A stretch of 64,000 bases of DNA from an uncultured Candidatus Saccharibacteria bacterium. Lineage in GTDB: Bacteria > Patescibacteriota > Minisyncoccia > UBA6257 > 2-01-FULL-56-20. The stretch covers positions 6,183 to 70,182 of the forward strand of contig CAZMPQ010000001.1 of NCBI GenBank assembly GCA_964568535.1. The letters are read 5' to 3'. Position numbers and translations under genes: made by a program. A model generated the notes under the pieces. The model had not been told where the DNA came from, did not search any database, and worked only from the letters and a program-made list of their open reading frames with translations. Positions 1 to 64,000 of this stretch are shown here, piece after piece (position 1 is the first letter of the stretch; every line of letters starts with the position of its first letter).

Positions 1-934
1 ACAGGTTATTCTGTCTTGCGACCGCGGCGAGCGCTTTTTTGATGGCTGCATGTTTCTCGGTCGGCGCAAAGAACATCACGCACCCTCCCCCGCCGGCCCC
101 AAGAACCTTGCCGCCCCATGCGCCATTGGCCATTCCCGCGTTGTAATACTCGTCGATGACGGAATTTGATGCGTTGGTCGTCAGGCTCTTCTTCTTGAGC
201 CATCCGTCGTGCAGCATCTCGCCCATGCCTTTCAGATCGCCCTTCACGAGCCGCGCTTCAAATTCCGGCACGAGGTCGGCCATCGCCTTGAGCGTCTCCA
301 TCTTCTTTGCAATATTCGCTTTTTGCTGCGTCAGGACGCTTGATGCATCCCGCGTAAGCCCCATGAAGAACACCAACATGTTTTGCTCAAGCGTTGAACG
401 CACTTTATAGTCGATCAACACCGGCCTCGCATCCACCGTGCCGTTCATATTGAACTGGAATACATTGAACCCGCCGAACGCAGCTGCATATTGGTCTTGT
501 TTTCCGATAGGTTCTCCGACAAGGTCTATTTCAAGCCGGCTCGCCGCCTCCGCGGCCTCTCCTTTGCCGATCTTCTTCCCCTGGTAGGCATGGAGCGCTT
601 TGACGAGCGCCACAGAAAAACTCGACGAAGAGCCCAGCCCGGTCTTTGATGGAAGCGGCGCGAATGATGCGATCTCAATGTTGCGCTCGATGCCCATGTC
701 CACGAGCGCGGCCTTGATCCTCGTATGACGGAGATCCTTGGCATAATCCACCGTTTCCGAAGAGCTGTAGCGCGCCGAAACTTTGTCCACCAATGGGGTC
801 CGATTTAAAACCACATAGACATATTTATCGATAGCTGCGGAAATAACGCGCCCGGGCGAGCGGCGATAAAAATCGGGGAGGTCCGTTCCCCCACCGACAA
901 AGCTGATGCGCATAGGCGCACGGGCAACGATCAT
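1..934 (-). CDS. GHMP-family sugar kinase, HddA/WcbL-like D-glycero-alpha-D-manno-heptose-7-phosphate kinase; partial, the 3' end runs off the window
   Basis: Manual reverse-strand translation. The ORF track does not list it because no stop codon lies in the window. It begins MIVARAPMRISFVGGGTDLPDFY (the GHMP motif I signature), then GLGSSSSF (the phosphate-binding loop), and ends ...GAGGGGCVMFF. Confidence 0.6.
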   Translation of the reverse strand, partial: MIVARAPMRISFVGGGTDLPDFYRRSPGRVISAAIDKYVYVVLNRTPLVDKVSARYSSSETVDYAKDLRHTRIKAALVDMGIERNIEIASFAPLPSKTGLGSSSSFSVALVKALHAYQGKKIGKGEAAEAASRLEIDLVGEPIGKQDQYAAAFGGFNVFQFNMNGTVDARPVLIDYKVRSTLEQNMLVFFMGLTRDASSVLTQQKANIAKKMETLKAMADLVPEFEARLVKGDLKGMGEMLHDGWLKKKSLTTNASNSVIDEYYNAGMANGAWGGKVLGAGGGGCVMFFAPTEKHAAIKKALAAVARQNNL

Positions 935-969
935 AACATCACTAATCTAACGGAAAAGTCCTGCTTTCG

Positions 970-1839
970 TCAATCTGAACGCCGCACCTCGCCAGATAAG
1001 AACTTCTTTACCGGCCACAGGAGCGCATGTACACGCCTGCGGATGCCGAACGGAATGACCGCATAACACAGTTGCAATAGATGAATGAAAAAGCCGTGCA
1101 AAAATCCCGGATACTTTTCGCGATACCGCCAGAGGACCCGAAATGCTTTTACCGTATGCGGCAACATATCTTTCGCAGAACGATTCAGCCCGGTCGAGGT
1201 GTAATACGAAAAATATGCCGGGAAGTTATAGAGTTTTCCCGCAAGACCCATCTTCAGCGAGAAGTCCCAGTCCTCGTTGAAATTCAGCTCACGATCAAAT
1301 CCGCCGACGCGGCGCAACACGTCCGCGCGATAGATGCCGGTGGAAGACGCGATGGGGTTCGTGACGAGCGCCGTGCGATGAATTGCTTCGTTCGTCTCTT
1401 CTTTGAAATAACGATAGATTTCCTTGCCGTCCGGGTCCACAACGATCATTCCCCCGCCGGCACCCACATAGTCCGGATGCTCGTCCAAGAACGCAACCTG
1501 CCGTGCAAGCTTATCGTTGCCGATCCAGGCGTCGTCCGAGTCCACGCGGGCGATATACTTCCCCCGCGCGACCTCCACGCCGCGATTGAACGTATAAGGA
1601 ATGCCGCTGTTTCTGTCGTTCTCCAGATAAACGATGCGCGGATCTTGTTTTGCGTACTCCGCGACCACTTCGCGCGTATTATCTGTTGAACCGTCGTTCA
1701 CCACGATAAGCTCGAGCTCGCGAAGCGTCTGTCCCAAGACGCTCGAAATAGACTTGCCGACAAATCGCGCCTGATTCCATGTCGGCATGATGACCGACAC
1801 AACCGGCATGACGGAGTTTTCCTTTGGCGCTGTGTTCAT
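970..1839 (-). CDS. family 2 glycosyltransferase
   Basis: Carries VSVIMPTWNQ...VVNDGSTDNT...DSDD (GT-A fold, DxD). I chose the start at M37 (MNTAPKEN) because it gives an ATGA overlap with the upstream gene; alternative starts are at 1809 and 1947. Confidence 0.7.
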   Translation of the reverse strand: MNTAPKENSVMPVVSVIMPTWNQARFVGKSISSVLGQTLRELELIVVNDGSTDNTREVVAEYAKQDPRIVYLENDRNSGIPYTFNRGVEVARGKYIARVDSDDAWIGNDKLARQVAFLDEHPDYVGAGGGMIVVDPDGKEIYRYFKEETNEAIHRTALVTNPIASSTGIYRADVLRRVGGFDRELNFNEDWDFSLKMGLAGKLYNFPAYFSYYTSTGLNRSAKDMLPHTVKAFRVLWRYREKYPGFLHGFFIHLLQLCYAVIPFGIRRRVHALLWPVKKFLSGEVRRSD

Positions 1840-2810
1840 TCGTCGAGTTCGGAAAGCCTGAGTTCGCGGCGGCGGTAGTATACCTTCACCAGGATCTTTT
1901 GCACGAATCCCGCAGGCAAGATAGCGAGCGGCAGCCATACGAGCCATCCGAGCATTACGCCAAGCGGATATTCCGCGAATGCGCTCGTGATGTGGGGCTT
2001 CGCCTCAGCTCTTCGCGCGTTCATCAGATATGCAAGGCCGAGATTCAACCGATAGCGCCTTCTCTGCCGACGCATATCAACGCGCATGCGTTCCTCTGGG
2101 GTCATTTTCGCATTGAGCCGTTCTAGAACTTCTAACATCGTCTCTTTCACTTTTGGCTGGCTTTCTACTCCCTGCAGATTTGCGGTCTTCCGCATGCGCA
2201 ATTTCGCCAGGCGCTTCGACAGGAACTCAAAACGCGCGCCGCCGTGCGCAAGGCGCAGCCAGAATTCAAGATCTTCAGAACGCTTGAGGTTCTCATCGAA
2301 CATGCCGAACCGCTCGATTACCGAGCGCCGGAGCACGACCGACAGCGGCGCGATGAAATTCATGGCCAAGAGATGCGGCAGGACCTCTTCGCCGGAATAA
2401 TACTCGTAGTTCAAGCGCAATAGTGTCGATTCACCGTCCCAAAAGTGGTAGAGGTTGCAGTACGAAACATCGCACGATGGGTGCGCTGTGAGATATGCGA
2501 TCTGCTCGGCTATCTTTTCGGGCAGAAATACGTCGTCGGAATCCAAAAGCGCGATGAATTCGCCCTTACTTGCCTTGATGCCGGTGTTACGCGCGCTAGA
2601 GAGCCCTGCGTTCGCTTGGTAGATGTACGTTATCTTTTTCGCGTTGATATACGGCTCCAACACTGCCTTCGTGTCGTCGGTGGAACCATCGTCAACCACG
2701 ATAATTTCACAGTTCGGATAGATTTGCGCGAGCGCAGAGTCCACCGCTTCGCGGACATAGCGCGCTGTGTTCCACGACGGGATGATAATGGAGACAAGGG
2801 GCTGCGACAT
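1836..2810 (-). CDS. family 2 glycosyltransferase
   Basis: Carries VSIIIPSWNTARYV...IIVVDDGSTDDT...LDSDD. Confidence 0.8.
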   Translation of the reverse strand: MSQPLVSIIIPSWNTARYVREAVDSALAQIYPNCEIIVVDDGSTDDTKAVLEPYINAKKITYIYQANAGLSSARNTGIKASKGEFIALLDSDDVFLPEKIAEQIAYLTAHPSCDVSYCNLYHFWDGESTLLRLNYEYYSGEEVLPHLLAMNFIAPLSVVLRRSVIERFGMFDENLKRSEDLEFWLRLAHGGARFEFLSKRLAKLRMRKTANLQGVESQPKVKETMLEVLERLNAKMTPEERMRVDMRRQRRRYRLNLGLAYLMNARRAEAKPHITSAFAEYPLGVMLGWLVWLPLAILPAGFVQKILVKVYYRRRELRLSELDE

Positions 2811-2817
2811 GGCTCAC

Positions 2818-3873
2818 TTACCGCAAGGGTAATTCGTTCATGATGGCGCGGAAGCGTTCTTCGTAGGTATGTTCGCGCAGTGTTCGTTCATACGCGGCTC
2901 GCGCCATACGCTCGCGCTCTTCCGGACGTTCGAGATAATAGCGAACTTTTTCCACCAATTCTGCATGCGTGCGGAAGAACGCCATTTCGCGGTCGGGCTC
3001 GTAGTATTGCTCCACGCCAGCGGTGTATCCGGAAACGACGCACGCGCCGCACGCCGCGAGCTCAAAAATACGTGCGTGAATATGCGACTCAGCGAAATGC
3101 CACCACGCCTGCGCGTTCCGCACGATGTGGCGGTCCGGCACGATGCGGTTCCGCGATTTCATGAAGAATAGTCGCCCGAGCACCCATGGATCAAACCGCG
3201 ACGGACGGTCGTTCAGGTTGAGCATCATCTTGCTGCGACCGATGATGTCCATCATCTGCTTGGGCGATATGCGGCCCGATGGCCAGCCGAGCCCGAACGC
3301 CTCCACGCGAAATCCTGCGCTGCGCAACGCTCGCACCGCCTCTTCTCGCGGCCGTTTCCACTGCCCGATAAACGCCACGTCGATATCGCGTTCACCGGTC
3401 GTTTCAACCGGCCAGTAGGCGTTCGGATTCGCCGCCCATTGCGAGAGAAAAATATTCTGTATGCCAGCATTCTTGTACCATGCGACCGCCTGCGGCGCCG
3501 TCGTCACCGCGAGCGTAAAATATGGGGCCCAGATGCGCGAATAGTTCCAAAATCGCCAGTAATCGTCCGCAAACCATGCAACGGTCTTCGTTGTTGTTTC
3601 CTTGCGAATACGCTCCAGAACTGCCGGCTCGCATTCATCGGTATACATGAACACGAAAAGCATCTCCGGCTGTTCACGCTTTACCAAGTGCCACAATTCT
3701 TCGTTCCACATACGCTTGCCCATCGCGAGGATGCGGTCGAACGGGTGCGCAAGAACAGAAACGCCTGGCATACGCGCAAGCGTTCCCAGAAAATTCACTT
3801 GCTCAAAGCTCGGCGACCGCTTCGGGTCGTAGTTCTCCGCTTCGATACCGGCATAGAGGACCTTCATGCGCAC
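2818..3873 (-). CDS. CgeB-like glycosyltransferase (DUF3880 / Glyco_trans_1_2)
   Basis: The C-terminal region FELAACGACVVS...YYLERPEERERMARAAYERTLREHTYEERF is typical of the CgeB family. It is a paralog of the 23153..24202 gene. Confidence 0.6.
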   Translation of the reverse strand: MRMKVLYAGIEAENYDPKRSPSFEQVNFLGTLARMPGVSVLAHPFDRILAMGKRMWNEELWHLVKREQPEMLFVFMYTDECEPAVLERIRKETTTKTVAWFADDYWRFWNYSRIWAPYFTLAVTTAPQAVAWYKNAGIQNIFLSQWAANPNAYWPVETTGERDIDVAFIGQWKRPREEAVRALRSAGFRVEAFGLGWPSGRISPKQMMDIIGRSKMMLNLNDRPSRFDPWVLGRLFFMKSRNRIVPDRHIVRNAQAWWHFAESHIHARIFELAACGACVVSGYTAGVEQYYEPDREMAFFRTHAELVEKVRYYLERPEERERMARAAYERTLREHTYEERFRAIMNELPLR

Positions 3874-5135
3874 ATCCCAAATAGCCCTACGGAGGGTGGC
3901 GGATTTTGTCGGACGCGCGATAACAAACGTGAAAGTTGCTTTTCAACCATAGGCACTGAAATTGCAGCGATGCATGGCGATGGTTCGTTTGGCGGCAAAT
4001 CGCGGCCACATCGCCAATTATCACCGTAACACGGAGACAGCGCAGCAACCCACACATTCGTATCCGGATAGCCATAGTCCTGAAACATACCGTACTGCCC
4101 ACCTCCCGTAACGCAGATGGAGGGGTGCTTGATTGCTACTGCAATGTGTATGCTCGCAGTGTCGTTCGTAAGAAGCACTATTGATCCTCGCATAAGCTCA
4201 ACGAGCTCCCCAAGGGATGTTTTTCCCGTGATATCCATGTGTTTTTCTTGAATAAGACGCGTGACCGCCGCAGATGCCTCCGCATCGGCAAATGCACCCA
4301 CAAATACCGGCGTAATCTTTCGTGCTGAAAGAATCCTCGCCATCGCCGCAAATCGATCCTTAGGCCACCGCTTATAGGCAACGCTTGCACCAACGTTCAC
4401 TAAGGCGTAGTCCTCACCAACAAGCCCGAACTTCTCACGCGCCGCAACCGTATCGCCGAGGCGTGGCAATTCGGTTGCGTAATCTTGTTCTGCAAAACCT
4501 GTTGCTCCTTCATAGATGATGATGTAGTGACTGATGACGTGTGGTAAGCGCCCACTGGGGTCACTATTATCCGAAATCGCGGGGATGACTTTCGTGTATC
4601 TGGGTAGATACTGGTCACGGACGATACGTAGGTTGCGCGACTGCTGAAAGTCAAAGGGATTTCGATATTCGAACTTCATACCCTCATACCCGACAACCTC
4701 ATTTGCTCGGAGCGATGTGGCAATTATCTTGCCCATAATTTCTGAAGCGCTGAAATCATGATTGATGACTCGCGAAAATCCACGGCGACGGAGATCGCTG
4801 ATTATGCGCAGACCAATCAGTGGGTTCATCGCAAATGAGGAGTATGGAACAAGCACGATGTCGTCTACATAATATCCCGCAGCAAATACCTCAAAACCCG
4901 TACCCTGTTTGATGAGCAATGTGATATGTGTGTCGGGAAAACGCCGCTTATAGTGCTTGAGGACCGATGTAAACAACACGAGGTCGCCGAGCGCCTCCAG
5001 ATTGATGATGAGCAGCCGCTTATCCCAGCCAACGCGGTTCGGCGCCGGAGCAAAAAGCGCCACGAGCGCCGCTCGGAGTGGCGTTACGAGCTTTGTTTTG
5101 ATGATGAATTTCAAAACGCTGCCGAGCATCCTCAT
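3864..5135 (-). CDS. GT9 ADP-heptose:acceptor heptosyltransferase (RfaF/RfaC-like)
   Basis: Carries LLIINLEALGDLVLFTSVLKHYKRRFPDTHITLL (N-terminal) and LLTNDTASIHIAVAIKHPSICVTGGG (GT9 C-terminal). It sits next to the heptose-nucleotide biosynthesis genes. Confidence 0.7.
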   Translation of the reverse strand: MRMLGSVLKFIIKTKLVTPLRAALVALFAPAPNRVGWDKRLLIINLEALGDLVLFTSVLKHYKRRFPDTHITLLIKQGTGFEVFAAGYYVDDIVLVPYSSFAMNPLIGLRIISDLRRRGFSRVINHDFSASEIMGKIIATSLRANEVVGYEGMKFEYRNPFDFQQSRNLRIVRDQYLPRYTKVIPAISDNSDPSGRLPHVISHYIIIYEGATGFAEQDYATELPRLGDTVAAREKFGLVGEDYALVNVGASVAYKRWPKDRFAAMARILSARKITPVFVGAFADAEASAAVTRLIQEKHMDITGKTSLGELVELMRGSIVLLTNDTASIHIAVAIKHPSICVTGGGQYGMFQDYGYPDTNVWVAALSPCYGDNWRCGRDLPPNEPSPCIAAISVPMVEKQLSRLLSRVRQNPPPSVGLFGMCA

Positions 5136-6101
5136 TTACGCAGGCCGCGCCAGCGCGCGTTTTAGTTCGCCGGCAGTGAGCGCCGTCGTTCCCTCGCGGC
5201 TCACTACGAGACCCGCGGCAGTGTTCGCGAGACGCGCTGCAACAAGGAGCGGCTCGCCCGAGGCGAGCGCAAGCGCAAGTACTGCGGCGACCGTATCGCC
5301 CGCACCCGTCACGTCGAACACCTCACGCGCGTTCGACGGAATATGCACCGCTCCCTTGCGAGCGATATCGCCCACGGTCATGCCATGCTCACCCCGCGTG
5401 AGCACTACGGACGCATTGAATTTCTTCCGAAGTGCCTCTGCTGCCTCACGGGCGGTTTGTGCCGTCGTCGCGTTTATCCCCACGAGCGCTCGTGTTTCAA
5501 CAATGTTCGGGGTGACTGCTGCGATGCCGCGGAAGAACGTGGCATGTTGGGGCTTACAATCGGCAATGATACGCTTTCCTCCAAATCGCTTGCGGAGCGC
5601 GGAAACCACACGCGGGGTCACTACTCCTTTTGCGTAGTCGGATACAACAATGAAATCAACTGGGTCGAGCCGGGCGATCTCTTTAAGCACTGCGGTCTCC
5701 GCTCCTCGAGTAAGACCCCCCGGTGTTTCATGGTCCAAGCGAAGTAATTGGTGCCTCCGCGCAGCTATGCGCGTCTTGACGGTCGTCACGCGGTGCGGGT
5801 CGCGAACTAAGTGCGTTGCGATGTTCATCGCCTTCGCGAGTCGACCGAGCTCCGTTCCAGCAGTATCATTCCCGACAACCCCAAGTAAGATTGCCTTTCC
5901 ACCGAGAGAAGCGACGTTTGCCGCCGTGTTTCCCGCGCCGCCCAGGTGTCCACTTCGCTCGCGTTCCACCACTACCGGCACTGGTGCTTCTGGTGAGATA
6001 CGCTCCACATCGCCACGCACGAACGCATCAAGCATCACATCACCAACTACAAGAATGGTTTTTTTTGTAAACTGATCGATTATGGACGTTTTTGTGCTCA
6101 T
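5136..6101 (-). CDS. hldE: D-glycero-beta-D-manno-heptose-7-phosphate kinase (pfkB/ribokinase family; equivalent to HldE domain I, i.e. HldA)
   Basis: Carries ILVVGDVMLDAFVRGDVERISPEAPVPVVV and GGAGNTAANVASLGG, with the C-terminal pfkB signature DVTGAGDT. Confidence 0.75.
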   Translation of the reverse strand: MSTKTSIIDQFTKKTILVVGDVMLDAFVRGDVERISPEAPVPVVVERERSGHLGGAGNTAANVASLGGKAILLGVVGNDTAGTELGRLAKAMNIATHLVRDPHRVTTVKTRIAARRHQLLRLDHETPGGLTRGAETAVLKEIARLDPVDFIVVSDYAKGVVTPRVVSALRKRFGGKRIIADCKPQHATFFRGIAAVTPNIVETRALVGINATTAQTAREAAEALRKKFNASVVLTRGEHGMTVGDIARKGAVHIPSNAREVFDVTGAGDTVAAVLALALASGEPLLVAARLANTAAGLVVSREGTTALTAGELKRALARPA

Positions 6102-6463
6102 GTATGTAATTGCGAATCCCCATTCGCGAGGCGATACGTATCATCTTCACGATGCTCTGTAGAGAATTCAAATACCTCGCTCTGCTCCACGCCAGTGAAC
6201 TGGTGCGGCAACCCAGGTGGGATGTGTATGGACTCCCCGGCGCGCATCATGCGGCGAATCGGCTCCGCGGGATATCCAAACGGGTAGGTATCCATCTGCA
6301 CGGCGCCGCTCTGCACATAGAACGTCTCATCCTTCAGCTTGTGATAATGGACGCTGCACCGCTTCCCCTTATCGAGCAAAAGCTTTTTCCCGCAATACTG
6401 GGGGTTATTCGCTATCCATTGTTCCTCCCCCCAACCCTTGGGATGTCGTTCGGGAGCTTCCAT
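6098..6463 (-). CDS. cupin-domain protein (possible sugar isomerase/epimerase)
   Basis: Carries WGEEQWIANNPQYCGKKLLLDKGKRCSVHYHKLKDETFYVQSG (cupin_2). I moved the start to M86 at 6463 to avoid overlap with the divergent plus-strand gene. Confidence 0.45.
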   Translation of the reverse strand: MEAPERHPKGWGEEQWIANNPQYCGKKLLLDKGKRCSVHYHKLKDETFYVQSGAVQMDTYPFGYPAEPIRRMMRAGESIHIPPGLPHQFTGVEQSEVFEFSTEHREDDTYRLANGDSQLHT

Positions 6464-6506
6464 AACGATTGTAAGAATGTCATACCTTCCGTATGATGAC
6501 AATATC

Positions 6507-7007
6507 ATGACGCACATGGCCACAAAACGCATCGTCACGCTTACCGAAGCCGCACGCATCGCGCGGCGGGCTCGTTGGGCAGGCAAGCGCGTCGTTACGA
6601 CGAACGGCTGCTTCGACATCCTCCACGTCGGCCACATCCACAATCTGGAAGCCGCGCGAGCGCTTGGCGACCTCCTCATTGTCGGCGTAAACTCCGACGC
6701 ATCGGTAAGCTCGTTCAAAGGCCCAGGGCGGCCTATCGTGACCGCGCGCGAACGCGCCGAGGTTCTTGCCGCACTTCGGCCGGTCGATTATGTCCTCATT
6801 TTCTCTGAACCGACGCCGAACCGCTGGCTCGCGGCGGTCCGTCCGCACGTGCACGTGAAAGGCGGTGATCGACCGATGAGTCAGATCGTCGAACGTGACG
6901 TCGTTCGGCGTGCCGGCGGAAAGATCGTACTCCTCAAGACCATCGCCGGGAAATCGACGACGAACATCATCGGGCGTATCGCCCGGACGTTACGAAAGCG
7001 CTCCTGA
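6507..7007 (+). CDS. hldE: D-beta-D-heptose-1-phosphate adenylyltransferase (cytidylyltransferase-like; equivalent to HldE domain II, i.e. HldC)
   Basis: Carries KRVVTTNGCFDILHVGHIHNLEAARALGDLLIVGVNSD (the HxGH nucleotidyltransferase motif). The start at 6507 is a choice; 6516 and 6438 are also possible. Confidence 0.75.
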   Translation: MTHMATKRIVTLTEAARIARRARWAGKRVVTTNGCFDILHVGHIHNLEAARALGDLLIVGVNSDASVSSFKGPGRPIVTARERAEVLAALRPVDYVLIFSEPTPNRWLAAVRPHVHVKGGDRPMSQIVERDVVRRAGGKIVLLKTIAGKSTTNIIGRIARTLRKRS

Positions 7008-7901
7008 CATAGCATAATCCGAGATGCCACGCTCTAGATCGTACTCCGGCACGAATTCGATGAGTTCTTTTGCACGTGTCATATCGCATTCGGTATATGT
7101 TTGATAGGTCGCAGCGTATGGGTTATCGATATAGACCGGTTTCCGCGTGGTGCCCATCACGCGATTCAGCGTCGCAATGACGTCGTTGAACGTCCGCGCT
7201 TTTCCGAATCCGCAATTCACAGTACCGCTCGCACCGGCTTGCGCAGCGAGGAGATTTGCGCGAACGGCGTCCTTTACGTAGATATAATCGCGCCTCTGCT
7301 CGCCATACTTAAAAATCTTTGGGTCTCCGACTTTCATTTGCCGGGCAAGCTGATATACCATACTTGCCATTTTGCCCTTATGGCTTTCCCCGGGTCCGTA
7401 TACATTGCAATATCGCAAACCGACAACAATTGTGTCTGGGTTTCCGCCTGCGAATCGCATCGCGAACTCGTCCAGCGCTTTTTTTGACTCGCCGTACGGA
7501 TTAAGCGGAGCAAGTGGGCCGTCCTCGCGATACGGCGCCGGAACGTTCCCGTAGACTGCGGTTGACGATGCATACACGATGCGTCGGCAGCCGGCATTGA
7601 CTGCACTGGCGAAAAGCGGCTTCACCGCCTCTACGTTCACGAAGAACATCTTTTCACGGTCGGTCACAAGGGTATCCGTAATGGCTGCTTGGTGGAATAG
7701 GACATCAATGGAGCCGATCTTTTCCCAATCGATATCGTGGAATGTCGGCTGGAGTATGGGACCTCGGAACCCAGACAGTTTTTGTTCTGCATCACTCCCA
7801 GTTACTATGACGTCCCATCCTTGCGCGTCCAGCGTACGCACGAGATTAGAGCCGATGAAACCGGTCCCGCCAGTTACTAACGCTTTTTTCTTTCTTAGCA
7901 T
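6990..7901 (-). CDS. hldD: ADP-L-glycero-D-manno-heptose-6-epimerase
   Basis: Carries ALVTGGTGFIGSNLV, YASSTAVYG, YGESK, LRYCNVYGPGESHKGKMASMVYQLARQ and DYIYVKD. It is collinear with E. coli HldD over its full ~300 aa length. Confidence 0.8.
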   Translation of the reverse strand: MLRKKKALVTGGTGFIGSNLVRTLDAQGWDVIVTGSDAEQKLSGFRGPILQPTFHDIDWEKIGSIDVLFHQAAITDTLVTDREKMFFVNVEAVKPLFASAVNAGCRRIVYASSTAVYGNVPAPYREDGPLAPLNPYGESKKALDEFAMRFAGGNPDTIVVGLRYCNVYGPGESHKGKMASMVYQLARQMKVGDPKIFKYGEQRRDYIYVKDAVRANLLAAQAGASGTVNCGFGKARTFNDVIATLNRVMGTTRKPVYIDNPYAATYQTYTECDMTRAKELIEFVPEYDLERGISDYAMSGALS

Positions 7902-7963
7902 TATCCCAAAGTATATAAGCGGCCCTACAATCGCACAACAATCATTTCATCTGATTGTGACGC

Positions 7964-9166
7964 TCAGATCATCGCGTCAACAATGCCCTGCGCGAATTTT
8001 TCCCAGGACATGTTTTCCTGCACGAACGTCTGACCCGCCGTGGCTATTTTTTTATAGAGCTCAGAGTCGTCCACAACCATCTTCACCTTGTCTGCTATCT
8101 GCTGCGGCGACATCGGGTCAACGGCGAGCGCGGTTTCGCCGTCCCGAAGCGCTTCCATCACGTCGTTCGTGCGGCAAACAATAAGCGGTAACCCTGCCGC
8201 GAGCGCCTCAAAAGCCGTCATCTGCCAGCCGAAACCGTTCCGCGGCGGCGGGAGGTGGATGGGCAATATGAATATGTGGCTCGTCGCGTAGAGTTTTTTG
8301 AGCTCGTCCTCGCTCGCCCCCTCGGGCATGAGCCGAACGTGCGGTTCAAGCTTCCGCTCGGCCACGAACCGTCGGAGTTCCGCAAGATATTCGTCCTGTC
8401 CCCAGATGTTCTTGCATACCACAACAAGACGCACGTTCCGACCCTCCTCGTGGAGGATACGAACGGCATCTATCGCGTCCTCAAACCGACGATATTTGTT
8501 GAGCGCACCGACCGTCATGAGCGTGACTTGCCCTTTGCCGTCCATATTCCGCACCGGCGCCGCGAATGCTTTGACATCAATGCCGGTCCACGCGATGGAC
8601 GTTCGCACGCCGCGCGCCTCAAGCCACACCTGATTTCGTTTCACGAGCGTCACTGCGGCGTCCAAACTTGCGAACGCCTTGCGTTCAGTCATGTCGGCAT
8701 ACATATTCCACGCCCGGCTTGCCCAATCGTAGAGCATGTTTGCTTTCGGTAAGTATTGGTATGGCGGGTCTGCCATGTACCACACAAGCTTCGCTCGCGA
8801 AACGCGCGGACGAACGTATGGTGCGACGCGATATGCAAAGTCGTGCAGGTTCACGAGGTCGGTATCGGCGTCTATCGCCGCAGCAATGCGGCGTGCAGCG
8901 TCGTCCAAACGGCGGACTTGCTCGCGTTTTTCTCGGATGCGCCCCCAAAGCCCCGCGCTTGCGTATTGCCACACGAGCGGACGCTCTGGACGCACGATGC
9001 GGATGTCTATCCCCCGCCGCAGTTCCGGATATACTTGCTCGTCAAACTCCGGCGCATATAACGCGACCGTATGCCCCAAGCGCGTGAGCGCATGCGCTTC
9101 CTCGTAGATAAGCCGCACGCCGCCGGCTTGCCAGCTCAGATTGAAACAAACAAGCGCAATTCTCAT
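7964..9166 (-). CDS. GT4 (group 1) glycosyltransferase
   Basis: Has the C-terminal GT-B signature EALAAGLPLIVCRTNDVMEALRDGETALAV. Confidence 0.75.
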   Translation of the reverse strand: MRIALVCFNLSWQAGGVRLIYEEAHALTRLGHTVALYAPEFDEQVYPELRRGIDIRIVRPERPLVWQYASAGLWGRIREKREQVRRLDDAARRIAAAIDADTDLVNLHDFAYRVAPYVRPRVSRAKLVWYMADPPYQYLPKANMLYDWASRAWNMYADMTERKAFASLDAAVTLVKRNQVWLEARGVRTSIAWTGIDVKAFAAPVRNMDGKGQVTLMTVGALNKYRRFEDAIDAVRILHEEGRNVRLVVVCKNIWGQDEYLAELRRFVAERKLEPHVRLMPEGASEDELKKLYATSHIFILPIHLPPPRNGFGWQMTAFEALAAGLPLIVCRTNDVMEALRDGETALAVDPMSPQQIADKVKMVVDDSELYKKIATAGQTFVQENMSWEKFAQGIVDAMI

Positions 9167-10026
9167 CCTTTTTTGAGCAACAGGTTGGTCATTCGCTCGT
9201 TCTCTCGTGGATAGCGCTCCAAAAGCTCGTCCGTTGTCACAGGACGATCGATGTCCACCTCAATGTCGTAGAACACAAATCCGAGTGCTGCCCATGCCGC
9301 AAGGAATTCCTGCGGATCCTCCCCCGCCTGTGCGAGGAGCATGGGGTAGAACTCCATGATCACCTTTACGTTTGGATTTTTCGCCAGCACATTCCGCATA
9401 CCGCGCAAGACCCGTCCTTCTGAACCTTCTACATCAATCTTCACGACAGCTATGCGCGGAGTTTGAGTGGAGAAAAATTCGTCTAACGGCAAAACTTCCA
9501 CCATGCGCGATGGTGCACCTTCCGCAAATCGGTCATAACCGAGGGAACTGTGCGGGCCGTTCTCGTAGAACGGCAACGAACCGCGTTTGTCGGAAAGCGC
9601 TTTCGGCACAAGGGTGACGTTCGCAAAGCCATTCGTTGCAATATTCTTCTCCAAGAACCCGAAGCTTCGCGGATTCGGCTCAAACGCAAAGACGCGTCCC
9701 GACGGACCGGCGAGTTTCGCCGCAAGGCACGCGTAGTAACCGATATCCGCGCCGATATCTAATACCGTGTCTCCTGTGCGGACCAATTTTCGCATGACGT
9801 CTGTCGTCCGCTCCTCAAACTTCGTAGCGTCTATGCCTTCGCGAACATCAACCTGGAGCGTGTATCCGTTCACCTCAACGACAGATGCCCGTGCCCTACC
9901 GGCGAGGAACTCTTGCAGGCGCGCCACCACGGGAAACCGCTTTTTGAGATGCAATCCGCCAAAAAGCGTTCGCCCCATGGCGTAGAGTACTCTCGATATC
10001 GGCTGGGTGATGCGGCGCATATGCAC
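9163..10026 (-). CDS. FkbM-family SAM-dependent methyltransferase
   Basis: Carries VLDIGADIGYYACLAAKLAGPSGRVFAFEPNPRSFGFLEKNIATNGFANVTLVPKAL. Confidence 0.75.
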   Translation of the reverse strand: MHMRRITQPISRVLYAMGRTLFGGLHLKKRFPVVARLQEFLAGRARASVVEVNGYTLQVDVREGIDATKFEERTTDVMRKLVRTGDTVLDIGADIGYYACLAAKLAGPSGRVFAFEPNPRSFGFLEKNIATNGFANVTLVPKALSDKRGSLPFYENGPHSSLGYDRFAEGAPSRMVEVLPLDEFFSTQTPRIAVVKIDVEGSEGRVLRGMRNVLAKNPNVKVIMEFYPMLLAQAGEDPQEFLAAWAALGFVFYDIEVDIDRPVTTDELLERYPRENERMTNLLLKKG

Positions 10027-10033
10027 CTATTGT

Positions 10034-10954
10034 CTATATCTTTCGTGAGAAGAACAAGCGCATCATCACCAAGATGTTCCACAGCTGTAATTTCAACCGC
10101 TCCCCGAATGACAGCCCCGGCGCACTCGCAATGTGACGCGCGACGTACCAGAAGTATGGCGAGGCAAAGATCTTTTCCAATCGGCGAGCGACCGTTACGG
10201 CAAGCCGCGGCAGGAACCATCGCGGCGGACGGTATTCATCCAGCACCCGCGAACGCCTAAAGAATCGTTTCTGCGGCACGAATCCCACCGGCCCGTTCGT
10301 GATACTTCGAAAGACGAGATAATTATCGAAACCCCAATAATAAGGATATCGATCGTCGCGCTCATGGGGACCAAAGAGCGGCTCACGGAGCACTGCGTTC
10401 CGGCGCCAGAGCCCGAAGATGAGTTGGAGCTTGCCATCGTCCATATAGAGCAGCATGTGCTGTTTGAGACGCTCGTAGAGCTCGTTTGCCGTCGGCATAT
10501 AGTCCCGCGGGTCGATGTGCTTGAATTCACGGCCATCCTTATCAATATCCACCATATCCGCGAAGACCAAGGATAACTCAGGGCGCGCGCGGAATGCCGC
10601 GAGGCAATCTTCTAAGAACTGCCTATCCCATAGATCATCATCGGAAGCCCAGATAAAATACTCCCCACGCGATTGCTGCACGATGAACTTGTAGCAACCG
10701 GGCGCGTTCAAGTTCTTTTTCTGCTGGAAATACCGCACGCGCGGATCCTTGCGCGCATATTCCTCGGCGATAGCGCGGGATTCCACGCCCTGCGGGTCGT
10801 CGTCGGAAATAATGAGCTCAAAATCCTTGAATGTCTGCGCAAGCCACGATTCTATCGTCCCGCGAAGGTAGTGCGGGCGTTTGTACGTCATGAGGCACAC
10901 GCTCACGAGCGGAGCTGCCGCGTTGAACGTTGCGGTGGTATTCTTCTCTTCCAT
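10034..10954 (-). CDS. family 2 glycosyltransferase
   Basis: Carries VSVCLMTYKRPHYLRGTIESWLAQTFKDFELIISDDDP. I moved the start to M49 (MEEKNTT...) to avoid overlap with the downstream deacetylase gene. Confidence 0.7.
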   Translation of the reverse strand: MEEKNTTATFNAAAPLVSVCLMTYKRPHYLRGTIESWLAQTFKDFELIISDDDPQGVESRAIAEEYARKDPRVRYFQQKKNLNAPGCYKFIVQQSRGEYFIWASDDDLWDRQFLEDCLAAFRARPELSLVFADMVDIDKDGREFKHIDPRDYMPTANELYERLKQHMLLYMDDGKLQLIFGLWRRNAVLREPLFGPHERDDRYPYYWGFDNYLVFRSITNGPVGFVPQKRFFRRSRVLDEYRPPRWFLPRLAVTVARRLEKIFASPYFWYVARHIASAPGLSFGERLKLQLWNILVMMRLFFSRKI

Positions 10955-10962
10955 GCGAGCGT

Positions 10963-11664
10963 TCAGAGCGTCGTCCGGAGCACGTGATACGCCTCTGCGA
11001 GCGTTCCGCCCATCTCCTTGCCATATATGCGCGCCAGGCGCTCCATATTCTCTACGCTCCGGGGAAACGGGTCTTTCCGCACCTGTGTCGTGTGGCAATG
11101 ATAAAGCTGTACTTTGAAATCCAACAAGTTGCCTTTTCCAAATTTTTCGCTCAGATCCAGATACGCGTTCGGCGTCCGCTGAGGACGGGAGCTCCAGGTA
11201 TACGGCTCAAAATATTCCAGCACGTGGTCCACGAAATGCCGCGCGGAGCGCGGAGTTGGCCGAAGTGCAGCTATGCATGCGTCGAACGTCGCGCGATGGT
11301 CCTGATTATAGCTGGACGACGCCGGCACAGCCATTATGGTGGGACGGAACTCCTCCAAGAGGTCGTCTAGGCGCTCCACGATGTCTTTCTGCGGGATAGC
11401 GTCGAGCTTTACATGGTCTTTCTGCACATACAGCACGCGCACATCCGCGCCCGTGAGCTTCTTTACCGCTTCAACCTCCTTCAAACGATCGGCTCCGCGC
11501 GTCTTCCCGGTAACAAGCTGACGGCTGTCGCCTACCCCCATGTAGAGGATAAGTACTTTTCCGCCCTCCTTCTTTACTTTGCCGATAAGCCCGCCGACGC
11601 CATCTGCTTCATCGTCAGGATGCGGAGCGACCACGAGAAGCCGCGCTGTGCGATCAATATGCAT
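10963..11664 (-). CDS. PIG-L/LmbE-family N-acetylglucosaminyl deacetylase
   Basis: Carries LLVVAPHPDDEADGVGG (the PIG-L zinc motif). I chose the start at M29; the longest ORF extends to 11748. Confidence 0.7.
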   Translation of the reverse strand: MHIDRTARLLVVAPHPDDEADGVGGLIGKVKKEGGKVLILYMGVGDSRQLVTGKTRGADRLKEVEAVKKLTGADVRVLYVQKDHVKLDAIPQKDIVERLDDLLEEFRPTIMAVPASSSYNQDHRATFDACIAALRPTPRSARHFVDHVLEYFEPYTWSSRPQRTPNAYLDLSEKFGKGNLLDFKVQLYHCHTTQVRKDPFPRSVENMERLARIYGKEMGGTLAEAYHVLRTTL

Positions 11665-11701
11665 ATGTTTTTGTATCGGGGGTGCACCCCCTGTATCTAT
11701 T

Positions 11702-12808
11702 CTACGCAAGATGCCCGAGTTTGCGAAGCTGCCGGGCAAGCGCGGCATGACTCAGCTTCTCCGCGTTCTCAGAACTATATACCTGCCCCGTAACAAGCGT
11801 TCCACCGGAGACATGATACTCGGCAAGTTGAGGCATGTGGTCCGCAAGGAATTTGTACGGTAACACGACAAAATGCCTGGGGAATTCCCATATCCGCCCC
11901 ATCTCATCCTGCGACACGAGCACTTCATGGAATTTCTCTCCCGGCCGCGCACCGATGCGCTCACGTTTCGTTCGCGCGTTTCCTAACTCCTTGATCATCA
12001 CTGTAGCAAGCGTTCCGACATCAACCGCGGCCATTTTCGGGATGAATATCTCGCCACCCCTTCCTTCCACGCCCATACGCAGCGCGAACGTCGCGAGGTC
12101 CTGAGGTATCTCCAAAAATCGCGTCATCCGTTCATCAGTTATCGTCACTTTGTTCCGACGCCTGATCTGTTCGCGGAACAGCGGCACAACGCTCCCGTGG
12201 CTTCCCGTGAGATTCCCGGAACGGACGCAGACGAATTTTGTCTCGGGCGAGTGCGCGTTCGCTGCGATGAACATCTTTTCGGCGATGGCTTTCGTATACC
12301 CATAATTATTAGACGGGTCGGCAGCTTTGTCGGATGAAATAAGAACCGCGCGGGGTACTCCGCTTGCCTTCGCTGCCTCGATCACATTCCGAGTCCCAAC
12401 CACGTTCGTCAGTACGAACTCCCAGATGTGCTGCTCGCCAACGGGCACATGTTTCAATGCCGCAAGGTGGAATACCACGTCCATCCCCCGCATGACCTCT
12501 GCTAAGCGTTCTCGGTCGCGTACGTCACCGATATAAAAGTGCAGGCGCGGATCCGCAAAATCACGCGCCATTTCCACTTGCGCGTTCTCGCCGCGGCTCA
12601 TAATGCGTACTTCGGCAGGGTCGTGCCTCAGGAGCTCTGCGGTCACTGCCTGGCCATACGAACCTGTGCCACCGGTGATGAGTATCCGCTTTCTCGCATA
12701 GAACGGCATCGGCTCTGCGGCTTTCGCTTTTGCGGCCCGGCGGCGTGACGGTGCGGCATGCTTCCGTTGGGCGATCACTCGGGGCCGTTTTGTAGCTTGT
12801 TTTTTCAT
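11702..12808 (-). CDS. polysaccharide biosynthesis protein, CapD/PseB/FlaA1-like UDP-GlcNAc 4,6-dehydratase
   Basis: Carries ILITGGTGSYG, LISSDKAADPSNNYGYTKAIAEK and RSGNLTGSHGSVVPLF. The first ~35 residues form a basic extension. Confidence 0.75.
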   Translation of the reverse strand: MKKQATKRPRVIAQRKHAAPSRRRAAKAKAAEPMPFYARKRILITGGTGSYGQAVTAELLRHDPAEVRIMSRGENAQVEMARDFADPRLHFYIGDVRDRERLAEVMRGMDVVFHLAALKHVPVGEQHIWEFVLTNVVGTRNVIEAAKASGVPRAVLISSDKAADPSNNYGYTKAIAEKMFIAANAHSPETKFVCVRSGNLTGSHGSVVPLFREQIRRRNKVTITDERMTRFLEIPQDLATFALRMGVEGRGGEIFIPKMAAVDVGTLATVMIKELGNARTKRERIGARPGEKFHEVLVSQDEMGRIWEFPRHFVVLPYKFLADHMPQLAEYHVSGGTLVTGQVYSSENAEKLSHAALARQLRKLGHLA

Positions 12809-12874
12809 GGTAGTGGTCCGAAAAATCCCACACAGAATACAACTTCTGGCGGCGTTACGTCAAGCGATTCTCAA

Positions 12875-13432
12875 TTACGAGAACAGATCTGATTCCGGAC
12901 GAGCAAGCCACTTTTTGAAGCTCTGCGCTGCCGCATCTTTTTCGGAGAGAATGGGGTCTTTGACCGGCCACGCAACACCGATATCTGGGTCGTTCCATCG
13001 GATGCTTGATTCCGCGTTCGCGTTCCGCAATGCGGTATAAAGATATTGCACATCGGCCGGCGCCTCAAGCGTGCAGAATCCGAACGCGAATCCCGGCGGA
13101 CAGTAGAGCGCCTTGCGGTTCTCCGCGCCTAACTCCAGGCCAAACCACTTGCCCAAGGTCGGCGATTTCTTGCGGATATCTACGCCGACGGCGAACGCCT
13201 TCCCGCCGATGACGCGCACAAATTTCCCGAGCGGCTTATCCCATTGGAAATGAAGCGCGCGAACAACACCTGCCTTGGATGACGAAAGGTTCTGCTGAAC
13301 GAATGCGATCGGCGCGCCGCGCTCCACGAGGCGATCCTGCCGGAAAAGCTCCATGAAATACCCTCGCTCGTCGGGAATCGCCTCGGGTGTTATGACGAGG
13401 AGTCCCGCAAGCCCAGTTTCTTCAATGATCAT
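12875..13432 (-). CDS. dTDP-4-dehydrorhamnose 3,5-epimerase-like cupin (RmlC family)
   Basis: Carries IPDERGYFMELF, RALHFQ and KFVRVIGGKAFAVGVDIRKKSPTLGKW. I chose the start at M9. Confidence 0.7.
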   Translation of the reverse strand: MIIEETGLAGLLVITPEAIPDERGYFMELFRQDRLVERGAPIAFVQQNLSSSKAGVVRALHFQWDKPLGKFVRVIGGKAFAVGVDIRKKSPTLGKWFGLELGAENRKALYCPPGFAFGFCTLEAPADVQYLYTALRNANAESSIRWNDPDIGVAWPVKDPILSEKDAAAQSFKKWLARPESDLFS

Positions 13433-13439
13433 GAAAAGC

Positions 13440-14672
13440 TCAACGGTAGCGCGCAAGGAACGCTCCGAAGACCTGTTTTATGCGCGCGATGTGCTTCGAA
13501 GTGATGCCCTGATGGCACCCGATGAGGAACGCGTTCTGCATCACGCGGTCTGCGACGGGATAACCGTCCGGGTTCTCGTGGCGAAGCGCATGCTCAAAGC
13601 CCGGCTGGCGCATAATGTTCCCGGTCATCACCGGACGCGTCTGAATGTTCTGTTCCTCCAGATATTTCGTTATCTCGAAGCGCGTGAACGGCGCTTCCTT
13701 CCGCACAATGAGCGGGAATGTAAGCCAGTTCACCTCGGCGTTCGCCGGCTCTTCCGCCAAGACGAAGTAGTGTTCATACTGCTTGAAATATTTGAGCAGC
13801 TCGTCGAAGTTCCGACGGCGGAGCGCGGCGAACTTCGGCAGACGCTTCAGTTGCTCAAGGCCGAACGCAGCCGACAGTTCAAGTGGCTGGAAGTTGTAGC
13901 CAATCTCCGTAAAGAGGAATTTTGCGTCATAGGGTTTACCGTTCAGCGTGCTCGTAAACCGCCGCTTGATCTCCTCGGACTTCTCGTAGAATCCGAAGAG
14001 TGTTGATTGTCGCCCCCAGTTCGCCAGGACTTTCGCTTTTTGCGCAAGCTTCGGGTCATGAAAACAGACCATTCCCCCGCCACCGGCGGCAGTCACAATA
14101 TGCGAAGCGTAGAAACTCGTTGTGGATACGTCGGAATACACACCGCTCCGTTTCCCGCGAAACTTCCCGCCGATCGTATCGCAGGAATCCTCAATGAACC
14201 ATAGCTTGTGTTTCTTCGCGATGCGCTGGAGTTTCGCGAGATCCGGGAAGTTCCCGATGAGCGACGGTATCATGAGCGCTTTTGTCTTTCGCGTTATTTT
14301 CCGTTCTATCTTCGCAGCGTCGATGTTATACGTGCGCAACTTGACGTCCACGAAGACCGGCTTCAACCCTTTCTGCAAAAGCGGTGCGACAGTCGTAGAG
14401 AACGTGAGCGCCGGCGTGATGACCTCTGCGCCGCGTGGGATATCCAACGCTTCAAGCGCGATGAGATTTGCCGAGGAGCCCGAGTTCGTCATCACCGCAT
14501 ACTTCTTGCCGAAGAGCTTCGCAGTCGCAAGCTCAAAATCGCGGACGTTCGGCCCAGCCACGATCTTCTCGGGATTGCTCAATACGCGGAGCACCGCATT
14601 CACCTCCTCCTTCCCATATACCGTCCGGGCGTAAGAAACCCGGAGTCCTTCCCGTGTGTGTTTTTGTCCCAT
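13440..14672 (-). CDS. DegT/DnrJ/EryC1-family PLP enzyme with His in place of the Schiff-base Lys; a ColD/RfbH(E1)-like sugar 3-dehydratase
   Basis: The aminotransferase fold carries SFYASHIVTAAGGGGMV where aminotransferases have SFxxxK. There is no C-terminal Cys cluster, so it resembles ColD more than E1. Confidence 0.7.
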   Translation of the reverse strand: MGQKHTREGLRVSYARTVYGKEEVNAVLRVLSNPEKIVAGPNVRDFELATAKLFGKKYAVMTNSGSSANLIALEALDIPRGAEVITPALTFSTTVAPLLQKGLKPVFVDVKLRTYNIDAAKIERKITRKTKALMIPSLIGNFPDLAKLQRIAKKHKLWFIEDSCDTIGGKFRGKRSGVYSDVSTTSFYASHIVTAAGGGGMVCFHDPKLAQKAKVLANWGRQSTLFGFYEKSEEIKRRFTSTLNGKPYDAKFLFTEIGYNFQPLELSAAFGLEQLKRLPKFAALRRRNFDELLKYFKQYEHYFVLAEEPANAEVNWLTFPLIVRKEAPFTRFEITKYLEEQNIQTRPVMTGNIMRQPGFEHALRHENPDGYPVADRVMQNAFLIGCHQGITSKHIARIKQVFGAFLARYR

Positions 14673-14700
14673 GAAAGTATCGTTCTCTTGTTAGTCCATT

Positions 14701-15636
14701 CTATCTCACCTTGAGCCATTCTGTCATCCGCTCAATGCCCATCCGCAGGTCGCATGCCGGCCGCCACGGGAGCGCGGCGAAGGTTTTTGTCATGTTCGCC
14801 TGCTGGCATCCTTTGTCGTACGCCACGGCCTTCGCGCCGCCCCACACCAGCTTGCTCCGCGAGCCGGTCAGCGTAAATGTAACGTCTACGAGCTCCTTGA
14901 GCGTCACTGCCTTACCGCACGCGGCATTCAACACTTCTCCCGCAAGCTTGCCGGCATGTTCCGCCGCCTGCATGTAGAGTTGAACGAGATCGTCTATAAA
15001 AATGAAGTCGCGGCTCACGTCGGGACTTGTGAGCGTAATGTCCTCGTTCCGCAACGCCTTGCGGACGACCGCTTCCACGAGGCGGCCCTCTTCCATCTGC
15101 GGTCCATACGGCGAGAAGATGCGAAGCGCGACCACGGGCTTTCCCGCGTTCCGCGCGACCGTTTGCCCGTAGAGCGTCATCGCGAGCTTGGTCAGTGCGT
15201 ATATTTCGAGCGGCTCGCATCGGTCGCTTTCCTTGAGCGGCGTCTCGTGCGTTCCATACTCTAAATAGCTCCCACTGTTCACGAAGAACGCGTAATCCAC
15301 GTGCTCCAACGCTTGGAACAAGCGGATAGTGTTTCCGATGTTCGCGCGAATAAGCTCATCCTCCGCCGCAGCAACGCCTTGCTTAATATTGGATGCCGCG
15401 CAGTGGAACACGCCCGACGGGTTCAGTTCGGTGAGAAGTTTTTTGAGCCGCGGGGCGTCCGTCATGTCGTCACGGACGACCGCGAGCTGCGGCAAGATGT
15501 CCGCGATGCGGTGCGTGTCCGTCGTCTCTCTTATGAGCACTGCCGCCGGCCGCCCGTCCCGCACGAGCCGATGCAGTAGATGGCTACCGATAAATCCTGC
15601 TCCGCCGGTCACGAGTACCGGCCGTTCATTCTTCAT
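14701..15636 (-). CDS. NAD-dependent epimerase/dehydratase (extended SDR)
   Basis: Carries VLVTGGAGFIGSHLLHRL and a YxxxK site (YALTK). Confidence 0.75.
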   Translation of the reverse strand: MKNERPVLVTGGAGFIGSHLLHRLVRDGRPAAVLIRETTDTHRIADILPQLAVVRDDMTDAPRLKKLLTELNPSGVFHCAASNIKQGVAAAEDELIRANIGNTIRLFQALEHVDYAFFVNSGSYLEYGTHETPLKESDRCEPLEIYALTKLAMTLYGQTVARNAGKPVVALRIFSPYGPQMEEGRLVEAVVRKALRNEDITLTSPDVSRDFIFIDDLVQLYMQAAEHAGKLAGEVLNAACGKAVTLKELVDVTFTLTGSRSKLVWGGAKAVAYDKGCQQANMTKTFAALPWRPACDLRMGIERMTEWLKVR

Positions 15637-15734
15637 AATGGGCCTAGTGTAGTACGGAAGTCAGAGCGAATCAATGAAAACGGCCTCGCGCGGAGCGTGT
15701 CCACGCGAGGCCGAATTACCGAAGCTGTTGATGG

Positions 15735-16064
15735 TCAGTTCATGAACCCCCAGCCCGGGGCTCTCAAGTTACGCCGGAGGAATTCCTTGACCTCGGCGTT
15801 CGCCGACGAGATCATGCGTGGCTTCTCCACGTGCATGAGACAGAGCACCTCTTGACGCTTTGGGAACAACCCCAACCGCTTCCCTGGCGGGCGCACGCGC
15901 ACGGCATATCCCCAGCACGCCTCCATCGGGTCGATGGCGACATCCCGGAAGAGCCACTCCACCGCCAGCTCCCCGCTCACTTTCGCGGCGAGGATGTTCA
16001 TCGCCTGTTCTGCCACGGACTTCGCCTCCAACGCTTCCGCCGACTCCCTGGTCGTTGCGAGCAT
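15735..16064 (-). CDS. hypothetical small protein
   Basis: A 109-aa ORF that does not overlap its neighbours. The alternative 195-aa ORF 15769..16356 overlaps the HD-domain gene out of frame. Confidence 0.3.
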   Translation of the reverse strand: MLATTRESAEALEAKSVAEQAMNILAAKVSGELAVEWLFRDVAIDPMEACWGYAVRVRPPGKRLGLFPKRQEVLCLMHVEKPRMISSANAEVKEFLRRNLRAPGWGFMN

Positions 16065-16102
16065 GCTTTTCTCCTTTCAGCTTATCTAACAGATTGTCAA
16101 CG

Positions 16103-16765
16103 CTAGAGCGTGATGCCGACGAGGCCGAGGTCGGCGTACTGCTTCTCCACGCCGGCGACGAAGACCGCGAGCTGCGCGGCGTAACGATTCGCGAGGTCGC
16201 GGCCTCGTGGGGTCCGCATCGGGTGGAGCATCTCGTAGCAAACGCGTACGCCGTCCAACGCCGAGCACGGCTCATCCCATGTCGTTCTGGGATTCCGTCT
16301 CCCAGCGAGGTACCCGAACTCCATGGCCGGCACTTCGGCATAGAGCTGTGCCGCACGGATCACAACCGAGAGCATGATGTTCGCAAGGCGGTCGGCGTCC
16401 ATCAGGACGCACTGGACGAGCGAGTCGTCGTCGCGCGGCTCTCGGTGTCGCATGACCGACTCAAAGATGTCGTCCAGCTCTTCCCGTGTGAAGTATCCGC
16501 TCGGCAGGTACTCCAGATGCGCCGCCACGATGTCTCGCACGTACGCCCCCTTCTCCACGATGCGATCCACCGAGTGGAGCAGGCCGGCGCAGAATGCGAG
16601 CTCCGCGGTCCGCGCGTCCGGCGCGAGCCAGATGGCGAGCGCAGCGACCGTCACGTCGTGATCCAGTCCGTGGCCGCGATGCGGCCGCTTGGACGTCTCG
16701 TGCAGACGCTTCACCGCATCGTAGAACTCCTGGAACCGTTCCCGATATTCCTCGAATGCGCTCAT
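16103..16765 (-). CDS. HD-domain phosphohydrolase-like protein
   Basis: Carries HRGHGLDHDVTVAALAIWLA (H...HD). Confidence 0.5.
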   Translation of the reverse strand: MSAFEEYRERFQEFYDAVKRLHETSKRPHRGHGLDHDVTVAALAIWLAPDARTAELAFCAGLLHSVDRIVEKGAYVRDIVAAHLEYLPSGYFTREELDDIFESVMRHREPRDDDSLVQCVLMDADRLANIMLSVVIRAAQLYAEVPAMEFGYLAGRRNPRTTWDEPCSALDGVRVCYEMLHPMRTPRGRDLANRYAAQLAVFVAGVEKQYADLGLVGITL

Positions 16766-16843
16766 CGGCGCACCTCCTCAAGCCTGCCGAACACCCGCCC
16801 GGCAGATAGCTGGGCAATATTATAGTAGAAAAATTCTACAAAG

Positions 16844-18388
16844 TCAATCTTCTGCGCCGGCTCCACCGCACTCGTACGCCGCGAAACCGTATCCCGGCAT
16901 GGTGTTCGTGAGTTGCACGCCGAGGATGCGCGGCACGCCGCGAGTCAGGTGGTCAACAATGAGCGCGCACCCCTCGGCCTCTTGCGGGATCGCAACTTCC
17001 GAACCATTCTCCCCGCGCAGATACGTGCGGTCCAGGACCATCAACCGACGTTCAGGCAACACGACTAATGGAAGAACGTCTCCCGAGTAGTGCATCCGGC
17101 TATATTCTTCTGAAATCACCCACAAGTTCCCCGCGACGAACACTTCATCACTGGGATATTGCGCCAAGATCGGAGCGAACTCCTCGCGCGCCTCGGCGAT
17201 GCCCATCCCCCGCTCCAGATATGCTGGGAACGCGAATACGGTCTTGAGTGAGATGAGCGCGAAGAGGACGAGAAACGCGAGCGCTCCGTATCGCGCCCAG
17301 CGCGGAAGCGCGCCTTGCGTCAGATATCTGACGATGAACGCGAACACGATGAGCGCAAAAAGTGTCGCGTAGTAGGTCTTCGTGCCCATGAAGACCATCT
17401 TCACCAAGAGTCCCGCGAGCGCCGCGGCAAAAAGCAGAAAGAGCGGCAGCGAACGGATCTCGCCGCGGATGCGCACAAAGAGCCGGAACGCCGCGAACGC
17501 GAGGAATACGCCAACGACGGCGTAGGAAAGCGCATACGTGCTCTTCAAGAATGCAGCAGCGTTCCGCAGTTCTATCTTCGCGACCTCAAGGTCCGCGTGG
17601 CGCGATACGCCCTGGAGCGTTTCCGCAATGCTGTACGGCGAGAACTGCATGACGAGGAGATACGTCATGAGCGCGATGCCCGCTACCATCGCAAGCTTCG
17701 TGAGCGCTTCGCGCCACGGATACCGGAACGAGATGTAGAGTCCCACGAGAAGCGGCGAGAACATCGCGCCGAACGGATGGATCGCGGGCATGAGACCAAC
17801 TGCGACACCGCACGCCGCAAGCACCGTCCGCTCGCGCTTCGCGGCGAGTACGATAAGACAAACAATGAGCAGCAAGACGGCTTCCAGGTTCTCCGGGCGC
17901 GCCATATTATTCCATACGGAACGCAAGATGATACAGAGCGATGCCGTGATGAGCAGAACGCCGTATCCCGTGAGCGGCGTGCCGCCGGACGTCGCGACGC
18001 GGAAGAAGAACGTGCCCGCGAGAAGCGCGACTGCTGCGGCGAAAAAACCCATCACCGTCATCGCCTGCTGCGGCAGCGGCATGGCGAACGAGGGCGAGAT
18101 GAGCGTCCCCACGACGAGCTGCAGGAGCGGCGGGAAATAGAGATACCGGTCCGCGCCCGTCGGGTCGCCCCAGGACGTGCGCGTGTCGGTCAGTGGGTTC
18201 ATGAGCCCGTCGCCCATCGCCCAGTTTATCGCCGGAGGGATGAAGAACGACGCGTCGTGATAGCCGTTCAGCGAGTGCCCCGTCGCGCCGAACGCCGCGG
18301 TCATCACCGCAAGCGCGAGCACGATGCCCGCGAGGACGTTCGGCCAGATGTTCCGGGTAGGTTCCATATTAGAAATCATAATAGCCAC
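16844..18388 (-). CDS. polytopic membrane protein, putative GT-C-fold glycosyltransferase/polymerase; paralog of the 34957..36432 gene
   Basis: About 11 predicted TM segments followed by a soluble C-terminal domain. The C-terminus GVQLTNTMPGYGFAAYEC is shared with the paralog (GVQLAHAVPGYGFAVYDC). It is adjacent to a Dpm1-like GT2. Confidence 0.55.
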   Translation of the reverse strand: MAIMISNMEPTRNIWPNVLAGIVLALAVMTAAFGATGHSLNGYHDASFFIPPAINWAMGDGLMNPLTDTRTSWGDPTGADRYLYFPPLLQLVVGTLISPSFAMPLPQQAMTVMGFFAAAVALLAGTFFFRVATSGGTPLTGYGVLLITASLCIILRSVWNNMARPENLEAVLLLIVCLIVLAAKRERTVLAACGVAVGLMPAIHPFGAMFSPLLVGLYISFRYPWREALTKLAMVAGIALMTYLLVMQFSPYSIAETLQGVSRHADLEVAKIELRNAAAFLKSTYALSYAVVGVFLAFAAFRLFVRIRGEIRSLPLFLLFAAALAGLLVKMVFMGTKTYYATLFALIVFAFIVRYLTQGALPRWARYGALAFLVLFALISLKTVFAFPAYLERGMGIAEAREEFAPILAQYPSDEVFVAGNLWVISEEYSRMHYSGDVLPLVVLPERRLMVLDRTYLRGENGSEVAIPQEAEGCALIVDHLTRGVPRILGVQLTNTMPGYGFAAYECGGAGAED

Positions 18389-19106
18389 GCAGATACCGCC
18401 ACATGATCTTCAAGATGTTCAAGCCGTACTGGATGGGCTTCAGGTGGCTCACTTCGTCCGCATAGCGGGTCGGAATGGGCAGTTCCGTAACGCCCAGCCC
18501 TTTCTTTGCGCCAACCAAAAGCATCTCGCCGTCAAAATGGAACGTGTCCGATAGCTTTATGAACGGAATGGTCTGCAGCGCCTTCCGCGAGTAGAGCATG
18601 TATCCCGAGTGGTACTCCGCAAAACGGAGCCCGTAGACCAGATTCTCCATTGTGCTCAGCACGATGTTCGCGATCCACTTATAGAGCGGCATCCCGCCGC
18701 GCAACGCGTCGCGTTTCCGCATCATGCGCGAGCCCTGGACGATATCAGCGCCCTCCTCGGCGAACGGCCGCAGCAGCGTCGGCAACATTTCCGGCGCATA
18801 CTGGCCGTCTGCATGGAGCAAGGCCACGATATCCGCGCCGCGCGCAACAGCTTCAGCGAACGCGCTTTTCTGCGCACGCGCGTAACCCTCGTTCTTCGGC
18901 TTGTCTAACATCGATATCCGGTCGCCCCATCGCGAGCGTATCTCGGCTATCTTCTGCCTTGTCCCGTCGGTGCTTCCGTCATTCACGATGATGACCGAAG
19001 TGCCTGCGTCCCACACCTCCTGTGGGATGCGCTCAAAGACCGAGACGAGCGTCTTCTCGGCGTTATACGCTGGTACGACGATCGTGATACGCTTGCCGTT
19101 CGTCAT
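18369..19106 (-). CDS. GT2 polyprenyl-phosphate sugar transferase (Dpm1/ArnC-like)
   Basis: Carries ITIVVPAYNAEKTL...VIIVNDGSTDGT...LHADGQY. Confidence 0.75.
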   Translation of the reverse strand: MTNGKRITIVVPAYNAEKTLVSVFERIPQEVWDAGTSVIIVNDGSTDGTRQKIAEIRSRWGDRISMLDKPKNEGYARAQKSAFAEAVARGADIVALLHADGQYAPEMLPTLLRPFAEEGADIVQGSRMMRKRDALRGGMPLYKWIANIVLSTMENLVYGLRFAEYHSGYMLYSRKALQTIPFIKLSDTFHFDGEMLLVGAKKGLGVTELPIPTRYADEVSHLKPIQYGLNILKIMWRYLRGYYDF

Positions 19107-19118
19107 GAAAGCGGCGCC

Positions 19119-20132
19119 CTAAAACAGCTTATCTTTCCACGTGCGCGGGGTCTTCGGACTCACGATCTCCAAGTCCAAGTGGTACCGAAAGGGTTTCACG
19201 CCGCGCGTCTGGATATAGACGATCATGTCGCGCAGGCCGTGCTCCAAGGTCGTTGTGGTCTTGTAGCCGAGCAACTTGCGCGCTTTTTCTGCGCTGCAGG
19301 TTGCGAGCTTCACTTCGTTCGGCCGGTCGGGCATATACACGGGCTTCAGCGGGAAATCCAGCAGCTTTGCGACGGTCTCGGCGAGCGTATTGATCGTGAT
19401 GAACTCTTCGTCCGGCCCGACGTTCACCACCTCCCCCACCACGCTCCGATCGAACGCCATTTTTTCCAGGGGGTCCACCACGTCCTGCACGAACGAAAAG
19501 CACCGTTTCTGCTCGCCGTCGCCATAGATCACCGGCTGACGGTTCTGCAACATAAGATTGATCATAATGGACGCGACGTTCCGATACGGATCGTCATACT
19601 TCTGTCGCGGGCCGATGATGTTATGGGGGACGGCGATAACATACTCGATGCCGTGCGTTTCGCAGAGGTTCCGTACCGTGAGTTCCGCAGCGTACTTCGC
19701 GATGCCGTAGGGGTCCTGCGGCTTCGGCGTCATGTCCTCCGTGAACGGAACGCGTTCCTGCGTGCCGTAACGCGCCATACTTGAACACAGCACGAACCGC
19801 TTGATCTTCTGGGCGATACCAGCGGAAAGCACCGATACGGTGATGTCGTACACATTGCGCGTCACGAGGTGCGGCGAAAAGACGCTCAATCCTTCGTATG
19901 CCGTCGCGGCGCAGTGGTAGACCACGTCAACGCCGTCCATGATGCGCGTCATCGCCGCGCGGTCGGCGCAATCCAGTGTATGGAACTCAACACCCGGCGG
20001 TACGTTGTCCAAATAGCCGCCCAAAAGATTGTCTACGCCGATCACCCGGTGCCCGCGCTCCAGGAACCGTTCAGCAAGATAACTGCCTAAAAAACCGGCC
20101 GCGCCGGTAATGAAGATGGTCTGTTTCGCCAT
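19119..20132 (-). CDS. NAD-dependent nucleotide-sugar epimerase/dehydratase (GalE/UXS-like SDR)
   Basis: Carries IFITGAAGFLGSYLAERF and YGIAK. Confidence 0.75.
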   Translation of the reverse strand: MAKQTIFITGAAGFLGSYLAERFLERGHRVIGVDNLLGGYLDNVPPGVEFHTLDCADRAAMTRIMDGVDVVYHCAATAYEGLSVFSPHLVTRNVYDITVSVLSAGIAQKIKRFVLCSSMARYGTQERVPFTEDMTPKPQDPYGIAKYAAELTVRNLCETHGIEYVIAVPHNIIGPRQKYDDPYRNVASIMINLMLQNRQPVIYGDGEQKRCFSFVQDVVDPLEKMAFDRSVVGEVVNVGPDEEFITINTLAETVAKLLDFPLKPVYMPDRPNEVKLATCSAEKARKLLGYKTTTTLEHGLRDMIVYIQTRGVKPFRYHLDLEIVSPKTPRTWKDKLF

Positions 20133-20178
20133 TCGCGCCTTTCATTGTAGTCGGCGGCGGCGCGAACGTCAAAGAAAT

Positions 20179-20997
20179 CTAGCTTTCCCGTATCGTCCTG
20201 CGAAGATCCTCGTTCACTTCCTCAAGCGTCTCCAGAAGCCGCACATCAACGCCCGCGGCTTTTGCGAACGCCGTGAGGGCACGCACATCCTTCGGTAGAC
20301 ACGCCCCCGCATATCCGCGATATCCCTCGTCAAAGACATCAAAGTGGCTCCCGCCGACGCGCGCATCCTGTGCAACGCCCTCTTTCACGGCTGTGTAATC
20401 GATATCCAGTGTTTTGCAGATGTCGTACATCTGGTTCGCGAAGACGACGCGCGCGGCGAGGAAGTTGTTGTTGAAATACTTCACCATCTCGGCCTCTCGC
20501 GCGCGCAGAACGCGCGCGTAGGGCGCTGGCGGGAGCATTGCAAGGACCGCTTCCGCAGCGCGCTTGCCCGCCTCGTTCGCATATCCGACGAGCTGCCGGT
20601 CGGGACGCAGAAAATCCTCATTCGCCGTTTTCGCGCGGAGAAATTCCGGATTGAACAGGATGGTCTTCCCGGGAAACTGCTTCTGATACCGTTCGGTGGA
20701 TGTCGGGAGCACTGTGGACTTCACGACCGCCACCTTGCCGTCGGCGACGGTGGTGAGCGACTCCACAACAGCCGAATCGTCGTATCCCTGTTTGCCGGAC
20801 GCAGGGTCCGTATGGAACGGCGTCGGCACGGCGATGAATACGGTGTCCGCGCGGTTCACTTCCGCAAGCGAACCGAGCCGTTTTGCCGTGTCGTAGAGAA
20901 ATACCTCGTACTCGTCGCGCTTCCCTTCGAACCAGTTCCGGAGCGCGCCGCCCACGTATCCCACCCCAATGATGCCGATCTTCTTCTTTGCGGGCAT
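20179..20997 (-). CDS. UDP-glucose/GDP-mannose 6-dehydrogenase-family protein lacking the C-terminal UDP-binding domain
   Basis: Carries KIGIIGVGYVGG, IAVPTP, FNPEFLRAKTANEDF and GYAGACLPKD (catalytic Cys). It stops after the central domain, about 273 aa from M51. Confidence 0.55.
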   Translation of the reverse strand: MPAKKKIGIIGVGYVGGALRNWFEGKRDEYEVFLYDTAKRLGSLAEVNRADTVFIAVPTPFHTDPASGKQGYDDSAVVESLTTVADGKVAVVKSTVLPTSTERYQKQFPGKTILFNPEFLRAKTANEDFLRPDRQLVGYANEAGKRAAEAVLAMLPPAPYARVLRAREAEMVKYFNNNFLAARVVFANQMYDICKTLDIDYTAVKEGVAQDARVGGSHFDVFDEGYRGYAGACLPKDVRALTAFAKAAGVDVRLLETLEEVNEDLRRTIRES

Positions 20998-21002
20998 CGT
21001 GC

Positions 21003-22058
21003 TCAATAATATTGGGCGCGCGACTGCACCTGGTAATGCTTCTGGAACGCCTGCGTTGCCTTGATCTTCCCCCACCAATCCGGATGCTTCACATACCACG
21101 ACACGAGGTCCGCCGCGGCGTTCTCCAGCGTGAACTGCGGCGCCCAACCAAGCTCGTTTTTTATTTTTGACGAATCAAGCGCATACCGCAGGTCCGCGCC
21201 CGGGCGATCGGCGACGTGCTGCCGGTGATGGGCGAGGTTTTTCCCCAAGTGATGCGCGAGCAGTTCCAGTACGCCCAAATTGGTCTTCTGCGCTCCGCCG
21301 GCGTTGTAGATGCTGTAATCAGACGCTTCGTGGGCAACAAGGTCTATCGCCGCGCAGAAGTCCTCCACGTGCACCCAACTCCGTGTGTGCTCGCCCGTTC
21401 CATGCACGGGTATCTTCTTCCCTTCTATCATGTTCGTGATAGCAAGCGGGATGAGCTTCTCGGGGTACTGATACGGCCCGAAATTATTTGACCCGCGGAC
21501 GATAAGCGCGGGTATCTGGTGTGTCTTTATCCATGCCTGCACCAAGAGGTCTGCGCCGGCTTTTGAGGACGAGTAGGGATTGGATGGGCGGAACGGCGTT
21601 TCTTCCGTCGCGAACCCTTCAGGAACCGACCCGTATATCTCGTCGGTTGATACCTGGATAAAGCGCGTCGTGCTGAATTTGCGCACTGCTTCAATGAGCG
21701 ACCGCACGCCTTCAATATTCGTCCGGATGAAGTCGTAGCCATTCACAATGGAACGGTCCACATGGCTCTCGGCGGCAAAGTTCACGACGAGATCAAATGC
21801 GTGTTCGGAGAAGATGCGCTCCAGGAGCTTCTCGTCGCAGATGTCCCCGTGGATGAACTGATAGCGGCGCTTCTCCGGGGGGAGCGCCCCGTCTTCCGCA
21901 GCAATGTCCGCTAAATTGTCCTGATTTCCCGCATACGTCAGGAGGTCCAAATTAAAAATACGCATCTGCGGATGCTTGCGGTATGCGTACCGGACGAAGT
22001 TAGATCCGATGAATCCCGAACCGCCGCATATGAGCGCGTTCTTAAAAGTCCGACGCAT
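21003..22058 (-). CDS. rmlB: dTDP-glucose 4,6-dehydratase
   Basis: Carries ALICGGSGFIGSNFVRY, STDEIYG and YSSSKAGADLLVQAW. It is collinear with RmlB. Confidence 0.8.
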   Translation of the reverse strand: MRRTFKNALICGGSGFIGSNFVRYAYRKHPQMRIFNLDLLTYAGNQDNLADIAAEDGALPPEKRRYQFIHGDICDEKLLERIFSEHAFDLVVNFAAESHVDRSIVNGYDFIRTNIEGVRSLIEAVRKFSTTRFIQVSTDEIYGSVPEGFATEETPFRPSNPYSSSKAGADLLVQAWIKTHQIPALIVRGSNNFGPYQYPEKLIPLAITNMIEGKKIPVHGTGEHTRSWVHVEDFCAAIDLVAHEASDYSIYNAGGAQKTNLGVLELLAHHLGKNLAHHRQHVADRPGADLRYALDSSKIKNELGWAPQFTLENAAADLVSWYVKHPDWWGKIKATQAFQKHYQVQSRAQYY

Positions 22059-22166
22059 GGTGGCTGGTGGTAAAAGCGGATGATATATGAAGAGCGCGGC
22101 GACCGCGCCGCGCGCGCAACCCTCTCATCCTACCGGCGAGCATCGCATTGTCAAGCGACGCTTTGG

Positions 22167-23156
22167 TCACCGCCCGCCGGTGCGGCGCTTTGCGAACACA
22201 TCAGTTGATCGATTGTCTTTGCATCGCACCATCAGCTCGCCCGGGGAGATCGGGGACATTGCGGTGGCGTGCTTTGTCAGTCGGAACGCATCCTCATTCG
22301 CATCGTAGAATGCAAACCCCATGCGCTCCAAGTCATACAGAAGCGCGGCCGGGTCCGTGCCGTAGAGGCGCATGCCGGCGGGCCACAGCTCAAAATGGAG
22401 CTTTATATCAGGATTTGCCTGCAAGAGCCCACGCATGCCGGCGATGACCGCCCCCTCCGAGCCCTGCACGTCTATCTTCACCAAGCTGACCGGACGCTTT
22501 TCGCCCTTCATGAATTCATCAAGCGACACCATCTGCACCTCAACAGACGGACGGAGGCCTGCTTGTTCAAGCACGAGCGATTTGTCTTCCTTGGTCAATG
22601 CCGTTGAGTGCGCAAGACGTTCCTGCGGATCGTAGCTTCGGTGGTCGCCCGGATTCGCTTCGGACATGTAGAGCCGCACCGTGCCGGCGCGTTCGCCAAC
22701 TGCTTTCGGAACGATGTCTACATTCGCGTAGTTGTTCATTGCAACATTTTTCCGCAGGAGAACGAGATTGTCCGGTCCCGGCTCAAAGGCGAATACCTTC
22801 CCCTCCGGGCCTACGCAGCGCGCGAAGGTCAGCGTGTGCATGCCGATGTTCGCACCGACATCCACGACCGCCGTGCCGCGGGGTATCTCGCGTTCAAAGA
22901 GGCGGCGCGTGTCGGCCTCGCGCTCGCCGCCGAACACGGCGAATGCGGCGCGGAATTGCCCGGGGACGGCGATGCGGTGCCCGTCTATCTCGTAAACCTC
23001 CGGCCACTCGTGGTGCTTCAGTGTCGCGTCTATTGTCCGGTAGAGGTAGCCGAACGGCCACACTTTCTGCAGACCTTTGCCGCGCAGATACGTCGTACCA
23101 ATGCGCCAAAAGAACGCTGCTCCCGCTATCTTTGCCTTCTCTAATATTCCCTTCAT
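22167..23156 (-). CDS. FkbM-family SAM-dependent methyltransferase
   Basis: Carries VVDVGANIGMHTLTFARCVGPEGKVFAFEPGPDNL. I chose the start at M47, which gives an ATGA overlap with the upstream gene. Confidence 0.7.
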   Translation of the reverse strand: MKGILEKAKIAGAAFFWRIGTTYLRGKGLQKVWPFGYLYRTIDATLKHHEWPEVYEIDGHRIAVPGQFRAAFAVFGGEREADTRRLFEREIPRGTAVVDVGANIGMHTLTFARCVGPEGKVFAFEPGPDNLVLLRKNVAMNNYANVDIVPKAVGERAGTVRLYMSEANPGDHRSYDPQERLAHSTALTKEDKSLVLEQAGLRPSVEVQMVSLDEFMKGEKRPVSLVKIDVQGSEGAVIAGMRGLLQANPDIKLHFELWPAGMRLYGTDPAALLYDLERMGFAFYDANEDAFRLTKHATAMSPISPGELMVRCKDNRSTDVFAKRRTGGR

Positions 23157-24202
23157 GCCGTGTGGTTCCCTGAAGATCGCAGGTGTCCGAGCATTTGCTG
23201 GGCACGATGGCGCCAGGTGTGGTGTTGCAGCACGTACTCGCGGACACGTGCCGCGCGCTTTGCACGCTCCGCGTCCATTCCCGGCGCGAGCCAATGGTCC
23301 AGAAGCGGATGTATCTCTTTTGCCGAGCTGAACGTCACGAGCGAATCCTTCGGGAAGAGGAGGTCGTGGTCCGCGCGATGGTCCACGAGCTGAAACAGCC
23401 CTGCAAGCGCGACCTCAAAGGTCCGCGCGGATACGGAGGTGAAGTGCCACGTCGAATGGATGTTGAGGAATAGTTTCGTCTTTGCATACAACTCGTTCAG
23501 CGCCGCCGTGCTCAACCGCCCGCTTTGGACAACGCGCTGTTTGAGCCCCGGGAAGTAGCGGTGCCAATACTCCAGCCCTGTGCCGCAGACGGCAACACGG
23601 TATTTTTCAGGAATGTCGGCGAGTATCTTTGCGCGCAGATAGCCGTCCCCGCTCTGCGGCGGCAAGCTGCCGGCGAAGACGATGTCGTATTCCTTTTTCG
23701 GCTCCGGCGAGAGCGGATGGAATACTTTGGGGTCGCCAGCAAGCGGGAGGTGCACCGCATCTTGCTCGCCGTAGAGGATGGTCATCCAGGACGGGAATCG
23801 GTCTATCGTGAACACCCGGTCCACGTACGCGAGCGCCGCGAGGGCGTCCTTTGCCTGCGCGCCTGCGGCGGGAGAATCCATCCAGTAGAAGATGGGTTTC
23901 TTGAGCTCTCGCGCTTCGCGGACCGCCTCGGGCAGGATGTTCGGCGCGTGTTCCAAAACAATGAGGTCCGGCTTCGCGTCGCGGACGCTCTGGAGCCAGT
24001 CGCGGCTCACTGCCCTGCGAAACACGTCTTCCGCGCCATACTGCACCTTCGGAATGCGCGTGCCGATACGCTGTATCCATCGCTGGGTCTTCGTGCCGTT
24101 ATCGTTGAAAAACGAGACGCTGTGCCCAAGCTCGCGCAGGGCATCGCCGAAGAACGCGCCGAATCCCCCATGCCAAACCGGCGTCGTATAGTGTATCTTC
24201 AT
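23153..24202 (-). CDS. CgeB-like glycosyltransferase (paralog of the 2818..3873 gene)
   Basis: Carries FEVALAGLFQLVDH...DAERAKRAARVREYVLQHHTWRHR. Confidence 0.6.
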   Translation of the reverse strand: MKIHYTTPVWHGGFGAFFGDALRELGHSVSFFNDNGTKTQRWIQRIGTRIPKVQYGAEDVFRRAVSRDWLQSVRDAKPDLIVLEHAPNILPEAVREARELKKPIFYWMDSPAAGAQAKDALAALAYVDRVFTIDRFPSWMTILYGEQDAVHLPLAGDPKVFHPLSPEPKKEYDIVFAGSLPPQSGDGYLRAKILADIPEKYRVAVCGTGLEYWHRYFPGLKQRVVQSGRLSTAALNELYAKTKLFLNIHSTWHFTSVSARTFEVALAGLFQLVDHRADHDLLFPKDSLVTFSSAKEIHPLLDHWLAPGMDAERAKRAARVREYVLQHHTWRHRAQQMLGHLRSSGNHTA

Positions 24203-24267
24203 GCACAGACAGGATAATCCAACTCTCGCCCGAATGGAACCCGTGCGCGAATTGCTGCGTGAATAGA

Positions 24268-24302
24268 CCCCGAGCGGCGTGCTACGAGCACGCCGCTCGG
24301 GG
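24268..24302. terminator. perfect 16-bp inverted repeat with a 3-nt loop (CCCCGAGCGGCGTGCT-ACG-AGCACGCCGCTCGGGG)
   Basis: Read directly from the sequence. It lies between the end of the surface-protein operon and the start of the CgeB-like gene. There is no strong T-tract, so it is either a stem-loop terminator or an RNA stability element. Confidence 0.4.
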
Positions 24303-24319
24303 CGTTTACCGTATCGCTC

Positions 24320-24397
24320 TTACTGGGACGTAGAACTCGGAGCTGGAGCCGAAGGAGTTGAGGTAACGTGGATGGGAGGTGGAAGGGGTGGTAGTCC
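24320..24397 (-). pseudogene. relic 3' end of a third small-partner gene (it encodes ...GLPPLPPPIHVTSTPSAPAPSSTSQ*)
   Basis: The minus-strand translation matches the C-terminal tail of the 26134..27117 protein (PPPPPPIHVTSTPPAPAQSSTSQ*). No corresponding N-terminal or central domain lies upstream of it. Confidence 0.55.
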
Positions 24398-24404
24398 CTC
24401 TTTA

Positions 24405-24752
24405 TTAGAATAAAGTCGGGTGAGCAAACATTTGAGAGGCACCATACATAAAAAAAGCTGTCGATACGAATACCCCCAAAGAAAAGAAGAGAAAAGAAAA
24501 GAAGAGAAAAGAAGAGCCCAATCTTCTTAGCTGTTCTCGAAATCGCTTTATGAAGAAGTTCACCAAGAAAAATGGTAAAGAAAAAACACTGATGATTTCC
24601 AAGATTAGTGAATAAATGTTTTCAAATGGAAAGAGCGCCTTTGGCAAGCTTGGGAATACATCTAACGAATAGGGAATCGTAAAAACTAACAATCCGACTA
24701 CTATGCCACCTAAAAGATTTCCGACATAAAACAAATTTAACTTTTTTTTCAT
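24405..24752 (-). CDS. hypothetical small Phe-rich membrane protein in a low-GC (~30%) patch
   Basis: A 115-aa ORF with three or four hydrophobic segments. It begins MKKKLNLFYVGNLLGGIVVGLL, similar to the partner-protein signal anchors. The local GC content is far below the window average. Confidence 0.35.
   Translation of the reverse strand: MKKKLNLFYVGNLLGGIVVGLLVFTIPYSLDVFPSLPKALFPFENIYSLILEIISVFSLPFFLVNFFIKRFREQLRRLGSSFLFFSFLFFSLGVFVSTAFFMYGASQMFAHPTLF
24481..24516. repeat. simple purine-rich repeat, roughly (GAAAAGAAGA)x3.5
   Basis: The sequence reads gaaaagaagagaaaagaaaagaagagaaaagaagag. Confidence 0.6.
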
Positions 24753-24781
24753 GAATTTTTGATATTATTAACAAGATTATA

Positions 24782-26137
24782 TCACCATTTGATTATCCCT
24801 TTAATTCTATAAGGGTCGAAGATGGGGTTTAGCTTAGAACTCCAAAGCATTTCAAAATCGCTTATATCTTGGGTACCCAAGTCAGTCTTGGGCGATACAA
24901 GACCGCAAGTGCTAGTGGAATTATCCATAATATTATTTCCTGTACTATGCGCCAGACCGAGTGCGTGCCCAAGCTCATGCGTAATAGTGCATTGTTTCAT
25001 TGAATTCGTATAAGGATCCATATAGTAAGTATTGAAAAGGATATGAGGTTGGTTTGGTGTGGTTGTAGGAACCCATAATCCTGCTTTTCCCATCCATTGA
25101 CCAACGGTCGAGCTGACGACGTCTACATATATATCCCAATCTGAACCAGATGTAGAGGTTGATTTCTTGAGATTCACATAGCTTGCAGTCGCGTCATTCC
25201 AAGTAATGATTGCGTTTAACATTTGCGCATCATATGGCGTAGAACTGCCTATTCTCATGATATATGGCGATGTGCTTGTATTGACGCCCGGCGGCGACCA
25301 CTCGGTATTGTCAGGACGTGACAAGAACGCCGTGTAATAATTGTCCGCATCAATATAGTCAGAAATCTTCGCACCTGTTCCTGAAGCGTTCTGCGTGGCA
25401 TGCCAGGGTCCGGCGTTCTCCGTAGAACTGTTGGCATCATCCAGCGGATACCACCCACCCCAGAAGTTCAATCTCATTGTGGAGGTCGGACTGCCAGTCT
25501 TCCAAGCACTGCTTGTGCTGTTGTTGTATATCGTGCTCGACGCCACCGTCACCGTCCCGCCGGTAATATACAGGCCGTAATCGTTATCGTGTATCGCTGA
25601 TTCCGTTACCGTCGTCGCGCCTCCCGTGCTGTATATCCCGTAGTCCGAAGCATAGGAGATGTCGGTATATCTCGTATTGAGCGTGCCGCCAGTAACGTAC
25701 ACGGTACTGCCTGCTGTGTTTCCGCCGTATCTCACGACGGTTCCTGCGAGAGTCGTGCTCGCGCCGGAGGTAATTTGAATATTTCCCCAATCCCCTGCGG
25801 CTCCCGTTGAAGTTCCATCTCCATTCAGATCCCCTCCCACGCTGTCGTCTTTGAAGGAGGTGAAATATACGAGGGTAGGGCTCAGTGCTCCTCCTTTCAC
25901 ATCAAGCTCTCCGTTCACGATGAGGGAGGTAGATGGTTTGAACTTGATGATGGTGCCGGGTTCAATGGTGATAGTCTTGCCTGCATTGATGGTGACGGTT
26001 GAGGAGACGATATATGGGCCTTCGGCTTTGGACCAGGTGGTGGAGGTTGCGATGGAGCCGGAGAGGGTGCTGGATGGCTTCGCCACGAGTGGTATGCATA
26101 CAAGCATACCACTTTGTTCTATGCGCTCACAGCTCAC
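24782..26137 (-). CDS. secreted parallel beta-helix plus metzincin zinc-metallopeptidase domain protein (a truncated paralog of the 1058-aa protein, lacking the LamG domains)
   Basis: It is about 85-95% identical to the C-terminal ~440 aa of the 27152..30328 gene product. It carries HELGHALGLAHS. An ATGA overlap couples it to the upstream partner gene. Confidence 0.6.
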   Translation of the reverse strand: MSCERIEQSGMLVCIPLVAKPSSTLSGSIATSTTWSKAEGPYIVSSTVTINAGKTITIEPGTIIKFKPSTSLIVNGELDVKGGALSPTLVYFTSFKDDSVGGDLNGDGTSTGAAGDWGNIQITSGASTTLAGTVVRYGGNTAGSTVYVTGGTLNTRYTDISYASDYGIYSTGGATTVTESAIHDNDYGLYITGGTVTVASSTIYNNSTSSAWKTGSPTSTMRLNFWGGWYPLDDANSSTENAGPWHATQNASGTGAKISDYIDADNYYTAFLSRPDNTEWSPPGVNTSTSPYIMRIGSSTPYDAQMLNAIITWNDATASYVNLKKSTSTSGSDWDIYVDVVSSTVGQWMGKAGLWVPTTTPNQPHILFNTYYMDPYTNSMKQCTITHELGHALGLAHSTGNNIMDNSTSTCGLVSPKTDLGTQDISDFEMLWSSKLNPIFDPYRIKGIIKW

Positions 26138-27117
26138 TGACTGGTTGATGACTGAGCAGGTGCTGGAGGCGTTGAGGTAACGTGGATAGGAGGCGGAGGG
26201 GGCGGAGTTGGTGGTTGGGGTGGAGGCGGATAAAATGGGGCGCAGTCGGGGTCTTGGGCGTCGGTGAGGTTGTCGAGGTCGTTGTCTTTGTTGTCACGAC
26301 AATTCACCTGATGGTCCTCTCGATAATATGGCCGGCAGTTGGGGTCGCCCTGATCGACAAGTCTATCTCCGTCATTATCTATGCCGTCGCGACAACTACT
26401 CCCTGAAGTTTCTGTTGTATCTTGTGGTAGTGGCGGTGGCGGCAATGTCTCTGGCACAGGACGGGGAGGTATGAGTTCAGCAAATTTATTGTGGACTGCC
26501 TGTTTCTCAGCTTGGGAGAGCGACTGGAATAAATTAGCGGCAGATTCGCCTGTTGTGCGTCCGTCAAATGGTATCTCATTCGGATACGCATTGAGTAGTT
26601 CGTATGTCCGCGCGTGTCGTAAAACGAGTTCTCTTAATTGCTCCTTACTCAAGTTGGCGTGCTCACTCACTACGGTCTTAGTCGCCGGATGAAAACCTAC
26701 AAAATACCATGGGCCAGCTTCATCGGGGAGATGAGTAGCTCCAAACAGATACGTTGTGCCGGGTGCAAGTTTATCCCCTTTTGTAGAATCCAAGCTCACA
26801 ACAATCCTATCCTCGGCAATACCTTTGATATTGTAAATAACCTCAACGTCATATTGTGTTCTTGATAAACCCAGTGAGTTATCGCTTCTTCCTGCTTCTG
26901 CAAGCACCTTGCCGGCAAATACATTTTGGTAATAACCAACCAACCTGCGGTTGTTATTGAAGTCAGTTGCCCACGTCGCGGCAATGCCGGATTCTCCCAT
27001 GTTCTTTACGCCTGAGTCAGTTGGTGTCTGAAAACCAACCTGCTGTACACCCCTCATCCCGAGATAGATTGCACCGAAAATCAAGATACTTCCAACGATA
27101 AATAGTCGTTTCTTCAT
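26134..27117 (-). CDS. secreted partner protein: signal anchor, a conserved domain of unknown function, two Cys-bracketed Asp-rich (TSP3-like calcium-binding) repeats, and a poly-proline C-terminal tail
   Basis: Starts MKKRLFIVGSILIFGAIYLG. Carries CRDGIDNDGDRLVDQGDPNC and CRDNKDNDLDNLTDAQDPDC, and ends PPPPQPPTPPPPPPIHVTSTPPAPAQSSTSQ. It is a paralog of the 38053..39054 gene. Confidence 0.6.
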   Translation of the reverse strand: MKKRLFIVGSILIFGAIYLGMRGVQQVGFQTPTDSGVKNMGESGIAATWATDFNNNRRLVGYYQNVFAGKVLAEAGRSDNSLGLSRTQYDVEVIYNIKGIAEDRIVVSLDSTKGDKLAPGTTYLFGATHLPDEAGPWYFVGFHPATKTVVSEHANLSKEQLRELVLRHARTYELLNAYPNEIPFDGRTTGESAANLFQSLSQAEKQAVHNKFAELIPPRPVPETLPPPPLPQDTTETSGSSCRDGIDNDGDRLVDQGDPNCRPYYREDHQVNCRDNKDNDLDNLTDAQDPDCAPFYPPPPQPPTPPPPPPIHVTSTPPAPAQSSTSQ

Positions 27118-27151
27118 GGTGATGGTTAATTATGTGATGACCCTATGGAAC

Positions 27152-30100
27152 TTATTGCCATTGAATGATGTTTTTCAATCGGTGCGGATCGAAAATAGGG
27201 TGCAGAGCGGGGGTCCAAAGCAATCGAAAATCGCTTATGTCTTGGGCACTTAGATTGGTCTGCGACGATCCTATCTGGCACGTCTGGTCCATTAAGTTGC
27301 CTTCCGGACTATGCGCCAATCCCAAAGCATGCCCGAGCTCGTGGGTGGTTACGCACTGCTTATTCATCTCGACGCCCATTCGCGCGGTATTGAAGTAAAT
27401 GTGAGCGATGCTAGTTGAAGACGGGATATAAAACCATGCCCAACCTCGAGGAACATAAAGCCCGGCCCAATCCAGTGTAGAACTCGTAATATCTGCCGCG
27501 GCCACATCCCACTGCGAGTTCGGGTACGAACTTGCCTTCTCTAAGTTAATATAACCTACGGTTGTATCATTCCAAGTATCAATGCCATCCTCCAATTGCG
27601 TCTGATATTGAGTAGAACTGCCCACCCGCATCACGTATGTTGATGTATTAGTGTAAACAGCTAACGGCGACCAAGTGTTAACATTAGGATGAGACAAATA
27701 CGCGGTGTAGTAATTGTCCGCGTCTATGTAATCGGATATTTTCGCTCCAGTCCCACTAGTATTCTGCGTAGCGTGCCACGGTCCAGCATTTTCCGTCGAG
27801 GTGTTCTTTTCGCTTGAGCCATCATAAGTATCGTCGAGCGGATACCATCCACCCCAGAAGTTCCATTTCATTGTGGAGGTCGGGCTGCCGGTTTTCCAAG
27901 CACTGCTTGTCGCGTTGTTATATATCGTGCTCGATGCCACCGTCACCGTCCCACCGGTAATATACAGACCGTAATCGTTGTCATGTATCGCTGATTCCGT
28001 TACCGTCGTTGCCCCTCCTGTGCTGTATATGCCGTAGTCCGAGGAGTAGGAGATATCGGTATATCGGGCGTTCAGCGTGCCTCCAGTCACGTAGATGGTA
28101 CTACTTGCAGTGCTTCCACCATAGCGGACAACGCTTCCTGCGATGGTAGTACTCGCCCCCGAGTTGATTTGGATATGCCCCCAATCCCCTGCCACCGGCG
28201 CTGTCGCTCCTCCGTCTCCATTCGTATCCCCACCCACACTGTCATCCTTGTATGACGTGAAATATACGAGCGTGGAGCTCAGTGCTCCTCCCTGCACATC
28301 AAGCTCTCCGTTCACGATGAGGGAGGTAGAGGGTTTGAACTTGATGATGGTGCCGGGTTCAATGGTGATAGTCTTGCCTGCATTGATGGTGACGGTTGAG
28401 GAGACGATATATGGGCCTTCGGCTTTGGACCAGGTGGTGCTGGTTGCGATGGTACCGGAGAGGAGGCCTCCGCAGCCGGAGGATTGGGCGCAGACGCGCC
28501 TGCCCTGACTACTGTTCCAGAGCTTCGTCACTTCGCCTGCGGTCAATGCGCGGTTCAGGACCACCACCTCGTCAATCATAGCAGAGATCTTTCCGTAACC
28601 GCCGCCTGAGGGGTAGCCGCCGTGGGCGCCGATGCCGGTGCCGGTGTCTACCGCCGAGGTGCCGTTCCCGGAGCCAGCGGCTGCCTCGGCCTTGAGGTCG
28701 TTCTGCACATAGAGGCGGAGGCTCGTGCCGTCGAAGGTGCAGGCGACGTGGTACCAGGTGGAAGTTGCGAGGCCGTTCCCGCCATTCGTCCAGGAGGCGG
28801 TCTCGTTCGCGGCGCCCCAGCGATTCCGTTGGCAATAAAGTGTCCTCGTGCTCCCGCCGGTATATTCAATGCCGTAGGCAACATCAGTGCCGCTGTCCAC
28901 GACGGAGACGATTTCCTGGTCTCCGGAGGCGATGCTGGCGAACTTGACCCAGGCCGCGAGAGACATGGCGCCCCCGGAGATACCGAGATTCTCCGACGCG
29001 TAAAGATACTTCGTCGTGTTGTCCGTCCCGAAGTCCGCGGCAGTGCCGAGCACGCCGGTTCCCGTTGCGGCGGGGCCGTAGTTCGTCAGGGTGTAGTGAT
29101 TGCCGCTCGCGTCGGCGGCGAAGTGATGGTCAGTATGGTAGAGCGCTCGGATCGCGCCGTCGGTGATCTGGAGATACGGCGATGGGTCCGTTTCCACCGT
29201 GAAATCAAATACATCCGCCGTCCCGAATTGCGTCCAGGAGGATGTGGCGAAAGTCACAGTGTCCTGCGCCCGCGCGCGCCAGTACCAGGACCCGGGCGTG
29301 ATAGAGGAAACGGTCGTTGACGCCTGTGCGCCAGGCGCGACTGGGGAGCTTGTCTGCGTCATTGGGCCGGCGAACGAGGTGCTCGTTGCGAGCTCCACCT
29401 GGACTATGAGCTGGTTCGTGGATGAGGAGTTCGGGATAGCCTTGAGCACGACGCTCGTCTCCGCCGTCGTTGCTCCTTCGGCGAGCGAGGTCGTACCGTT
29501 AGACTTGAACTGGAGGAGATCGCCGATGCTCGGCGGCGTGGACGACGTGCAGCCTACCGTAACGCAAATCGTATCCCCCGAACCGCTGTTCCAGAGCGCA
29601 TTGCGAGTAGAGGTGGAGATGCGGGTGTTCATGAAAAAGAGCTCATCGATATGGAAGTCACCGAGTGCAGCCGCGTTGCATACGGGATTCACGTTCGCCG
29701 AGCGGCCGTTCACGCAGATATCCGTCGTGAAGTTCGTCGTGTCACTGTCGCTCCCCGAGGTCACGATGGTGTTGTTCACATACCACTCTACCGAGCTTCC
29801 CGTACGGGTCAGGAGATGCCACTGCCAAGCGCCGACTGGCGGGCTGGAGGTGGTGTATTGCATCTCGCAGGGCGGCGTACCGTCCACGAACTCCAGGACG
29901 CCTGCGGCACAGGCCTGCGCACGGCTTATCTGTTCGATGCTGTCAGCTCCCGCACTACGGCGGCTGATCACGGCATCATCGTCCAGGGTCGCTTGTGCAT
30001 TAATCCAGAAACCGATGCTGAAATCACTGGAGAGGTCCATAGCGCTGGACGAGGCTCGGAACCAGCCGGTTCCCTGAGTGTCGCCGGCGTTGCCGAACCA

Positions 30101-30328
30101 ACCGGTCACGTAGGCGGTGCCGCTTGCGGTGAGGTTCCTACCGTTTCCTGAGGAATCGCTTGCATCCTCAAAGTGGTAGAGGGCGGTGACGGAGCTTGAG
30201 GGGATGTATACAGTGGCGGAGGCGGGGTGGGGGAAGAAAAACGCCGCCAAGATGGCGACGGTAGGGACGGCGAGGACAGCGGCGGACGTTATTCCACCGA
30301 ACGGAACGACCCTGGCGTTCCTGAACAT
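27152..30328 (-). CDS. very large secreted surface protein: signal peptide, two LamG_3 (concanavalin A-like) domains, an Ig/FN3-like region, a parallel beta-helix and a C-terminal metzincin (M10-like) catalytic domain
   Basis: Starts MFRNARVVP followed by a hydrophobic helix. The LamG_3 domain ends are ALYHFEDASDSSGNG...IDELFFMNTRISTSTRNALWNSG and ALYHTDHHFAADASGNH...IDEVVVLNRALTAGEVTKLWNSS. The beta-helix repeats include TGGATTVTESAIHDNDYGLYITGG. The zinc motif is THELGHALGLAHS, and the conserved C-terminus is FDPHRLKNIIQWQ. Confidence 0.75.
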   Translation of the reverse strand: MFRNARVVPFGGITSAAVLAVPTVAILAAFFFPHPASATVYIPSSSVTALYHFEDASDSSGNGRNLTASGTAYVTGWFGNAGDTQGTGWFRASSSAMDLSSDFSIGFWINAQATLDDDAVISRRSAGADSIEQISRAQACAAGVLEFVDGTPPCEMQYTTSSPPVGAWQWHLLTRTGSSVEWYVNNTIVTSGSDSDTTNFTTDICVNGRSANVNPVCNAAALGDFHIDELFFMNTRISTSTRNALWNSGSGDTICVTVGCTSSTPPSIGDLLQFKSNGTTSLAEGATTAETSVVLKAIPNSSSTNQLIVQVELATSTSFAGPMTQTSSPVAPGAQASTTVSSITPGSWYWRARAQDTVTFATSSWTQFGTADVFDFTVETDPSPYLQITDGAIRALYHTDHHFAADASGNHYTLTNYGPAATGTGVLGTAADFGTDNTTKYLYASENLGISGGAMSLAAWVKFASIASGDQEIVSVVDSGTDVAYGIEYTGGSTRTLYCQRNRWGAANETASWTNGGNGLATSTWYHVACTFDGTSLRLYVQNDLKAEAAAGSGNGTSAVDTGTGIGAHGGYPSGGGYGKISAMIDEVVVLNRALTAGEVTKLWNSSQGRRVCAQSSGCGGLLSGTIATSTTWSKAEGPYIVSSTVTINAGKTITIEPGTIIKFKPSTSLIVNGELDVQGGALSSTLVYFTSYKDDSVGGDTNGDGGATAPVAGDWGHIQINSGASTTIAGSVVRYGGSTASSTIYVTGGTLNARYTDISYSSDYGIYSTGGATTVTESAIHDNDYGLYITGGTVTVASSTIYNNATSSAWKTGSPTSTMKWNFWGGWYPLDDTYDGSSEKNTSTENAGPWHATQNTSGTGAKISDYIDADNYYTAYLSHPNVNTWSPLAVYTNTSTYVMRVGSSTQYQTQLEDGIDTWNDTTVGYINLEKASSYPNSQWDVAAADITSSTLDWAGLYVPRGWAWFYIPSSTSIAHIYFNTARMGVEMNKQCVTTHELGHALGLAHSPEGNLMDQTCQIGSSQTNLSAQDISDFRLLWTPALHPIFDPHRLKNIIQWQ

Positions 30329-30349
30329 GATTCGATTGTATCTCCAAAG

Positions 30350-30358
30350 CCCCCCCCC
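30350..30358. repeat. homopolymeric tract, C9 on the plus strand (G9 on the coding strand), 21 nt upstream of the ATG of the 1058-aa gene
   Basis: Read directly. On the coding strand the context is CTTGCCTCGGGGGGGGGCTTTGGAGATACAATCGAATCATG, i.e. TTGCCT, then 19 nt including G9, then TACAAT, then 6 nt, then ATG. Confidence 0.8.
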
Positions 30359-30380
30359 GAGGCAAGGAGGTTATGCACAG

Positions 30381-31655
30381 CTACTCGCCGATCACTTTGA
30401 ATTCCGGTAACGGCACAATGAACTTGCCGCCGCGGGCGAAGAATTCCTTCTCACGCTCTCTGAACTCCGGCAGAAAGTGCCACGGCAGGATGAGGAAGTA
30501 GTGCGGCGCGTCCGCGCGGGCCTGCTCTTCGGAAATGATGGGTACGCGGCTCCCAACGGTCTTCTTTCCCCACTTCTGCGGATTTCGCTCTGCGGCGAAC
30601 GGGATGTGTCCATGATCAAGCCCGTAATACTGGAGGAGTGTGTTCCCCTTTGTTGATGCGCCATATACATATACTTTCTCGCCGCGCTTTTTCGCATCTT
30701 TGATGAATTGCACCGTCTTTGCCTTCATCTCCTCAACGCGCTTTGCGAATGCGTCGTAGGCCTTCCGTTCTGAAAGCTCAAGTTTTTTCTCTTCCGCATG
30801 CAACGCTGCGATGCGCTCTTTCGCGCCTTCGGGAATATGGAGGTGCTTGCCTCCGCCTTCGTGCTTTATATACACGCGGAAGCTGCCGCCGTTCACATCG
30901 TTCAGCTCCACATCGCAAACCTCAAGCTTGTGGCGCTTCAAGAGGTGTTCCAGCGAGCGGAGTGAGTAATATTCCAGGTGTTCATGGCAGATGTTATCGA
31001 ACGCGTTCTGCGACAGCATGAGCGGCAGATAACTCATCTGGATGATGAAGATGCCATCCTCGTGCAGAAGTTTCGCCACATCGCGGACGAACGCATTCGG
31101 GTCCTCCAGGTCGTAGAACATCGCGATAGCCGTCACGATCTTCGCCTTCTTGCCCGGAAGCTCCTTGTGCCACGCGTCGTAGTTGAAGAAGTCATTGATG
31201 ACCTTGTCTGCGCTCAACTTCGTTACCGGAACGAGATTTCGCGCCGGTTCAAAGCCGACCTTCACGACCGGGTCTGTGGCGTATCCACGAAGGAGCGTCC
31301 CGTCGTTCGCGCCGATATCCAATACGTGGTCTCCCGCCTCAAGCGTCGCGAATTTTTTCGCCGAGCGTACGATGTCGTGCAGGGCGTTCGTCATCGTCTG
31401 ATTCGTACCCGACACATACCAATAGTTCCGGTACATGACCTCGTTCGGCACCGTGTGCCGGAGCTGAAGCAGTCCGCACCCGCCCTGCTTCTCGTCACAG
31501 AGAGCAAGGGTCAGCGGATATGGCTCAAGCTCTTCATGCTCCTTATCGTCCACGAACGCGGACACGTAGAGATCCCCGAGAGAGAGTATCTCTTCAAGGT
31601 TTGCACTGCCGCAGACGCGGCAGGCGGATATTTCTTTGACGCCGTTCGTGCTCAT
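30381..31655 (-). CDS. sugar C-methyltransferase (TylC3/TcaB9-like: N-terminal Zn-ribbon, class I SAM-dependent methyltransferase domain, C-terminal C-methyltransferase domain)
   Basis: Carries ACRVCGSANLEEILSLGDL, then VLDIGANDGTLL, then a C-terminal domain of about 150 aa. Confidence 0.65.
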   Translation of the reverse strand: MSTNGVKEISACRVCGSANLEEILSLGDLYVSAFVDDKEHEELEPYPLTLALCDEKQGGCGLLQLRHTVPNEVMYRNYWYVSGTNQTMTNALHDIVRSAKKFATLEAGDHVLDIGANDGTLLRGYATDPVVKVGFEPARNLVPVTKLSADKVINDFFNYDAWHKELPGKKAKIVTAIAMFYDLEDPNAFVRDVAKLLHEDGIFIIQMSYLPLMLSQNAFDNICHEHLEYYSLRSLEHLLKRHKLEVCDVELNDVNGGSFRVYIKHEGGGKHLHIPEGAKERIAALHAEEKKLELSERKAYDAFAKRVEEMKAKTVQFIKDAKKRGEKVYVYGASTKGNTLLQYYGLDHGHIPFAAERNPQKWGKKTVGSRVPIISEEQARADAPHYFLILPWHFLPEFREREKEFFARGGKFIVPLPEFKVIGE

Positions 31656-31667
31656 GGAATGCCAGGC

Positions 31668-32729
31668 TTAGCCCGCAATATCGCGGACGAGCGCTCGTAT
31701 ATCCCTCATCGTAGAACGGTCGCGCAGAAACCGCAAGATATTTTCTCGGTACCGGGCCATATCCGCCTCCGTGCGCGACGCAAGAAAGCGGTGCACGTCC
31801 GCGTCGCTGCTGAACGTTCGCCGGTCGATAAAGCAATCTTCTGGCACGATCGTCGCGATGTCCGGCGCGCCCAGATAGACCGGGACGCATCCTGCCGCAA
31901 GACAGTCAAAGATCTTTTCGCTCACATATCCCGGGTACGCGGAGTTCTCATAGCAGATGGCAAATCTATATGTACTCATGAGCGGCATTTTATATTCCAC
32001 TCCTCCCCGCCACGCGCGCGCAACGTACGTGCCGTAGTGCATATAGAATGGGTGGCGGGGAGCGTGCTCCCAGCCGTGACCGTAGAGGTCAAACCCCGAA
32101 ACCCCGCTCCAATAACGGATAGCGCGAAGCCGCTCGCCATAGAGCTCATGCCGCAACGAGTGCGGACGCACGTTCCCGTTCACCAGCACCACAAACTTAT
32201 CTTTTCTATCTCCGAAATAGGGGCTCACGATATCGCGGTTGCGATAGAAGAACGGGTTGTAATATATGATGTCGTCTCCCCATCCTCGTCCCATCACCAT
32301 CATTGCGTGATACGTACCCGACCGGCGTATCGCACCCAGACGGTCGTATACATACGGCATCACGAGCGGCGACTCGCCCTGCACAAGCACGCGCCGTTTG
32401 AAAAACTTGAAGTTGTCAGCGAGGAACTTCTGCCGGGCACGCAAGAACCCCCCGCCGGAGCGGGCGTGTTTTACGGCATAGAACACGCGCCAGATGAGCG
32501 TCTCGCCTGGATGGTTCTGCACGAGCAGCACATCGTCCGGCCCTGCCATTTCGCGCGACCAGGCGTCCGTGGTATGCACTTCTATTCCAAGCTTTCGCGC
32601 TTCATCGGGAAATCCCTCGCCGAAGAACGGGATGTCCCACATGCCGCCCTCATAAATGCGTTTTGGGTTGCCGAACACCTGACCGCGAAGGCCTTGTTCG
32701 CTCGTCGGCAGTACGAATATGCGCTTCAT
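31668..32729 (-). CDS. GT10-like (alpha-1,3-fucosyltransferase family) glycosyltransferase
   Basis: Carries FAICYENSAYPGYVSEKIFDCLAAGCVPVYLGAP, which matches the GT10 FxxxFENSxxxxYxTEK and C-terminal motifs. Confidence 0.5.
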   Translation of the reverse strand: MKRIFVLPTSEQGLRGQVFGNPKRIYEGGMWDIPFFGEGFPDEARKLGIEVHTTDAWSREMAGPDDVLLVQNHPGETLIWRVFYAVKHARSGGGFLRARQKFLADNFKFFKRRVLVQGESPLVMPYVYDRLGAIRRSGTYHAMMVMGRGWGDDIIYYNPFFYRNRDIVSPYFGDRKDKFVVLVNGNVRPHSLRHELYGERLRAIRYWSGVSGFDLYGHGWEHAPRHPFYMHYGTYVARAWRGGVEYKMPLMSTYRFAICYENSAYPGYVSEKIFDCLAAGCVPVYLGAPDIATIVPEDCFIDRRTFSSDADVHRFLASRTEADMARYRENILRFLRDRSTMRDIRALVRDIAG

Positions 32730-34123
32730 TTCCTCTCCAAAAGATACAACGTGCGTTTCGTGCCCGGAATGGCGTACCGCTCACGCACGAGGAACCGCTC
32801 GGCGAACGCCTGTTCAAACCGCTCCGCCGTGTAGTCCATGAAAATGTCGGCACGGTTCCGCAGGAGCCGCTCCGCTTGCGAGTCGTCCTTCGGCACGAAT
32901 TCAATGACGAGCGTCCGGCAGATGCCCGCGAAGAACTCCGCCATCATCGCGAACGGGACGTTATTCGTGATGGCGAGATGATGCACGAGCGCGAGGGCAA
33001 GCGCCATATCCGCCGGGCCGCGCTCCGCGAGCGACATGCGCTCCGCATTCGCCCACCCAAGCGCCGGGCTAGGGTTCGTGAGGTCCAAGACGAGCGGGAG
33101 GAGCCGTTCTTCTTTTTTCTCTTTCACCGTACGGTATCCGTGCTCCACCGCCGCCGGGTCAATATCAAATGCGACGGTCGGAATGCCGGCATCGCTCGCC
33201 ACGCGGCTGTACGTTCCGTCGTTTGCGCCAAGGTCCCATACTGTTCTCGGTTTCACCGTCGCGACGAACCGCGCAACGGCGCGCGCTTTTTCGTCTGCCG
33301 CAGATGCGGAATAGTTCGTATTGCCGTAATACTCGCCCCATTCGGTGCCTGTGGACTTCCACCGCAGCGAGCGCACGCCGGAGGCGAGATTCGCGACGAG
33401 GTCGTCCATCGCAGAGCGCGGGAACGAGCTTTTTCCTGCGCGCACCGTACGTTCGGCATTGCGACGCTGGCTCCGCGCGTGCATGTGGATATGAAAGAAC
33501 GTTCCTGCACTCAACCAACTTCGCCACGGCAAAAGCTTGCTCGCAAGATCCAGCGGAATGCCGTGCACCGACACGCGGAGCAACTGCCCCAGCCGGACTT
33601 CGGCGAAGCTCATGAGCGCAAGTGGTGCGAGGAAGTGTTCGCAGAACTGCTTGTATGCGACCCACGGCATGCCTTCCGCGTACGGCTCAAACGAAAGCGT
33701 ATCTATCAGGATGGGTTTTCCGTTGCGGAACTGAACATTGTATGCCGAAGCATCCTTCAGCGTCATGCCGAACTTCAGCGCAAGCTTCTGAACCCTGAGC
33801 GTGAGGAGCGCTGCGTCCTGCAGCTCGCTGAAACACCATTCGTAGGGATACGAGATGAACGGAATGCGCTCGGGTTTCAAGAGCTTATACGCGCCTGCTG
33901 CCGGCGGAACTTCCTCGTGCGGCACGAGATATCCTTTCTTCACCAGTTCATCGTAGAGCCCCGAACTCATGAGGGTGTCGTAGCTTTGTGCGTATGATCC
34001 GTTCACCTGCCGATAGAGCACGTCGTCTTTCGTGAACACAAAGCCGCTCGGATCGCGGAACGACGAGGCAACGCGCGCTTCTCCGCTCGCGTGCCGTACT
34101 GAACCATGCGTGCCGTGTTCCAT
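32726..34123 (-). CDS. class I SAM-dependent methyltransferase with a ~270-aa N-terminal domain of unknown function
   Basis: Carries VWDLGANDGTYSRVASDAGIPTVAFDIDPAAVE. Confidence 0.55.
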   Translation of the reverse strand: MEHGTHGSVRHASGEARVASSFRDPSGFVFTKDDVLYRQVNGSYAQSYDTLMSSGLYDELVKKGYLVPHEEVPPAAGAYKLLKPERIPFISYPYEWCFSELQDAALLTLRVQKLALKFGMTLKDASAYNVQFRNGKPILIDTLSFEPYAEGMPWVAYKQFCEHFLAPLALMSFAEVRLGQLLRVSVHGIPLDLASKLLPWRSWLSAGTFFHIHMHARSQRRNAERTVRAGKSSFPRSAMDDLVANLASGVRSLRWKSTGTEWGEYYGNTNYSASAADEKARAVARFVATVKPRTVWDLGANDGTYSRVASDAGIPTVAFDIDPAAVEHGYRTVKEKKEERLLPLVLDLTNPSPALGWANAERMSLAERGPADMALALALVHHLAITNNVPFAMMAEFFAGICRTLVIEFVPKDDSQAERLLRNRADIFMDYTAERFEQAFAERFLVRERYAIPGTKRTLYLLERK

Positions 34124-34177
34124 TGAACACCACCATCCTAGCCGAGAACCGCGCGTGCGGCAACCGGCGCACGCCGC

Positions 34178-34909
34178 TCACTTCGCGGCGTTCTTCGCGC
34201 GTTTACCCGTGCGGATGCGCTCCTTCCATATCATCACCGACATCATGAACCCAACCTTCGCCGAACGCGGGATATTGCCCGTTCCTTTTGACACGCCGAC
34301 CCGCGGCAAGTAGCGCACCGGCACCTCAACCGAGCGCAAACCATGCTGGATAACGCGAATCATGACCTCGGGAGAAAAGTGCAATCCTTTCACGGTAAGG
34401 TCGTTCTTGATGGCCTCGTATGTATGGCGTTTCAGCAATTTGAACGTGCAGCCAACCTCCGTAAAGGACGGCCCGTCAAAAAGAAAGCTCAGCATCTTCG
34501 CCACCGCCCAGTTGCCCATGCGGACCGGGCGTGGCATGAATGCGCCGGGGCTGATCAATGTGCGCGAGGTTCGCGTGGAGAATACGGCATCAAAATCGTC
34601 GCTGTATGCAAGCAACTTGTGGATGTCGGATGGCGCATAGGTGCCGTCGGAATCCGCGGTCACGATGATGTCTCCTGTCGCCTCGCGCATCCCCCGCTGT
34701 AGCGCAGAACCGTATCCGCGCTCGGGCTCCAACACATACCGCGCTCGCGTGCGTTTGATCTCTGCAGCGGTCGCGTCGGACGACGCGTTATCCACCGCAA
34801 CGACCTCATCCACTTCCGGCTGGGCGAAAAATCCTTCTATGGTATCGCGAATGCACCCTTCCTCATTGTAGGCCGGGAGCACCACGCTCACTTTCTGGTT
34901 CCGATACAT
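34178..34909 (-). CDS. GT2 polyprenyl-phosphate sugar transferase (Dpm1-like)
   Basis: Carries VSVVLPAYNEEGCI...VVAVDNASSDAT...VTADSDGTY. Confidence 0.75.
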   Translation of the reverse strand: MYRNQKVSVVLPAYNEEGCIRDTIEGFFAQPEVDEVVAVDNASSDATAAEIKRTRARYVLEPERGYGSALQRGMREATGDIIVTADSDGTYAPSDIHKLLAYSDDFDAVFSTRTSRTLISPGAFMPRPVRMGNWAVAKMLSFLFDGPSFTEVGCTFKLLKRHTYEAIKNDLTVKGLHFSPEVMIRVIQHGLRSVEVPVRYLPRVGVSKGTGNIPRSAKVGFMMSVMIWKERIRTGKRAKNAAK

Positions 34910-34956
34910 ATATATGGAGATGCGGTCCCATGCCGGGGCCGCGCATGGTCATTGTA

Positions 34957-36432
34957 TCACTTCACACCGGGGGCGCGGCAATCATATACCGCAAAACCAT
35001 ATCCGGGAACGGCGTGCGCAAGTTGGACGCCAAAGAGCTTTGGCGGACGCGACACATAGAACTCGCGCTCCAACGCGCAGCCGCTATAGTGCACCGAAAG
35101 ATCCGGCGATTCCCATTCTTCCGTAATGAGCAGATATTGCGAAGCGCCCGGATTCGCCGGAATTTCCGCAACGAACATCCGGTCGTAGGACTCGGAAAGC
35201 ATCCACATCCGCGAACCGCCAGGCATAAAGGGAGCGCCGGTATGTTTTGCGAGGACATCGGCGAACGCCGCGCGCGCCGCGGGGAGCGTGACGCCGTCAC
35301 GCAGGAAAAGCGGGAAGAGCGCTGCGGGAACGAGCGACAGCGCAGCAAGCATCCCGACGAACACAACAAGCGGATACATTACGCGCTTATCCCTCCGGAT
35401 GCCGGAAGCGGGGTGCAGCAGCGCGGCGAACGCGACGACCACGAATGGCGTGAGGTAGTAGAATCTGGCGTTCGCCGCGGCAAATGCGCCGTAGGCCGCG
35501 AACACGAGCGCTGAGAGCACGACGAGCGCGGGCGAGCCGATAGCGCCGGCACGCATCTTGCGCACGAACAGGCGCACGGCGAAGAATGCGAATATTCCGG
35601 CGAATACCACGAGCGGCGGGCGGCTGAAAAGCGCCGCGGCGATGCCCGCAGGCGTGAGGCGCGACACCATCGCCGAGCCATGGCGCAGCGTGCCGTTTAT
35701 CATCTCGCCGATGGGAAATGGGCTCAATTGCATCACCGCGACGAATGCGACGGCCGCAGTTGCCGCGATAATGGCGAGATACGTTGCGCTTGTGCGCATG
35801 TCGTACCGTATACCGAAGAACATCGCTCCAAGCGCGGCGAACGCGACGGGGATGACCACGTGCGTAGCTACGGTAAACCCGATGAGCGCACCAAGCGCGA
35901 GCGCGAGACGCCGCGGCTCACGAAAAGCGACCGCAGCGACGAGGCCGAGCGTCACAAAAAGGCGGGCGAGTATCTCTGGTCGCGTCCCGAACGTCCACGA
36001 AGCGCGGAAAACGAGGGCAATGCCAACGCAGATAAGAAGCGCGGTTAGCCAATCAAGCCGCGTTCCATCGCTTGACGCGATGCGCATGAGCGACCATGCA
36101 GAAAGCGCGAGCGCTGCGGCCGTGATGAGCGCCATGCCTTTCATCGCCTGGAGCGGCGCAGGTGTTGCAGCGTCCGGCGAGACGAACCAACTAACGACGA
36201 TAGGAAAGAGCGGCGGATACGACAGGAACGGACCGTTCCCGCCGATAAGTTTCGAGTCCAGCCATCGAATGGGGTTTTGCAGATCGCCCGAACGGGCACG
36301 TTCTATGCCCGGCGCCATGAACCACGCGCCGTCGTTCATGCCTGCAGGCGGATAGCCGAACGCGCCGAAGAGCAGCGCAAGCCCTGCGAAAAACGCCGTT
36401 ACGCCGATGACCGTTCCCCGTTGCGCCGTCAT
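34957..36432 (-). CDS. polytopic membrane protein, putative GT-C-fold glycosyltransferase; paralog of the 16844..18388 gene
   Basis: Many TM helices. The C-terminus GVQLAHAVPGYGFAVYDC is shared with the paralog. It is adjacent to a Dpm1-like GT2. Confidence 0.55.
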   Translation of the reverse strand: MTAQRGTVIGVTAFFAGLALLFGAFGYPPAGMNDGAWFMAPGIERARSGDLQNPIRWLDSKLIGGNGPFLSYPPLFPIVVSWFVSPDAATPAPLQAMKGMALITAAALALSAWSLMRIASSDGTRLDWLTALLICVGIALVFRASWTFGTRPEILARLFVTLGLVAAVAFREPRRLALALGALIGFTVATHVVIPVAFAALGAMFFGIRYDMRTSATYLAIIAATAAVAFVAVMQLSPFPIGEMINGTLRHGSAMVSRLTPAGIAAALFSRPPLVVFAGIFAFFAVRLFVRKMRAGAIGSPALVVLSALVFAAYGAFAAANARFYYLTPFVVVAFAALLHPASGIRRDKRVMYPLVVFVGMLAALSLVPAALFPLFLRDGVTLPAARAAFADVLAKHTGAPFMPGGSRMWMLSESYDRMFVAEIPANPGASQYLLITEEWESPDLSVHYSGCALEREFYVSRPPKLFGVQLAHAVPGYGFAVYDCRAPGVK

Positions 36433-37826
36433 GTCTGCACGGGCGATGATTCGCTCTGTTCCGGCATATTCGGAATGAACGGCACGAGTTGACGTTCCAA
36501 TCCATCCGCCACAGAACGCTTCGTGTCATACAAGTTCTCTTTTTCTCCTGCGTCGTCCAACGCGTACAGATGTTTTTGCCCCTTCCAGCGGAAGAATTTG
36601 TATCCGCCGGAGATCATTGCGATACCGGTGAATTTCCGATCGGTGAGGTCGCCTGCGCTCTCCGATGCCTGCACGATGACCGGCCGTTCGTCCACCTCCA
36701 ACAAGCTTTTTCCTTTATATGTATCCGGCAGCTGCACCCCCGCAAGCGCAAGGAGCGTTGGCGCAACGTCCACCAAGCTCACGGGGCGCTCAATACCGCC
36801 CGCGGGTGCCCGGCCCGGCGCGTGCATGATGAGCGGCACCTGCACGTTCACGTTATAAAGCTTCTGCGGATGACCGAACGAGCCATGTTCCAAAAATTCC
36901 TCGCCATGGTCTGCATGGATGACGACGACCGCGTCATCGTTCAGCACACCGCGCTCCTTGAGCGCGGCAAGAAGCTTTTGTATGCCTTCGTCCACATAGC
37001 GCAGTGAGTCGTCGTAGGTGCTTTGCTGAAGCGGCATGAAATATTTGAATACTGAAGGGAATTCGCCAAAGAGGAATGCGGATAGTTCTGTTGCGTGGAA
37101 TTTGAGTGCTTTGAAAAAGCCTTTTCCGCGGCGATAAAAAAGTCCGTAGGGCGCGTGTGCGTCAAGATAATGGAGCCACAGATAGACAGGACGGCCGGAT
37201 GCGCCATCCAGCGCTTTCAGCAGCTCGCGGTTCATTTCCTCCGCAGTAAAGAACGGCGGTTTGAATCCCAACATATCCTTCAGGATCTTCCGCAGGGTGA
37301 GCACGACCCGTTCCGCCGCCTTCACGAGCGATGCAAGGAGCCGCGAACGCCTGCGGAGCCACTCATGCCCCGCTGCGGTCTTTTTGAGGACTTTTGATTT
37401 CGTCGTTCCTTTCCGGAGACCGGGGCTCATCGGAGCCGATTGGCCGGTTGTCTTTTTAAAGTAGTTCAAATACTTGAACACATTCCAGCCACGGTTGTAG
37501 CCAAAGTAGTCCGAAAGATAGGGTGAAGAATGGATGCCGATGGTCGCGTAGCCCGCCCGCTGCAGCGCCTCGGGCAGAAGAACACGCGGCGTTTCAATAA
37601 AGCCATAGCCGCCATGATCCAGCGGATAGGTAGAGGTGAACATCCCGACGAACGACACTGAAGAGCCGGGGCCTGTTGCGTACGCATGCTTGAACCACGC
37701 GCTCTTCGCGGCGAGTGAATCCAAAAACGGCGTTGTCCCCTTGCCGTATCCGGCGAACCCCATGTGGTCCTGCCGGCCGCTATCAAAGGTAATATGGATG
37801 ATATTGGGTTTTTTCGCGGAATTCAT
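36429..37826 (-). CDS. sulfatase-like hydrolase/transferase (alkaline-phosphatase superfamily)
   Basis: Carries IIHITFDSGRQDHMGF...YATGPGSSVSFVGMFTS...HADHGEEF. It lacks the CxPxR formylglycine motif and has no N-terminal TM segment. Confidence 0.65.
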   Translation of the reverse strand: MNSAKKPNIIHITFDSGRQDHMGFAGYGKGTTPFLDSLAAKSAWFKHAYATGPGSSVSFVGMFTSTYPLDHGGYGFIETPRVLLPEALQRAGYATIGIHSSPYLSDYFGYNRGWNVFKYLNYFKKTTGQSAPMSPGLRKGTTKSKVLKKTAAGHEWLRRRSRLLASLVKAAERVVLTLRKILKDMLGFKPPFFTAEEMNRELLKALDGASGRPVYLWLHYLDAHAPYGLFYRRGKGFFKALKFHATELSAFLFGEFPSVFKYFMPLQQSTYDDSLRYVDEGIQKLLAALKERGVLNDDAVVVIHADHGEEFLEHGSFGHPQKLYNVNVQVPLIMHAPGRAPAGGIERPVSLVDVAPTLLALAGVQLPDTYKGKSLLEVDERPVIVQASESAGDLTDRKFTGIAMISGGYKFFRWKGQKHLYALDDAGEKENLYDTKRSVADGLERQLVPFIPNMPEQSESSPVQT

Positions 37827-38052
37827 CTATTCCCCTTCTTCAGGCCCAGAGCCGCCGAAGAGCTTGCGAACGCCGGCAGTGAGCCGGAAAAAACGCGCGA
37901 GCGCCATCTGCCACAGCGAACTCCCCGCGCCGGGGTCAATGTACCCCAGGGCTTTCAATTGCTCTACAACTTCGTCACGTGAGGGATCTTGTTCGTCAGC
38001 CACGCGATGATGGTAGCAGAGGAAATGGAGGGTGTAAACGCTGACACGCCAA

Positions 38053-39054
38053 TTACTGCCCGGTTGAGGTCGGAGCCGGTGCCGGAGGCGTTGAAGTGGG
38101 CGCAGTAGGAGATGGCGCGAAGTTCTCCGGTGGGAGTGGAGCGGAAGGCGGAGGAGGTGGGGGTTGTGGCGGATAGAATTGGGCGCAGTCGGGGTCGGCG
38201 GAGTCGGTGAAACCGTCGCGATCGTTGTCGATGTTGTCTCCACAAAGGGCTGGGAGGTCTTCTCGGAGAGCCCCACCACAGTCGGGATCTGCTTTATCAA
38301 TTAGCCCATCTTTGTCGTTATCTTCTTTATCACCGCAACGACTCCAAGAATTCTCAGGTATACTATCGCGGCTTGTAGAAATGGGAGGCAAAATCTCCGG
38401 CACCGGGCGTGGAGGTATCAACTCCTGGAATTTGTCGTACACTGCTCGCTTGTTCGCTTCAAAAAGGGATTGGAAAGAGTTTATCGTCCGGCCCTTTTGA
38501 ATATCAATATCTCTCAATATCTCGTTCGGATATGCGTTGAGTAATTCATACGTCCTTGAGTGTTTTTTTACAATGTCGGTCAGTTCTTCGTTTGTAAGAC
38601 GCGAACTCTGGCTTATGGACACATGGAAGGCGTTCGGGGAACCAACGTAATACCACGGTTCTGTTTCGGCCCAGTGACGAGCGGCAAGGATATACGTGTT
38701 GCCCGGGACAAGTCGAGCGCCCTCAAATGCTTCTATATCAACTTGTATCCTACCACTCGCAGTGCCTTTGATGTTGTAAAGAACTTCTACTTCGTACTGA
38801 TAATGTGCAAGCTGACTACCTCCAGGGAGTGTTTGAGGATTGTTTCCTCTCTCTGCGAGGACTTTCGCCGCAAAGACCTCTTGGGCGTAGCCCACTAAGA
38901 CGCGCGGATTGTCGTAGTTGATTGCGTATGAAGCTGCGGGGCTAGAATTTTCTTCGTTTTGCCCATTATCAAGGGGTAATTCAGAGTTCACGGCGACATA
39001 GAAACCAACGATAACTGCTACACTGCTTACGATGATGGCTAGTTGCCTTTTCAT
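38053..39054 (-). CDS. secreted partner protein (paralog of the 26134..27117 gene): signal anchor, a conserved domain, two Cys-bracketed Asp-rich repeats and a poly-proline tail
   Basis: Starts MKRQLAIIVSSVAVIVGFYVA. Carries RTYELLNAYPNEI, CGDKEDNDKDGLIDKADPDC and CGDNIDNDRDGFTDSADPDC, and ends PPQPPPPPPSAPLPP...TPPAPAPTSTGQ. Confidence 0.6.
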   Translation of the reverse strand: MKRQLAIIVSSVAVIVGFYVAVNSELPLDNGQNEENSSPAASYAINYDNPRVLVGYAQEVFAAKVLAERGNNPQTLPGGSQLAHYQYEVEVLYNIKGTASGRIQVDIEAFEGARLVPGNTYILAARHWAETEPWYYVGSPNAFHVSISQSSRLTNEELTDIVKKHSRTYELLNAYPNEILRDIDIQKGRTINSFQSLFEANKRAVYDKFQELIPPRPVPEILPPISTSRDSIPENSWSRCGDKEDNDKDGLIDKADPDCGGALREDLPALCGDNIDNDRDGFTDSADPDCAQFYPPQPPPPPPSAPLPPENFAPSPTAPTSTPPAPAPTSTGQ

Positions 39055-39079
39055 TGCATTGTTTAATGTGTTAGGGACC

Positions 39080-42000
39080 TTACCATTGAATGACGTGCTT
39101 CATCCGGTGTGGGTCAAAGAAGTAAGACGGGCTCCAGAGAAGATTGAAATTGAATAAATCTAAAATGCCTAATGTTGTTTGGGGCTCAAGAATTCCTGGG
39201 AAGTAATCGCATGAATGACGCGCCATAATACTATCCCCGTATTCAGTGTGCGATAAACCTAACGCATGACCAATCTCATGGGTTGCAACACATTGTTGCG
39301 AGTCTGAGTAAGAATTCATTCCATTTGTGTTGAATATAATGTGAGCGGTACTCGTAACAAATGGATACCACAATCCCGCCCACGATGAGGTGTCTACTGT
39401 GATATCAGCCACGTATATATCCCAGGTATCACTCGATGACGCACTTGCATTGACGACCATCACATAGCCCGATGACGAAGCGTTCCATGTGCTCATACCA
39501 TCAATAAGTTCTGATTGGTATTGCGTAGAGCTTCCCACTCTCATTTTCAGAGTACTAGAATTCACTCCAGGCGGAGACCATGTTGACTCACTAGGACTCG
39601 CAATAAATGCACTCATGTATGGACTAATGTCAATGTAATCCGATACGTCATCACCTGCTCCTGATGGGTTTTGACCAGAATGGTAAGGTCCTGCGTTGTC
39701 GGTAGATGTAGAGATATCATCAAGCGGAAACCATCCTCCCCAGAAGTTGTTGGTCATCGTAGATGTCGGCCCCGATGCATCGTGGAGCGCACCGTAGCCT
39801 GCAGTCGCATTGCTGAAGACGGTACTTGAAGACATCGTCACATTGTTGCCGCTCGTAACTCTTACGCCGTTGTAGTTGTCGTGTATTGAGGCGTATATGA
39901 TAGTCGTTGTTCCGGCCGTAAGGTACAAACCGTGCGTTTCTGCATAGGAGACATCGCTGTTTCTGATGTTCAGCACTCCCCCGTTGTTGTAGATATTTGC
40001 ATCACTTGCCGCATCTCCTCCGCCATATCTGACAACGCTTCCCACAAGCGTACTGCTCGCACCTGTATTGAACTTGATATGTCCCCAGTCACCTACCGCC
40101 GGCTGCGTCGTACTGTTGTTTGTGTCCCCTCCTACCGCATCATCGTGATACGACGTGAAATATACCAAGGTTGAGCTCAGGGCTCCTCCCTTCACATCAA
40201 GCTCTCCGTTCACGATGAGGGAGGTATTGGGTTTGAACTTGATGACGGTGCCGGACGCTACGGTGATTTTCACGCCGGAGGCGATGGTAGCGGTACTTGT
40301 GACGATGTATGGGGAGAGGTTGTGGGTCCAGGTGGTGCTTGCGGTGATAGTGCCGGAGAGGAGGTTCGCCGTGCCGCACCCTGCCGTCGTACACACTTCC
40401 GCACCGCTTCCGCTGTTCCAGAGCGCATTCCGAGTACTCGTGGATATCCGCGACGTGGACAGGAATAGTTCGTCAATATGCCAGCTGTGCTTGTAGTCGG
40501 CGTTCAAGCCGTTCACCTGGAGATCGGTGGAGTAGTTCGTGGTTGCGCTGTCGGTGAACGAATGTTGGCGCACGTTGTCCACGTAATAATCAACGATCGA
40601 GCCGCTGCGAAGCACTGTTACCCAGTACCACGTGGATGTCGCGAGAGAATAGGAGAAGTTCCCCTTGCAAGTCCCGTTGTGCCTGAACTCAAAGTTGTTT
40701 CCCGCGCACTGGGCGCCATACATCACCGCGTCATTGCTTGTTCCGCCCGTCGTCCTGCCGACAAGGGAAGTGTCGTTCAGGGCTTCCATCGGCTTCATCC
40801 AGAACCCAATAGAGAAGTCCCCCGAAAGGTCCATAGCGGATGAGGACACTGTCCAATATCCGGAACCCTGCGTAATGCCTGCGGTTGATAGCTTGCCCTC
40901 GGTAGATCCTGTCCCCCACGACGTGAGGTGGCGCGCGTTCCCCGAGGCGTCGGACGTGTCCTCAAAATGATACAGGCCGACAACGTTTGAAACCTCTACC
41001 CGCGGATTGGGAACGGTCTCCACCACGACGTCCACCACATTGTCTGTGCCGAATTGTCGCCAAGAGGATGTGGCGTTCGTCGCGGTATCCAGCGCTCTCC
41101 CTCGCCAATACCAGAATCCATCGGGGATGGCCGAGATGGTTGTTGTGGCATACGAGCTCGGAGTCACTGCGGTGCTTGTGCCGTGAAGTGCGTTCGTGAA
41201 CGACGTGCTCGTAGAAAGCTCAACTTGAAGCATGAGGTTGTTTGACGATGAGGAGTTCAAAAAAGCTTTGAAGAATACCGTGCTCTCCGCCGTGGTCGCG
41301 CCCTCGCTCAATGGGGTCGTGCCATCAGCTTTGAACTGCGTTGTTGAGGAGATGACGGGGATAGAGGAGGTCGCACATCCTAGTGTAGCGCATATCTCCG
41401 CCCCACTACCACTTGCCCAGAGCGCATCTTTCGTGCTCGTCGTGATGCGAGCGTTCATGAAAAAGAGTTCGTCCATAAGATAGGCGTGGTTGTACGATGA
41501 GCAACCGCCACCCGAGAGACCAAGGGCGCCGATACAGAGGTCGCTGCTGATATTTCCCGTCTCGCTGTCGGTGAACGGGAATACTACGCTGTTGTTCACA
41601 TAATAATCGGTGTTCGTTCCCGTTCGGGCGATGAGGAACCAGTACCAGGTGTTCGTCGAGAGCGTGTATGCCGAAGTATGGCACGTGTTGTTGTGCTTGA
41701 ACTCAACGTGGCTCCCCGCGCATGTATTCCCATAATACACGCCTTCGCGGGAAGAACCGGATATCCGATCAATGAACGGCGTGTCGTTCAGAGATACCTG
41801 TGGGTATATCCAGAATCCGATAGTGAAGTCGCCCGACAGATCCATAACTGATGACGATGCCCGGAGGAATGCGCCGCTCGCGAAGTTTGCCGCATTGGAC
41901 AGCGTACCAGTTGTGAACGTGGTCCCGGAAGCGTTTACGAGGTCGTGTCGGTTCGCCGATGACGTAACGGAGTCTGTCAGGTTCTCCATGTGGTAGAGGG

Positions 42001-42139
42001 CGGTGATGTTGGGGACGTACACGGCGGCGGAGGCGAAGCTTGGAAACAAAAACGCCACCAGAGTGGCGGCGAGGAACGCGGTGGAGAGAGCAACAAGCGT
42101 TGTTCTTTGTGACGGAACGACCCTGGCGTTCCTGAACAT
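39080..42139 (-). CDS. very large secreted surface protein with the same LamG, LamG, Ig/FN3-like, beta-helix and metzincin architecture (paralog of the 27152..30328 gene)
   Basis: I chose the start at the conserved MFRNARVVP; the ORF extends to 42199 across the poly-G tract. Carries ALYHMENLTDSVTSSANRHDL...MDELFFMNARITTSTKDALWASG, ATHEIGHALGLSH, DSIMARH (the Met-turn) and FDPHRMKHVIQW. Confidence 0.75.
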   Translation of the reverse strand: MFRNARVVPSQRTTLVALSTAFLAATLVAFLFPSFASAAVYVPNITALYHMENLTDSVTSSANRHDLVNASGTTFTTGTLSNAANFASGAFLRASSSVMDLSGDFTIGFWIYPQVSLNDTPFIDRISGSSREGVYYGNTCAGSHVEFKHNNTCHTSAYTLSTNTWYWFLIARTGTNTDYYVNNSVVFPFTDSETGNISSDLCIGALGLSGGGCSSYNHAYLMDELFFMNARITTSTKDALWASGSGAEICATLGCATSSIPVISSTTQFKADGTTPLSEGATTAESTVFFKAFLNSSSSNNLMLQVELSTSTSFTNALHGTSTAVTPSSYATTTISAIPDGFWYWRGRALDTATNATSSWRQFGTDNVVDVVVETVPNPRVEVSNVVGLYHFEDTSDASGNARHLTSWGTGSTEGKLSTAGITQGSGYWTVSSSAMDLSGDFSIGFWMKPMEALNDTSLVGRTTGGTSNDAVMYGAQCAGNNFEFRHNGTCKGNFSYSLATSTWYWVTVLRSGSIVDYYVDNVRQHSFTDSATTNYSTDLQVNGLNADYKHSWHIDELFLSTSRISTSTRNALWNSGSGAEVCTTAGCGTANLLSGTITASTTWTHNLSPYIVTSTATIASGVKITVASGTVIKFKPNTSLIVNGELDVKGGALSSTLVYFTSYHDDAVGGDTNNSTTQPAVGDWGHIKFNTGASSTLVGSVVRYGGGDAASDANIYNNGGVLNIRNSDVSYAETHGLYLTAGTTTIIYASIHDNYNGVRVTSGNNVTMSSSTVFSNATAGYGALHDASGPTSTMTNNFWGGWFPLDDISTSTDNAGPYHSGQNPSGAGDDVSDYIDISPYMSAFIASPSESTWSPPGVNSSTLKMRVGSSTQYQSELIDGMSTWNASSSGYVMVVNASASSSDTWDIYVADITVDTSSWAGLWYPFVTSTAHIIFNTNGMNSYSDSQQCVATHEIGHALGLSHTEYGDSIMARHSCDYFPGILEPQTTLGILDLFNFNLLWSPSYFFDPHRMKHVIQW

Positions 42140-42165
42140 GATGATTGAACGATACCACGGAGGAA

Positions 42166-42177
42166 CCCCCCCCCCCC
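42166..42177. repeat. homopolymeric tract, C12 on the plus strand (G12 on the coding strand), 26 nt upstream of the conserved start of the 1039-aa gene
   Basis: Read directly. On the coding strand the context is GTGCGGGGGGGGGGGGTTCCTCCGTGGTATCGTTCAATCATCATG. With 12 G the tract is in frame with an upstream ATG at 42199. Confidence 0.8.
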
Positions 42178-42199
42178 GCACAAGCGGGGATGTGCACAA

Positions 42200-43138
42200 C
42201 TATCCGCTGCTTTTCAAATACCACTCAATCGTCTTCTTCAGCCCTTCCTCAAAATCTGTCTTCGCCTTGAATCCGAATTCTTTTTCCGCGCGCGTGGTGT
42301 CCAACATTCGGCGCGGCTGGCCGTCGGGCTTTTCTGCATTCCACTTAATATCGCCTGCGTAGTCCGTAAGCCGCGCGATAAGTTCCGCAAGATTCTTGAT
42401 AGAAATTTCCATCCCTGAGCCGAGGTTCACGGGATCCGACGTATCATATTTCTCTAATGCACTTACGATGCCTTCCGCGGCGTCTTCAACATATAAGAAC
42501 TCGCGCGTCGGCCGGCCGGTACCCCATGCTTCCACGGATTTCGCGCCACTTTGCTTTGCTTCCGCAAATTTCCTGATGAGCGCAGGGACGACGTGTGAGG
42601 ATTTCGGATCGAAGTTATCTCCCGGGCCGTACAGATTCACCGGCAGGAGAAAAACAACATTCATTCCGTACTGTGTGCGATATGCGCGGGCTGCGGTGAG
42701 GAACGATTTTTTTGCGAGCCCGTAAGGCGCGTTCGTTTCTTCTGGATATCCGTTCCAGAGGTCTTCTTCATTGAACGGCACGCGTGTGTACTTCGGATAG
42801 GCGCAGATGGTGCCGAGCAGAATTATCTTTTGCACATTCGCCTTCCGCGCGGCTTCCAAAAGCCGCGCGCCCATGATCGCGTTGTCGTAAAAAAGCTCGC
42901 CGGGTTTTTCCTGGTTGTACCCGATGCCGCCCACTTTCGCGGCCAAATGGATAACCAAGTCCATCCCTTGGACGGCACGCTCGCAATCCTCGGCTTTCCG
43001 TAGGTCGTAGTCCCCCATCTGCGGGACGCGAATATCCTCGTCGCGTACGCCGCGCGCGCGGAGAACGTTCAAAATATGCGCGCCTAAAAATCCGGCGCCG
43101 CCGGTCACGAGAATTTTTTTGTTCTTCAAATCAAGCAT
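42200..43138 (-). CDS. fcl: GDP-L-fucose synthase-like (GDP-4-keto-6-deoxy-D-mannose 3,5-epimerase/4-reductase)
   Basis: Carries MLDLKNKKILVTGGAGFLGAHI, YGLAKK and NLYGPGDNFDPKSSHVVPALIRKF. I chose the start at M29. Confidence 0.75.
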   Translation of the reverse strand: MLDLKNKKILVTGGAGFLGAHILNVLRARGVRDEDIRVPQMGDYDLRKAEDCERAVQGMDLVIHLAAKVGGIGYNQEKPGELFYDNAIMGARLLEAARKANVQKIILLGTICAYPKYTRVPFNEEDLWNGYPEETNAPYGLAKKSFLTAARAYRTQYGMNVVFLLPVNLYGPGDNFDPKSSHVVPALIRKFAEAKQSGAKSVEAWGTGRPTREFLYVEDAAEGIVSALEKYDTSDPVNLGSGMEISIKNLAELIARLTDYAGDIKWNAEKPDGQPRRMLDTTRAEKEFGFKAKTDFEEGLKKTIEWYLKSSG

Positions 43139-44075
43139 GGTTCGTAAAATCGTTTTCGTTCCACGCGATGGTCTCGCGCAGGCCGTTCTCAAGTGACGTC
43201 GTTGCGCGGAAACCGAATTCACGCTCCGCGCGGCCCGGGTCTAGAATGCGGCGCATTTGGCCGTCGGGCTTCATGCTATCCCACTGCACCTCGCCGCGGA
43301 AATCCATGAGCTTTGCAATGGTCTCTGCAAGCTCGCGAATGGAAATCTCCCATCCCGAGCCGATATTGACCGGTTCCGGCTTGCTGTACCGCTCTGCCGC
43401 AGAGACGAACGCCTCGGCGGCGTCCTTCACGAAAACGAAGTCGCGTGTCGGCGAGCCCGTTCCCCACAATGTGATGGACGATGCGCCGTCGCGCTTCGCC
43501 TCAAGTATTTTGCGGATGATGTTCGTGATAACGAATCCGCGCACCGCTTCCTTGCCGGGACCGTACATGTTGGTCATCAAAAGATGCACCGCATCAAAGC
43601 CGTACTGCGCGCGATATGCCTGCGCTTGCACAAGAAGCATCGTCTTCGCCACGGAATATGCCTCGTGGAGCTCCTCGACCGGCCCGGCCCAGATATCTTC
43701 CTCGCGGAACGGCATTGGCGCTCGCGCGGGATATTCGGTGATGCTTCCGGCGGTGACGAATTTTTTGACGCCGTTTTGCCGCGCGGCCTCCATAAGCTCC
43801 ACGCCCATCACCAGATTGTCGTGGAAAATTTCCGCAGGATGTTCGCGGTGGAACTGCCCGTCGCCCGTGATGCCGGCCAAATGGATAACCACGTCCACGC
43901 CCTTCGTCACCTCGCGGCATGCAGACGCGTTCCGTAGGTCGTGCGTTTCACGCGTCGGAACGACGATGTTCTTCTCCGGCGCGCCGCGGTCTTTCAATGC
44001 CTGGACCACGTGCGTGCCGAGAAAGCCGCTCCCGCCAGACACCAGGATTTTTTTATCGCGGAGGTCAAGCATCAA
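43131..44075 (-). CDS. second Fcl-like GDP-sugar epimerase/reductase (a tandem paralog; it may act on a 3,6-dideoxy intermediate, i.e. ColC-like)
   Basis: Starts MMLDLRDKKILVSGGSGFLGTHV. It shares the same SDR fold, is about 40-45% identical to the downstream paralog, and lies 2 nt before that gene's start. Confidence 0.7.
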   Translation of the reverse strand: MMLDLRDKKILVSGGSGFLGTHVVQALKDRGAPEKNIVVPTRETHDLRNASACREVTKGVDVVIHLAGITGDGQFHREHPAEIFHDNLVMGVELMEAARQNGVKKFVTAGSITEYPARAPMPFREEDIWAGPVEELHEAYSVAKTMLLVQAQAYRAQYGFDAVHLLMTNMYGPGKEAVRGFVITNIIRKILEAKRDGASSITLWGTGSPTRDFVFVKDAAEAFVSAAERYSKPEPVNIGSGWEISIRELAETIAKLMDFRGEVQWDSMKPDGQMRRILDPGRAEREFGFRATTSLENGLRETIAWNENDFTNHA

Positions 44076-44127
44076 TGCTTTGATACTACCCCACCGAATG
44101 ATGAAAAAACAACCGTAAAAGTACGTC

Positions 44128-44162
44128 GGCCCCGGACGCGCAACAGGTGCGCAGCCGGGGCC
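44128..44162 (-). terminator. GC-rich hairpin (8-bp and 5-bp stems) followed on the minus strand by TTTTACGGTTGTTTTTT
   Basis: The sequence is GGCCCCGG-ac-GCGCA-acagg-TGCGC-ag-CCGGGGCC. A T-rich run follows in the direction of transcription of the 44169..44777 gene. Confidence 0.5.
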
Positions 44163-44168
44163 AAGTCA

Positions 44169-44777
44169 CTACTTGACGAGCTCCACGTCGTCGATGTCAA
44201 CGAGAGATGCGAACGTCTCGGTGATGAACTGCCGATGGACCTCCGGCATCGGGTCGGGAAGCCGGTCCGCTCGGAAGAACCGGCGGTGCGGCGTTTCCTG
44301 CACGGGTGCCCGCGGAACGCACTTCACGAAGAGCGATAGCGGGTTGCCGAAGGGATGCGCCGCTGCGGGGTCCGTCTCGCGCGACGGCCAGAGCATCGGA
44401 TTGGGATACGAGCTCATATAGACCACATCCACGCCGACCTCCCGCAACGCGATCGTGGAACAGGCCTCCTGGAGCGTGCCCATCACCGGCTTGTACCACG
44501 CGCCCGGGATGACCCAGTGGTCACGGAACGCCTCGGTCGCGCCGTCGTAGAACGTGAGGAGTATCTCGCGGATGTGCGGTTCGTTCGGTGTGGGCCGGTC
44601 TAGTACGAGCTCCGGCGCCCACGTGGAACGTCCCGCTTCGGCGATGCGCCAGCAGCGCTCGCTTGGAAGCAGCCCCTTGTCTCGCGCTACCTTACCGAGC
44701 AGATGGTAGAGCGCCGCCTCCTCGCCGGTCGTGAACGAACTCTTCGGATGGATCTTCTGCAGACCTTCGTCGTTCAA
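44169..44777 (-). CDS. hypothetical protein; possibly a degenerate Nudix-fold hydrolase (GDP-mannose mannosyl hydrolase-like, by context)
   Basis: Carries PGAWYKPVMGTLQEACSTIALREVGV, which loosely resembles a Nudix box. It lies between the gmd and fcl genes. Confidence 0.35.
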   Translation of the reverse strand: MNDEGLQKIHPKSSFTTGEEAALYHLLGKVARDKGLLPSERCWRIAEAGRSTWAPELVLDRPTPNEPHIREILLTFYDGATEAFRDHWVIPGAWYKPVMGTLQEACSTIALREVGVDVVYMSSYPNPMLWPSRETDPAAAHPFGNPLSLFVKCVPRAPVQETPHRRFFRADRLPDPMPEVHRQFITETFASLVDIDDVELVK

Positions 44778-44793
44778 GACGTCCTCCTTCCTC

Positions 44794-45159
44794 TCAATTC
44801 AGATGCGCCGACTCGCCAGGATGGCGGACTGCACCGTCTTCCGTTCCTTCCTGCGACACCCACCGAACGGGCCGGCGACGCCGGATCGCATCGTCAGCGA
44901 GATCCATCTTCACGATGAAGCGGACCTTTCCGCTTCCGCGCTCGGTCTCCACATCGGCCTCGAACAGCTGACCGGAGACGCTGCCGATGCAGGTATGTGC
45001 GAACTGCGTTGTGATGCGGCCATCCATCTCGTCCGTCTTCACGCGCCGAGCCGCCTTGTACTGCCGCGCCATCTCACATGCGTTCAGCATGAGGCGCTCG
45101 GCAATGCTCGGGGTGACGCACACCTCCGCCCGCAACACGAAAAACCTCTGCCAGTGCAT
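44794..45159 (-). CDS. hypothetical protein
   Basis: A 121-aa ORF with no recognisable motif. Confidence 0.3.
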   Translation of the reverse strand: MHWQRFFVLRAEVCVTPSIAERLMLNACEMARQYKAARRVKTDEMDGRITTQFAHTCIGSVSGQLFEADVETERGSGKVRFIVKMDLADDAIRRRRPVRWVSQEGTEDGAVRHPGESAHLN

Positions 45160-45211
45160 ACCTCCACCTTCCCTTCCGTAAAAAGCCGGCAGTATATTAC
45201 GATAAAAAAAT

Positions 45212-46228
45212 CTACTTTGTCAATTTTCCTCCAACTGCCTTCAATTCCGCGCGGACCATGAGCTTCACCAGGTCTTTGAACTTCGTCTTTGCTTTCCAGC
45301 CAAGCTTCGTCCGTGCTTTGCGCGTATCAGCGACAAGATGCTCAACTTCGGACGGACGGTAGTAGCGCGGGTCTATCGCCACGTACTTTTTCCAATTCTT
45401 GATACCGGCTTCGGCGAACGCGAGCTCCACGAACTCGCGGACCGTGTGCGATTCACCCGTGCCGATAACATAATCGTCCGGTTTCGGTTGCTGGAGCATC
45501 TTCCACATCGCTTCCACATACTCCGGTGCATATCCCCAATCGCGGCGCGCGTTCAGATTTCCTAGATAGAGCTTTTTGTCCAAGCCCGCTTTGATGCGCG
45601 CAACGCCTCGCGCGATTTTCCGCGTCACAAAGGTCTCGCCGCGCCGTTCGGATTCATGATTAAAGAGAATGCCGTTCACGGCATAGATGCCGTACGCTTC
45701 GCGATAGTTCACGGTGGTCCAATAAGAGAACACTTTGGCAACGCCGTAAGGGCTCCGCGGATGGAATGAGGTCGTCTCCGACTGCGGCGGCTTCGCCGAA
45801 CCAAACATCTCTGATGAAGATGCCTGATAGAACCTCACTTTCCGGCCCGTTTCCTCCTCGTAATCCTTCACCGCTTCCAAAACGCGCAGGGTGCCGATAC
45901 CCGTGATGTTCGCGGTGTATTCCGGAATGTCGAAGGACACGCGGACGTGCGACTGCGCGCCGAGATTGTAGATTTCCGTCGGACGAACTTGATGGATGAG
46001 CTTCCGGACCGTGTTCGCGTCTGAAAGGTCGCCGAAGTGCAGGTGAAATCGTGACCCAGCTGCGTGGACGTCGCGGTAGAGATGCTCAATGCGCCCCGTG
46101 TTAAAGGTGGAAGCGCGACGGATGACCCCGTGCACGTCGTATTTTTTCTTCAACAAGAACTCGGCGAGGTAGGAACCATCCTGGCCCGTGATACCGAAGA
46201 TGAGAGCGGTGCGCGAGCGGGGTGTCAT
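45212..46228 (-). CDS. gmd: GDP-mannose 4,6-dehydratase
   Basis: Carries [50 protein letters not shown] and [21 protein letters not shown]. Confidence 0.85.
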
Positions 46229-46230
46229 GC

Positions 46231-46902
46231 TTATTGCTGTGCTTGGCCGGGTAGTTGAACGGGGCCGTTTATGCGTTCGAATTCGTCCAGTCGGCGCAGA
46301 AATTCGTCGGTTGCCGGAGCCACGCGATCATCATCCGGCCAGTTCTCTACTATCTTCTCCTGCATCTCCAGAACCCCTGCCCGGTCGCCGAGCATCCGAT
46401 ACACATCAAAGAGACCGTACAAGAATTGCGGCCGCTTCGGCGCAAGCGCGATGCCGCGAAGATAGTTTTGCTTTGCCGCTTCGAGATATCGGACATCGCC
46501 TGTCCGAACGAACGCGGTCTGATACATCGTCGCGAGCACGAAGATGTTCTGTGTGAAGCTCATGCCGGTCCCCCGGTCCATAATGCTCCGGTAGTTCTCT
46601 TCGGCAAATTGCACGATGGCGGGGAGCACTTCTTTGTTCTTTTCGTTGCTCAAATATGGCGTAATACTACTCACGAGATGCCGCACCAGCTCCTCTTGCC
46701 CAATCGGAGAAGGGATAGCAAGAACGCCCGTGAATACCTCTCGAAAGCTTCCGATGGTCGTCGTTGGAGCGTTCACTGTTCGCATCCCCTTAATGAACTC
46801 CTGCGACTTGCGCATCGGCAGATAACTTCCATAGTACGCCACACCGATGACGGCCACGGAGGCGGCGAGCGCAACGAGGCGTTTTACAGCAGAGCTCATC
46901 AT
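46231..46902 (-). CDS. hypothetical membrane-anchored protein
   Basis: An N-terminal TM segment ([17 protein letters not shown]) followed by a soluble helical domain. Confidence 0.4.
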
Positions 46903-48284
46903 GATATGCGGTGGCGGTCAAAAAGGAATCCGGCGAATGCAAGGAAAAGAAACACGTTTAGGTAGATGGGTAACACATCAAAAAGGATCATCCCCTGTAC
47001 CAGATATGCAGTGGGCAGCGCCGCAAGGAGCGCGGCTTCGGCGGGCGAAAGGTGCCGCTCACCGTTCGGCAGTATGACCGCAGCACCGTCACGTATGCGG
47101 CGATAGAGCGCGTTCGCAAAGACAGCGAACATGGCGATGAACGTTCCGAACCCTACAATGCCGGTCGTCGCGAGGTAGTCAAAAACGATGCTGTGGGCGC
47201 GGTCGAACCAAGTTTCGCCGCCCGACAGCGGATCAAAGTGCCGCGAATCAAAATGTTTGTCGAACGCCATACTAAAATTCTCCGGGCCCCAACCAAATGC
47301 CGGACGCTCCAAGAAGCCGCGCCACGCTGAGCCCCAGGTCCACAAGCGCGTTTGCGCCGACTGTGCCGAGAAGGTTGTTGTGAGAAGCCGCCCAGCGGGA
47401 AGCGCCGAGATATCGTCCCGACCGGCGAAAAGTTGATGCACAATAAGGATGAGTAGGACCAGTCCCGCAATGCCGCCGAATATCCTGTTCCGCCACCGAC
47501 GGTCCAGAAGCGCATATACGATAAGGAACACAAATATGGCGGCGAGCAGTCCCAAAAACGCTCCGCGTGTCTGGCTCATAATAAAGAACACGAAAAAGAA
47601 CGCGGCGAGCGTGCCGTAGATCGCATGTCGATTGCGCTGCTTCGGCTCGGTGAGCCACAGCCATCCGACATAGAAAAGTGTGAAGAGGAGATAGGGAGCT
47701 ACGAATGCGGGGTTTCCCAGCGAGCCCTGGAACCGGCTGGATGAGAATATCGTTTTTAACACGTTCCCTGCGTTCGGATCGCTCGGAGCGTACGGTCCCA
47801 CAAATCCGGGCACAAGCGCGGCGGCGAGCAGACCATACGCAATCATGAGCACAGCAGCCACAATGGACGCGCGGAGCGCCAAACGCCAGTCCGACCATCG
47901 GTCAAAGAGCACAGACAACAGTACAAAGAACAGATAGTAATGCAGCATTTGGAACCCGCCTTCGCCGCGTTCGTAGTTTGACCAGAACGCGCCATATGGG
48001 TCGTATGCGAACACGGTCGCGAGCAGGTACGCGAGCACGAACGCCGACACCGCAATGAAGAGCGGACGGCGCGACACAGCCCGCAGCCGCTCGCCGAGCT
48101 CTCCATCCTTTGCCTCGAACGCCCACCAGAGAAGCAGGAACACCAAGCCCAGCTCGGTCATCACGCGGAAGAAGTAGTACTTCCCGCCGATGAATGGGAA
48201 GAATGTCGTGCTCATCACAACCACTACGCTGAAGAGTGCGGCGGCGGTGAAGAACTTCGCGAGGTGACGGAGCGTGATGACCAT
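46899..48284 (-). CDS. O-antigen ligase/polymerase-like membrane protein (Wzy_C family)
   Basis: About 10 TM helices with a large loop near the C-terminus; carries LWTWGSAWRGFLERPAFGWGPENF. Confidence 0.6.
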   Translation of the reverse strand: MVITLRHLAKFFTAAALFSVVVVMSTTFFPFIGGKYYFFRVMTELGLVFLLLWWAFEAKDGELGERLRAVSRRPLFIAVSAFVLAYLLATVFAYDPYGAFWSNYERGEGGFQMLHYYLFFVLLSVLFDRWSDWRLALRASIVAAVLMIAYGLLAAALVPGFVGPYAPSDPNAGNVLKTIFSSSRFQGSLGNPAFVAPYLLFTLFYVGWLWLTEPKQRNRHAIYGTLAAFFFVFFIMSQTRGAFLGLLAAIFVFLIVYALLDRRWRNRIFGGIAGLVLLILIVHQLFAGRDDISALPAGRLLTTTFSAQSAQTRLWTWGSAWRGFLERPAFGWGPENFSMAFDKHFDSRHFDPLSGGETWFDRAHSIVFDYLATTGIVGFGTFIAMFAVFANALYRRIRDGAAVILPNGERHLSPAEAALLAALPTAYLVQGMILFDVLPIYLNVFLFLAFAGFLFDRHRIS

Positions 48285-48304
48285 AGGGGTGCTTCTATTG
48301 TACC

Positions 48305-49831
48305 TTATCGGGCCACTTCCACCGCGCGCATTTCACGGATGACCACCACCCGTATCTCGCCCGGATATTTGAGCTCCGATTGCACGCGGTTCGCCACTTC
48401 GCGGGCAAGCTCCAGCGCACGGAAGTCGTCCACCTTTTCCGGCGTGACAAAGATGCGCAGTTCACGCCCAGCCGAGATGGCGTACGCCTGTTTCACACCC
48501 GGAAAATCCATCGCGATCTTCTCCAGGTCCGCAAGCCGCTTGATGTAGTGCTCCAGCGTGTCGCGCCGCGCACCTGGCCGGGCGGCGGAGAGCACGTCCG
48601 CCGCGGTTACGATGTGCGCTTCGGCGTTCCCGTACGGATAGTCCTCGTGGTGCGATTGCATCGCCGTGATAACGGCCTCGTCCACGTTGTATTTTTTGAG
48701 AATCTTCATCCCGAGATCCACATGCGTTCCCTCCACATCGTGGTCGATGGCTTTGCCGATGTCGTGGAGGAGCGCTCCCTTTTTGGCCACCTCAACGTTC
48801 AATCCGAGCTCGCCCGCCATCGCGGCAGCAATGTAGGCCATCTCCATGGAGTGCGTGAGGACGTTCTGGCCATAGCTCGTACGGAAGTGGAGCCGCCCCA
48901 AAAGCTGCAAGAGCTCCTTTGGCAGGTCGTACACGCCAACCTCCATCGCGGCGGCTTCTCCGATCTCCAGGATGCGTTTCTGCAACTCCTGTTTCGCCTC
49001 CTCAACCTTCTCTTCTATCTTCGCCGGCTGGATCCGCCCGTCCTTGATGAGCTTCTGGAGCGCGATCCGCGCAGTCTCGCGACGATACGGGTCAAAGGAC
49101 GAAATGATGATGGTGTCCGGCGCTTCGTCAACGATGAGCTCCACGCCAGTTGCGCGTTCCAATGCGCGAATATTCCTTCCCTCGCGGCCGATGATCTTGC
49201 CTTTCAGGTCGTCGTCGCCACCCAGCGGGAACGCGCTCGTCGTGAGCTCCGAAACGTGCGAGCGAGCGTACCGCTGTAACGCGACGGTGATGATGCCGAG
49301 CGCGCGCTTTTCCACCTCGTCAACTTTTTCTTTCTCAAATTTCTGCAGGACCTGCGCAAGCTCCTGTTCATGCATCCGCTGCATGGTGTGCACGAGCTCC
49401 TCTTTCGCCGCCTGCACGGAGAGTCCTGCGACTTGCTCCAGCTTCCGGCTCATTTCCTCTTCGCCGGATGCAAGGCGCGTTTCGCGAGCTTTCAACTCCT
49501 CTGCTTTCTGCTTGAGCTTCGCATCATCCGCGTCCATCGCTGCGCGACGCTTATCAAGCGTCTCTTCGCGTTGGAGCAGCCGCTCCTCTAAAGCGGTTAT
49601 CTTCGATTTCCGTTCGCGCTCATCGTTCTGCGCGTCGAGCAAAAGCGCCGCCGCTTTTTCCTTCGCGTCGGCAGTTATCTTCTTCGCCTCCGCTTCTGCG
49701 GCGTCCTGGCGAACTTTTATCTGCTGCTCAGCGGACTGCGAATCGCGGAGTGCCTGCGCCCGCCGGATGAGATATCCAGCGATGCAACCAACCACAAGCG
49801 CGCCAGCTCCTACAAGGAGTGTTGTCGTCAT
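48305..49831 (-). CDS. rny: ribonuclease Y
   Basis: An N-terminal TM segment, a coiled-coil region, a KH domain (GKIIGREGRNIRALE) and an HD domain (LLHDIGKAIDHDVEGTHVDLG). Confidence 0.85.
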   Translation of the reverse strand: MTTTLLVGAGALVVGCIAGYLIRRAQALRDSQSAEQQIKVRQDAAEAEAKKITADAKEKAAALLLDAQNDERERKSKITALEERLLQREETLDKRRAAMDADDAKLKQKAEELKARETRLASGEEEMSRKLEQVAGLSVQAAKEELVHTMQRMHEQELAQVLQKFEKEKVDEVEKRALGIITVALQRYARSHVSELTTSAFPLGGDDDLKGKIIGREGRNIRALERATGVELIVDEAPDTIIISSFDPYRRETARIALQKLIKDGRIQPAKIEEKVEEAKQELQKRILEIGEAAAMEVGVYDLPKELLQLLGRLHFRTSYGQNVLTHSMEMAYIAAAMAGELGLNVEVAKKGALLHDIGKAIDHDVEGTHVDLGMKILKKYNVDEAVITAMQSHHEDYPYGNAEAHIVTAADVLSAARPGARRDTLEHYIKRLADLEKIAMDFPGVKQAYAISAGRELRIFVTPEKVDDFRALELAREVANRVQSELKYPGEIRVVVIREMRAVEVAR

Positions 49832-50044
49832 GAGTAAGGAAGATCCCCCGATCCGTTCTCAGGTATATGGCTGATGTCATAGTTCCGAACACGTGAACAA
49901 AGGGACCCCAATGGGTGAATGACTCTTTGGTAATATCGTAGGTTCAGTATATCTCCCGCCGCGACGTTCGTCAATCGTCCAAAGCCGAAAATCCCCCCTC
50001 CGAACGTTCACGAACGCCCCCGGATGGCGTACAATGGTCACTGT

Positions 50045-51583
50045 ATGACCAAGCGACCCGTTGTGCTCATCATCTTCGATGGTTTCGGCATCGGCGCGCA
50101 GAACGAATCGAATCCCGTCCATGTCGCGAACCCCCAGAACCTGAAGTGGCTCGGGGAAAATTATCCACTCACGTCGCTCCAGGCCTCCGGCATCTCCGTG
50201 GGACTCCCGTGGGGCGAGGTCGGGAACAGCGAAGTGGGACACCTGACCCTTGGCGCCGGTAAAGTGGTCTACCAATACTATCCCAAGATCACGATGGCCA
50301 TTGAGGATGGGAGCTTCTATCAGAACGAGGTCTTGAAGGCTGCGTGCGACCATGCGAAAAAGAACAACGGCTCCGTGAACTTCGCTGGCCTGCTTTCTAA
50401 GGCGAACGTGCACGCATCGCTCCAACACCTCCAGAAGCTCGTCCAGATGGCGGAGCAAGAGGGCGTCCCGCGCGTGAAGCTCCACATCTTCTGCGACGGC
50501 AAAGACAGTCCGCCGCACACGGTCTTTGAATTTCTAAAGCAGATACCGATGGACAAGGTGGCAAGCATCATGGGGCGGCACTACGGCATGAATCGCAGCG
50601 ACCATTGGGAACTGACGGAACGCGCCTACCAGTGCATGACCGGCCAGCTCGGCGACATCACGACCGATCCTGTGCCGCTCATCCAAGAGATGTATCCGAA
50701 GAACCTGTCCGAAGAGTTCCTGCCGCCGCACCGCATGGGCGACGGCACAGGCGTCACGGACGGCGACGCGCTCGTGTTCTTCAACTTTCGTGAAGACAGC
50801 ATCCTGCAGATCGCTGAATCTTTCGCTATGCCCGGCTTCGATAAGTTCAAGACGCTGCCATTCCAGAACCTTTATGTCGCGACCTTCACACGGTACAGCG
50901 AAAAACTCGCGTGTCCGGTCGCCTTTCCCGCGGACACGGTCGAAAAGCCGCTTGGGCAGGTCCTCGCGGAGAACGGATTCACGCAGCTGCGGCTCGCGGA
51001 ATCCTACAAGCATGCGCATGTCACTTTTTTCTTCAACGGCCATCGCGAGGAGCCCTTCCCCGCCGAGTACCGCGTGCTCATCCCCTCCCTCCCCACGACG
51101 CATCCCGAAGAACATCCGGAGCTCATGGCGGGGCCCATCACCGACCGGCTTTTGGAGGCCATTCAGAACCGCGGTTTTGATTTCATGCTCGTGAACTATT
51201 CAAATTCCGACACCATCGCGCACACCGGCAATTACGACGCGTGTCTCACCGCCGTGAAGGTTCTGGACGAACAGCTCGGCCGCATCCTCAAGGTAGTCCT
51301 CGCCACCGATACCATCCTCATCCTTACGTCCGACCATGGGAACATGGAAGAGGTCATTAGCCCCGTGACCGGTGAATTCGAGACCCAGCATGACGCGAAT
51401 CCCGTGCCATTCTATATGGTCGCGAAAGAGTTCAAGGGGCGGAAGTTCTTCAATTATTCGAACCTTCTGCACGAAACGACCGGTGTCCTTGCGGATGTCG
51501 CACCAACCATTCTCGAGCTCCTTGGCATCCCGAAACCTCCGGAAATGGGCGGCCGGAGCCTACTCAAGGACCTGCTCCCCTAG
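50045..51583 (+). CDS. gpmI: 2,3-bisphosphoglycerate-independent phosphoglycerate mutase
   Basis: Carries KRPVVLIIFDGFG, SGISVGLPWGEVGNSEVGHLTLGAGKVVYQ and TSDHGNMEE. I chose the start at MTKRP (50045); the ORF opens at 50024. Confidence 0.85.
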   Translation: MTKRPVVLIIFDGFGIGAQNESNPVHVANPQNLKWLGENYPLTSLQASGISVGLPWGEVGNSEVGHLTLGAGKVVYQYYPKITMAIEDGSFYQNEVLKAACDHAKKNNGSVNFAGLLSKANVHASLQHLQKLVQMAEQEGVPRVKLHIFCDGKDSPPHTVFEFLKQIPMDKVASIMGRHYGMNRSDHWELTERAYQCMTGQLGDITTDPVPLIQEMYPKNLSEEFLPPHRMGDGTGVTDGDALVFFNFREDSILQIAESFAMPGFDKFKTLPFQNLYVATFTRYSEKLACPVAFPADTVEKPLGQVLAENGFTQLRLAESYKHAHVTFFFNGHREEPFPAEYRVLIPSLPTTHPEEHPELMAGPITDRLLEAIQNRGFDFMLVNYSNSDTIAHTGNYDACLTAVKVLDEQLGRILKVVLATDTILILTSDHGNMEEVISPVTGEFETQHDANPVPFYMVAKEFKGRKFFNYSNLLHETTGVLADVAPTILELLGIPKPPEMGGRSLLKDLLP

Positions 51584-51632
51584 TCAGGGCAATTGCAACA
51601 CCCTCATATATACCGACATACCGAAGGTACCT

Positions 51633-51989
51633 ATGCGACTTCTTGCACGGCTCATCGTCACGGTCATCGGGAACAGCGTCGCGCTCTTTGCCGCGGAGCG
51701 CTTCGTGCCGGGATTTTCAGTCGTCACAGAACCGCTCTGGGATCTGCTCGCGCTCGCGCTTGTGCTTACCGCGCTCAACATCTTTGTGAAACCGGTCTTG
51801 AAGCTCCTCATCGGGCCCATCATCGTGCTCACGCTCGGCCTCGCGCTCATCGCGGTGAATGCCCTCGTGCTTGCGTTGCTTGACTTTCTCTCGGGAGACC
51901 TTACCATTCAGAATATCCAGGCATTGTTCTTCGCATCGCTCATCGTCGGCGCGGTGAACACGCTTTTCCATCTTGCTCGCAAGTCCTGA
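51633..51989 (+). CDS. phage_holin_4 (PF04020) family small membrane protein
   Basis: Starts MRLLARLIVTVIGNSVALFAAERFVPGFSVV and carries LKLLIGPIIVLTLGLALIAVNALVLALL. It is a four-TM protein of 118 aa. Confidence 0.55.
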   Translation: MRLLARLIVTVIGNSVALFAAERFVPGFSVVTEPLWDLLALALVLTALNIFVKPVLKLLIGPIIVLTLGLALIAVNALVLALLDFLSGDLTIQNIQALFFASLIVGAVNTLFHLARKS

Positions 51990-51996
51990 GATCGCC

Positions 51997-52215
51997 ATGC
52001 AAAACTACCTCCCCATCATTCAGATCATCGTATCGGTCCTCATCGTCGGGCTTATTCTCCTTCAGGAACGCTCCGCAGGGCTTTCAGGCCTCATGGGCGG
52101 CGAGGGTGGCGGATTCTATCAGACCCGGCGCGGCCTTGAGCGGGTCATCTTCATCGCCACCATTTGCCTCATCGTGGTCTTTGTCGCGCTCGCGGTCCTG
52201 CAACTCGTGATCTGA
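51997..52215 (+). CDS. secG: preprotein translocase subunit SecG
   Basis: Carries MQNYLPIIQIIVSVLIVGLILLQ and a glycine-rich loop (GLMGGEGGGFYQ), followed by a second TM helix. Confidence 0.7.
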   Translation: MQNYLPIIQIIVSVLIVGLILLQERSAGLSGLMGGEGGGFYQTRRGLERVIFIATICLIVVFVALAVLQLVI

Positions 52216-52232
52216 ACTTTCCGGTCAACGTG

Positions 52233-53858
52233 ATGATCGTCAAACGCATCATCGCCGTCCTCACGCGCGCAGAGCGCAATATTTTCATCGCCGCCCTTGT
52301 GGCTGCTGGCGCTTCGGCGGCAGCGCTCGGCATCTTCACCTTTCAGGCGCTCACGCTCCCCGTTCCCGCTCGCGGCGGCACGTTCACGGAAGGCGTCGTC
52401 GGCCAGCCGACGTATGTGAATCCCATTCTTGCCGAGAATCCTGCCGACAAAGCGCTCGCGCGGCTACTTTTTGCGAACCTTCCCGTCCTCGTCGAAAAAA
52501 TGGCCCCGGACGAGACCGGACGCGTGTGGAACGTGCGGCTCAAGGAGAACGTGCGCTGGTCGGATGGCAGAAAGATAACCTCCGACGACCTGCTTTTTAC
52601 GATCGGCGCCATCCAGGACCCGGATACCGCTTCGCCCCTTTTCGTGAGTTGGCAAGGCATCGCCGGCCAGCGGCTTTCCGAACTGGAGATACAACTCACG
52701 CTTGGCGGTCCGTATCCGTTCTTCCGCCGGACATTGGAGATGCTTTCGCCCGTGCCGAAACACATCTTCGCGGACACGCCCGGCAAGAACTGGCGCCTGT
52801 CCGATTACAACCTCGCGCCAATCGGCAGCGGCCCGTATGCGTTCATGTCCTATGAACGGCGTGCGGACGGATTCATCGAGACCTACTCCGTCACGCGCAA
52901 TGCGACCTATGCAGGCAATGTTCCGTTCATAGATACCATCCTCTTCCGTTTCTTCACGCAAGAGGACGACCTCCTCCGCGCGTTCAACGGCGGGCGAATA
53001 GACGGGTTCGGCAAGTTGGATCCGGCTCTCCTATCAAAACTTTCGCGCAGCTACACAGTGACGCCATTCTCGCTCGCCGGCTATTATGCGGTGTTCATCA
53101 ACCAAGGAGAGCATCCTGCGCTGAAGGAAGTTGCGGTGCGGCGCGCGCTTGCATCCGCCATCCGCCGCGACGAGCTTGTAACGGGCGCGCTTGGCGGATA
53201 TGGCCGCGCGGTACTCGGACCGACCGAAGTTGCACCGGCAGGAGACCCTCCGGCGCCGGCCGATGCCCCAGATATCACGCTCGCCGCGGCCGGCTGGAAT
53301 CCGGGAGCGGACGGTGTCCGCGAAAAAAGTATCAGTGGGCAGACCGTGCGGCTTGCCTTTGAGCTCGTCGTACCGGATGTGCCATTCCTCGTACAAGCGG
53401 CGAACGAGCTTGCCGAGATGTGGCGACCGCTTGGCGTCGCATTGACCGTTCGGGCGCTGAATTCCCAAGACATCGCCGCCGCGCTCAGGAATCGACAGTA
53501 TCAGACCATCCTCTTCGGCAATTTCTTGGACCCCGCCGACGACCTCCATCCGTTCTGGCATTCCGATGAACGATTTTCGCCGGGACTGAACCTTGCGCTC
53601 TGGAACAGTTCGCGCGGCGATACGCTTTTAGAACAGGTACGGCGGGAGCTGAACGATGGGAAGCGTACGGAACTGCTCGCCGAACTTGAAGCGCTCATCC
53701 GGCGCGATATGCCGGCGCTCTTCCTCTTCGCTCCTGATTATCTCTATGTGACGAGCCGCAACGTGCGCGGCGTGAATGGCGAACGGGTCGCCGACCCTGC
53801 CGGGCGGTTCGCCCGTGTTGCCGACTGGTACCTCCACATGACCCGCGCGTTCCGCTAG
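52233..53858 (+). CDS. ABC transporter substrate-binding protein, family 5 (oligopeptide/nickel type)
   Basis: A signal anchor followed by an SBP_bac_5-like region (RLKENVRWSDGRKITSDDLLFTI). Confidence 0.65.
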   Translation: MIVKRIIAVLTRAERNIFIAALVAAGASAAALGIFTFQALTLPVPARGGTFTEGVVGQPTYVNPILAENPADKALARLLFANLPVLVEKMAPDETGRVWNVRLKENVRWSDGRKITSDDLLFTIGAIQDPDTASPLFVSWQGIAGQRLSELEIQLTLGGPYPFFRRTLEMLSPVPKHIFADTPGKNWRLSDYNLAPIGSGPYAFMSYERRADGFIETYSVTRNATYAGNVPFIDTILFRFFTQEDDLLRAFNGGRIDGFGKLDPALLSKLSRSYTVTPFSLAGYYAVFINQGEHPALKEVAVRRALASAIRRDELVTGALGGYGRAVLGPTEVAPAGDPPAPADAPDITLAAAGWNPGADGVREKSISGQTVRLAFELVVPDVPFLVQAANELAEMWRPLGVALTVRALNSQDIAAALRNRQYQTILFGNFLDPADDLHPFWHSDERFSPGLNLALWNSSRGDTLLEQVRRELNDGKRTELLAELEALIRRDMPALFLFAPDYLYVTSRNVRGVNGERVADPAGRFARVADWYLHMTRAFR

Positions 53859-53901
53859 GACGCCACCCCGGATTACACACGCCGATTTTCAAGGTACACT
53901 T

Positions 53902-54909
53902 ATGAGCGTGGAGCCATATCTCAAACATATTGAACGATTCAATGAACAGCTCACGCGCCGCGGCCTTGTGAGCGTCGGCTTGGACGGCCTGAGGCGCCGC
54001 GCGTCGGACACGGTCATTTTAGCAGGCATGGGCGGCTCGGCATTGCCGGGCGAGATCGTGAACGCCGTTGCGGAAGAACTCGGCCTGCGGCACACGGTCA
54101 TCATCTGGAAAGAATATGGACTTCCCCGCGTGTCGCACCACCACCGTTCGCCCCTCTACATCTTCACTTCATTCTCAGGCAACACCGAAGAAACGCTTTC
54201 GGGGCTCCGCGAGTTCTTAAAGACGTCACGCGCACGGTCTGGAGCACGCGCGGCGGTCATCACGACCGGCGGCGAACTCTTGCGCATCGCGAAGGCGAAC
54301 CGCATCCCTTACATCACATTCCCCGCCGGGGACTTGACACCGCGCCAGGCATCGGGTAAGATGTTCTATGCCATCAGTGAACTCCTCTTCGCCGCCCGGC
54401 TCATCGCCCGGAGGCCTCCGGAATTCACTCACCTTCGACCTCTGCTATGGAAACGGCGTGGCTACGAACTCGCCCGCCGCTTGAATCGAAAGCTCATTGT
54501 TATCTACACCGGAACCGCCGACCACTATTTGGGTTATTTCTGGAAGATCAAGTTCAATGAGTCCGCGAAAGTGCCGGCGTTCAACAACGTTATCCCCGAA
54601 ATGAACCACAATGAGCTCGTCGGGTTCACCAGGCCGAACTCGCCTGCTGCGGCGCTTCTCCTTGAACATCCGAACGCCCATGTACGAGTAAAGAAGCGGT
54701 TCCGCGTTTCCGCTCGACTGCTCTCCCGTCAAGGGGTCACGGCGCTCCTCATGCCCTTCGTCGGGAAAAGCAAGCTTGAAGAGACCTGGAACACTATTAT
54801 GTTCGCTGACTGGACCACCTACGCGCTCGCGAAATTGCGGCGAGTCGACCCTCGGGAGACCGAGATCATCGATGGACCGCAGGGGCTCAAAGCTGCGATG
54901 CGGAAGTAG
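53902..54909 (+). CDS. bifunctional phosphoglucose/phosphomannose isomerase (SIS domain, archaeal-type PGI/PMI)
   Basis: Carries VILAGMGGSALPGEIV and IFTSFSGNTEETL, and is about 330 aa long. Confidence 0.65.
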   Translation: MSVEPYLKHIERFNEQLTRRGLVSVGLDGLRRRASDTVILAGMGGSALPGEIVNAVAEELGLRHTVIIWKEYGLPRVSHHHRSPLYIFTSFSGNTEETLSGLREFLKTSRARSGARAAVITTGGELLRIAKANRIPYITFPAGDLTPRQASGKMFYAISELLFAARLIARRPPEFTHLRPLLWKRRGYELARRLNRKLIVIYTGTADHYLGYFWKIKFNESAKVPAFNNVIPEMNHNELVGFTRPNSPAAALLLEHPNAHVRVKKRFRVSARLLSRQGVTALLMPFVGKSKLEETWNTIMFADWTTYALAKLRRVDPRETEIIDGPQGLKAAMRK

Positions 54910-54959
54910 GTCTGGTTCGCACGGAGTGAATATATCGGGTATCGTTCATACGGCAATTC

Positions 54960-55041
54960 GGGGATGTGGCGGAACTGGCATACGCGTACGCTTCAGGAGC
55001 GTATGGAGCAATCCTTGAGGGTTCAAATCCCTCCATCCCCA
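54960..55041 (+). tRNA. tRNA-Leu (anticodon CAG), a type II tRNA with a long variable arm
   Basis: Hand-folded. The acceptor stem pairs GGGGATG with CATCCCC. The anticodon stem TACGC/GCGTA carries the loop TTCAGGA. The T-arm is GAGGG-TTCAAAT-CCCTC. CCA is not encoded. Confidence 0.7.
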
Positions 55042-55222
55042 CGAGCAGTAAATAAAAAGTCGTTATTGCCACACACCACAACACAAGAGAAATTTGTCGC
55101 TCGGGATTTGAACGGGAAAGGGGTCGGGGAAACGGGAGTTTCCCCGTGGAGGAAAACAGCCCCGCCAAATGGCGGGGCGCTAGAAACCGAGAGGTGTCTA
55201 GGGAGCGAATGAAATGAGCGAC

Positions 55223-55251
55223 GTTCAAATCCCTCCATCCCCACGAGCAGT
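55223..55251 (+). repeat. exact 29-bp direct repeat of the tRNA-Leu 3' end plus 8 flanking nt (GTTCAAATCCCTCCATCCCCACGAGCAGT); the first copy is at 55021..55049
   Basis: Read directly. The second copy has no matching 5' acceptor strand, so it is not a second tRNA. This is an attL/attR-like arrangement. Confidence 0.7.
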
Positions 55252-55342
55252 CATAAACTCTCAATAATCATTCATCAAATCTAACGTCGAGCGTTTTCCC
55301 TCTCGCCAGATCGCGAACAGGCGAAACGCAACAATTCATCAC

Positions 55343-57256
55343 ATGATGATACAAAAACCAAAACAGCCGCTCCGGCGCCCCGGAGCGCAGAAGCGCGGTA
55401 GCGCGCACGGAGCGCAAAAACCAACGGGTCCTCATCAACAAGACCGCGGTCCTCGCCGCGGCCCACGCCGCGACCGCGGCCGGCACGCTCCCCCAGAAGG
55501 CCCGCGGAGCTTCGGCCAGATACGGAAAACCAAGCATTATCGCGACCTTCCGCCGGATGTGAACGGCGAGCAAAAACCAGCCGGCCCGCGCGACCAAAAC
55601 GCAGTGCGGTTCGTACCGCTCGGCGGCCTTGAAGAGATCGGCCGCAACTGTTCGTTCTTTGAATACCAGAACGAGATCGTTGTCGTTGACGTCGGCATCC
55701 AATTCCCCGAAGAGGAGACGCCGGGCATTGACTACATCATCCCGAACGTCGCGTATCTCGAGGGGCGGAAGCAGCACGTCAAAGCGCTCTTGCTCACGCA
55801 CGGCCACTACGACCATATCGCCGCCATCCACTACCTCATTGAAAAGCTGGGCAATCCCATCATCTACACGTCCAAGTTCACGAAGGCCATCGTGGAAAAG
55901 CGGCACGAAGAGTTCCCGAACGCGCCGAAGCTGAAGTTCGTCGCGGTAGACAGCGGCACTCGCGTGAAACTGTCCGAACATTTCACGGCGGAATTCTTCG
56001 AAGTAGAACACACCATTCCCGAAGCGTACGGATTCGCTCTTGAAACGCCCGTCGGGAACATGGTGAACTTCGGTGACTTCCGCCTGGATTACAACAAGAG
56101 CGGCGAGCCCCGACAGCTTGAGATATTTGACCGGCTTGGGGCAAAGGGCATCCACTCGCTCTTTATGGATTCCACGAACGCGGACATCACCGGCAGGGGC
56201 GCATCCGAAGAAACGGTGAAAGAGAACTTGGAGGCGCTCATCAAAGCCGCGCCAGGACGCATCATCATCACGTGCTTCGCCTCGCTCGTAGACCGCATCA
56301 TTGAGATAACGGATGTGGCCCAGCGTCTCGGCAGGAAGGTGGCGGTCATCGGCCGCTCCATGACGAGCAACTTGGAAATTGCCCGTCAGCTCGGATACCT
56401 CAAAGAGAAAAAGGACCTTTTCATCCCCATTGAGGAGGCACAGAAATACAAGGACGACAAAATCCTCATCCTCACGACCGGGAGCCAGGGTGAACCGAAC
56501 GCACAATTCATGCGCATCGTGAACGGCGAGCATCGCATCGTGCGATTGAAACCTTCGGACACCGTCGTTTTCTCGTCGTCCGTCATTCCTGGAAACGAAC
56601 GGAGCATTCAGGCCTTGCAAGACAATATCTCTCGCCAGGTGGATGAGCTCTATAACTCTAAATTACTGGACATCCACGCGTCCGGACATTGTCACAAGGA
56701 AGATCTTGCGCTCGTGCTCTCGCGTGTGAAACCGAAATTCGTCGTACCTATCCACGGGTACTACTTCAAACGGAAGTCTGTCATCAAGACCGCGGGTTCG
56801 GTCGGTATCGACCGAGATCGCGTTGTTCTCATGGACAACGGCCAGGTCGCCGAGCTCACGCCTGATAAGTTCACCGTGACGAACGAGAACGTTCCCGCGT
56901 TCTATGTGATGGTAGACGGCCTCGGCGTCGGCGATGTGGAGGAGGTGGTCATTCGCGACCGGCGTTCCCTCGCGCAGGAGGGCATGATCGTCACCATCAT
57001 TACTGTGGACCGACACAACGGCCGGCTCCTGAAGAATCCCGACATTATCTCGCGCGGGTTCATCCTCATGAAGGACAACCAGGAGATCCTGGACGAGATA
57101 CGAAAGCGCGTACGGAACGTCATGGCGGGGCTCCCAGCGTACCGTGAAGTTGAGCCGGACTACCTGAAGACCCTTATCCGCGACCAATTGGGCACGTTCC
57201 TGTACAATAAGACCAAGCGGCGGCCGATGATTCTCCCTGTTATCATAGAAATATAG
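55343..57256 (+). CDS. rnj: ribonuclease J (beta-CASP metallo-beta-lactamase), with an Arg/Pro/Gly-rich N-terminal extension of about 70 aa
   Basis: Carries HGHYDHIAAIHYL, the beta-CASP region and the C-terminal domain. The N-terminus reads RRPGAQKRGSAHGAQKPTGPHQQDRGPRRGPRRDRGRH. Confidence 0.85.
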   Translation: MMIQKPKQPLRRPGAQKRGSAHGAQKPTGPHQQDRGPRRGPRRDRGRHAPPEGPRSFGQIRKTKHYRDLPPDVNGEQKPAGPRDQNAVRFVPLGGLEEIGRNCSFFEYQNEIVVVDVGIQFPEEETPGIDYIIPNVAYLEGRKQHVKALLLTHGHYDHIAAIHYLIEKLGNPIIYTSKFTKAIVEKRHEEFPNAPKLKFVAVDSGTRVKLSEHFTAEFFEVEHTIPEAYGFALETPVGNMVNFGDFRLDYNKSGEPRQLEIFDRLGAKGIHSLFMDSTNADITGRGASEETVKENLEALIKAAPGRIIITCFASLVDRIIEITDVAQRLGRKVAVIGRSMTSNLEIARQLGYLKEKKDLFIPIEEAQKYKDDKILILTTGSQGEPNAQFMRIVNGEHRIVRLKPSDTVVFSSSVIPGNERSIQALQDNISRQVDELYNSKLLDIHASGHCHKEDLALVLSRVKPKFVVPIHGYYFKRKSVIKTAGSVGIDRDRVVLMDNGQVAELTPDKFTVTNENVPAFYVMVDGLGVGDVEEVVIRDRRSLAQEGMIVTIITVDRHNGRLLKNPDIISRGFILMKDNQEILDEIRKRVRNVMAGLPAYREVEPDYLKTLIRDQLGTFLYNKTKRRPMILPVIIEI

Positions 57257-57280
57257 TCCGGTTCGGCTGGCTGCTAATTC

Positions 57281-57610
57281 ATGGAAACGCCAGGAAAATC
57301 GCCTGAAGGAGTGCGCGAGAAATTCACCCGCACCATACATGACGCACCCGACAGCATCACGGCGGAAATGGCCCGAACTCCGAACGACTGGTTTTCCTGC
57401 TTCGGCAGTGTAGTATTCACGCTAGAGAACCGGCTCTTCGTTATGATACATAACGAAGAACTGACCATTGACGAAGGTAAAGCGAAAACCGAAACATTGG
57501 AGCGCATTAAGGCTCGACTCCACGAACTCGGTGAGCAATATGGCGAGACTAAGAACCCTCCGGGGTCGGTAACCACAGAACTCCTCGGAATGTTGCAGGA
57601 ACTCCTGTAA
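57281..57610 (+). CDS. hypothetical protein
   Basis: A 109-aa ORF lying between the rnj and trpS genes. Confidence 0.4.
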   Translation: METPGKSPEGVREKFTRTIHDAPDSITAEMARTPNDWFSCFGSVVFTLENRLFVMIHNEELTIDEGKAKTETLERIKARLHELGEQYGETKNPPGSVTTELLGMLQELL

Positions 57611-57622
57611 AATACTAGCGAG

Positions 57623-58612
57623 ATGCCCGAACCAATTCTTGTATCAGGAATCCAGCCCTCCGGCCGTCTCCATATCGGGAACTACTTGGGCGCGCTCAAA
57701 AACTTCGTTGACCTGCAGAACTCGCGGAAATATTCCTGCTACTTCTTCCTCGCGGACCTGCACTCGCTCACCGAGTATCCCGCAGGCGCTACGGAGCAGA
57801 AAAAGCGTATTCTAGAACTCACCGCTGATTTTCTCGCGGCTGGTTTGGACCCGAAGAAATCACTCATCTACCAACACTCGCAGATCCCCGCGCATAGCGA
57901 AATGGCGTGGATTTTGAACACCATCACGCCGATGGGCGAACTGGAACGAATGACGCAGTACAAGGACAAGTCCGTGCGCCAACATGAGGTGAACGCTGGC
58001 CTCCTCACCTATCCGACGCTTATGGCCGCGGACATTTTGCTCTACGATGCGAAGTATGTCCCTGTCGGGAACGACCAGGACCAGCACCTTGAGCTCACAC
58101 GCACGCTCGCGCGAAAGTTCAATAAAAAATTTGGGAAGACGTTCGTTGAACCGGAAGGACTCCACACCGCGACTCCGCGTGTGATGTCTTTGAAAGACCC
58201 GTCAAAGAAGATGTCTAAATCTCAGCCGGAGACGTGCCTTTTTCTGGATGAATCCCCCGTTGAGCTAGAGAAGAAGATAAAAAGTGCAACGACCGACTCC
58301 GGAAGCGATGTGCGGTACGATGCGAAGGAAAAGCCGGGCATCTCGAACTTACTTGATATCTACTGCGGCGTAACCGGAAAAACTGTTCCGCAGGCGGTCA
58401 AAGAATTCCGCGGCAAGCAATACGGCGCCTTCAAGCAAAAAGTTGCGGAGGCGGTTGTGAAACATCTCGCGCCGTTCCGCACGAAAAAGGCAGCGCTCAT
58501 GAAAAAACCGACGGTGCTCGCGAAAGTGCTCGCAACCGGCTCGGCAAAAGCGGCGAAAGTCGCAGACGCGAAGATCGCAGGAGTGAAGGAGAAGGTCGGG
58601 CTTGCGCTCTAG
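57623..58612 (+). CDS. trpS: tryptophanyl-tRNA synthetase
   Basis: Carries the HIGH-class motif GRLHIGNYLG, plus KMSKS and GNDQDQHLELTR. Confidence 0.85.
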   Translation: MPEPILVSGIQPSGRLHIGNYLGALKNFVDLQNSRKYSCYFFLADLHSLTEYPAGATEQKKRILELTADFLAAGLDPKKSLIYQHSQIPAHSEMAWILNTITPMGELERMTQYKDKSVRQHEVNAGLLTYPTLMAADILLYDAKYVPVGNDQDQHLELTRTLARKFNKKFGKTFVEPEGLHTATPRVMSLKDPSKKMSKSQPETCLFLDESPVELEKKIKSATTDSGSDVRYDAKEKPGISNLLDIYCGVTGKTVPQAVKEFRGKQYGAFKQKVAEAVVKHLAPFRTKKAALMKKPTVLAKVLATGSAKAAKVADAKIAGVKEKVGLAL

Positions 58613-61600
58613 ACCTTTCGCACGCCGAGCCAGATATCAACGCCGTCCAGTTTTGCCTGGATCTCGGCGGTAAACTTCCCTTTCTTATACTCTATTGTCT
58701 TTGCGCCTACCTCGGTTTTGAGGAATTTTTCGTTCTCCTGAACGATCGCGCCGACGCTCGGCGCTTCTACCATCAGCACAATGGCGTCCTTCGCCTGAAG
58801 CCCGGCATTCTGCCGCAACTCCTGTACCATCCGCACGAGGTCGCGCAACGTTCCCTCGGCTTTGAGCTCCGGTGTAATGGTTGTATCGAAAACAACCTCG
58901 TCGTTCTTTGTCGCATCATCCCATACAATTTCCTTCACGTTTATCTCGTCTTTCAGGATACTGATGAGTTCTTTGTTGCTCTTGACACCTGATACCTGAT
59001 ACCTGACACGAACGGATGCGAGCGGCTGACGAACCTTAATACCAAGTTCCGCGCGCTTCGCGAGCGCTACGCTTGCAATGCGCCGTATTTCGCCCATTGC
59101 GGCAACCAGTTTCGCATCCATTTGTTTTTTGTCTAACGCGGGCCAGGTATCCAGATGCACCGACTCCTTTTCGCCCAATCCGTGATAGATGCTTTCCGCA
59201 AAGAACGGCGTGAATGGGGCCATCAGTTTCGCGGTCTCGCGCAATACATGCGCAAGCATTGCGGACGCGGCTTCGTAATCGGCTTTTGAATCGGGCTTCT
59301 GCAAACGCCGGCGCGAGCGGCGGATGAACCAGCGCGAAAGGTCGTCCACAAGCGTCTCTATCGCGAGTGCCGCCTCGCGTATCTCGTACTGCTCTAATTG
59401 TTTCGTCGCTTCGGCTATCGTCTCGTTCAACCGCGCTAGTATCCAACTATCCAACACATTTCCTGATACCTGATACTTGACACCTGACACCTTGGCGGCA
59501 TATGTCCGCCAAAAGATCAGCGAGTTGTAGACGATGAGGTGCACGCGCCGGAACGTTTTTTGGATGTCCACTTCGTCGAAGTTTTTCGGTTCGCCGAGCG
59601 GCGAATTCGTATAGAGATACCAGCGCACGGCGTCCACGCCATATTTTTCGATGACCGCGAACGGCTCCACGATATTCCCCTTGGACTTGCTCATCTTCTG
59701 CCCGTTCTTATCGTTCACAAGCCCGAGGCAGACGACGTTCTTGAACGGCGCGGGGTATCCGAGCGCGGTCGCGATTGCAACGAGCGTATAGAACCAGCCA
59801 CGCGTCTGGTCGATGCCTTCAGAAATATAGTCCGCAGGAAATGCTGACGGGCGCTTCCCGCGCTTCACGAACGGGAAGTGCTCTTGTGCGTATGGCATTG
59901 CACCCGAGTCGTACCATACGTCTGCGACCTCCGGCACACGACGCATCTCTCCCTTGCATTTCTTGCATGGGAGCGTGAGTTCGTCCGCGAACGGCCGATG
60001 GAGATCTACTTCGCCGGTATCGTTCCGCGGGATAGTTTTGAGCTCCAATGGGACCACTTCTCCGGTGCGCATGAACACATCGTTATGCAGCGATTTCTTC
60101 TCGGCTGTTTCTTTCTCCGTCCATCCATTCGCGATCTGCGAGAGCATCCAGATGGTATCTTCATGGCTCACCAAAAGTATCCGTTTCCCGGCATACGCCT
60201 TCTCGGTCCCTTGCAAGAAGTCCCATGCGCGCGTACGAACATCGCGAAGCGACTCGGCGCGTGGCACGGCATGTTCGCTGAATCGCATCTCCTGCTCGGG
60301 AATTTTTTTCTGATACTCCCCCACTGGCCGCCCAGACAGTTCCGCAAGTTGTATTTCACGAAGTCGCTTATCGAACAGAACTTTTTTAATGCCGAGCTCT
60401 TTTGCAACAATGGCCGCGGTTTCTTTCGTTCGAAGGATGTCAGATGCGATGATGACGTCTATCTTTTCCTTTTTGAGCCTCTTCGCGGCTTGCTTCACCT
60501 GATCTTTTCCGAGCGTTGAGAGGTGAAATCGCTGATTGCCCGAGTCAATGATGTGTTTGATGTTTCCTTCTGCCTCTCCGTGCCGAAGTGCGAAATAGGC
60601 ATTTTTTGCCCTCTTCCCGCGCGCGGAAAGTTCGTGCAAGCTTCCGATCACTTCGCGCGTATCGCACTTCTTGCACTCCCAAATTGGAAGCGGTACGCCC
60701 CAGTAGCGTTCGCGAGACAGGTTCCAGTCCTTCGCTTCGCGGAGCCACTCACCAAAACGGCCTTCTTTGATATGATCCGGCACCCACGTGATGCCCTTAT
60801 TGTTCGCGAGCAGTTCTTTCCGAAGCTTGGACATCGCGATGAACCACGACGTCCGCGCGTAGTACAAGACCGGCGTTCCGCATCGCCAGCAAAATGGATA
60901 TTCGTGCTTATACTTCTCTATGCGCAGGAGGTTCTTGTTCTTTGTAAGATGTGCGAATATCTTATCCTCGGTTTCTTTCGCCTTTGCGGACATGCCCGCA
61001 AGCCCGCCGGGAACTTCTTTCTTAAATATGCCCTCTTCCGTTACGGTGTGATGTTGCGGCAAGCCCACCTTCACGCCAAGTTGGTAGTCGTCCTCGCCGT
61101 ACATTACAGCGGTATGCACCACGCCCGTGCCATCCGTTGTTGTCACGAAGCTTGCAGGATATACCTTGTATGCCGCCTCGTTCTTCAGTGCCAAGATTTT
61201 GAACAGCGGTTCGTATTCCAGGCCAACAAGGTCTTCGCCGCTCACTTTGCCGATAACATCGTATTCGGTTTTGCCAAGCACCGCGGGCGCCAATTCTTCC
61301 GCTACCACATATGTTTCTTTCGCGCTCTTCGGCCGCACGAGCGCATATTTCACTTTTTCGCCCACTGCAAGCGCGACATTTCCCGGCAGCGTCCACGGCG
61401 TCGTCGTCCACGACAGAATAAAGAGCGGACCGTCTGTTTTAAAATGCGGCCTTGATAGTACTTTGAACTTCAGATAGACCGATTGGTCCTCTACTTCCGC
61501 ATATCCTTGGGCCAATTCGTGCGATGAAAGCGCCGTTCCGCACCGCGAGCACCACGGCACGACTTTGTGGCCTTTGTAGAGCAATTTCTTCTTCGCGATC

Positions 61601-62112
61601 TCCGAGAGCGTCCACCAGATGCTTTCAATATAGTCGGCGGAGTACGTGACATAGGCGTTCTTCAAGTCCAGCCAGTAGCCGATGCGCTCCGTGAGCCGCT
61701 CCCATTCGTCCTTGTAGAGCCAGACGGCTTTTTTCGCCTCTTCGTTGAACTTTTGAACGCCGAACTTTTCTATGTCGGCTTTGGACTTCAATCCGAGCGC
61801 CTTTTCTGCCGCAATCTCCACGGGCAATCCGTGCGTGTCCCACCCAGCTTTGCGCGGCACGCGATATCCCTGCATCGTTTTAAAGCGCAGGATGATGTCT
61901 TTCACGACGCGCGCGAGCACGTGGTGAATGCCCGGCTTCCCGTTCGCGTACGGCGGCCCCTCGTAGAAAACAAATATCTTTTTTCGTTTCGGATCGAGCG
62001 TCTTCTCGAATATCCGATTCGTTTTCCAAAATTCCAGTACTTTTTCCTCCACTTTTGGGAGGTCGAATCCATCGCTCAAAAAGTCACGGCGCGTAGCTGC
62101 CCTCTTTTGCAT
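58609..62112 (-). CDS. ileS: isoleucyl-tRNA synthetase carrying an inserted histidine-phosphatase (PGAM-like) domain
   Basis: Carries PYANGKPGIHHVLARVVKDI, the editing domain, KMSKSKGN and the anticodon-binding region. An insert of about 190 aa (residues ~500-690) carries ALRHGEAEGN...IIASDILRTKETA...ILLVSHEDTI. Confidence 0.85.
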   Translation of the reverse strand: MQKRAATRRDFLSDGFDLPKVEEKVLEFWKTNRIFEKTLDPKRKKIFVFYEGPPYANGKPGIHHVLARVVKDIILRFKTMQGYRVPRKAGWDTHGLPVEIAAEKALGLKSKADIEKFGVQKFNEEAKKAVWLYKDEWERLTERIGYWLDLKNAYVTYSADYIESIWWTLSEIAKKKLLYKGHKVVPWCSRCGTALSSHELAQGYAEVEDQSVYLKFKVLSRPHFKTDGPLFILSWTTTPWTLPGNVALAVGEKVKYALVRPKSAKETYVVAEELAPAVLGKTEYDVIGKVSGEDLVGLEYEPLFKILALKNEAAYKVYPASFVTTTDGTGVVHTAVMYGEDDYQLGVKVGLPQHHTVTEEGIFKKEVPGGLAGMSAKAKETEDKIFAHLTKNKNLLRIEKYKHEYPFCWRCGTPVLYYARTSWFIAMSKLRKELLANNKGITWVPDHIKEGRFGEWLREAKDWNLSRERYWGVPLPIWECKKCDTREVIGSLHELSARGKRAKNAYFALRHGEAEGNIKHIIDSGNQRFHLSTLGKDQVKQAAKRLKKEKIDVIIASDILRTKETAAIVAKELGIKKVLFDKRLREIQLAELSGRPVGEYQKKIPEQEMRFSEHAVPRAESLRDVRTRAWDFLQGTEKAYAGKRILLVSHEDTIWMLSQIANGWTEKETAEKKSLHNDVFMRTGEVVPLELKTIPRNDTGEVDLHRPFADELTLPCKKCKGEMRRVPEVADVWYDSGAMPYAQEHFPFVKRGKRPSAFPADYISEGIDQTRGWFYTLVAIATALGYPAPFKNVVCLGLVNDKNGQKMSKSKGNIVEPFAVIEKYGVDAVRWYLYTNSPLGEPKNFDEVDIQKTFRRVHLIVYNSLIFWRTYAAKVSGVKYQVSGNVLDSWILARLNETIAEATKQLEQYEIREAALAIETLVDDLSRWFIRRSRRRLQKPDSKADYEAASAMLAHVLRETAKLMAPFTPFFAESIYHGLGEKESVHLDTWPALDKKQMDAKLVAAMGEIRRIASVALAKRAELGIKVRQPLASVRVRYQVSGVKSNKELISILKDEINVKEIVWDDATKNDEVVFDTTITPELKAEGTLRDLVRMVQELRQNAGLQAKDAIVLMVEAPSVGAIVQENEKFLKTEVGAKTIEYKKGKFTAEIQAKLDGVDIWLGVRKV

Positions 62113-62168
62113 ACCCGCGTAGAATAGCCCAAAATCCCTTGAAAATCAAAGGTTTTTAGCCGCCTCAG

Positions 62169-63857
62169 CTAGATCTTCTCTAGCACCCTGATACCCAAAA
62201 GACCAAGCCCCCACTTCAGCACGTCTGCAATAGTTGCGACGAGGAGGAGCCGCGCGTTGCGGCGGTTTTCGTTTTCGTCTTTCAGAATTGGCGTGGATTC
62301 ATAATAGCGGTTCGCGATATCGGCGAGTTCGTAGAGATATGTCGCGATAACATGCGGCGCAATGTCCCCCGCCGCGCGTGATACGGCATCCGGAAATTCT
62401 GAAACTTTTCGCATAAGATCAAGCTCTCCACTTGTTTCGAGATTTTTTGCATCACCTTCTGGAGCGGGTGATTTTGCGAGAATGCTCTTCATGCGCGCAT
62501 AGGTATATTGCAGATATGGACCGGAGTCACCATGGAAGGCGATGGAGTGTTCCATATCAAAAATGATGTCTCCGCCGATGCTTTGCTTCAAAATGGAATA
62601 GCGAATCGCGGCGATGGCAACGGTTTCCTGTATCTCCTCGCGCTCCGCATCGGTCAGTTCGCGTTCATTTATCTTTTCGTGAACGGCACGTTTCACATCG
62701 TCAATAAGCGATTCTGCGGTAATCACATCGCCGGTGCGCGAGGACATCTTTCCGGTTGGAAGACGCAACATTCCGTGGCCGATATGCTTCGTTTTTGCCG
62801 CTACTTCAGGCACAACAAGCTCCATCGCTTTCAGCAATACGCGGAAGTAGTCGTTCACCTCGTTTCCGGTCACGATGAGCGAACTGTCGGGATGATGCGT
62901 GTCGAATTTCTTCTTGTTCAAGCCCAATTCTTTCGCCTCGTAGGTCGGCAAGCCTTGCGCGGTCACAAAGACACGATTGTGGAGGCCGTGCTCCTCGCCC
63001 CGAAAGATGGTTGCGCCCTCGCTCTGCACGAAGATATCGGGGTGCGCCTTTACGATAGCAAGCCCGTCCGGCCCCGCTTCGCTTTCAAAGTAATACTGGT
63101 TGAACTTCGTGCCGAGCCGCGCGTAGAGCGTTTCAAAGTAGTCCAAGCTCCATTTCCGTCCGGCATCATAGAGCTCATTTACTTTCGCATCGCTCCGGTC
63201 GTATATCTTCTTGTTGAGTCCGTCCATCTCCCCTTTCGTCCCCGGGTCGTCATATGCTTTCGCGCCCGTTGCGTACGCCTCGCCGAGGAACGCAACTTTC
63301 TCTCCAAGTGACGCGTCAGTTTTCGGCATCTTTTCGCTCAGCCGCATCATCCCCCAAATGCTTTTTGCAACATGAAGGCCAACGTCGCCCTGATAATTCG
63401 CGCGCAGAACTTCGGCGCCCGATGCTTCATAGAGCCGCGCGATGGATTCGCCGATGACATTCGTCATGAGGTGGCCGATGTGAAACTGCTTGAATGGATT
63501 TGGGTCGGTATATTCCACCATCACGCGCTTCCCCTTCCCTACTTGCGGTACGCCGAACTTCTCGTCCTTTGCAAGCCGCGTAAATTCTGCCCGAAGCGTC
63601 TCATCCGTCAGCCAAAAGTTCACGAATCCCGGCGGAGCGGCTTCTACTTTCGTGAAAAATCCCGGCGGGGCGGCTTCTCCTATCTTCTTCGCAAGGTCTT
63701 GCGCGATTTCCATCGGCGGCTTTCCCGCCGCCTTCGCAAGCCGGAGCGCAACGCTCGTAGAATAATGTCCCATCTCCGCTCGCGGCGGAATTTCAATGAT
63801 CGCAACGGTCCCTGACGGAACCGCTTTCTGGAACAGCTCTGCAATGCGTTCTTTCAT
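62169..63857 (-). CDS. argS: arginyl-tRNA synthetase
   Basis: Carries FHIGHLMTNVIGESIARL (HIGH), the core catalytic domain and the DALR anticodon-binding domain. I chose the start at M40 (MKERIAELF). Confidence 0.85.
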   Translation of the reverse strand: MKERIAELFQKAVPSGTVAIIEIPPRAEMGHYSTSVALRLAKAAGKPPMEIAQDLAKKIGEAAPPGFFTKVEAAPPGFVNFWLTDETLRAEFTRLAKDEKFGVPQVGKGKRVMVEYTDPNPFKQFHIGHLMTNVIGESIARLYEASGAEVLRANYQGDVGLHVAKSIWGMMRLSEKMPKTDASLGEKVAFLGEAYATGAKAYDDPGTKGEMDGLNKKIYDRSDAKVNELYDAGRKWSLDYFETLYARLGTKFNQYYFESEAGPDGLAIVKAHPDIFVQSEGATIFRGEEHGLHNRVFVTAQGLPTYEAKELGLNKKKFDTHHPDSSLIVTGNEVNDYFRVLLKAMELVVPEVAAKTKHIGHGMLRLPTGKMSSRTGDVITAESLIDDVKRAVHEKINERELTDAEREEIQETVAIAAIRYSILKQSIGGDIIFDMEHSIAFHGDSGPYLQYTYARMKSILAKSPAPEGDAKNLETSGELDLMRKVSEFPDAVSRAAGDIAPHVIATYLYELADIANRYYESTPILKDENENRRNARLLLVATIADVLKWGLGLLGIRVLEKI

Positions 63858-64000
63858 GCGAATATTGACGGTGTCTTTCAGTGTGTTTGAATACCGTATA
63901 GTAAGCGAGGTGCGGCCCCCGTAAAATCGGGAATACCGTTCTGGGCGGCACGTGGGCCCGGAATCCCGCCTCAACGACGGTGGAACACGACCCCGCCAGA

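Follow-up and report, generated by a model that had tools for sequence, protein, structure and literature searches.

A probable patescibacterial relative of Listeria Tim, with a predicted TIMP-like fold, is encoded beside giant metzincin proteins

At two places in a 64,000-nucleotide stretch of DNA, the whole of which we call the window, a gene for a giant surface protein that ends in a metzincin-type protease domain is followed on the same strand by a gene for a much smaller protein. The arrangement raises the question of what the smaller protein, here called the partner, is and what it does with the protease. An earlier note on the sequence had proposed a functional pair and offered a cognate inhibitor, a chaperone and a wall-spanning anchor as possible roles. 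The two partner genes, both minus-strand open reading frames (ORFs), encode the following features.

26134-27117, minus strand: partner gene 1 (327 aa), encoding an anchor, a Tim/NTR-like domain, two acidic repeats of the Ca-binding type and a Pro/Ser/Thr tail (ORF and translation, 11 homologues)
27046-27105, minus strand: hydrophobic segment of partner 1 (residues 5-24), interpreted as either an uncleaved signal peptide or a signal anchor
26446-26985, minus strand: putative Tim-family NTR/TIMP-like domain of partner 1 (residues 45-224), predicted OB barrel and C-terminal helices, motifs AYPNEI and ELIPxRPVPE
26335-26412, minus strand: acidic repeat 1 of partner 1 (E236...C242-C261), with six Asp and conserved columns, matching NF033662
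26242-26319, minus strand: acidic repeat 2 of partner 1 (E267...C273-C292), the better conserved repeat, with a profile match to 7PLP
26137-26241, minus strand: Pro-rich segment of partner 1 and its conserved C-terminal tail, STPPAPAxSSTxQ (38% Pro, longest Pro run 6)
38053-39054, minus strand: partner gene 2 (333 aa), organized like partner 1
38989-39045, minus strand: anchor of partner 2
38392-38940, minus strand: putative Tim-like domain of partner 2
38278-38355 and 38185-38262, minus strand: acidic repeats of partner 2, matching NF033662
38056-38184, minus strand: tail of partner 2

The two proteins are paralogues and are 47% identical (E 3e-85). Since the features they share are conserved in 11 homologues, these features are far beyond chance. 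Each partner has a single hydrophobic segment, which lies at the N terminus (residues 4-24; Kyte-Doolittle 19-residue maxima of 1.85 and 2.31), in agreement with the signal anchor proposed earlier. In partner 1 this anchor was modelled as a helix spanning residues 3-23, and it is kept throughout the family. A linker of ~25 residues separates the transmembrane segment from the NTR-like domain. Each partner has four Cys residues, all within the acidic repeats; the N-terminal 240 residues, and with them the NTR-like domain, contain none. An LPXTG-, PEP-CTERM- or PGF-CTERM-type sorting signal was considered and dropped, as the partner has no hydrophobic segment at its C terminus.

Between the linker and the repeats, both partners share a conserved domain that contains RTYELLNAYPNEI. 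The earlier note had described it as ~150 aa of unknown function; the conservation stood and extends over ~180 aa, and the family now has a candidate identity. When a profile of the family (alignment A3, 24 sequences) was compared with a profile of the Listeria Tim family (A5) using hhalign, the two matched with 99.2% probability (E 1.6e-19) over 145 columns. Alignment A2 matched the single Listeria sequence with 93.5% probability. The Listeria protein that we used is 99% identical to an L. monocytogenes "cell surface protein" and is present in the six Listeria species of the published Tim alignment (PMC8235301). Although the sequence identity between the partner and Listeria Tim is only ~20-25%, these profile matches indicate that the partner is a member of the Tim family in the Patescibacteria (CPR) and a distant relative of Listeria Tim.

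Structure prediction pointed to a known fold. We obtained two independent AlphaFold2 models of the partner from shallow alignments (11 and 26 sequences), the second with a pLDDT of 90.3 and a pTM of 0.87. In these models the central domain forms an OB-fold barrel with helices at its N and C termini, the arrangement expected of TIMP and NTR domains. The top five Foldseek matches of the modelled domain were TIMP-1 and TIMP-2 chains, and the matches to this fold aligned 104-120 residues, compared to 74-81 for OB folds of the SSB/PriB type. Thus, the central domain is predicted to adopt a TIMP/NTR fold.

The canonical TIMP mechanism depends on Cys1 being free at the N terminus and on two disulfides, Cys1-Cys70 and Cys3-Cys99, and many NTR modules, such as agrin NtA, PCOLCE and complement C345C, are non-inhibitory. 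The partner shows neither the N-terminal Cys-x-Cys with its free alpha-amine nor the disulfides; its Cys-free domain is preceded by the transmembrane segment and linker. Compared to metazoan TIMPs and NTR modules (TIMP-1/2/3, agrin NtA, the PCOLCE NTR, complement C345C), the CPR partner is similarly paired, in its case genetically, with an MMP-like metzincin that scores as Peptidase_M10. It differs from them in lacking Cys1-x-Cys3 and disulfides, in being apparently membrane-tethered and in having no Pfam TIMP or NTR match.

The family appears to be large and to have gone unannotated. A word-indexed search returned 11 homologous proteins, while an exhaustive HMM search returned 799 clusters at 50% identity in the CPR/Patescibacteria, and no Pfam model covers the 11 close homologues or Listeria Tim. 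Pfam searches of the 11 close homologues at E values up to 10 gave nothing meaningful, including no match to TIMP (PF00965) or NTR (PF01759); the only match, to PRIMA1 at E 0.24, is due to proline bias. A profile search of the PDB returned only teneurin chains, through the repeats, besides one chance-level match at E 1.9. PADLOC matched neither the partner nor the giant protein nor Listeria Tim, while PHROGs returned nothing for the partner, Listeria Tim, Listeria Mtz or the Tim-like protein of distant locus L010; there is therefore no sign of a defense system and no phage-family annotation.

If the partner belongs to the Tim family, a metzincin should be its companion, and the genes upstream fit. 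These genes, and a third ORF downstream of partner 1, are as follows.

27152-30328, minus strand: giant surface protein 1 (1058 aa), with a signal peptide, two LamG_3 domains (Laminin_G_3 7e-19), a beta-helix and a C-terminal Mtz-type metzincin
27212-27760, minus strand: metzincin catalytic domain of giant 1 (residues 857-1039), 144 bits with a local HMM
27311-27343, minus strand: zinc motif HELGHALGLAHS of giant 1, with Met-turn NLMD
39080-42199, minus strand: giant surface protein 2 (listed with 1039 aa; the ATG at 42139 is the likely start), metzincin domain at 39131-39667
24782-26137, minus strand: truncated copy of the beta-helix and metzincin (451-aa ORF), with motif HELGHALGLAHS and no signal peptide, metzincin domain at 24839-25387

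Both giants end in HExxHxxGxxH and a Met-turn and score above the Peptidase_M10 cut-off (30.3 and 28.8 bits against 24), which agrees with the protease genes noted earlier as lying tightly upstream. The local metzincin-domain HMM also recognizes Listeria Mtz, at 95.7 bits. The giants have a cleavable-looking signal peptide, no obvious anchor of their own and no recognizable prodomain ahead of the metzincin. The partner genes begin 34 and 25 bp downstream of giants 1 and 2, a correction to the 26-35 bp given before, and the partner is probably co-transcribed with the upstream metzincin gene. In a promoter and terminator scan, no terminator-like site fell between giant 1 and partner 1; over the whole scan, neither the 4 promoter-like sites (mean after shuffling, 5.2) nor the 9 terminator-like sites (5.8, sd 2.1) were clearly more than expected.

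The third ORF is 86.5% identical to giant 1 over 635 nt, and from this similarity we take it to be a partial tandem duplicate of giant 1. It overlaps partner 1 by 4 bp. The overlap, first read as ATGA, is GTGA, with a GTG start, and is probably an artefact of ORF extension, because the similarity to the giant begins ~22 codons in, no signal peptide is present and a hairpin with an 11-bp stem (26087-26114) lies within the first ~20 codons. With this, the argument for translational coupling falls, and we dropped it. A comparable signal-less metzincin copy follows the Tim-like gene at one distant locus, L014.

The earlier note had named homologues that are never linked to metzincin genes as the outcome that would undo the pairing; we found the opposite. 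Among close homologues, all six pairs, on five outside contigs, are linked to a metzincin. A scan of metagenomes with alignment A4 yielded 51 distant loci (26-50% identity), 37 of which encode a metzincin domain on the same strand; where at least 1.5 kb of upstream sequence was available, the count was 25 of 30. At the distant loci the metzincin domain is always C-terminal in its ORF. No metzincin was found at five of the 30 loci with ample upstream sequence (L011, L016, L018, L025 and L028), and six-frame translation of the distant loci revealed no extended zinc motif elsewhere, except in the second metzincin copy of L014.

The two domains also occur within single proteins. One fusion (P0056) consists of a beta-helix, a metzincin and then a Tim-like domain, with no transmembrane segment between them; another (P0086) has the Tim-like domain first and the metzincin second; and two Firmicute proteins (P0211 and P0212) join Mtz (PF00413) to Tim. 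The existence of fusions in both domain orders argues strongly, at the genomic level, for partner and metzincin working together physically. Together with synteny that is conserved from close to very distant homologues, this supports the functional pair proposed in the earlier note.

We consider it reasonably probable that the two proteins form a CPR variant of the Mtz-Tim pair, in which the partner is a tethered protein with an NTR/TIMP-type core that binds and regulates the metzincin, probably as an inhibitor. Of the roles that had been offered, a cognate inhibitor appears to fit best, given the predicted TIMP/NTR fold and the profile homology to Listeria Tim. In such a pair, both proteins would be exported by the Sec pathway, and the N terminus of the partner would hold it at the membrane's outer face. 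Its NTR-like domain would bind the catalytic domain of the cognate metzincin at the membrane surface, and binding would most likely hold the prodomain-less protease latent or localized, with the partner acting as a TIMP-like inhibitor or regulator. The protease may also clip the partner in the linker N-terminal to the NTR domain, at the conserved D-[FY]-x-[ND]-x-R-x-L-V-G, releasing the domain or the complex. Direct binding, inhibition and cleavage in this organism, as well as Ca binding and glycosylation, are steps that we infer.

The Listeria system (LMRG_00713/00714; Boichis et al., 2021, PMC8235301) is the closest guide to these steps. In both systems the two genes are homologous, with the partner immediately downstream, and the partner is N-terminally membrane-tethered, has a TIMP-like predicted fold and carries a conserved segment at the place where Tim is cleaved. 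The differences are considerable. The CPR metzincin is the C terminus of a LamG/beta-helix protein of ~1050 aa, while Listeria Mtz is a secreted enzyme of 164 aa. Listeria Tim is tethered through a lipobox (Sec/SPII), whereas the CPR partner has a plain hydrophobic anchor, its transmembrane segment; a clean lipobox is also missing in some members of the Listeria clade. The CPR partner adds the helical AYPNEI/ELIPxRPVPE region, two repeats of the Ca-binding type and the Pro/Ser/Thr tail. The settings differ as well: the CPR locus lies within a glycan-synthesis island, and the Listeria pair lies beside a cI/cro switch or in a prophage.

When Mtz cuts Tim in Listeria, ~50 residues are lost from the N terminus, and the phenotype depends on both proteins; this work documents cleavage and a cell-wall phenotype rather than inhibition (PMC8235301). 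The partner could be mainly a substrate or pro-effector, with clipping freeing an NTR-like fragment that acts, by itself or together with the protease, on a cell envelope, which is what has been proposed for Listeria Tim; for an ultra-small CPR bacterium living on other cells, the wall of the host could be the target. Mtz cuts Tim at about residues 49-55, and the fragment or the pair sensitizes cells and their neighbors to lysins, penicillin and mutanolysin (PMC8235301). The cleavage region of Tim, LDIDNPN, aligns with the conserved partner segment TDFNNNR, and the Cys residues found at the inhibitory edge of TIMPs are missing from the central domain. However, Listeria Tim may instead have a regulatory role, and fusions in both orders would be explained equally well or better by an intramolecular regulator or prodomain. 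We regard a pro-effector as a minority prospect, and one that is compatible with a regulator of the metzincin.

The C-terminal part of the partner bears on its possible role as an anchor. As had been noted, each partner contains exactly two C...C repeats; they are 20 residues long and have 6-7 Asp each. Asp conservation was something that the earlier note had wanted checked: in repeat 2, C273, D275, D278, D280, D282, D286, D289, P290, D291 and C292 are invariant among homologues, and the columns of repeat 1 are conserved. Both partners score above the 41-bit cut-off of NF033662, the NCBIfam model of the acidic double-disulfide repeat (47.6 bits for partner 1 and 56.6 for partner 2), with two stretches each. 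We take the name to imply two disulfides, and so four Cys, per repeat; the partner repeats have two. Repeat 2 also matches the C-rich Ca-binding domain of teneurin-4 (7PLP; profile match, E 9.6e-5) with Asp/Asn ligand positions aligned.

The shared motif is C-x-D-x-x-D-N-D-x-D-G-L-x-D-x-x-D-P-D-C, in which the outer Cys correspond to teneurin C838-C857; the partner repeats contain two Cys, and therefore one possible disulfide, compared to four to six Cys in the reference repeats (7PLP, NF033662, TSP3). Teneurin Ca sites I and II have been described as TSP type-3-like (PMC9058538). The conserved Ca-ligand positions suggest that the repeats bind Ca2+. Of the earlier description of TSP3- or dockerin-like Ca2+ loops, the likeness to a Ca-binding domain held, through teneurin; no Pfam match followed (TSP_3 and Dockerin_1 gave none in the 11 close homologues at E up to 10), and the curated match is NF033662.

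The tail is 38-40% Pro and ends in STPPAPAxxSTxQ. It had been described as a run of at least 10 prolines; the longest uninterrupted run is 6. The tail is conserved in homologues, and S/T-rich tails occur in 43 of 149 family representatives. Repeats are present in 15 of the 159 family proteins examined. The family core only rarely carries the repeats and the Pro/Ser/Thr tail.

These proportions weigh on the proposal that the partner is an anchor or scaffold that holds the giant protease on the surface, with dockerin-like repeats and a Pro-rich tail that spans the wall. The partner does combine an N-terminal membrane anchor, acidic repeats of the Ca type and a Pro-rich tail, and the giant has no obvious anchor beyond its cleavable-looking signal peptide. 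But linkage persists in metagenomes even though most partners there lack repeats, and it is the NTR-like domain that is conserved across phyla. Moreover, the tail is not placed between the membrane and the globular domain but at the free C terminus, distant from the N-terminal anchor, and Pfam gives no match to dockerin, TSP3 or a cell-wall-binding domain. An anchor or scaffold is thus decidedly unlikely. We also consider it very improbable that the partner is a prodomain-like foldase in trans, needed for folding or maturation of the metzincin and then degraded, with no regulatory role that lasts; NTR folds are not known to serve as protease foldases. That proposal draws on the absence of a recognizable prodomain, on fusions in which the Tim-like and catalytic domains are direct neighbors, in either order, and on cleavage of Tim by Mtz in Listeria (PMC8235301), but when Mtz is expressed with Tim in Listeria, Tim is not degraded and a cleaved fragment of it persists stably.

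For the tethered regulator that we favor, the acidic repeats would bind Ca2+ and, with the Pro/Ser/Thr tail, form a rigid, subfamily-specific extension that is perhaps glycosylated and may be dispensable for core pairing. Such a regulator would have counterparts in arrangement. Operon-encoded metzincin inhibitors, such as those of the Pseudomonas AprA-AprI pair, the serralysin inhibitor Inh and the Tannerella potempins, are encoded as small cognate binders adjacent to a prodomain-less secreted metzincin and act in a compartment that the protease passes. AprI and Inh are eight-stranded barrels, a fold unlike that of the CPR partner. We detected no homology between the partner and AprI, Inh or the potempins, and while these are characterized biochemically, the partner is known from sequence and models.

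TIMPs are generally regarded as an animal invention, and in the literature searched the only bacterial "TIMP-like" partner was Listeria Tim, in one 2021 paper, which also cites AprI (PMC8235301). The window suggests that the Mtz-Tim two-gene module is present in the CPR/Patescibacteria in a much elaborated form. This gives a name and a testable role to a common "hypothetical protein" beside giant surface proteins of ultra-small episymbiotic bacteria, indicates a Cys-free use of the NTR fold with metzincins and offers many natural sequence variants for biochemical work on how proteases are regulated at a wall-exposed membrane surface.

A broader reading would make Mtz-Tim an ancient and widespread prokaryotic counterpart of animal MMP-TIMP that expanded greatly in the CPR, became fused to giant adhesin-like proteins and is used at the host interface. 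The partner would then represent a new class of Cys-free TIMP-like inhibitors that are activated by cleavage of the tether and might share ancestry with the NTR/TIMP fold of metazoans. We consider this broader reading unlikely.

Rfam and tRNA scans of the window detected only a tRNA-Leu, at 54960. We rejected Saccharibacteria as a label for the window, since RNase Y indicates Patescibacteria of a Paceibacteria- or Parcubacteria-like kind. The closest genome with the pair is nevertheless labeled Ca. Saccharibacteria.

The window holds two gene pairs, each a large LamG/beta-helix/metzincin gene (giant 1 or giant 2) followed by a smaller partner gene, and a third ORF behind the first pair. All lie in or beside a surface-glycan island:

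14700-24200, 30381-37826 and 42200-48284: surface-glycan island (GT2 genes, GT10-like fucosyltransferase, GT87-like protein)
24782-26137 (-): third ORF, a partial duplicate of giant 1 (beta-helix and metzincin)
26134-27117 (-): partner 1, ORF of 327 aa
27152-30328 (-): giant 1, 1058 aa, same strand, 34 bp upstream of partner 1
38053-39054 (-): partner 2, ORF of 333 aa, paralogue of partner 1
39080-42199 (-): giant 2, 1039 aa, same strand, 25 bp upstream of partner 2

The measured gaps replace the 26 to 35 bp of the earlier note. Partners 1 and 2 are 47% identical (E 3e-85). Both giants have a signal-peptide-like N terminus, two Laminin_G_3 domains, a beta-helix region and, at the extreme C terminus, a minimal metzincin domain (HELGHALGLAHS...NLMD) that scores 30.3 (giant 1) and 28.8 bits (giant 2) against Peptidase_M10 (cut-off 24). 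For giant 2, the TTG given as the start (42139-42199, -) probably lies 20 codons too early; an ATG at 42139 yields MFRNARVVP..., the same beginning as giant 1.

An alignment of 11 homologues gave the layout of the partner:

residues ~5-24: N-terminal hydrophobic anchor, the sole hydrophobic segment
~20 residues: variable linker between anchor and conserved domain
residues 45-224: conserved domain of ~180 residues, terminating in a strongly conserved RTYELLNAYPNEI and KFxELIPxRPVPE
after the conserved domain: two 20-residue repeats, C-x-D-x-x-D-N-D-x-D-x-x-x-D-x-x-D-P-[DN]-C
next: FYPP, then a Pro-rich stretch
end: conserved C terminus, STPPAPAxSSTxQ

The earlier description of anchor, conserved domain, two Asp-rich repeats and tail is thus largely right. 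Its run of 10 or more prolines is instead a stretch of 38-40% Pro with a longest run of 6. Each repeat contains 6-7 Asp and is preceded, six residues upstream, by an invariant Glu; the partner's only four Cys all lie in the two repeats. A Ser/Thr-rich tail, whose counterparts in the window are 26137-26180 and 38056-38100 (-), also ends 43 of 149 Tim-like family representatives (P0016-P0164), with Q or N as the last residue in 21 of the 43 (e.g., ...TSTGQ, ...TSTATSTQ). A C-terminal hydrophobic segment is absent. The tail may serve as a tag for sorting, processing, or O-glycosylation that is specific to the lineage.

In L. monocytogenes, the gene for the secreted metzincin Mtz is directly followed by that for the lipoprotein Tim, predicted by Phyre2 to be TIMP-like; Mtz removes ~50 N-terminal residues of Tim, and co-expression of the two renders cells and their neighbours more sensitive to lysins and cell-wall antibiotics (Boichis et al. 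2021, PMC8235301). A Listeria contig (L009), reached through a weak tblastn match of the partner domain (E 0.4), carries a gene for a 164-aa metzincin and, after it, the gene for a 206-aa protein. This protein is 99% identical to an L. monocytogenes "cell surface protein" and was found in all six Listeria species of the published Tim alignment (PMC8235301). When profiles of 24 diverse CPR domains and 23 Tim-family proteins were compared, they matched with 99.2% probability (E 1.6e-19, 145 columns), and an HMM of CPR metzincin domains gave Listeria Mtz 95.7 bits. Because of this Tim profile match and Mtz score, both genes of the window pair are, by sequence comparison, homologous to Mtz-Tim. 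In the alignment, the stretch where Listeria Tim is cut, LDIDNPN (residues 49-55), falls on a conserved segment of the partner, D-[FY]-x-[ND]-x-R, immediately ahead of strand A. Separately, a human faecal phage-like contig (L010, MT838947.1) encodes a Tim-like lipoprotein (1075-1740, 90% hhalign probability) followed by a DUF4879 protein (1829-2419), with no metzincin upstream of the Tim-like gene.

The conserved domain, described earlier as of unknown function, is thus a homologue of Listeria Tim, and structure modelling predicts a TIMP/NTR-like fold. TIMP/NTR structures matched a first model, built from the 11-sequence alignment, over 97-120 residues (104-120 for the best four); SSB/PriB-type OB folds scored at most 8.9, with 74-81 residues aligned. 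Independently, Foldseek placed TIMP-2 and TIMP-1 chains on top (E 2.3e-4 to 8.9e-4). A second model, of the domain alone with a deeper 26-sequence alignment (pLDDT 90.3, pTM 0.87), gave the same ranking: NtA 11.7, N-TIMP-3 10.8, PCOLCE NTR 10.0, and TIMP-1 9.0. However, canonical TIMPs have a free N-terminal Cys-x-Cys, whereas the partner domain has no Cys and no such N terminus. A further point against a canonical TIMP mechanism is that numerous NTR modules act as binders and not as inhibitors.

The pairing with metzincins extends well beyond the window. A word-indexed search recovered 11 close relatives, and in every case with readable context the gene upstream is a large LamG/metzincin gene. 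One MAG contig, labelled Ca. Saccharibacteria, has two such pairs (L001/L006 and L007), and L002, L003, L004, and L005 have one each. An HMM of the domain alone, run exhaustively, detected 799 clusters at E <= 1e-3 (336 of them at E <= 1e-10), most of the proteins being 200-350 aa with an N-terminal anchor. Among 51 metagenome loci (26-50% domain identity), 37 encode, on the strand of the Tim-like gene, an Mtz-type metzincin domain. Of the 30 loci whose upstream sequence reaches 1.5 kb or more, 25 show this linkage, and in these 25 the metzincin ORF stops 128-1392 bp before the domain match begins. The metzincin domain is always C-terminal in its ORF, and the one other occurrence of the extended zinc motif in six-frame translations of the loci is a second metzincin copy in L014. 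The outcome that the earlier note named as refuting its idea, homologues never linked to metzincins, is decisively rejected. The linkage, though strong, is not obligatory, for five loci whose upstream sequence is ample have Tim-like genes that stand alone or in tandem. The two domains are also found naturally fused, in either order: beta-helix, metzincin, then Tim-like domain, lacking the anchor (P0056), and Tim-like domain, then metzincin (P0086). P0211 and P0212 are Firmicute Mtz(PF00413)-Tim fusions.

Other arrangements were also seen. At 50% identity, the nearest relative of the domain among the metagenome loci (L011, 3575-4300) follows a MacB/FtsX-type ABC permease (953-3421) on a contig of different character, with no metzincin and no acidic repeats, and may be a horizontally transferred stand-alone copy. 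P0027 and P0028 carry two complete Tim-like domains in tandem, and L028 has Tim-like genes at 3-395 and 1388-2290 on the same strand, ~1 kb apart, with no metzincin.

The partner is very probably a Tim-family partner of an Mtz-type metzincin, and the two proteins are likely to interact directly. In the mechanism we propose, the tethered NTR-like domain would bind the metzincin catalytic domain as it emerges at the membrane, and the partner would most likely restrain the protease, which has no prodomain; clipping of the tether, as in Listeria, would then free the domain or the complex. True inhibition is a more tentative proposal, at best evenly balanced. Alternatively, the partner could be a pro-effector that is released to act on a cell wall, or a foldase acting in trans. 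The weakest alternative is a surface anchor or scaffold, as the conserved linkage does not depend on the repeats and Pro-rich tail, which stand at the protein end far from the membrane.

The repeats matched nothing in Pfam, but scored 47.6 and 56.6 bits in the two partners against NCBIfam NF033662, "acidic double-disulfide repeat" (cut-off 41). Among solved structures, the family profile matches the C-rich domain of teneurin-4 (7PLP, E 9.6e-5), with the partner consensus lCrDekDnDlDglkDaaDPDC aligned to teneurin CGDSKDNDGDGLVDCMDPDC. In the teneurin crystal structure, three Ca2+ are bound by the aligned Asp/Asn, two of the sites (I and II) being likened to thrombospondin type-3 repeats, and C838-C857 is the counterpart of the repeat's first and last Cys (PMC9058538). 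Since the repeat Asp/Asn align to these ligands, we infer on good grounds that the partner repeats bind Ca2+. The earlier comparison with thrombospondin type-3 repeats survives indirectly, through the teneurin sites and not through Pfam. Compared with the teneurin and NF033662 repeats, those of the partners are pared down to two Cys each. With only 15 of 159 examined family proteins carrying them, they are an extra feature of this subfamily.

The kind of system is already known from one paper, in Listeria and other Gram-positives. Models in Pfam, PHROG, and PADLOC gave no match to either the partner or Listeria Tim, and the literature searched for CPR metzincins and for prokaryotic TIMP/NTR homologues yielded nothing relevant. 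New here are the presence and great expansion of the pair in CPR/Patescibacteria, the joining of the protease to giant LamG/beta-helix surface proteins, the fusions in both orders and, unlike the lipobox of Listeria Tim, tethering by a TM anchor. Also new, in this subfamily, are the teneurin-type Ca repeats and a Pro/Ser/Thr tail.

The third ORF lacks a signal peptide and is 86.5% identical to giant 1 over 635 nt. It overlaps partner 1 by 4 bp, reading GTGA rather than ATGA as in the earlier note. Because similarity to giant 1 begins ~22 codons into this 451-aa ORF, and its nominal first codons are filled by a hairpin (26087-26114), the overlap is probably an artefact. The hairpin, with a perfect-looking 11-bp stem and no U-tract, is situated 20 nt 3′ to the stop codon of partner 1 and could be a terminator or stabiliser. 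As in the window, an unrelated groundwater CPR contig (L014, 6645-7217, +) has a signal-less truncated metzincin, an HELSH variant, directly after a Tim-like gene and before a second one. Such copies could be recurrent tandem duplications or silent cassettes.

The large glycan-synthesis island that houses both pairs also encodes FkbM and C-methyltransferases, several 4,6-dehydratases/epimerases, UDP-glucose dehydrogenase, Wzy_C, and a sulfatase, and the pairs in L001, L002, and L003 are flanked by the same gene types. GC content is ~0.50 in the partner genes and truncated copy (24000-28000, 38000-40000), versus 0.565 for the window and ~0.60 in neighbouring glycan genes, which could reflect either composition (a richness in S, T, N, and K) or separate ancestry. 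The RNase Y encoded in the window has its best similarity (66-72%) to proteins named Paceibacterota, Liptonbacteria or Patescibacteria, which places the source among the CPR/Patescibacteria. Elsewhere, an isoleucyl-tRNA synthetase-like protein of 1167 aa (58609-62112, -) contains a complete His_Phos_1 (histidine phosphatase) domain, inserted as residues 509-668 between segments of the catalytic core.

Follow-up and report, generated by a model that had tools for sequence, protein, structure and literature searches.

A 5'-truncated metalloprotease paralogue beside its full-length gene in a Saccharibacteria genome: gene conversion and a possible orphan module

In Rhs and CDI loci, orphan rhs-CT/rhsI and cdiA-CT/cdiI modules are found downstream of the main Rhs and CdiA genes (Poole et al. 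2011, PMC3150448; Koskiniemi et al. 2014, PMC3967940). The main and orphan rhs genes of Salmonella share 95% identity over 522 bp, and the orphan, which has neither initiation nor export signals, is expressed only once it has been fused to the main gene (PMC3967940). The antigenic variation systems pilE/pilS and vlsE are characterized by up to 19 pilS copies, 15-19 cassettes, and a G4 element or 17-bp flanking repeats (PMC4534519). Poly-G or poly-C tracts in promoters have been described for phase-variable genes of Neisseria, Bordetella and Campylobacter (PMC1891110, PMC8355987). Metzincin proteases are also known to be encoded in pairs with small proteins. Listeria has Mtz/Tim, a metzincin with a TIMP-like lipoprotein (PMC8235301), and the KLIKK peptidases and potempins of Tannerella form pairs of a metzincin and its cognate inhibitor (PMC9890683).

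Here, we have analyzed a stretch of 64,000 nucleotides (the window) from an uncultured Candidatus Saccharibacteria bacterium, a taxon of the candidate phyla radiation. Bacteria of this radiation have tiny genomes and are generally thought to be episymbionts attached to host cells. To our knowledge, almost nothing is known about surface variation in them, and no report of phase variation in these bacteria was found in the literature searched. The genes of the locus are as follows.

27152..30328, minus strand: gene A, full-length copy, 1058 aa (from ORF and translation; P0050 in the public collection)
26134..27117, minus strand: partner gene 1, 327 aa
24782..26137, minus strand: ORF B, truncated copy, 451 aa when started at GTG and 441 aa when started at ATG 26107
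24405..24752, minus strand: ORF115, gene for a small multi-pass membrane protein, 35% GC
39080..42139, minus strand: gene C, third full-length paralogue, 1019 aa from ATG
38053..39054, minus strand: partner gene 2, 333 aa, downstream of gene C

Layout of the locus and content of the truncated copy

Every gene of the locus (A, B, C, the partners and ORF115) lies on the minus strand, and the protease and partner genes are embedded in a cell-envelope glycan cluster. Searches of the 64-kb window with tblastn and blastn found A, B and C as the only copies, B alone being truncated. Gene A encodes a Sec-type signal peptide, two LamG domains, a beta-helix and an MMP-like metzincin domain with HELGHALGLAHS; Pfam recognizes Laminin_G_3 at 7e-19 and Peptidase_M10 with 30.3 bits (cut-off 24). 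ORF B consists of the beta-helix and the MMP/snapalysin-like metzincin and, as a sequence-only reading of this DNA had stated, has neither a signal peptide nor the two LamG domains (the latter judged with Pfam). That it copies the C-terminus of gene A also stands, with the last ~427 codons aligned instead of the ~440 aa claimed. The start of B does overlap the stop of the partner gene, but the bases are GTGA, with a GTG start, and not ATGA. The public annotation (P0001, 441 aa) starts B at ATG 26107, which leaves no overlap with the partner stop. The GTG sits on this stop and the ATG within the stem of a hairpin (hp1, described below); there is no Shine-Dalgarno site, and such sites are rare genome-wide.

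The 451 codons of B are free of stop codons, and all 30 invariant and all 19 near-invariant columns of the family are retained, HELGHALGLAH included. The zinc-binding motif HEXXHXXGXXH takes this form in both A and B and reads HEIGHALGLSH in C; H387, E388, H391 and H397 are invariant in the family alignment (15 members). In the sequence, the zinc motif is followed by a methionine (NIMD in B, NLMD in A) as a putative Met-turn. B scores 26.0 bits with Pfam M43 (cut-off 23), and its AF2 model folds as a beta-helix with an MMP/snapalysin-like domain, for which Foldseek returned snapalysin (TM 0.76), MMP-3/8/13 and karilysin. By motif and profile, and for B also by predicted fold, A and B appear to belong to the metzincin metalloproteases of the MMP/snapalysin-like kind. 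Their amino acid identity is 89% in the beta-helix and 52% in the protease core, and in the C-terminal half of B pN is 0.28 against a pS of 0.84. The best match to the B-type protease domain outside the contig is 45% identical, and a B-type domain on a full-length gene was not found in any related genome.

Partner 1 has an N-terminal transmembrane helix, an NTR/TIMP-like OB domain (approximately residues 55-215), two acidic double-disulfide repeats and a Pro-rich tail. It models as a membrane-anchored NTR/TIMP-like fold, with an OB-type beta-barrel and flanking helices. The N-terminal Cys1, with which TIMPs chelate the zinc of the protease, and the conserved disulfides of TIMPs are absent, as the sequence has no cysteine before residue 242, and Pfam gives neither a TIMP nor an NTR match.

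Upstream of each of the two full-length genes lies a homopolymer.

30350..30358, minus strand: G9 homopolymer, 22-30 nt upstream of the ATG of A
42166..42177, minus strand: G12 homopolymer, 27-38 nt upstream of the ATG of C

G9 is placed between TTGCCT (-35-like) and TACAAT (-10-like) boxes. G/C runs of at least 8 nt occur in the 64 kb solely upstream of A and of C, and 0/100 shuffles reached the observed count. Among the relatives, the syntenic gene in another genome (L024, GCA_964632585.1) is preceded by G8 and the more distant P0003 by C10, and the more distant members P0029 and P0024 have no homopolymer upstream. A and C carry what is expected of contingency loci, a homopolymer of at least 8 nt in the promoter or 5' region of a predicted surface-protein gene, and the G9 and G12 tracts may be phase switches.

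Gene conversion in the beta-helix region

The similarity between A and B is concentrated in a few tracts.

25880..26066, minus strand: high-identity recombination block, equal to A 28277..28463 at 180/187 (96%), pS 0.03-0.06
25935..26042, minus strand: longest exact A-B run, 108 nt, within the 187-nt block
25475..25700, minus strand: a further tract, older, with 87-90% identity to A at offset 2394

The repeat had been taken for a near-identical duplication of 1.3 kb at a constant offset of 2400 bp, with the remainder about 90% identical, and on all three counts the alignment says otherwise. Overall identity is 73% over ~1276 aligned nt, of which blastn joins just 897 nt, at 79.6%. Bins of 100 nt from the 5' end give 92, 94, 77, 75, 87, 90, 80, 71, 64, 52, 43, 66 and 65%. 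The register is 2397 bp (799 codons) and changes to 2394 past a 3-nt indel; with 2400 as offset, no more than 56/185 bases agree, as expected by chance. In register 2397, however, 25861..26045 is indeed nearly identical to A (177/185), and the same stretch does recur in the third copy, where C 40141..40250 shares 97/110 positions with A 28243..28352 and 93/110 with B 25846..25955. Homology to A begins in B at ~26072, and identity falls from the 180/187 at the 5' end to 75-90% over the beta-helix and 43-71% in the protease domain, where synonymous sites are saturated. A stretch of 75-77% separates the 187-nt block from the second tract, and within the divergent C-terminal region A and B agree exactly over 16 nt at most.

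Between A and B, pS is 0.03-0.06 in the first 60 codons and 0.8-0.9 in the protease domain. The dS of this pair is 0.50 in the beta-helix; the C-terminal half is saturated for all pairs, with pS of 0.84-0.89 for A-B and A-C. The L024 gene served as reference for synonymous-site patterns. Identity at third codon positions reaches 0.93-0.97 for A-B and 0.87 for A-C where A and the L024 gene share only 0.54, and dN in the protease domain amounts to 0.35 between A and B and to 0.37 between A and the L024 gene. The longest run of same-amino-acid codons free of silent changes comprises 34 codons, a length that 0/100,000 permutations reach (p < 1e-5). Judged by these silent sites, repeated gene conversion among A, B and C is shown, in a mosaic far beyond chance, and it is demonstrated solely in the conserved beta-helix. 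The proposal that the A-B repeat can be used as a recombination substrate is supported. Since the duplication, homologous recombination has thus acted more than once on the beta-helix part of A and B, and on a core of ~90 nt in A, B and C. The protease domains have diverged to saturation, and purifying selection has continued to act on the coding sequence of B.

Origin and possible role of the truncated copy

The flanks of B hold further traces of the duplication.

26088..26113, minus strand: hairpin hp1, 10-bp stem, 6-nt loop (from folding)
24267..24303, minus strand: hairpin hp2, a terminator-like homologue of hp1 with a GC-rich stem of 17 bp (from folding and alignment)
24320..24391, minus strand: non-coding partner-tail remnant (PPLPPPIHVTSTPSAPAPSSTSQ and a stop), out of frame with ORF115

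Hairpin hp1 lies 20 nt past the stop of partner 1 and within the first 17 codons of ORF B, with ATG 26107 in its 5' arm. It has no U-tract and hence may not terminate transcription. Its alignment with hp2 contains three compensatory pair changes, and the hp2 region (81 nt) folds with -41.6 kcal/mol (z -4.9). ORF115 occupies the site where a second partner gene would be expected, and tblastn found no similarity of it to the partner. Five homologues of ORF115 exist among 1.84 billion representative proteins, one of them encoded 32 nt downstream of a 1349-aa LamG+LCAT protein (L027). The remnant that follows ORF115 aligns with the tail of partner 1, its stop, the hairpin and ~25 nt of flank (repeat match 74%; tblastn 20/23 aa, E 1.5e-5). 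This second copy of tail and hairpin is the mark of a segmental tandem duplication. In all likelihood, the duplicated unit comprised the beta-helix, the protease domain, the partner gene, the partner tail and the hairpin, and ORF115 replaced most of the second partner copy, whose tail and hairpin survive downstream. The first ~24 codons of B therefore run across what used to be the 3' flank and the hairpin of partner 1. The same junction would also result if a formerly full-length B had lost its 5' part by deletion. Since the tail and hairpin repeats have diverged by ~26-35%, the junction seems to be old and B long truncated. In L024, a relic of ~50 nt directly after the partner gene encodes STALIVNGELDVRGTSSTGQ and a stop, a beta-helix fragment fused to the end of a partner tail, which argues that a copy at the site of B predates the split of the two lineages. 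We are confident that B is an old 5'-truncated paralogue of a secreted LamG/beta-helix/MMP-like protease, that it arose by segmental tandem duplication with later conversion, and that it is under purifying selection, all three together.

As to its role, we tentatively favor, at somewhat short of an even chance, the view that B is an 'orphan' standby module by analogy with Rhs/CDI loci, and not an independently secreted enzyme. B lies past the conserved hairpin that ends the A-partner 1 unit, without an export signal, and the sole route to a secreted B product would be one RecA-type crossover in the 187-nt block. The crossover would delete 2,397 bp, that is the protease domain of A and partner 1, and when simulated in silico it gives an in-frame ORF of 1049 aa. 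The hybrid would carry the signal peptide, the LamG domains and the beginning of the beta-helix from A, then the protease domain of B, with ORF115 downstream, and selection on such A::B recombinants would keep B intact. Against the orphan reading, the proteins of this contig are all singletons in the public collection, with no recombinant among them, and no related genome has a B-type protease domain on a full-length gene. Moreover, B could be translated as it is, given the GTGA overlap in a genome that rarely uses Shine-Dalgarno sites; a start/stop overlap of this type is a common arrangement for translational coupling.

That B is expressed in its present form, coupled to partner 1 via GTGA or started at ATG 26107, seems unlikely to us. 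It would then be a leaderless beta-helix-metzincin, for example held or exported via the TIMP-like partner, or an intracellular one. The 4-nt overlap and the general lack of Shine-Dalgarno sites agree with this, as do the purifying selection on B, the missing U-tract of hp1 and the leaderless P0004, which adjoins a partner homologue in L018. However, A, C, P0002, P0003, P0024, P0029 and P0030 all carry hydrophobic leaders at the N-terminus, there is no obvious task in the cytoplasm for an MMP-like protease that bears a carbohydrate-type beta-helix, and the ATG is buried in the stem of hp1, which compensatory changes have conserved as a 3'-end structure. Slightly more credible, although still improbable, is that B, as an ordinary partial paralogue or a relic, fulfils no function itself; it would have been useful or full-length until fairly recently, its ORF being kept by past selection and patching by conversion, with recombination as incidental concerted evolution in a gene family prone to rearrangement. 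Truncations and rearrangements are frequent in the family (in L024, a LamG-only ORF follows a partner-like gene, in addition to the deleted B-like relic, and P0004 has no signal peptide), and the confinement of demonstrated conversion to the beta-helix would fit. Yet the protease domain, unconverted and with saturated dS, has kept every invariant residue with pN far below pS, while the diverged tail and hairpin repeats and the relic in L024 speak for a copy that is old at this site and was truncated long ago. An assembly artefact, be it a collapsed or a mis-joined repeat, is hardly credible. In its favor, the sequence comes from one MAG contig (86,882 bp) for which there is no second assembly, and at the exact repeat of 108 nt an assembler could have paired paths wrongly. 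But collapse yields one copy and cannot explain two that differ at 27% of positions and by several indels; A and B are both intact ORFs, a relic has survived at this site in an independent genome, and the junction at ~26072 lies 30 nt outside the exact run, flanked by B-specific sequence. Short-read mis-pairing at the identical 108-nt node could at most have swapped the downstream halves of A and B.

Programmed antigenic variation, with A as expression site and B (with C) as donors for frequent segmental conversion of an exposed antigen, is highly improbable as well. The likeness to pilE/pilS and vlsE that had been proposed is that a 5'-truncated, promoterless-looking B without export signal adjoins the full gene A and that non-reciprocal homologous exchange is evident in the conversion tracts; the poly-G tracts upstream of A and C also suggest contingency behavior. 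The broad idea of an expressed copy and a promoterless, export-less spare copy is tenable, but the specific analogy fails. Instead of multiple silent copies or a contiguous array of ~15 cassettes with conserved ends (15-19 in the Neisseria and Borrelia systems), the 64 kb hold a single truncated copy, conserved at its 5' end only and with its catalytic domain complete. Variable segments do not alternate with short conserved ones, and it is the conserved beta-helix that is exchanged, not the variable part. The divergent protease domains, with pS of 0.84-0.89, share no exact match above 16 nt and so lack internal stretches at which segmental conversion could be anchored. Against both B and C, the protease domain of A is saturated; it is thus no mosaic of cassette sequence. 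There are no 17-bp flanking repeats, and a regular-expression search found no G4 motif near the locus; the only one in the window is far off at 55114..55136, G9 and G12 being single tracts.

Meaning of the locus and its closest known relatives

Beyond the orphan reading of B, the region from 24 to 42 kb might as a whole be a contingency locus for a host-facing surface metalloprotease, in which poly-G tracts switch two full-length genes and an orphan module of B and ORF115, activated by recombination, could take the place of the protease domain of A, with loss of the TIMP-like partner. This is speculative, and we think it unlikely to hold in full. The locus is a concrete, testable case: large secreted MMP-like proteases, each with a membrane-anchored partner that is TIMP-like in its predicted fold, a conserved truncated copy so placed that one crossover would swap the catalytic domain, and homopolymers where phase switches usually sit. 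If A::B hybrids or variation in tract length are real, the range of two classic contingency mechanisms would grow by a new phylum and by a new class of gene pair, a protease with an inhibitor-like partner. Otherwise, the locus still shows in a clean form how a partial duplication undergoes mosaic concerted evolution.

As in Mtz/Tim and the KLIKK/potempin pairs, an MMP-like metzincin gene adjoins the gene of a membrane-anchored small protein. The modeled NTR/TIMP-like fold of the partner recalls the TIMP-like inhibitor of Listeria, and the model of the B catalytic domain matches karilysin, snapalysin and MMPs. Unlike the Listeria Tim lipoprotein, the partner has a transmembrane anchor and not a lipobox; unlike TIMPs, it is devoid of the N-terminal Cys and the defining disulfides, and its inhibitor role is putative. 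Acidic disulfide repeats and a Pro-rich tail set it further apart, and here the protease comes first, whereas potempins are encoded upstream of their peptidases. The homopolymers resemble those of the Neisseria, Bordetella and Campylobacter contingency loci in lying in a promoter-like region, here of two full-length surface-protease genes. The difference is the taxon, which belongs to the candidate phyla radiation, and a switch of expression by the tracts is putative here.

The differences to Rhs/CDI are considerable. Neither Rhs/YD or CdiA domains nor a DPxGL or VENN boundary motif were found; Pfam gives solely LamG, beta-helix and metallopeptidase families, and NCBIfam one sub-threshold metalloprotease match and nothing else. 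Thus, the locus is not a member of the Rhs/CDI family. A is predicted to be exported by a Sec-type signal peptide, and the C-terminal domains of A, B and C are one diverged enzyme family (44-52% identical), in contrast to the unrelated toxins of Rhs/CDI. The first small gene encodes a TIMP-like membrane protein, the second (ORF115) is unrelated to it, and toxin and immunity roles are putative. Since a family member of ORF115 also follows a LamG-lipase gene, a cognate 'immunity' role is doubtful. The arrangement, on the other hand, agrees in several points. A full-length exported gene is followed by a small gene (cognate in Rhs/CDI, partner 1 here), then by a 5'-truncated fragment without export signal, in which a conserved part is joined to a divergent C-terminal domain, and then by a different small gene. 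Main and orphan share a near-identical block, 96% over 187 nt here and 95% over 522 bp in Salmonella, and in silico one crossover would fuse A and B in frame and delete the first small gene. Of the systems described, the main/orphan arrangement of Rhs/CDI loci is the closest, and a better-fitting analogue than pilE/pilS or vlsE. If the contingency reading is true, this would be the 'orphan' logic of Rhs/CDI applied to a Sec-secreted protease/inhibitor pair.

Three protease paralogues and their neighbourhood

From 2 to 47 kb, sugar-nucleotide and glycosyltransferase genes form a cluster on the minus strand of the window, and three protease paralogues lie inside it. They are considered here together with the following elements.

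27152..30328, minus strand: A, full-length protease gene (1058 aa) with Sec-type signal peptide, two LamG domains, beta-helix and metzincin domain
39080..42139, minus strand: C, third paralogue (1019 aa counted from ATG) with Sec-type signal peptide, two LamG domains, beta-helix and metzincin domain
24782..26137, minus strand: B, truncated ORF of 451 codons with beta-helix and metzincin domain alone
26134..27117, minus strand: partner 1, the 327-aa gene after A
38053..39054, minus strand: partner 2, the 333-aa gene after C
24405..24752, minus strand: ORF115, small membrane protein gene after B
26088..26113: hp1, hairpin after the partner 1 stop
24267..24303: hp2, second hairpin

The A, B, C and partner proteins are singleton clusters in the public collection, all from one 86,882-bp NCBI contig. 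An exact look-up of the window proteins in the contig index gave no match, and a contig scan with the generic pattern HE[LI]GHA[LI]GL matched unrelated metalloproteases. The isoleucyl-tRNA synthetase is 81% identical to a 'Candidatus Parcubacteria bacterium' homologue, and the next matches are from Paceibacterota; the window is accordingly assigned to a Parcubacteria/Paceibacterota genome of the candidate phyla radiation. This 1167-aa protein (58609-62112) also has a histidine-phosphatase domain (PF00300) that is found in all Paceibacterota homologues listed. The only known RNA family in the window is tRNA-Leu. A more distant beta-helix-metzincin member, P0029 (L028/L029, 4001-5683), is located within a type IV pilus cluster with T2SSE/F, several N_methyl pilin genes and a prepilin peptidase gene.

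Partner genes of about 330 aa directly follow A and C and are 47% identical to each other. They have no Pfam match, and the partner model (pLDDT 74.7, core mostly >85) contains an OB/NTR domain whose fold is matched best by TIMPs and further NTR modules, the top four Foldseek matches being TIMP-1 and TIMP-2 complexes. Besides this domain, the partner carries a membrane helix at the N-terminus, two acidic double-disulfide repeats (NF033662) and a Pro-rich tail. In contrast to true TIMPs, the partner gene product does not have an N-terminal Cys. Listeria Mtz/Tim (PMC8235301) is a precedent for an MMP-like protease beside a membrane-anchored TIMP-like protein, and the Tannerella potempins (PMC9890683) are, in principle, another. 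A metagenome scan with the partner alignment returned four loci, with similarity confined to the Cys-rich repeat.

Shine-Dalgarno sequences are nearly absent from gene starts window-wide, and several window genes have a -10-like box (TACAAT, TATAAT) 6-25 nt from the ATG, a pattern that points to mRNAs with no leader or a very short one in this organism. G/C runs of at least 8 nt occur just twice in 64 kb, as G9 (30350-30358, minus strand) and G12 (42166-42177, minus strand), and both sit 22-38 nt ahead of the A and C start codons. The A tract is placed between TTGCCT and TACAAT boxes. At the same place the syntenic gene in locus L024 of another genome has a G8 (L024 6777-6784), and the more distant relative P0003 has a C10 upstream (L019 9981-9990); no such tract was found upstream of the still more distant members P0029 and P0024. 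These G tracts are candidate slipped-strand promoter phase switches.

Extent, age and conversion of the A/B repeat

The partial duplication at this locus is real and old, shows mosaic gene conversion, and had been described in overstated terms. A sequence-only reading had seen a 1.3-kb near-identical duplication. The duplication stands, but the similarity is a gradient: identity per 100-nt bin from the B 5' end is 92, 94, 77, 75, 87, 90, 80, 71, 64, 52, 43, 66 and 65%. With bins falling to 43% and an overall A-B identity of 73%, the earlier figure of about 90% for the remainder does not hold, and blastn joined 897 nt and no more, at 79.6%. At the offset of 2400 proposed before, 56/185 positions are identical, which is chance level; the copies in fact align at an offset of 2397 bp (799 codons), which changes to 2394 farther on. 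The interval 25861..26045 is indeed closely alike to A (177/185 at offset 2397), and the conserved stretch of about 110 nt reported in C was recovered as well (97/110 versus A, 93/110 versus B). The longest exact A-B run is 108 nt (25935..26042) and the best block 180/187 (25880..26066). At the protein level A and B are 89% identical in the beta-helix and 52% in the metzincin core, where the latter value barely exceeds those of A-C (48%) and B-C (44%).

Divergence was measured against the syntenic gene in L024 of GCA_964632585.1, a locus that runs methyltransferase, 1053-aa protease, 331-aa partner. Every pair is saturated at synonymous sites across the C-terminal half (pS 0.81-0.93), and dN is 0.35 for A-B and 0.37 for A-L024. 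Since these dN values are equal, the protease domain of B is as old as the split of the two lineages. For the beta-helix, dS values are 0.50 (A-B), 1.09 (A-C) and 2.4 (A-L024). Third-position identity of A-B reaches 0.93-0.97 in the first 60 codons, and in codons 31-60 that of A-C is 0.87 where A-L024 is 0.54. A run of 34 successive same-residue codons without silent change was reached in 0/100,000 permutations. Intragenomic gene conversion is demonstrated by these figures, with no fewer than two A-B tracts that differ in age, plus a core of about 90 nt common to C. The first ~28 nt of coding sequence are also identical in A and C (ATGTTCAGGAACGCCAGGGTCGTTCCGT; 30301-30328, 42112-42139) and may be another small homogenised block; the upstream regions and the remainder of the signal peptides are unlike, and the L024 gene begins differently. 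A diversity-generating retroelement was rejected, because the seven mismatches of the near-identical block are not adenine-specific and the block is not located at a C-terminal variable region.

Directly after the partner stop, L024 contains a relic of about 50 nt (L024 10997-11085) that encodes STALIVNGELDVRGTSSTGQ followed by a stop, a beta-helix fragment fused to the end of the partner tail. In nucleotide sequence it resembles the copies in the window more closely than the protease gene of L024 itself. From this make-up and kinship it follows that a copy in the B position is ancestral and was deleted in the L024 lineage.

The junction upstream of B and ORF115

The end of partner 1 (Pro-rich tail, stop codon, hairpin and ~25 nt of flank) recurs 1.8 kb downstream, past ORF115. 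Downstream, the tail survives as a non-coding remnant whose translation, PPLPPPIHVTSTPSAPAPSSTSQ and a stop, has 20/23 aa in common with the tail of partner 1 (E 1.5e-5), and a 17-bp GC-rich hairpin comes after it. The hairpins hp1 and hp2 can be aligned, with three compensatory base-pair changes between them, so both copies have retained the structure. There is no support for hp1 as a canonical coding-strand intrinsic terminator: it has no U-tract, and the scan flagged it on the opposite strand only.

Homology of B to A starts at about 26072, right after the partner 1 flank and hairpin segment, and hence the first ~24 codons of B run across what used to be the 3' flank and hairpin of partner 1. 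Tandem duplication of a unit of beta-helix, protease domain, partner, tail and hairpin is expected to leave just such a junction. B very probably arose by this duplication, with ORF115 later taking the place of most of the second partner copy. A 5' deletion of a once full-length B would leave the same junction, at the cost of one extra event.

ORF115 is AT-rich (35% GC in a 57% GC genome) and encodes a small multi-pass membrane protein of a real but very rare family: 1.84 billion representative proteins include five homologues. That it is a decayed partner copy was ruled out, since it has no tblastn similarity to the partner and has its own homologues of 94-119 aa. One of these, in L027 (7541-7885), follows a 1349-aa LamG+LCAT-lipase gene at a distance of 32 nt, with relaxase and TrwB-like genes around it. 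A recurring, possibly mobile pair of large LamG exoprotein and small membrane protein is suggested by this arrangement.

Coding status and possible role of B

The 451 codons of B contain zero stop codons. In a 15-member family alignment B retains all 30 invariant and all 19 near-invariant columns, zinc motif included, and in its unconverted half pN is 0.28 versus a pS of 0.84. The AF2 model shows the beta-helix and a domain matching snapalysin (TM 0.76), MMPs and karilysin; B sequence gave no match to PDB chains, and the fold search alone was informative. As stated earlier, B has neither signal peptide nor LamG, and a hydrophobic N-terminal leader is present in A, C, P0002, P0003, P0024, P0029 and P0030. 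The closest relative of B outside the window's contig, P0004 (544 aa, L018 1515-4205, 45% identity), likewise has no signal peptide; in a similar glycan cluster, it is preceded by a 221-aa membrane protein gene and followed by a partner homologue. In L024 (9-1927) a partner-like gene with four Cys-rich repeats is overlapped by a LamG-only ORF without beta-helix or protease that resembles the N-terminal part of C, a truncation opposite to that of B.

B can be read in several ways. It might be an incidental relic whose function was recently lost, which we consider rather doubtful. Slightly less likely still, B could be translated as it stands through coupling to partner 1. The overlap with partner 1 is GTGA and not ATGA as first described, and in the public annotation B begins with the ATG at 26107 (441 aa), a codon that sits in the stem of the conserved hp1. 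A frameshift fusion of partner 1 and B was considered; upstream of the B start the frame is open for 53 codons only, with no start codon within. Scanning the region for promoter consensus sites gave no excess over shuffled sequence, and since Shine-Dalgarno sequences are rare genome-wide their absence before B is uninformative.

An antigenic-variation system of the pilE/pilS type, with an expressed copy and a silent cassette as proposed before, is very improbable. Compared with pilE/pilS and vlsE (PMC4534519) the locus fails on cassette number, internal anchors, mosaic origin of the expressed variable region and the G4 element, and no G-quadruplex was found near the locus. The cassette idea survives only in the form of an orphan module. 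An assembly artefact is the least credible explanation: a collapse is unable to yield two copies 27% diverged, and mis-pairing by the assembler at the 108-nt node would at most swap the downstream halves of A and B.

We infer, tentatively, that the most likely way in which B matters is as an orphan module activated by recombination with A. Such a role would account for long-term constraint on a copy without export signal. A crossover of A and B in the shared block would create an exported hybrid carrying the B protease domain, and a simulated crossover within the 108-nt exact run gave an in-frame 1049-aa hybrid, with the A protease domain and partner 1 deleted. Orphans at Rhs and CDI loci carry no signals for initiation or export, and their expression depends on prior recombination with the main gene; in Salmonella this occurs via a 522-bp block of 95% identity (PMC3967940). 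The A, B and C proteins are themselves not Rhs/CDI members. The order of exported gene, small and possibly cognate gene, 5'-truncated copy and different small gene corresponds to the way main and orphan genes are laid out in Rhs and CDI loci, and B combines a near-identical leading block with a divergent C-terminal domain as their orphan modules do.

Follow-up and report, generated by a model that had tools for sequence, protein, structure and literature searches.

A predicted secreted LamG, beta-helix and matrixin-type protein of a Patescibacteria bacterium and its co-varying membrane-anchored partner

The 1058-aa protein encoded in the window, the 64,000-nucleotide stretch of DNA analysed here, is probably a secreted protease that is directed to a surface and has a cognate binder anchored in the membrane, which would be an inhibitor or immunity protein or a dock. 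The cassette encoding both is duplicated. New in this locus are the adjoining gene for a transmembrane (TM)-anchored partner, the co-variation of protease and partner, and a truncated copy of the protease gene without a signal peptide.

The open reading frame at positions 27152 to 30328 of the minus strand starts with ATG, and its coordinates were exact. Comparison of the gene with its paralogs and its orthologue yielded dN/dS values of 0.17 to 0.29. At the sequence level the open reading frame is under purifying selection, so it is a real gene and not a chance open reading frame. From the N to the C terminus, the protein is composed of a signal peptide, a LamG domain, an Ig-like sandwich, a second LamG domain, a right-handed beta-helix with its cap, and a metzincin domain. 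The five domain assignments of the earlier note hold in Pfam, AF2 models and Foldseek. All motifs quoted there were found in the protein: ALYHFEDASDSSGNG at aa 49-63, IDEVVVLNRALTAGE at aa 585-599, STGGATTVTESAIHDNDYGLYITGG at aa 769-793, HELGHALGLAHS at aa 996-1007, and the C-terminal tail FDPHRLKNIIQWQ at aa 1046-1058. The modules are located as follows.

30215..30328, minus strand: predicted signal peptide or possibly uncleaved signal anchor (aa 1-38; MFRNARVVP, hydrophobic core, PASA/TV)
29555..30208, minus strand: LamG or concanavalin-A-like domain 1 (aa 41-258; Pfam PF13385, Foldseek)
29165..29554, minus strand: Ig/FN3-like beta-sandwich (aa 259-388; AF2 model)
28484..29164, minus strand: LamG domain 2 (aa 389-615; best PF13385 stretch aa 437-600)
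27887..28483, minus strand: right-handed parallel beta-helix (aa 616-814; contains the DDxxGGDTNGDG loop)
27683..27886, minus strand: C-terminal cap/linker of the beta-helix (aa 815-882; NFWGGW...GP...SDYID)
27152..27682, minus strand: compact matrixin-like zinc endopeptidase domain (aa 883-1058 plus stop codon)
27290..27343, minus strand: zinc site and Met-turn (H996-E997-xx-H1000-xx-G1003-xx-H1006-S1007 ... M1013)

The signal peptide was predicted heuristically. The sole hydrophobic segment of the protein comprises aa 7-34 (Kyte-Doolittle windows above 1.6), is directly followed by ASA/T and agrees with the previously proposed MFRNARVVP start plus hydrophobic helix. The segment of aa 1-38 is conserved in the paralog and the orthologues and appears as one helix with low pLDDT in the AF2 model. 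Neither an LPXTG motif nor a C-terminal TM segment was present in a scan of the sequence. The 12 Cys residues group into six sequence-local pairs, Ser plus Thr account for 24% of the residues compared to a window median of 10%, and there are 15 N-x-S/T sequons. The Patescibacteria (CPR) bacterium would export the protein via Sec, as an extracellular protein rich in disulfides and in Ser/Thr. The confidence of the full-length AF2 model was moderate (pLDDT 68, pTM 0.45), and the inter-domain geometry is not defined by this model.

The C-terminal 175 residues are, by the modelled fold and the aligned active-site residues, a compact matrixin-type zinc endopeptidase, and this domain may be expected to be enzymatically active. 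The residue after the third zinc-binding His is Ser in matrixins, Glu in astacins, Pro in serralysins and Asp in adamalysins; here it is S1007, directly behind H1006. The metzincin clan MA(M) is defined by the zinc motif HExxHxxG/NxxH/D (PMC12237041), which is spelled H996-E-L-G-H1000-A-L-G1003-L-A-H1006 in this protein. Invariant among 33 diverse members were H996, E997, G999, H1000, G1003, L1004, H1006 and M1013; in an alignment of 116 sequences, H996, E997, H1000 and G1003 were invariant, and H1006 and S1007 were at least 90% conserved. The Met-turn at M1013 and a closing C-terminal helix (aa 1028-1038 in the AF2 models) are likewise those of a metzincin. The M10 profile PF00413 scored 30.3 bits against a gathering threshold of 24, spanning only profile positions 103-155 of 159, and 28.8 bits on paralog 2. 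The profile of the protease family matched MMP-1 with E=3.7e-8 and reached MMP-1 residues 27-147. With the model of the isolated domain (pLDDT 82, pTM 0.82), 34 of 34 Foldseek matches at E<1e-3 were catalytic domains of MMPs or karilysin, among them the complexes of PotA with karilysin (8b2q) and with MMP-12, which makes MMPs the closest fold and bears out the C-terminal metzincin of the earlier note.

Vertebrate MMPs and karilysin (M10A) have in common with this protease the HExxHxxGxxH motif followed by Ser and a topology of five-stranded sheet, active-site helix and C-terminal helix, although TM-scores are only 0.5 to 0.6. The Met-turn is located 7 residues past the third His compared to 8 in MMP-1. 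The S-loop region is about 14 residues shorter than that of MMP-1, and in neither the 33- nor the 116-member alignment did the stretch from strand 3 to strand 5 contain conserved His/Asp ligands for a structural Zn or Ca. In contrast to animal MMPs, there is no pro-domain with the PRCGxPD cysteine switch, and a PRCG motif does not occur anywhere in the 1058 aa; the beta-helix cap is positioned immediately N-terminal of the catalytic domain. The domain sits behind the LamG, Ig and beta-helix modules, whereas the MMP catalytic domain precedes the hemopexin domain. It possesses in addition a subfamily-specific Cys992–Cys1017 pair and the FDPHRxK tail. This tail, FDPHRLKNIIQWQ, had been described as strictly conserved, which applies to a Patescibacteria subfamily but not to the wider protease family.

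The M43 profile PF05572 yielded 24.1 bits against a threshold of 23, covering only positions 34-94 of 152, the zinc-motif region, and remained below threshold for the orthologue (20.3 bits) and paralog 2 (22.4 bits). Unlike pappalysins (PAPP-A, M43B), the protein follows matrixins in the residue behind the third His and in the short spacing to the Met-turn, and the overall architecture and biology of PAPP-A are unrelated. Snapalysins (M7), the minimal metzincins of Streptomyces, use Asp as third zinc ligand in HExxHxxGxxD (PMC12237041). This family was rejected because the third ligand here is His1006, invariant in the 33-member alignment; snapalysins are also single-domain proteins, unlike the 1058-aa multidomain protein.

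The N-terminal two thirds, the LamG–Ig-like–LamG–beta-helix arm, would serve as binding and spacer region and position the protein at a surface rich in glycans or proteins, judging from the roles of these folds elsewhere. PF13385, which had been expected twice, matched the whole protein with E=7e-19 in two stretches. Both LamG domains belong to this family by HMM match and modelled jelly-roll fold and would be putative ligand-binding modules. Foldseek matches of the whole model were LamG/ConA-type lectin modules, including a trans-sialidase lectin domain, neurexin LNS, laminin LG, BoNT Hc and PilC. AF2 confidence over LamG domain 1 was patchy, and LamG domain 2 matched PDB entry 4qvs (E=3e-4), the LamG module of an S-layer-domain protein. 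The Ig-like module (aa 265-380) was modelled as a beta-sandwich of 7-8 strands with pLDDT 86-95, as the earlier Ig/FN3-like assignment suggested; it gave no PDB sequence match with a 12-sequence profile and no Pfam match, and also occurs in relatives without a beta-helix.

The module at aa 616-814 has the fold of a beta-helix. A PF13229-like HMM did not match this module alone at E≤0.01, scored 25.3 bits against 25.9 on the short paralog, and matched 3 of 15 homologous modules with a best E of 2.9e-8. The cap/linker, of low to moderate pLDDT, is conserved along with the beta-helix across the family. The fold had been correctly predicted, but the motif presumed to be repeated occurs once per protein, the second copy being that of the paralog at 24782..26137. 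Could the beta-helix be the main catalytic module, a polysaccharide lyase, hydrolase or epimerase, making the whole protein primarily glycan degrading? This is extremely improbable. The module is short (about 190 aa), and relatives carry it one to four times in tandem, as a structural repeat would be; the residues that do not vary (K-F, DD, GDTNGDG and W) suggest a Ca-binding loop and do not resemble the active site of a known lyase or hydrolase; no CAZyme sequence match appeared in Pfam or PDB; and the non-enzymatic beta-helices of pertactin, Vag8, PfbA and NosD score equally well.

The genes next to the 1058-aa gene and a second cassette in the window are the following.

26134..27117, minus strand: partner gene 1 (NCBIfam NF033662, E=1e-12)
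24782..26137, minus strand: short, orphan-like paralog (beta-helix, cap and protease only; without signal peptide)
24323..24391, minus strand: remnant of a second partner gene (final 23 codons, ending in PPIHVTSTPSAPAPSSTSQ and the stop codon; 87% identical by tblastn to the C terminus of partner 1)
39080..42139, minus strand: full-length paralog 2 (1019 aa from Met21; same five modules; equals P0002)
38053..39054, minus strand: partner gene 2 (47% identical to partner 1; directly downstream of paralog 2)

The conserved, co-evolving partner and the paralogous cassettes, absent from the earlier note, are the most informative feature of the locus. The TM-anchored partner has about 330 aa, ranging from 230 to 360 aa across loci. 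Partner 1 consists of an N-terminal TM anchor, a globular domain of about 190 aa, two acidic double-disulfide repeats that match the teneurin C-rich domain, and a Pro-rich tail. Pfam, NCBIfam and further homology searches linked the globular domain to no known protease inhibitor or anchor. Each of the eight intact cassettes examined (two in the window, L001, two in L002, L003, L004/L005) had a partner homologue directly downstream of its protease gene, and in one of them the protease gene is devoid of LamG modules. The ninth cassette is that of the short paralog, with its partner reduced to the 23-codon remnant. The L005 partner retained the globular domain without the repeats and the Pro tail, which argues for a conserved interaction that is independent of the stalk.

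Protease identity tracked partner identity (Mantel r=0.80, p≈4e-4) in a sample limited to seven cassettes, which came from four or five genomes. Beta-helix identity did not follow that of the partner (r=0.02), and for beta-helix and protease r was 0.21. In the positional orthologues W_big2 and P0015, the Ig, LamG2 and beta-helix modules were 63-71% identical, compared to 36% for the protease and 37% for the partner. Beta-helix identities group by genome, and the protease/partner types cut across genomes. Protease and partner are co-inherited and diversify jointly, independently of the targeting arm. Part of this co-variation could be physical adjacency combined with a recombination breakpoint at the junction of cap and protease.

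Paralog 2 is 45% identical over its full length, with Pfam matches to LamG_3 and Peptidase_M10. The short paralog is 70% identical to aa 623-1057, with 90% for the beta-helix, 87% for the cap and 54% for the protease. Its nucleotide identity drops from 94% to 45-66% along the alignment, at the 3' border of the cap; its catalytic motif is intact, and its dN/dS is 0.17. The partner equivalent to the remnant is intact in L002, where a 382-aa orphan is followed by a 360-aa partner. By analogy, the truncated, signal-peptide-less copy resembles the orphan modules of polymorphic toxin loci.

Polymorphic toxins are secreted multidomain proteins with a C-terminal enzymatic domain, a conserved downstream gene and truncated downstream copies (PMC4436062), and this locus has that layout, including downstream copies that lack the N-terminal trafficking modules, share a homologous upstream handle and have their own immunity-type gene. 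As in CdiA/CdiI, Rhs and MafB, one C-terminal family is found on several N-terminal arms and behind a handle in truncated copies. The protein may then be a contact-dependent effector with a protease directed against the envelope of host or competitor cells, the partner would be the immunity protein, and orphans would recombine via the conserved beta-helix and thereby switch the protease/immunity type. The contrast between the 90% and 54% identities, the intact partner of the L002 orphan, the co-variation of protease and partner, and the grouping of beta-helices by genome agree with this, but it is nevertheless unlikely. The same N-terminal region on unrelated toxin domains was not seen; all C termini are homologous matrixins, 32-60% identical, and are alleles of a single family. 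The partner is large and membrane anchored, unlike typical small immunity proteins, no dedicated delivery system of the CdiB, T6SS or T7SS type is linked, and the partner of the window orphan has decayed.

The gene is embedded in a 45-kb glycan biosynthesis island, a context already noted before, with GT2, a GT10-like enzyme, a weak GT87 match, Wzy, a DegT aminotransferase, many epimerases/dehydratases, methyltransferases and a sulfatase. The protein may alternatively be a structural surface-layer or adhesin glycoprotein, glycosylated via this island and held by a Pro-rich, Ca-binding partner, with the protease used for self-processing or maturation only. The Ser/Thr content and sequons, the resemblance to 4qvs, the self-processing of Mep72 (PMC4334185), and a partner with TM anchor, acidic Ca-binding-type repeats and a poly-Pro tail like a wall-spanning segment fit this explanation, which is quite improbable all the same. 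Pfam and NCBIfam gave no match to SLH or another domain for S-layer anchoring or lattice formation, leaving 4qvs as the sole link to the surface-layer idea of the earlier note, and the L005 partner dispenses with repeats and Pro tail. The full catalytic site is strictly conserved in more than 100 diverse relatives despite very different N-terminal arms, which argues for proteolysis as the core function.

The relatives of the protease domain comprise 1105 cluster representatives and 951 matches at E≤1e-5, annotated as matrixin or M43; versions of about 160 aa already carry the annotation "matrixin family metalloprotease". Stand-alone homologues of small size are common among free-living Bacillales, Actinomycetes and archaea. 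This distribution, together with a signal peptide and carbohydrate-binding-type modules as in many secreted degradative enzymes, would suit a generic nutrient-scavenging exoprotease of an auxotrophic CPR cell, anchored to detritus or biofilm matrix and functionally unrelated to the partner. Such a role is very unlikely, since it leaves the invariable partner adjacency, the co-variation and the cassette duplication with orphan copies unexplained.

Among the 100 top-ranked relatives inspected, the protease domain followed several different N-terminal arms, and beta-helix–matrixin fusions were the majority. A CPR clade of MMP homologues has been published (PMC12587646), and lectin-type modules are combined with a metzincin in PAPP-A (PMC9489782, PMC9780223) and Mep72 (PMC4334185). 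On sequence grounds, the earlier claim that the fusion belongs to no known family is too strong. Precisely this order of five modules turned up in just three genomes or contigs, all of them apparently from Patescibacteria. Among GTDB representatives, a Candidatus Saccharibacteria MAG alone has an orthologue, with gene order conserved, and RNase Y of the window falls into a cluster of at least 90% identity with a MAG labelled Candidatus Parcubacteria, in line with the small-genome, possibly episymbiotic bacterium suggested previously.

Two characterized systems pair a metzincin with the product of an adjacent gene. Mep72 of Pseudomonas aeruginosa is a secreted metzincin with tandem carbohydrate-binding domains, and the product of the adjacent gene, BamI, binds it and relieves its toxicity (PMC4334185). 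The combination of metzincin, carbohydrate-binding-type modules and adjoining cognate-binder gene is the same. In Mep72, however, which belongs to another metzincin family and is exported by type II secretion, the protease precedes the other domains. BamI and the partner are not homologous, and neither duplicated cassettes nor orphan copies were reported for that system. In Tannerella forsythia, each gene for a KLIKK peptidase, including the matrixin karilysin, adjoins a gene for a specific membrane-anchored inhibitor, a potempin (PMC9890683). Potempin genes are upstream and encode outer-membrane lipoproteins of 98-132 residues, whereas the partner is encoded downstream, has 230-360 aa and an N-terminal TM anchor; homology between them was not detectable.

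In the favoured explanation, a surface-targeted protease with a cognate binder, the C-terminal domain would be a catalytically competent endopeptidase, functionally paired with the membrane-anchored protein encoded directly downstream. Most economically, the partner ectodomain would bind the protease domain specifically and act either as cognate inhibitor or immunity factor that shields the producer's own envelope, or as a dock retaining the protease on the cell. The duplicated cassette and the near-identical beta-helix "handle" in the truncated copy mean that recombination could swap protease/partner types.

The protease and its partner form a candidate system, open to experimental test, for attack or adhesion at the cell surface in which the cognate binder is built in. 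A further-reaching and rather doubtful possibility is that Patescibacteria hold an undescribed Sec-dependent polymorphic "protease–immunity" system composed of targeted mini-matrixins, co-evolving membrane-anchored inhibitors and recombining silent orphan cassettes. If so, lectin/beta-helix-targeted mini-matrixin effectors would hit the envelopes of hosts or competitors, and silent orphan protease/partner cassettes would recombine via the homogenised beta-helix handle and switch specificity.

The open reading frame of the target was confirmed at the site given in the earlier note (27152..30328, minus strand); it begins with ATG, encodes 1058 aa and contains all motifs quoted there. The target and the related genes in the window are as follows:

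27152..30328, minus strand: target, with predicted signal peptide, LamG, Ig-like, LamG, beta-helix, cap and metzincin regions
26134..27117, minus strand: partner gene 1, about 330 aa, directly 3' of the target
39080..42139, minus strand: paralog 2, with the same five modules as the target
38053..39054, minus strand: partner gene 2, 3' of paralog 2, product 47% identical to that of partner gene 1
24782..26137, minus strand: short paralog, with beta-helix, cap and protease

A chance ORF was ruled out by the existing homologues and by a dN/dS of 0.17 to 0.29 against the paralogs and the orthologue, which indicates purifying selection and therefore a real gene. The sole hydrophobic segment of the protein is located at the N terminus (aa 7-34, followed by ASA|T), and a sequence scan found neither an LPXTG motif nor a C-terminal transmembrane segment. 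Along the sequence, the 12 cysteines are grouped in six local pairs, and Ser plus Thr account for 24% of the residues versus a median of 10% among the proteins of the window. Taken together, these features fit a predicted Sec-exported extracellular protein. A promoter and terminator scan of 24000-31800 gave counts at chance level.

The five domains that had been called from the sequence were all correctly assigned. Pfam matched Laminin_G_3 twice (E=7e-19) and Peptidase_M10 at aa 985-1035 (30.3 bits, gathering threshold 24), with a marginal match to Peptidase_M43 (24.1 versus 23 bits). For the Ig-like and the beta-helix modules, profile searches gave no PDB match, and fold comparison was used instead. 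In the full-length AlphaFold2 model, which had an overall pLDDT of 68, an Ig-like sandwich at aa 265-380 (pLDDT 86-95) and the protease region (pLDDT 82-95) were well defined, and the beta-helix was of moderate confidence. The Foldseek matches of the whole model were LamG-type lectin modules, namely, the trans-sialidase lectin domain, neurexin LNS, laminin LG, BoNT Hc and PilC pilin. The target thus contains lectin-type, Ig-like and beta-helix folds. Two unlikely rival explanations are that the target is a structural S-layer protein or adhesin, and that the beta-helix is a glycan-cleaving module.

Since the LamG matches drowned out the protease signal, a separate model of aa 878-1058 was built on a 116-sequence alignment (pLDDT 82, pTM 0.82). 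All 34 Foldseek matches of this model at E<1e-3 were catalytic domains of MMPs (MMP-1, -2, -3, -7, -9, -10, -11, -12, -13 and -16) or karilysin, with adamalysin, archaemetzincin and astacin ranking only beneath them. This rules out a chance occurrence of HExxH in a fold other than that of a protease, and the metzincin assignment of the earlier note survived. With a 33-sequence family profile, the catalytic domain of MMP-1 was matched over residues 27-147 (chain length, 157 residues; E=3.7e-8). Residues H996, E997, G999, H1000, G1003, L1004, H1006 and M1013 did not vary across these 33 diverse relatives; in the 116-sequence alignment, H996, E997, H1000 and G1003 were invariant and H1006 and S1007 were at least 90% conserved. 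A pseudo-protease was ruled out by the invariant catalytic residues. The Met-turn follows 7 residues past the third His, and a Ser, which is the matrixin signature at this position, occupies the site right after it. The domain therefore folds like a matrixin-type protease, and its active site is intact.

The pro-domain and the PRCG cysteine switch of animal MMPs are both absent from the target. The S-loop, which bears structural Zn and Ca ligands in MMPs, is about 14 residues shorter in the target family, and the family alignment contained no conserved structural ligands in this shortened region. On these grounds, the domain is a compact "mini-matrixin." It is comparable in size to the snapalysins but differs from them in its third zinc ligand, which is His in the target and not in snapalysins (PMC12237041). 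A pair of cysteines at aa 992 and 1017 (QC...TC, nt ~27278-27355) flanks the zinc motif and the Met-turn. All three window paralogs have this pair, as does part of the Patescibacteria subfamily, but most members of the wider family lack it; judged from the alignment, it is thus probably a subfamily-specific disulfide.

A full-length word-index search had returned only four proteins, the target, its paralog and two partial matches. The orphan family that this number implied was an artefact of low-complexity crowding, and exhaustive profile and profile-seeded searches revealed a large family. The exhaustive profile search covered 1.84 billion cluster representatives, of which 1105 were related to the protease domain at E<=1e-3; with stricter cutoffs of 1e-10 and 1e-30, the numbers were 161 and 15. 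In 100 of these 1105 relatives, mapped by a local phmmer domain survey, the commonest architecture was one to four copies of a ~190-aa beta-helix module followed by the cap and the C-terminal protease; proteases with LamG and/or Ig modules and without the beta-helix were also seen. The full LamG-Ig-LamG-beta-helix-protease layout was rare, with two copies in the window, two in the Saccharibacteria MAG CAZWBU01 (the gene of locus L001 and P0015) and one, P0010, on locus L003. Stand-alone versions of about 160 aa were numerous and carry the NCBI names "matrixin family metalloprotease" (Niallia, Psychrobacillus, Paenactinomyces and Methanoperedens) or "M43 family zinc metalloprotease" (Parcubacteria and the Patescibacteria group). 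MMP homologues that form a CPR clade have also been noted (PMC12587646), and with these names and this clade in place the catalytic domain is of a known kind. The claim that the lectin/beta-helix/metzincin fusion represents an unknown family was therefore overstated: beta-helix fusions are common among uncharacterised metagenomic proteins, and the five-module protein is a lineage-restricted variant. No characterised member of the beta-helix-mini-matrixin family (>1000 cluster representatives) was found among the named relatives or in the literature searched.

A homologue of the partner gene was located 3' of every protease gene examined. The product of partner gene 1 consists of an N-terminal TM anchor, a globular domain of about 190 aa, two acidic double-disulfide repeats and a poly-Pro/Ser-Thr tail. 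The globular domain had no family match in Pfam, NCBIfam or PDB with single-sequence or profile searches; only the acidic Cys-rich repeats were recognised (NCBIfam NF033662, E=1e-12), and these resemble the teneurin C-rich domain. The repeat CxDxxDNDxDxxxDxxDPxC (aa 236-296 of partner 1, also in partner 2) matched that domain in PDB 7plp with a profile E value of 2e-4, an unusual similarity between a bacterial and a metazoan motif. Outside the window, the partner of the L001 protease gene was 56% identical, and two partners on L002 and one on L003 were likewise positioned 3' of protease genes. A metagenome scan by protease patterns yielded no loci, and a scan by partner yielded L004 to L006. 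In L004 and L005, the partner is 230 aa long, with only the TM segment and the globular domain, and the protease gene contains several beta-helix modules and no LamG. This indicates that the conserved core is a beta-helix-cap-mini-matrixin protein plus a TM-anchored globular partner, the genes of which are strictly adjacent.

Comparison of the cassettes, each a protease gene with its partner, revealed different histories of their parts. The positional orthologues paralog 2 and P0015 were 71% identical in the Ig module, 68% in the second LamG and 63% in the beta-helix, but only 36% in the protease domain and 37% in the partners. Between paralog 2 and the L001 gene the pattern was reversed, with 30% in the second LamG and 59% in the protease. 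These values indicate that protease domain and partner share a history distinct from that of the rest of the large gene. Mantel tests across seven cassettes demonstrated that the partner co-varies with the protease domain (r=0.80, p≈4e-4); the values were r=0.02 (p=0.44) for beta-helix versus partner and r=0.21 (p=0.16) for beta-helix versus protease. Beta-helix identity groups by genome, which suggests concerted evolution of this module, and the protease and partner types cross genomes. The GC3 within the target declines stepwise from 0.73-0.80 in LamG and Ig over 0.62 in the beta-helix to 0.53-0.54 in cap and protease, and the partner genes have the lowest values of the window (0.445 and 0.485; most window genes, 0.62-0.78). 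This compositional step fits a separate origin or history of the protease-partner unit.

The short paralog lacks a signal peptide. Its identity to the target is 90% for the beta-helix and 87% for the cap, compared with 54% for the protease, and in the nucleotide alignment the identity drops along its length from 94% to 45-66%. The catalytic motif of this copy is intact, and the dN/dS amounts to 0.17. Of the second partner gene 3' of it, only the last 23 codons remain (24323-24391). The expected site of the intact gene, between the short paralog and this remnant, contains an ORF of about 115 codons (~24400..24750, minus strand) for a small, very hydrophobic protein (MKKKLNLFYVGNLLGGIVVGLLVF...). 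On L002, an orphan equivalent to the short paralog is followed by an intact partner. This Saccharibacteria MAG locus encodes a 382-aa beta-helix-protease that begins mid-helix (9161..10309) and a 388-aa Ig-LamG-Ig fragment that begins mid-Ig (11394..12560), both lacking a signal peptide and interleaved with partner genes like an array of partial cassettes. The cassettes were thus duplicated with mosaic identity. The layout of the short paralog matches the orphan modules published for polymorphic toxin loci (PMC4436062), and a rival explanation would assign the entire locus to this class; there, however, the C-terminal domains are unrelated toxins, whereas here every one is an allele of a single family.

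The window is a cell-envelope glycan island, in agreement with the setting proposed earlier. Its genes code for GT2 enzymes, a GT10-like enzyme, Wzy, a DegT aminotransferase, many NDP-sugar epimerases/dehydratases, C- and FkbM-type methyltransferases and a sulfatase. Two paralogs of about 500 aa with 29% identity (16844..18388 and 34957..36432, both minus strand) are possibly large polytopic glycosyltransferases; the first had a weak GT87 match (19.5 bits, threshold 25) and the second no Pfam match. Housekeeping functions (RNase Y, RNase J and aminoacyl-tRNA synthetases) are encoded on the flanks of the island. A 1167-aa IleRS-like class-I synthetase (58609..62112, minus strand; tRNA-synt_1, Anticodon_1 and DUF5915) has its catalytic domain interrupted by a complete His_Phos_1 (histidine-phosphatase) domain at aa 509-668. 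An orthologue of the target occurred in one GTDB species representative only, a Candidatus Saccharibacteria MAG, which shares the gene order Wzy, epimerases, large protein and partner. The RNase Y of the window shares at least 90% identity with its counterpart in a MAG labelled Candidatus Parcubacteria, and both matches place the genome in the Patescibacteria.

The N-terminal arm of the target may bring the enzyme to surfaces rich in glycans or proteins, be it the envelope of the cell itself or of a host. The protease domain would be catalytically active, and the partner ectodomain would bind it specifically. A role of the partner as cognate inhibitor or immunity protein, or in docking, is favoured. 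Precedents for a metzincin gene adjoining the gene of its binder are Mep72/BamI, in which the protease also carries carbohydrate-binding modules (PMC4334185), and karilysin and other KLIKK peptidases, encoded beside membrane-anchored potempins (PMC9890683). An unlikely rival explanation is that the protease serves generic nutrient scavenging.

The new finding is that protease and partner form a co-evolving unit, of which a CPR genome carries orphan-like copies. The locus constitutes a two-gene module in an envelope-glycan island: an MMP-like protease predicted to be surface-targeted, and a membrane-anchored partner that co-evolves with it. The module is duplicated and apparently recombining. 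Genetic work on CPR epibionts has so far pointed to type IV pili and to unusual envelope proteins that have glycan-binding domains (PMC10633639), and the locus bears on host recognition, attachment and exploitation by CPR/Patescibacteria epibionts. Should the partner act as cognate inhibitor or immunity protein, it would found a new family of inhibitors of matrixin-type proteases, and toxin-immunity logic would reach the extracellular proteases of ultra-small bacteria. If it is an anchor, the system would represent a new mode of enzyme display on a monoderm-like CPR envelope.
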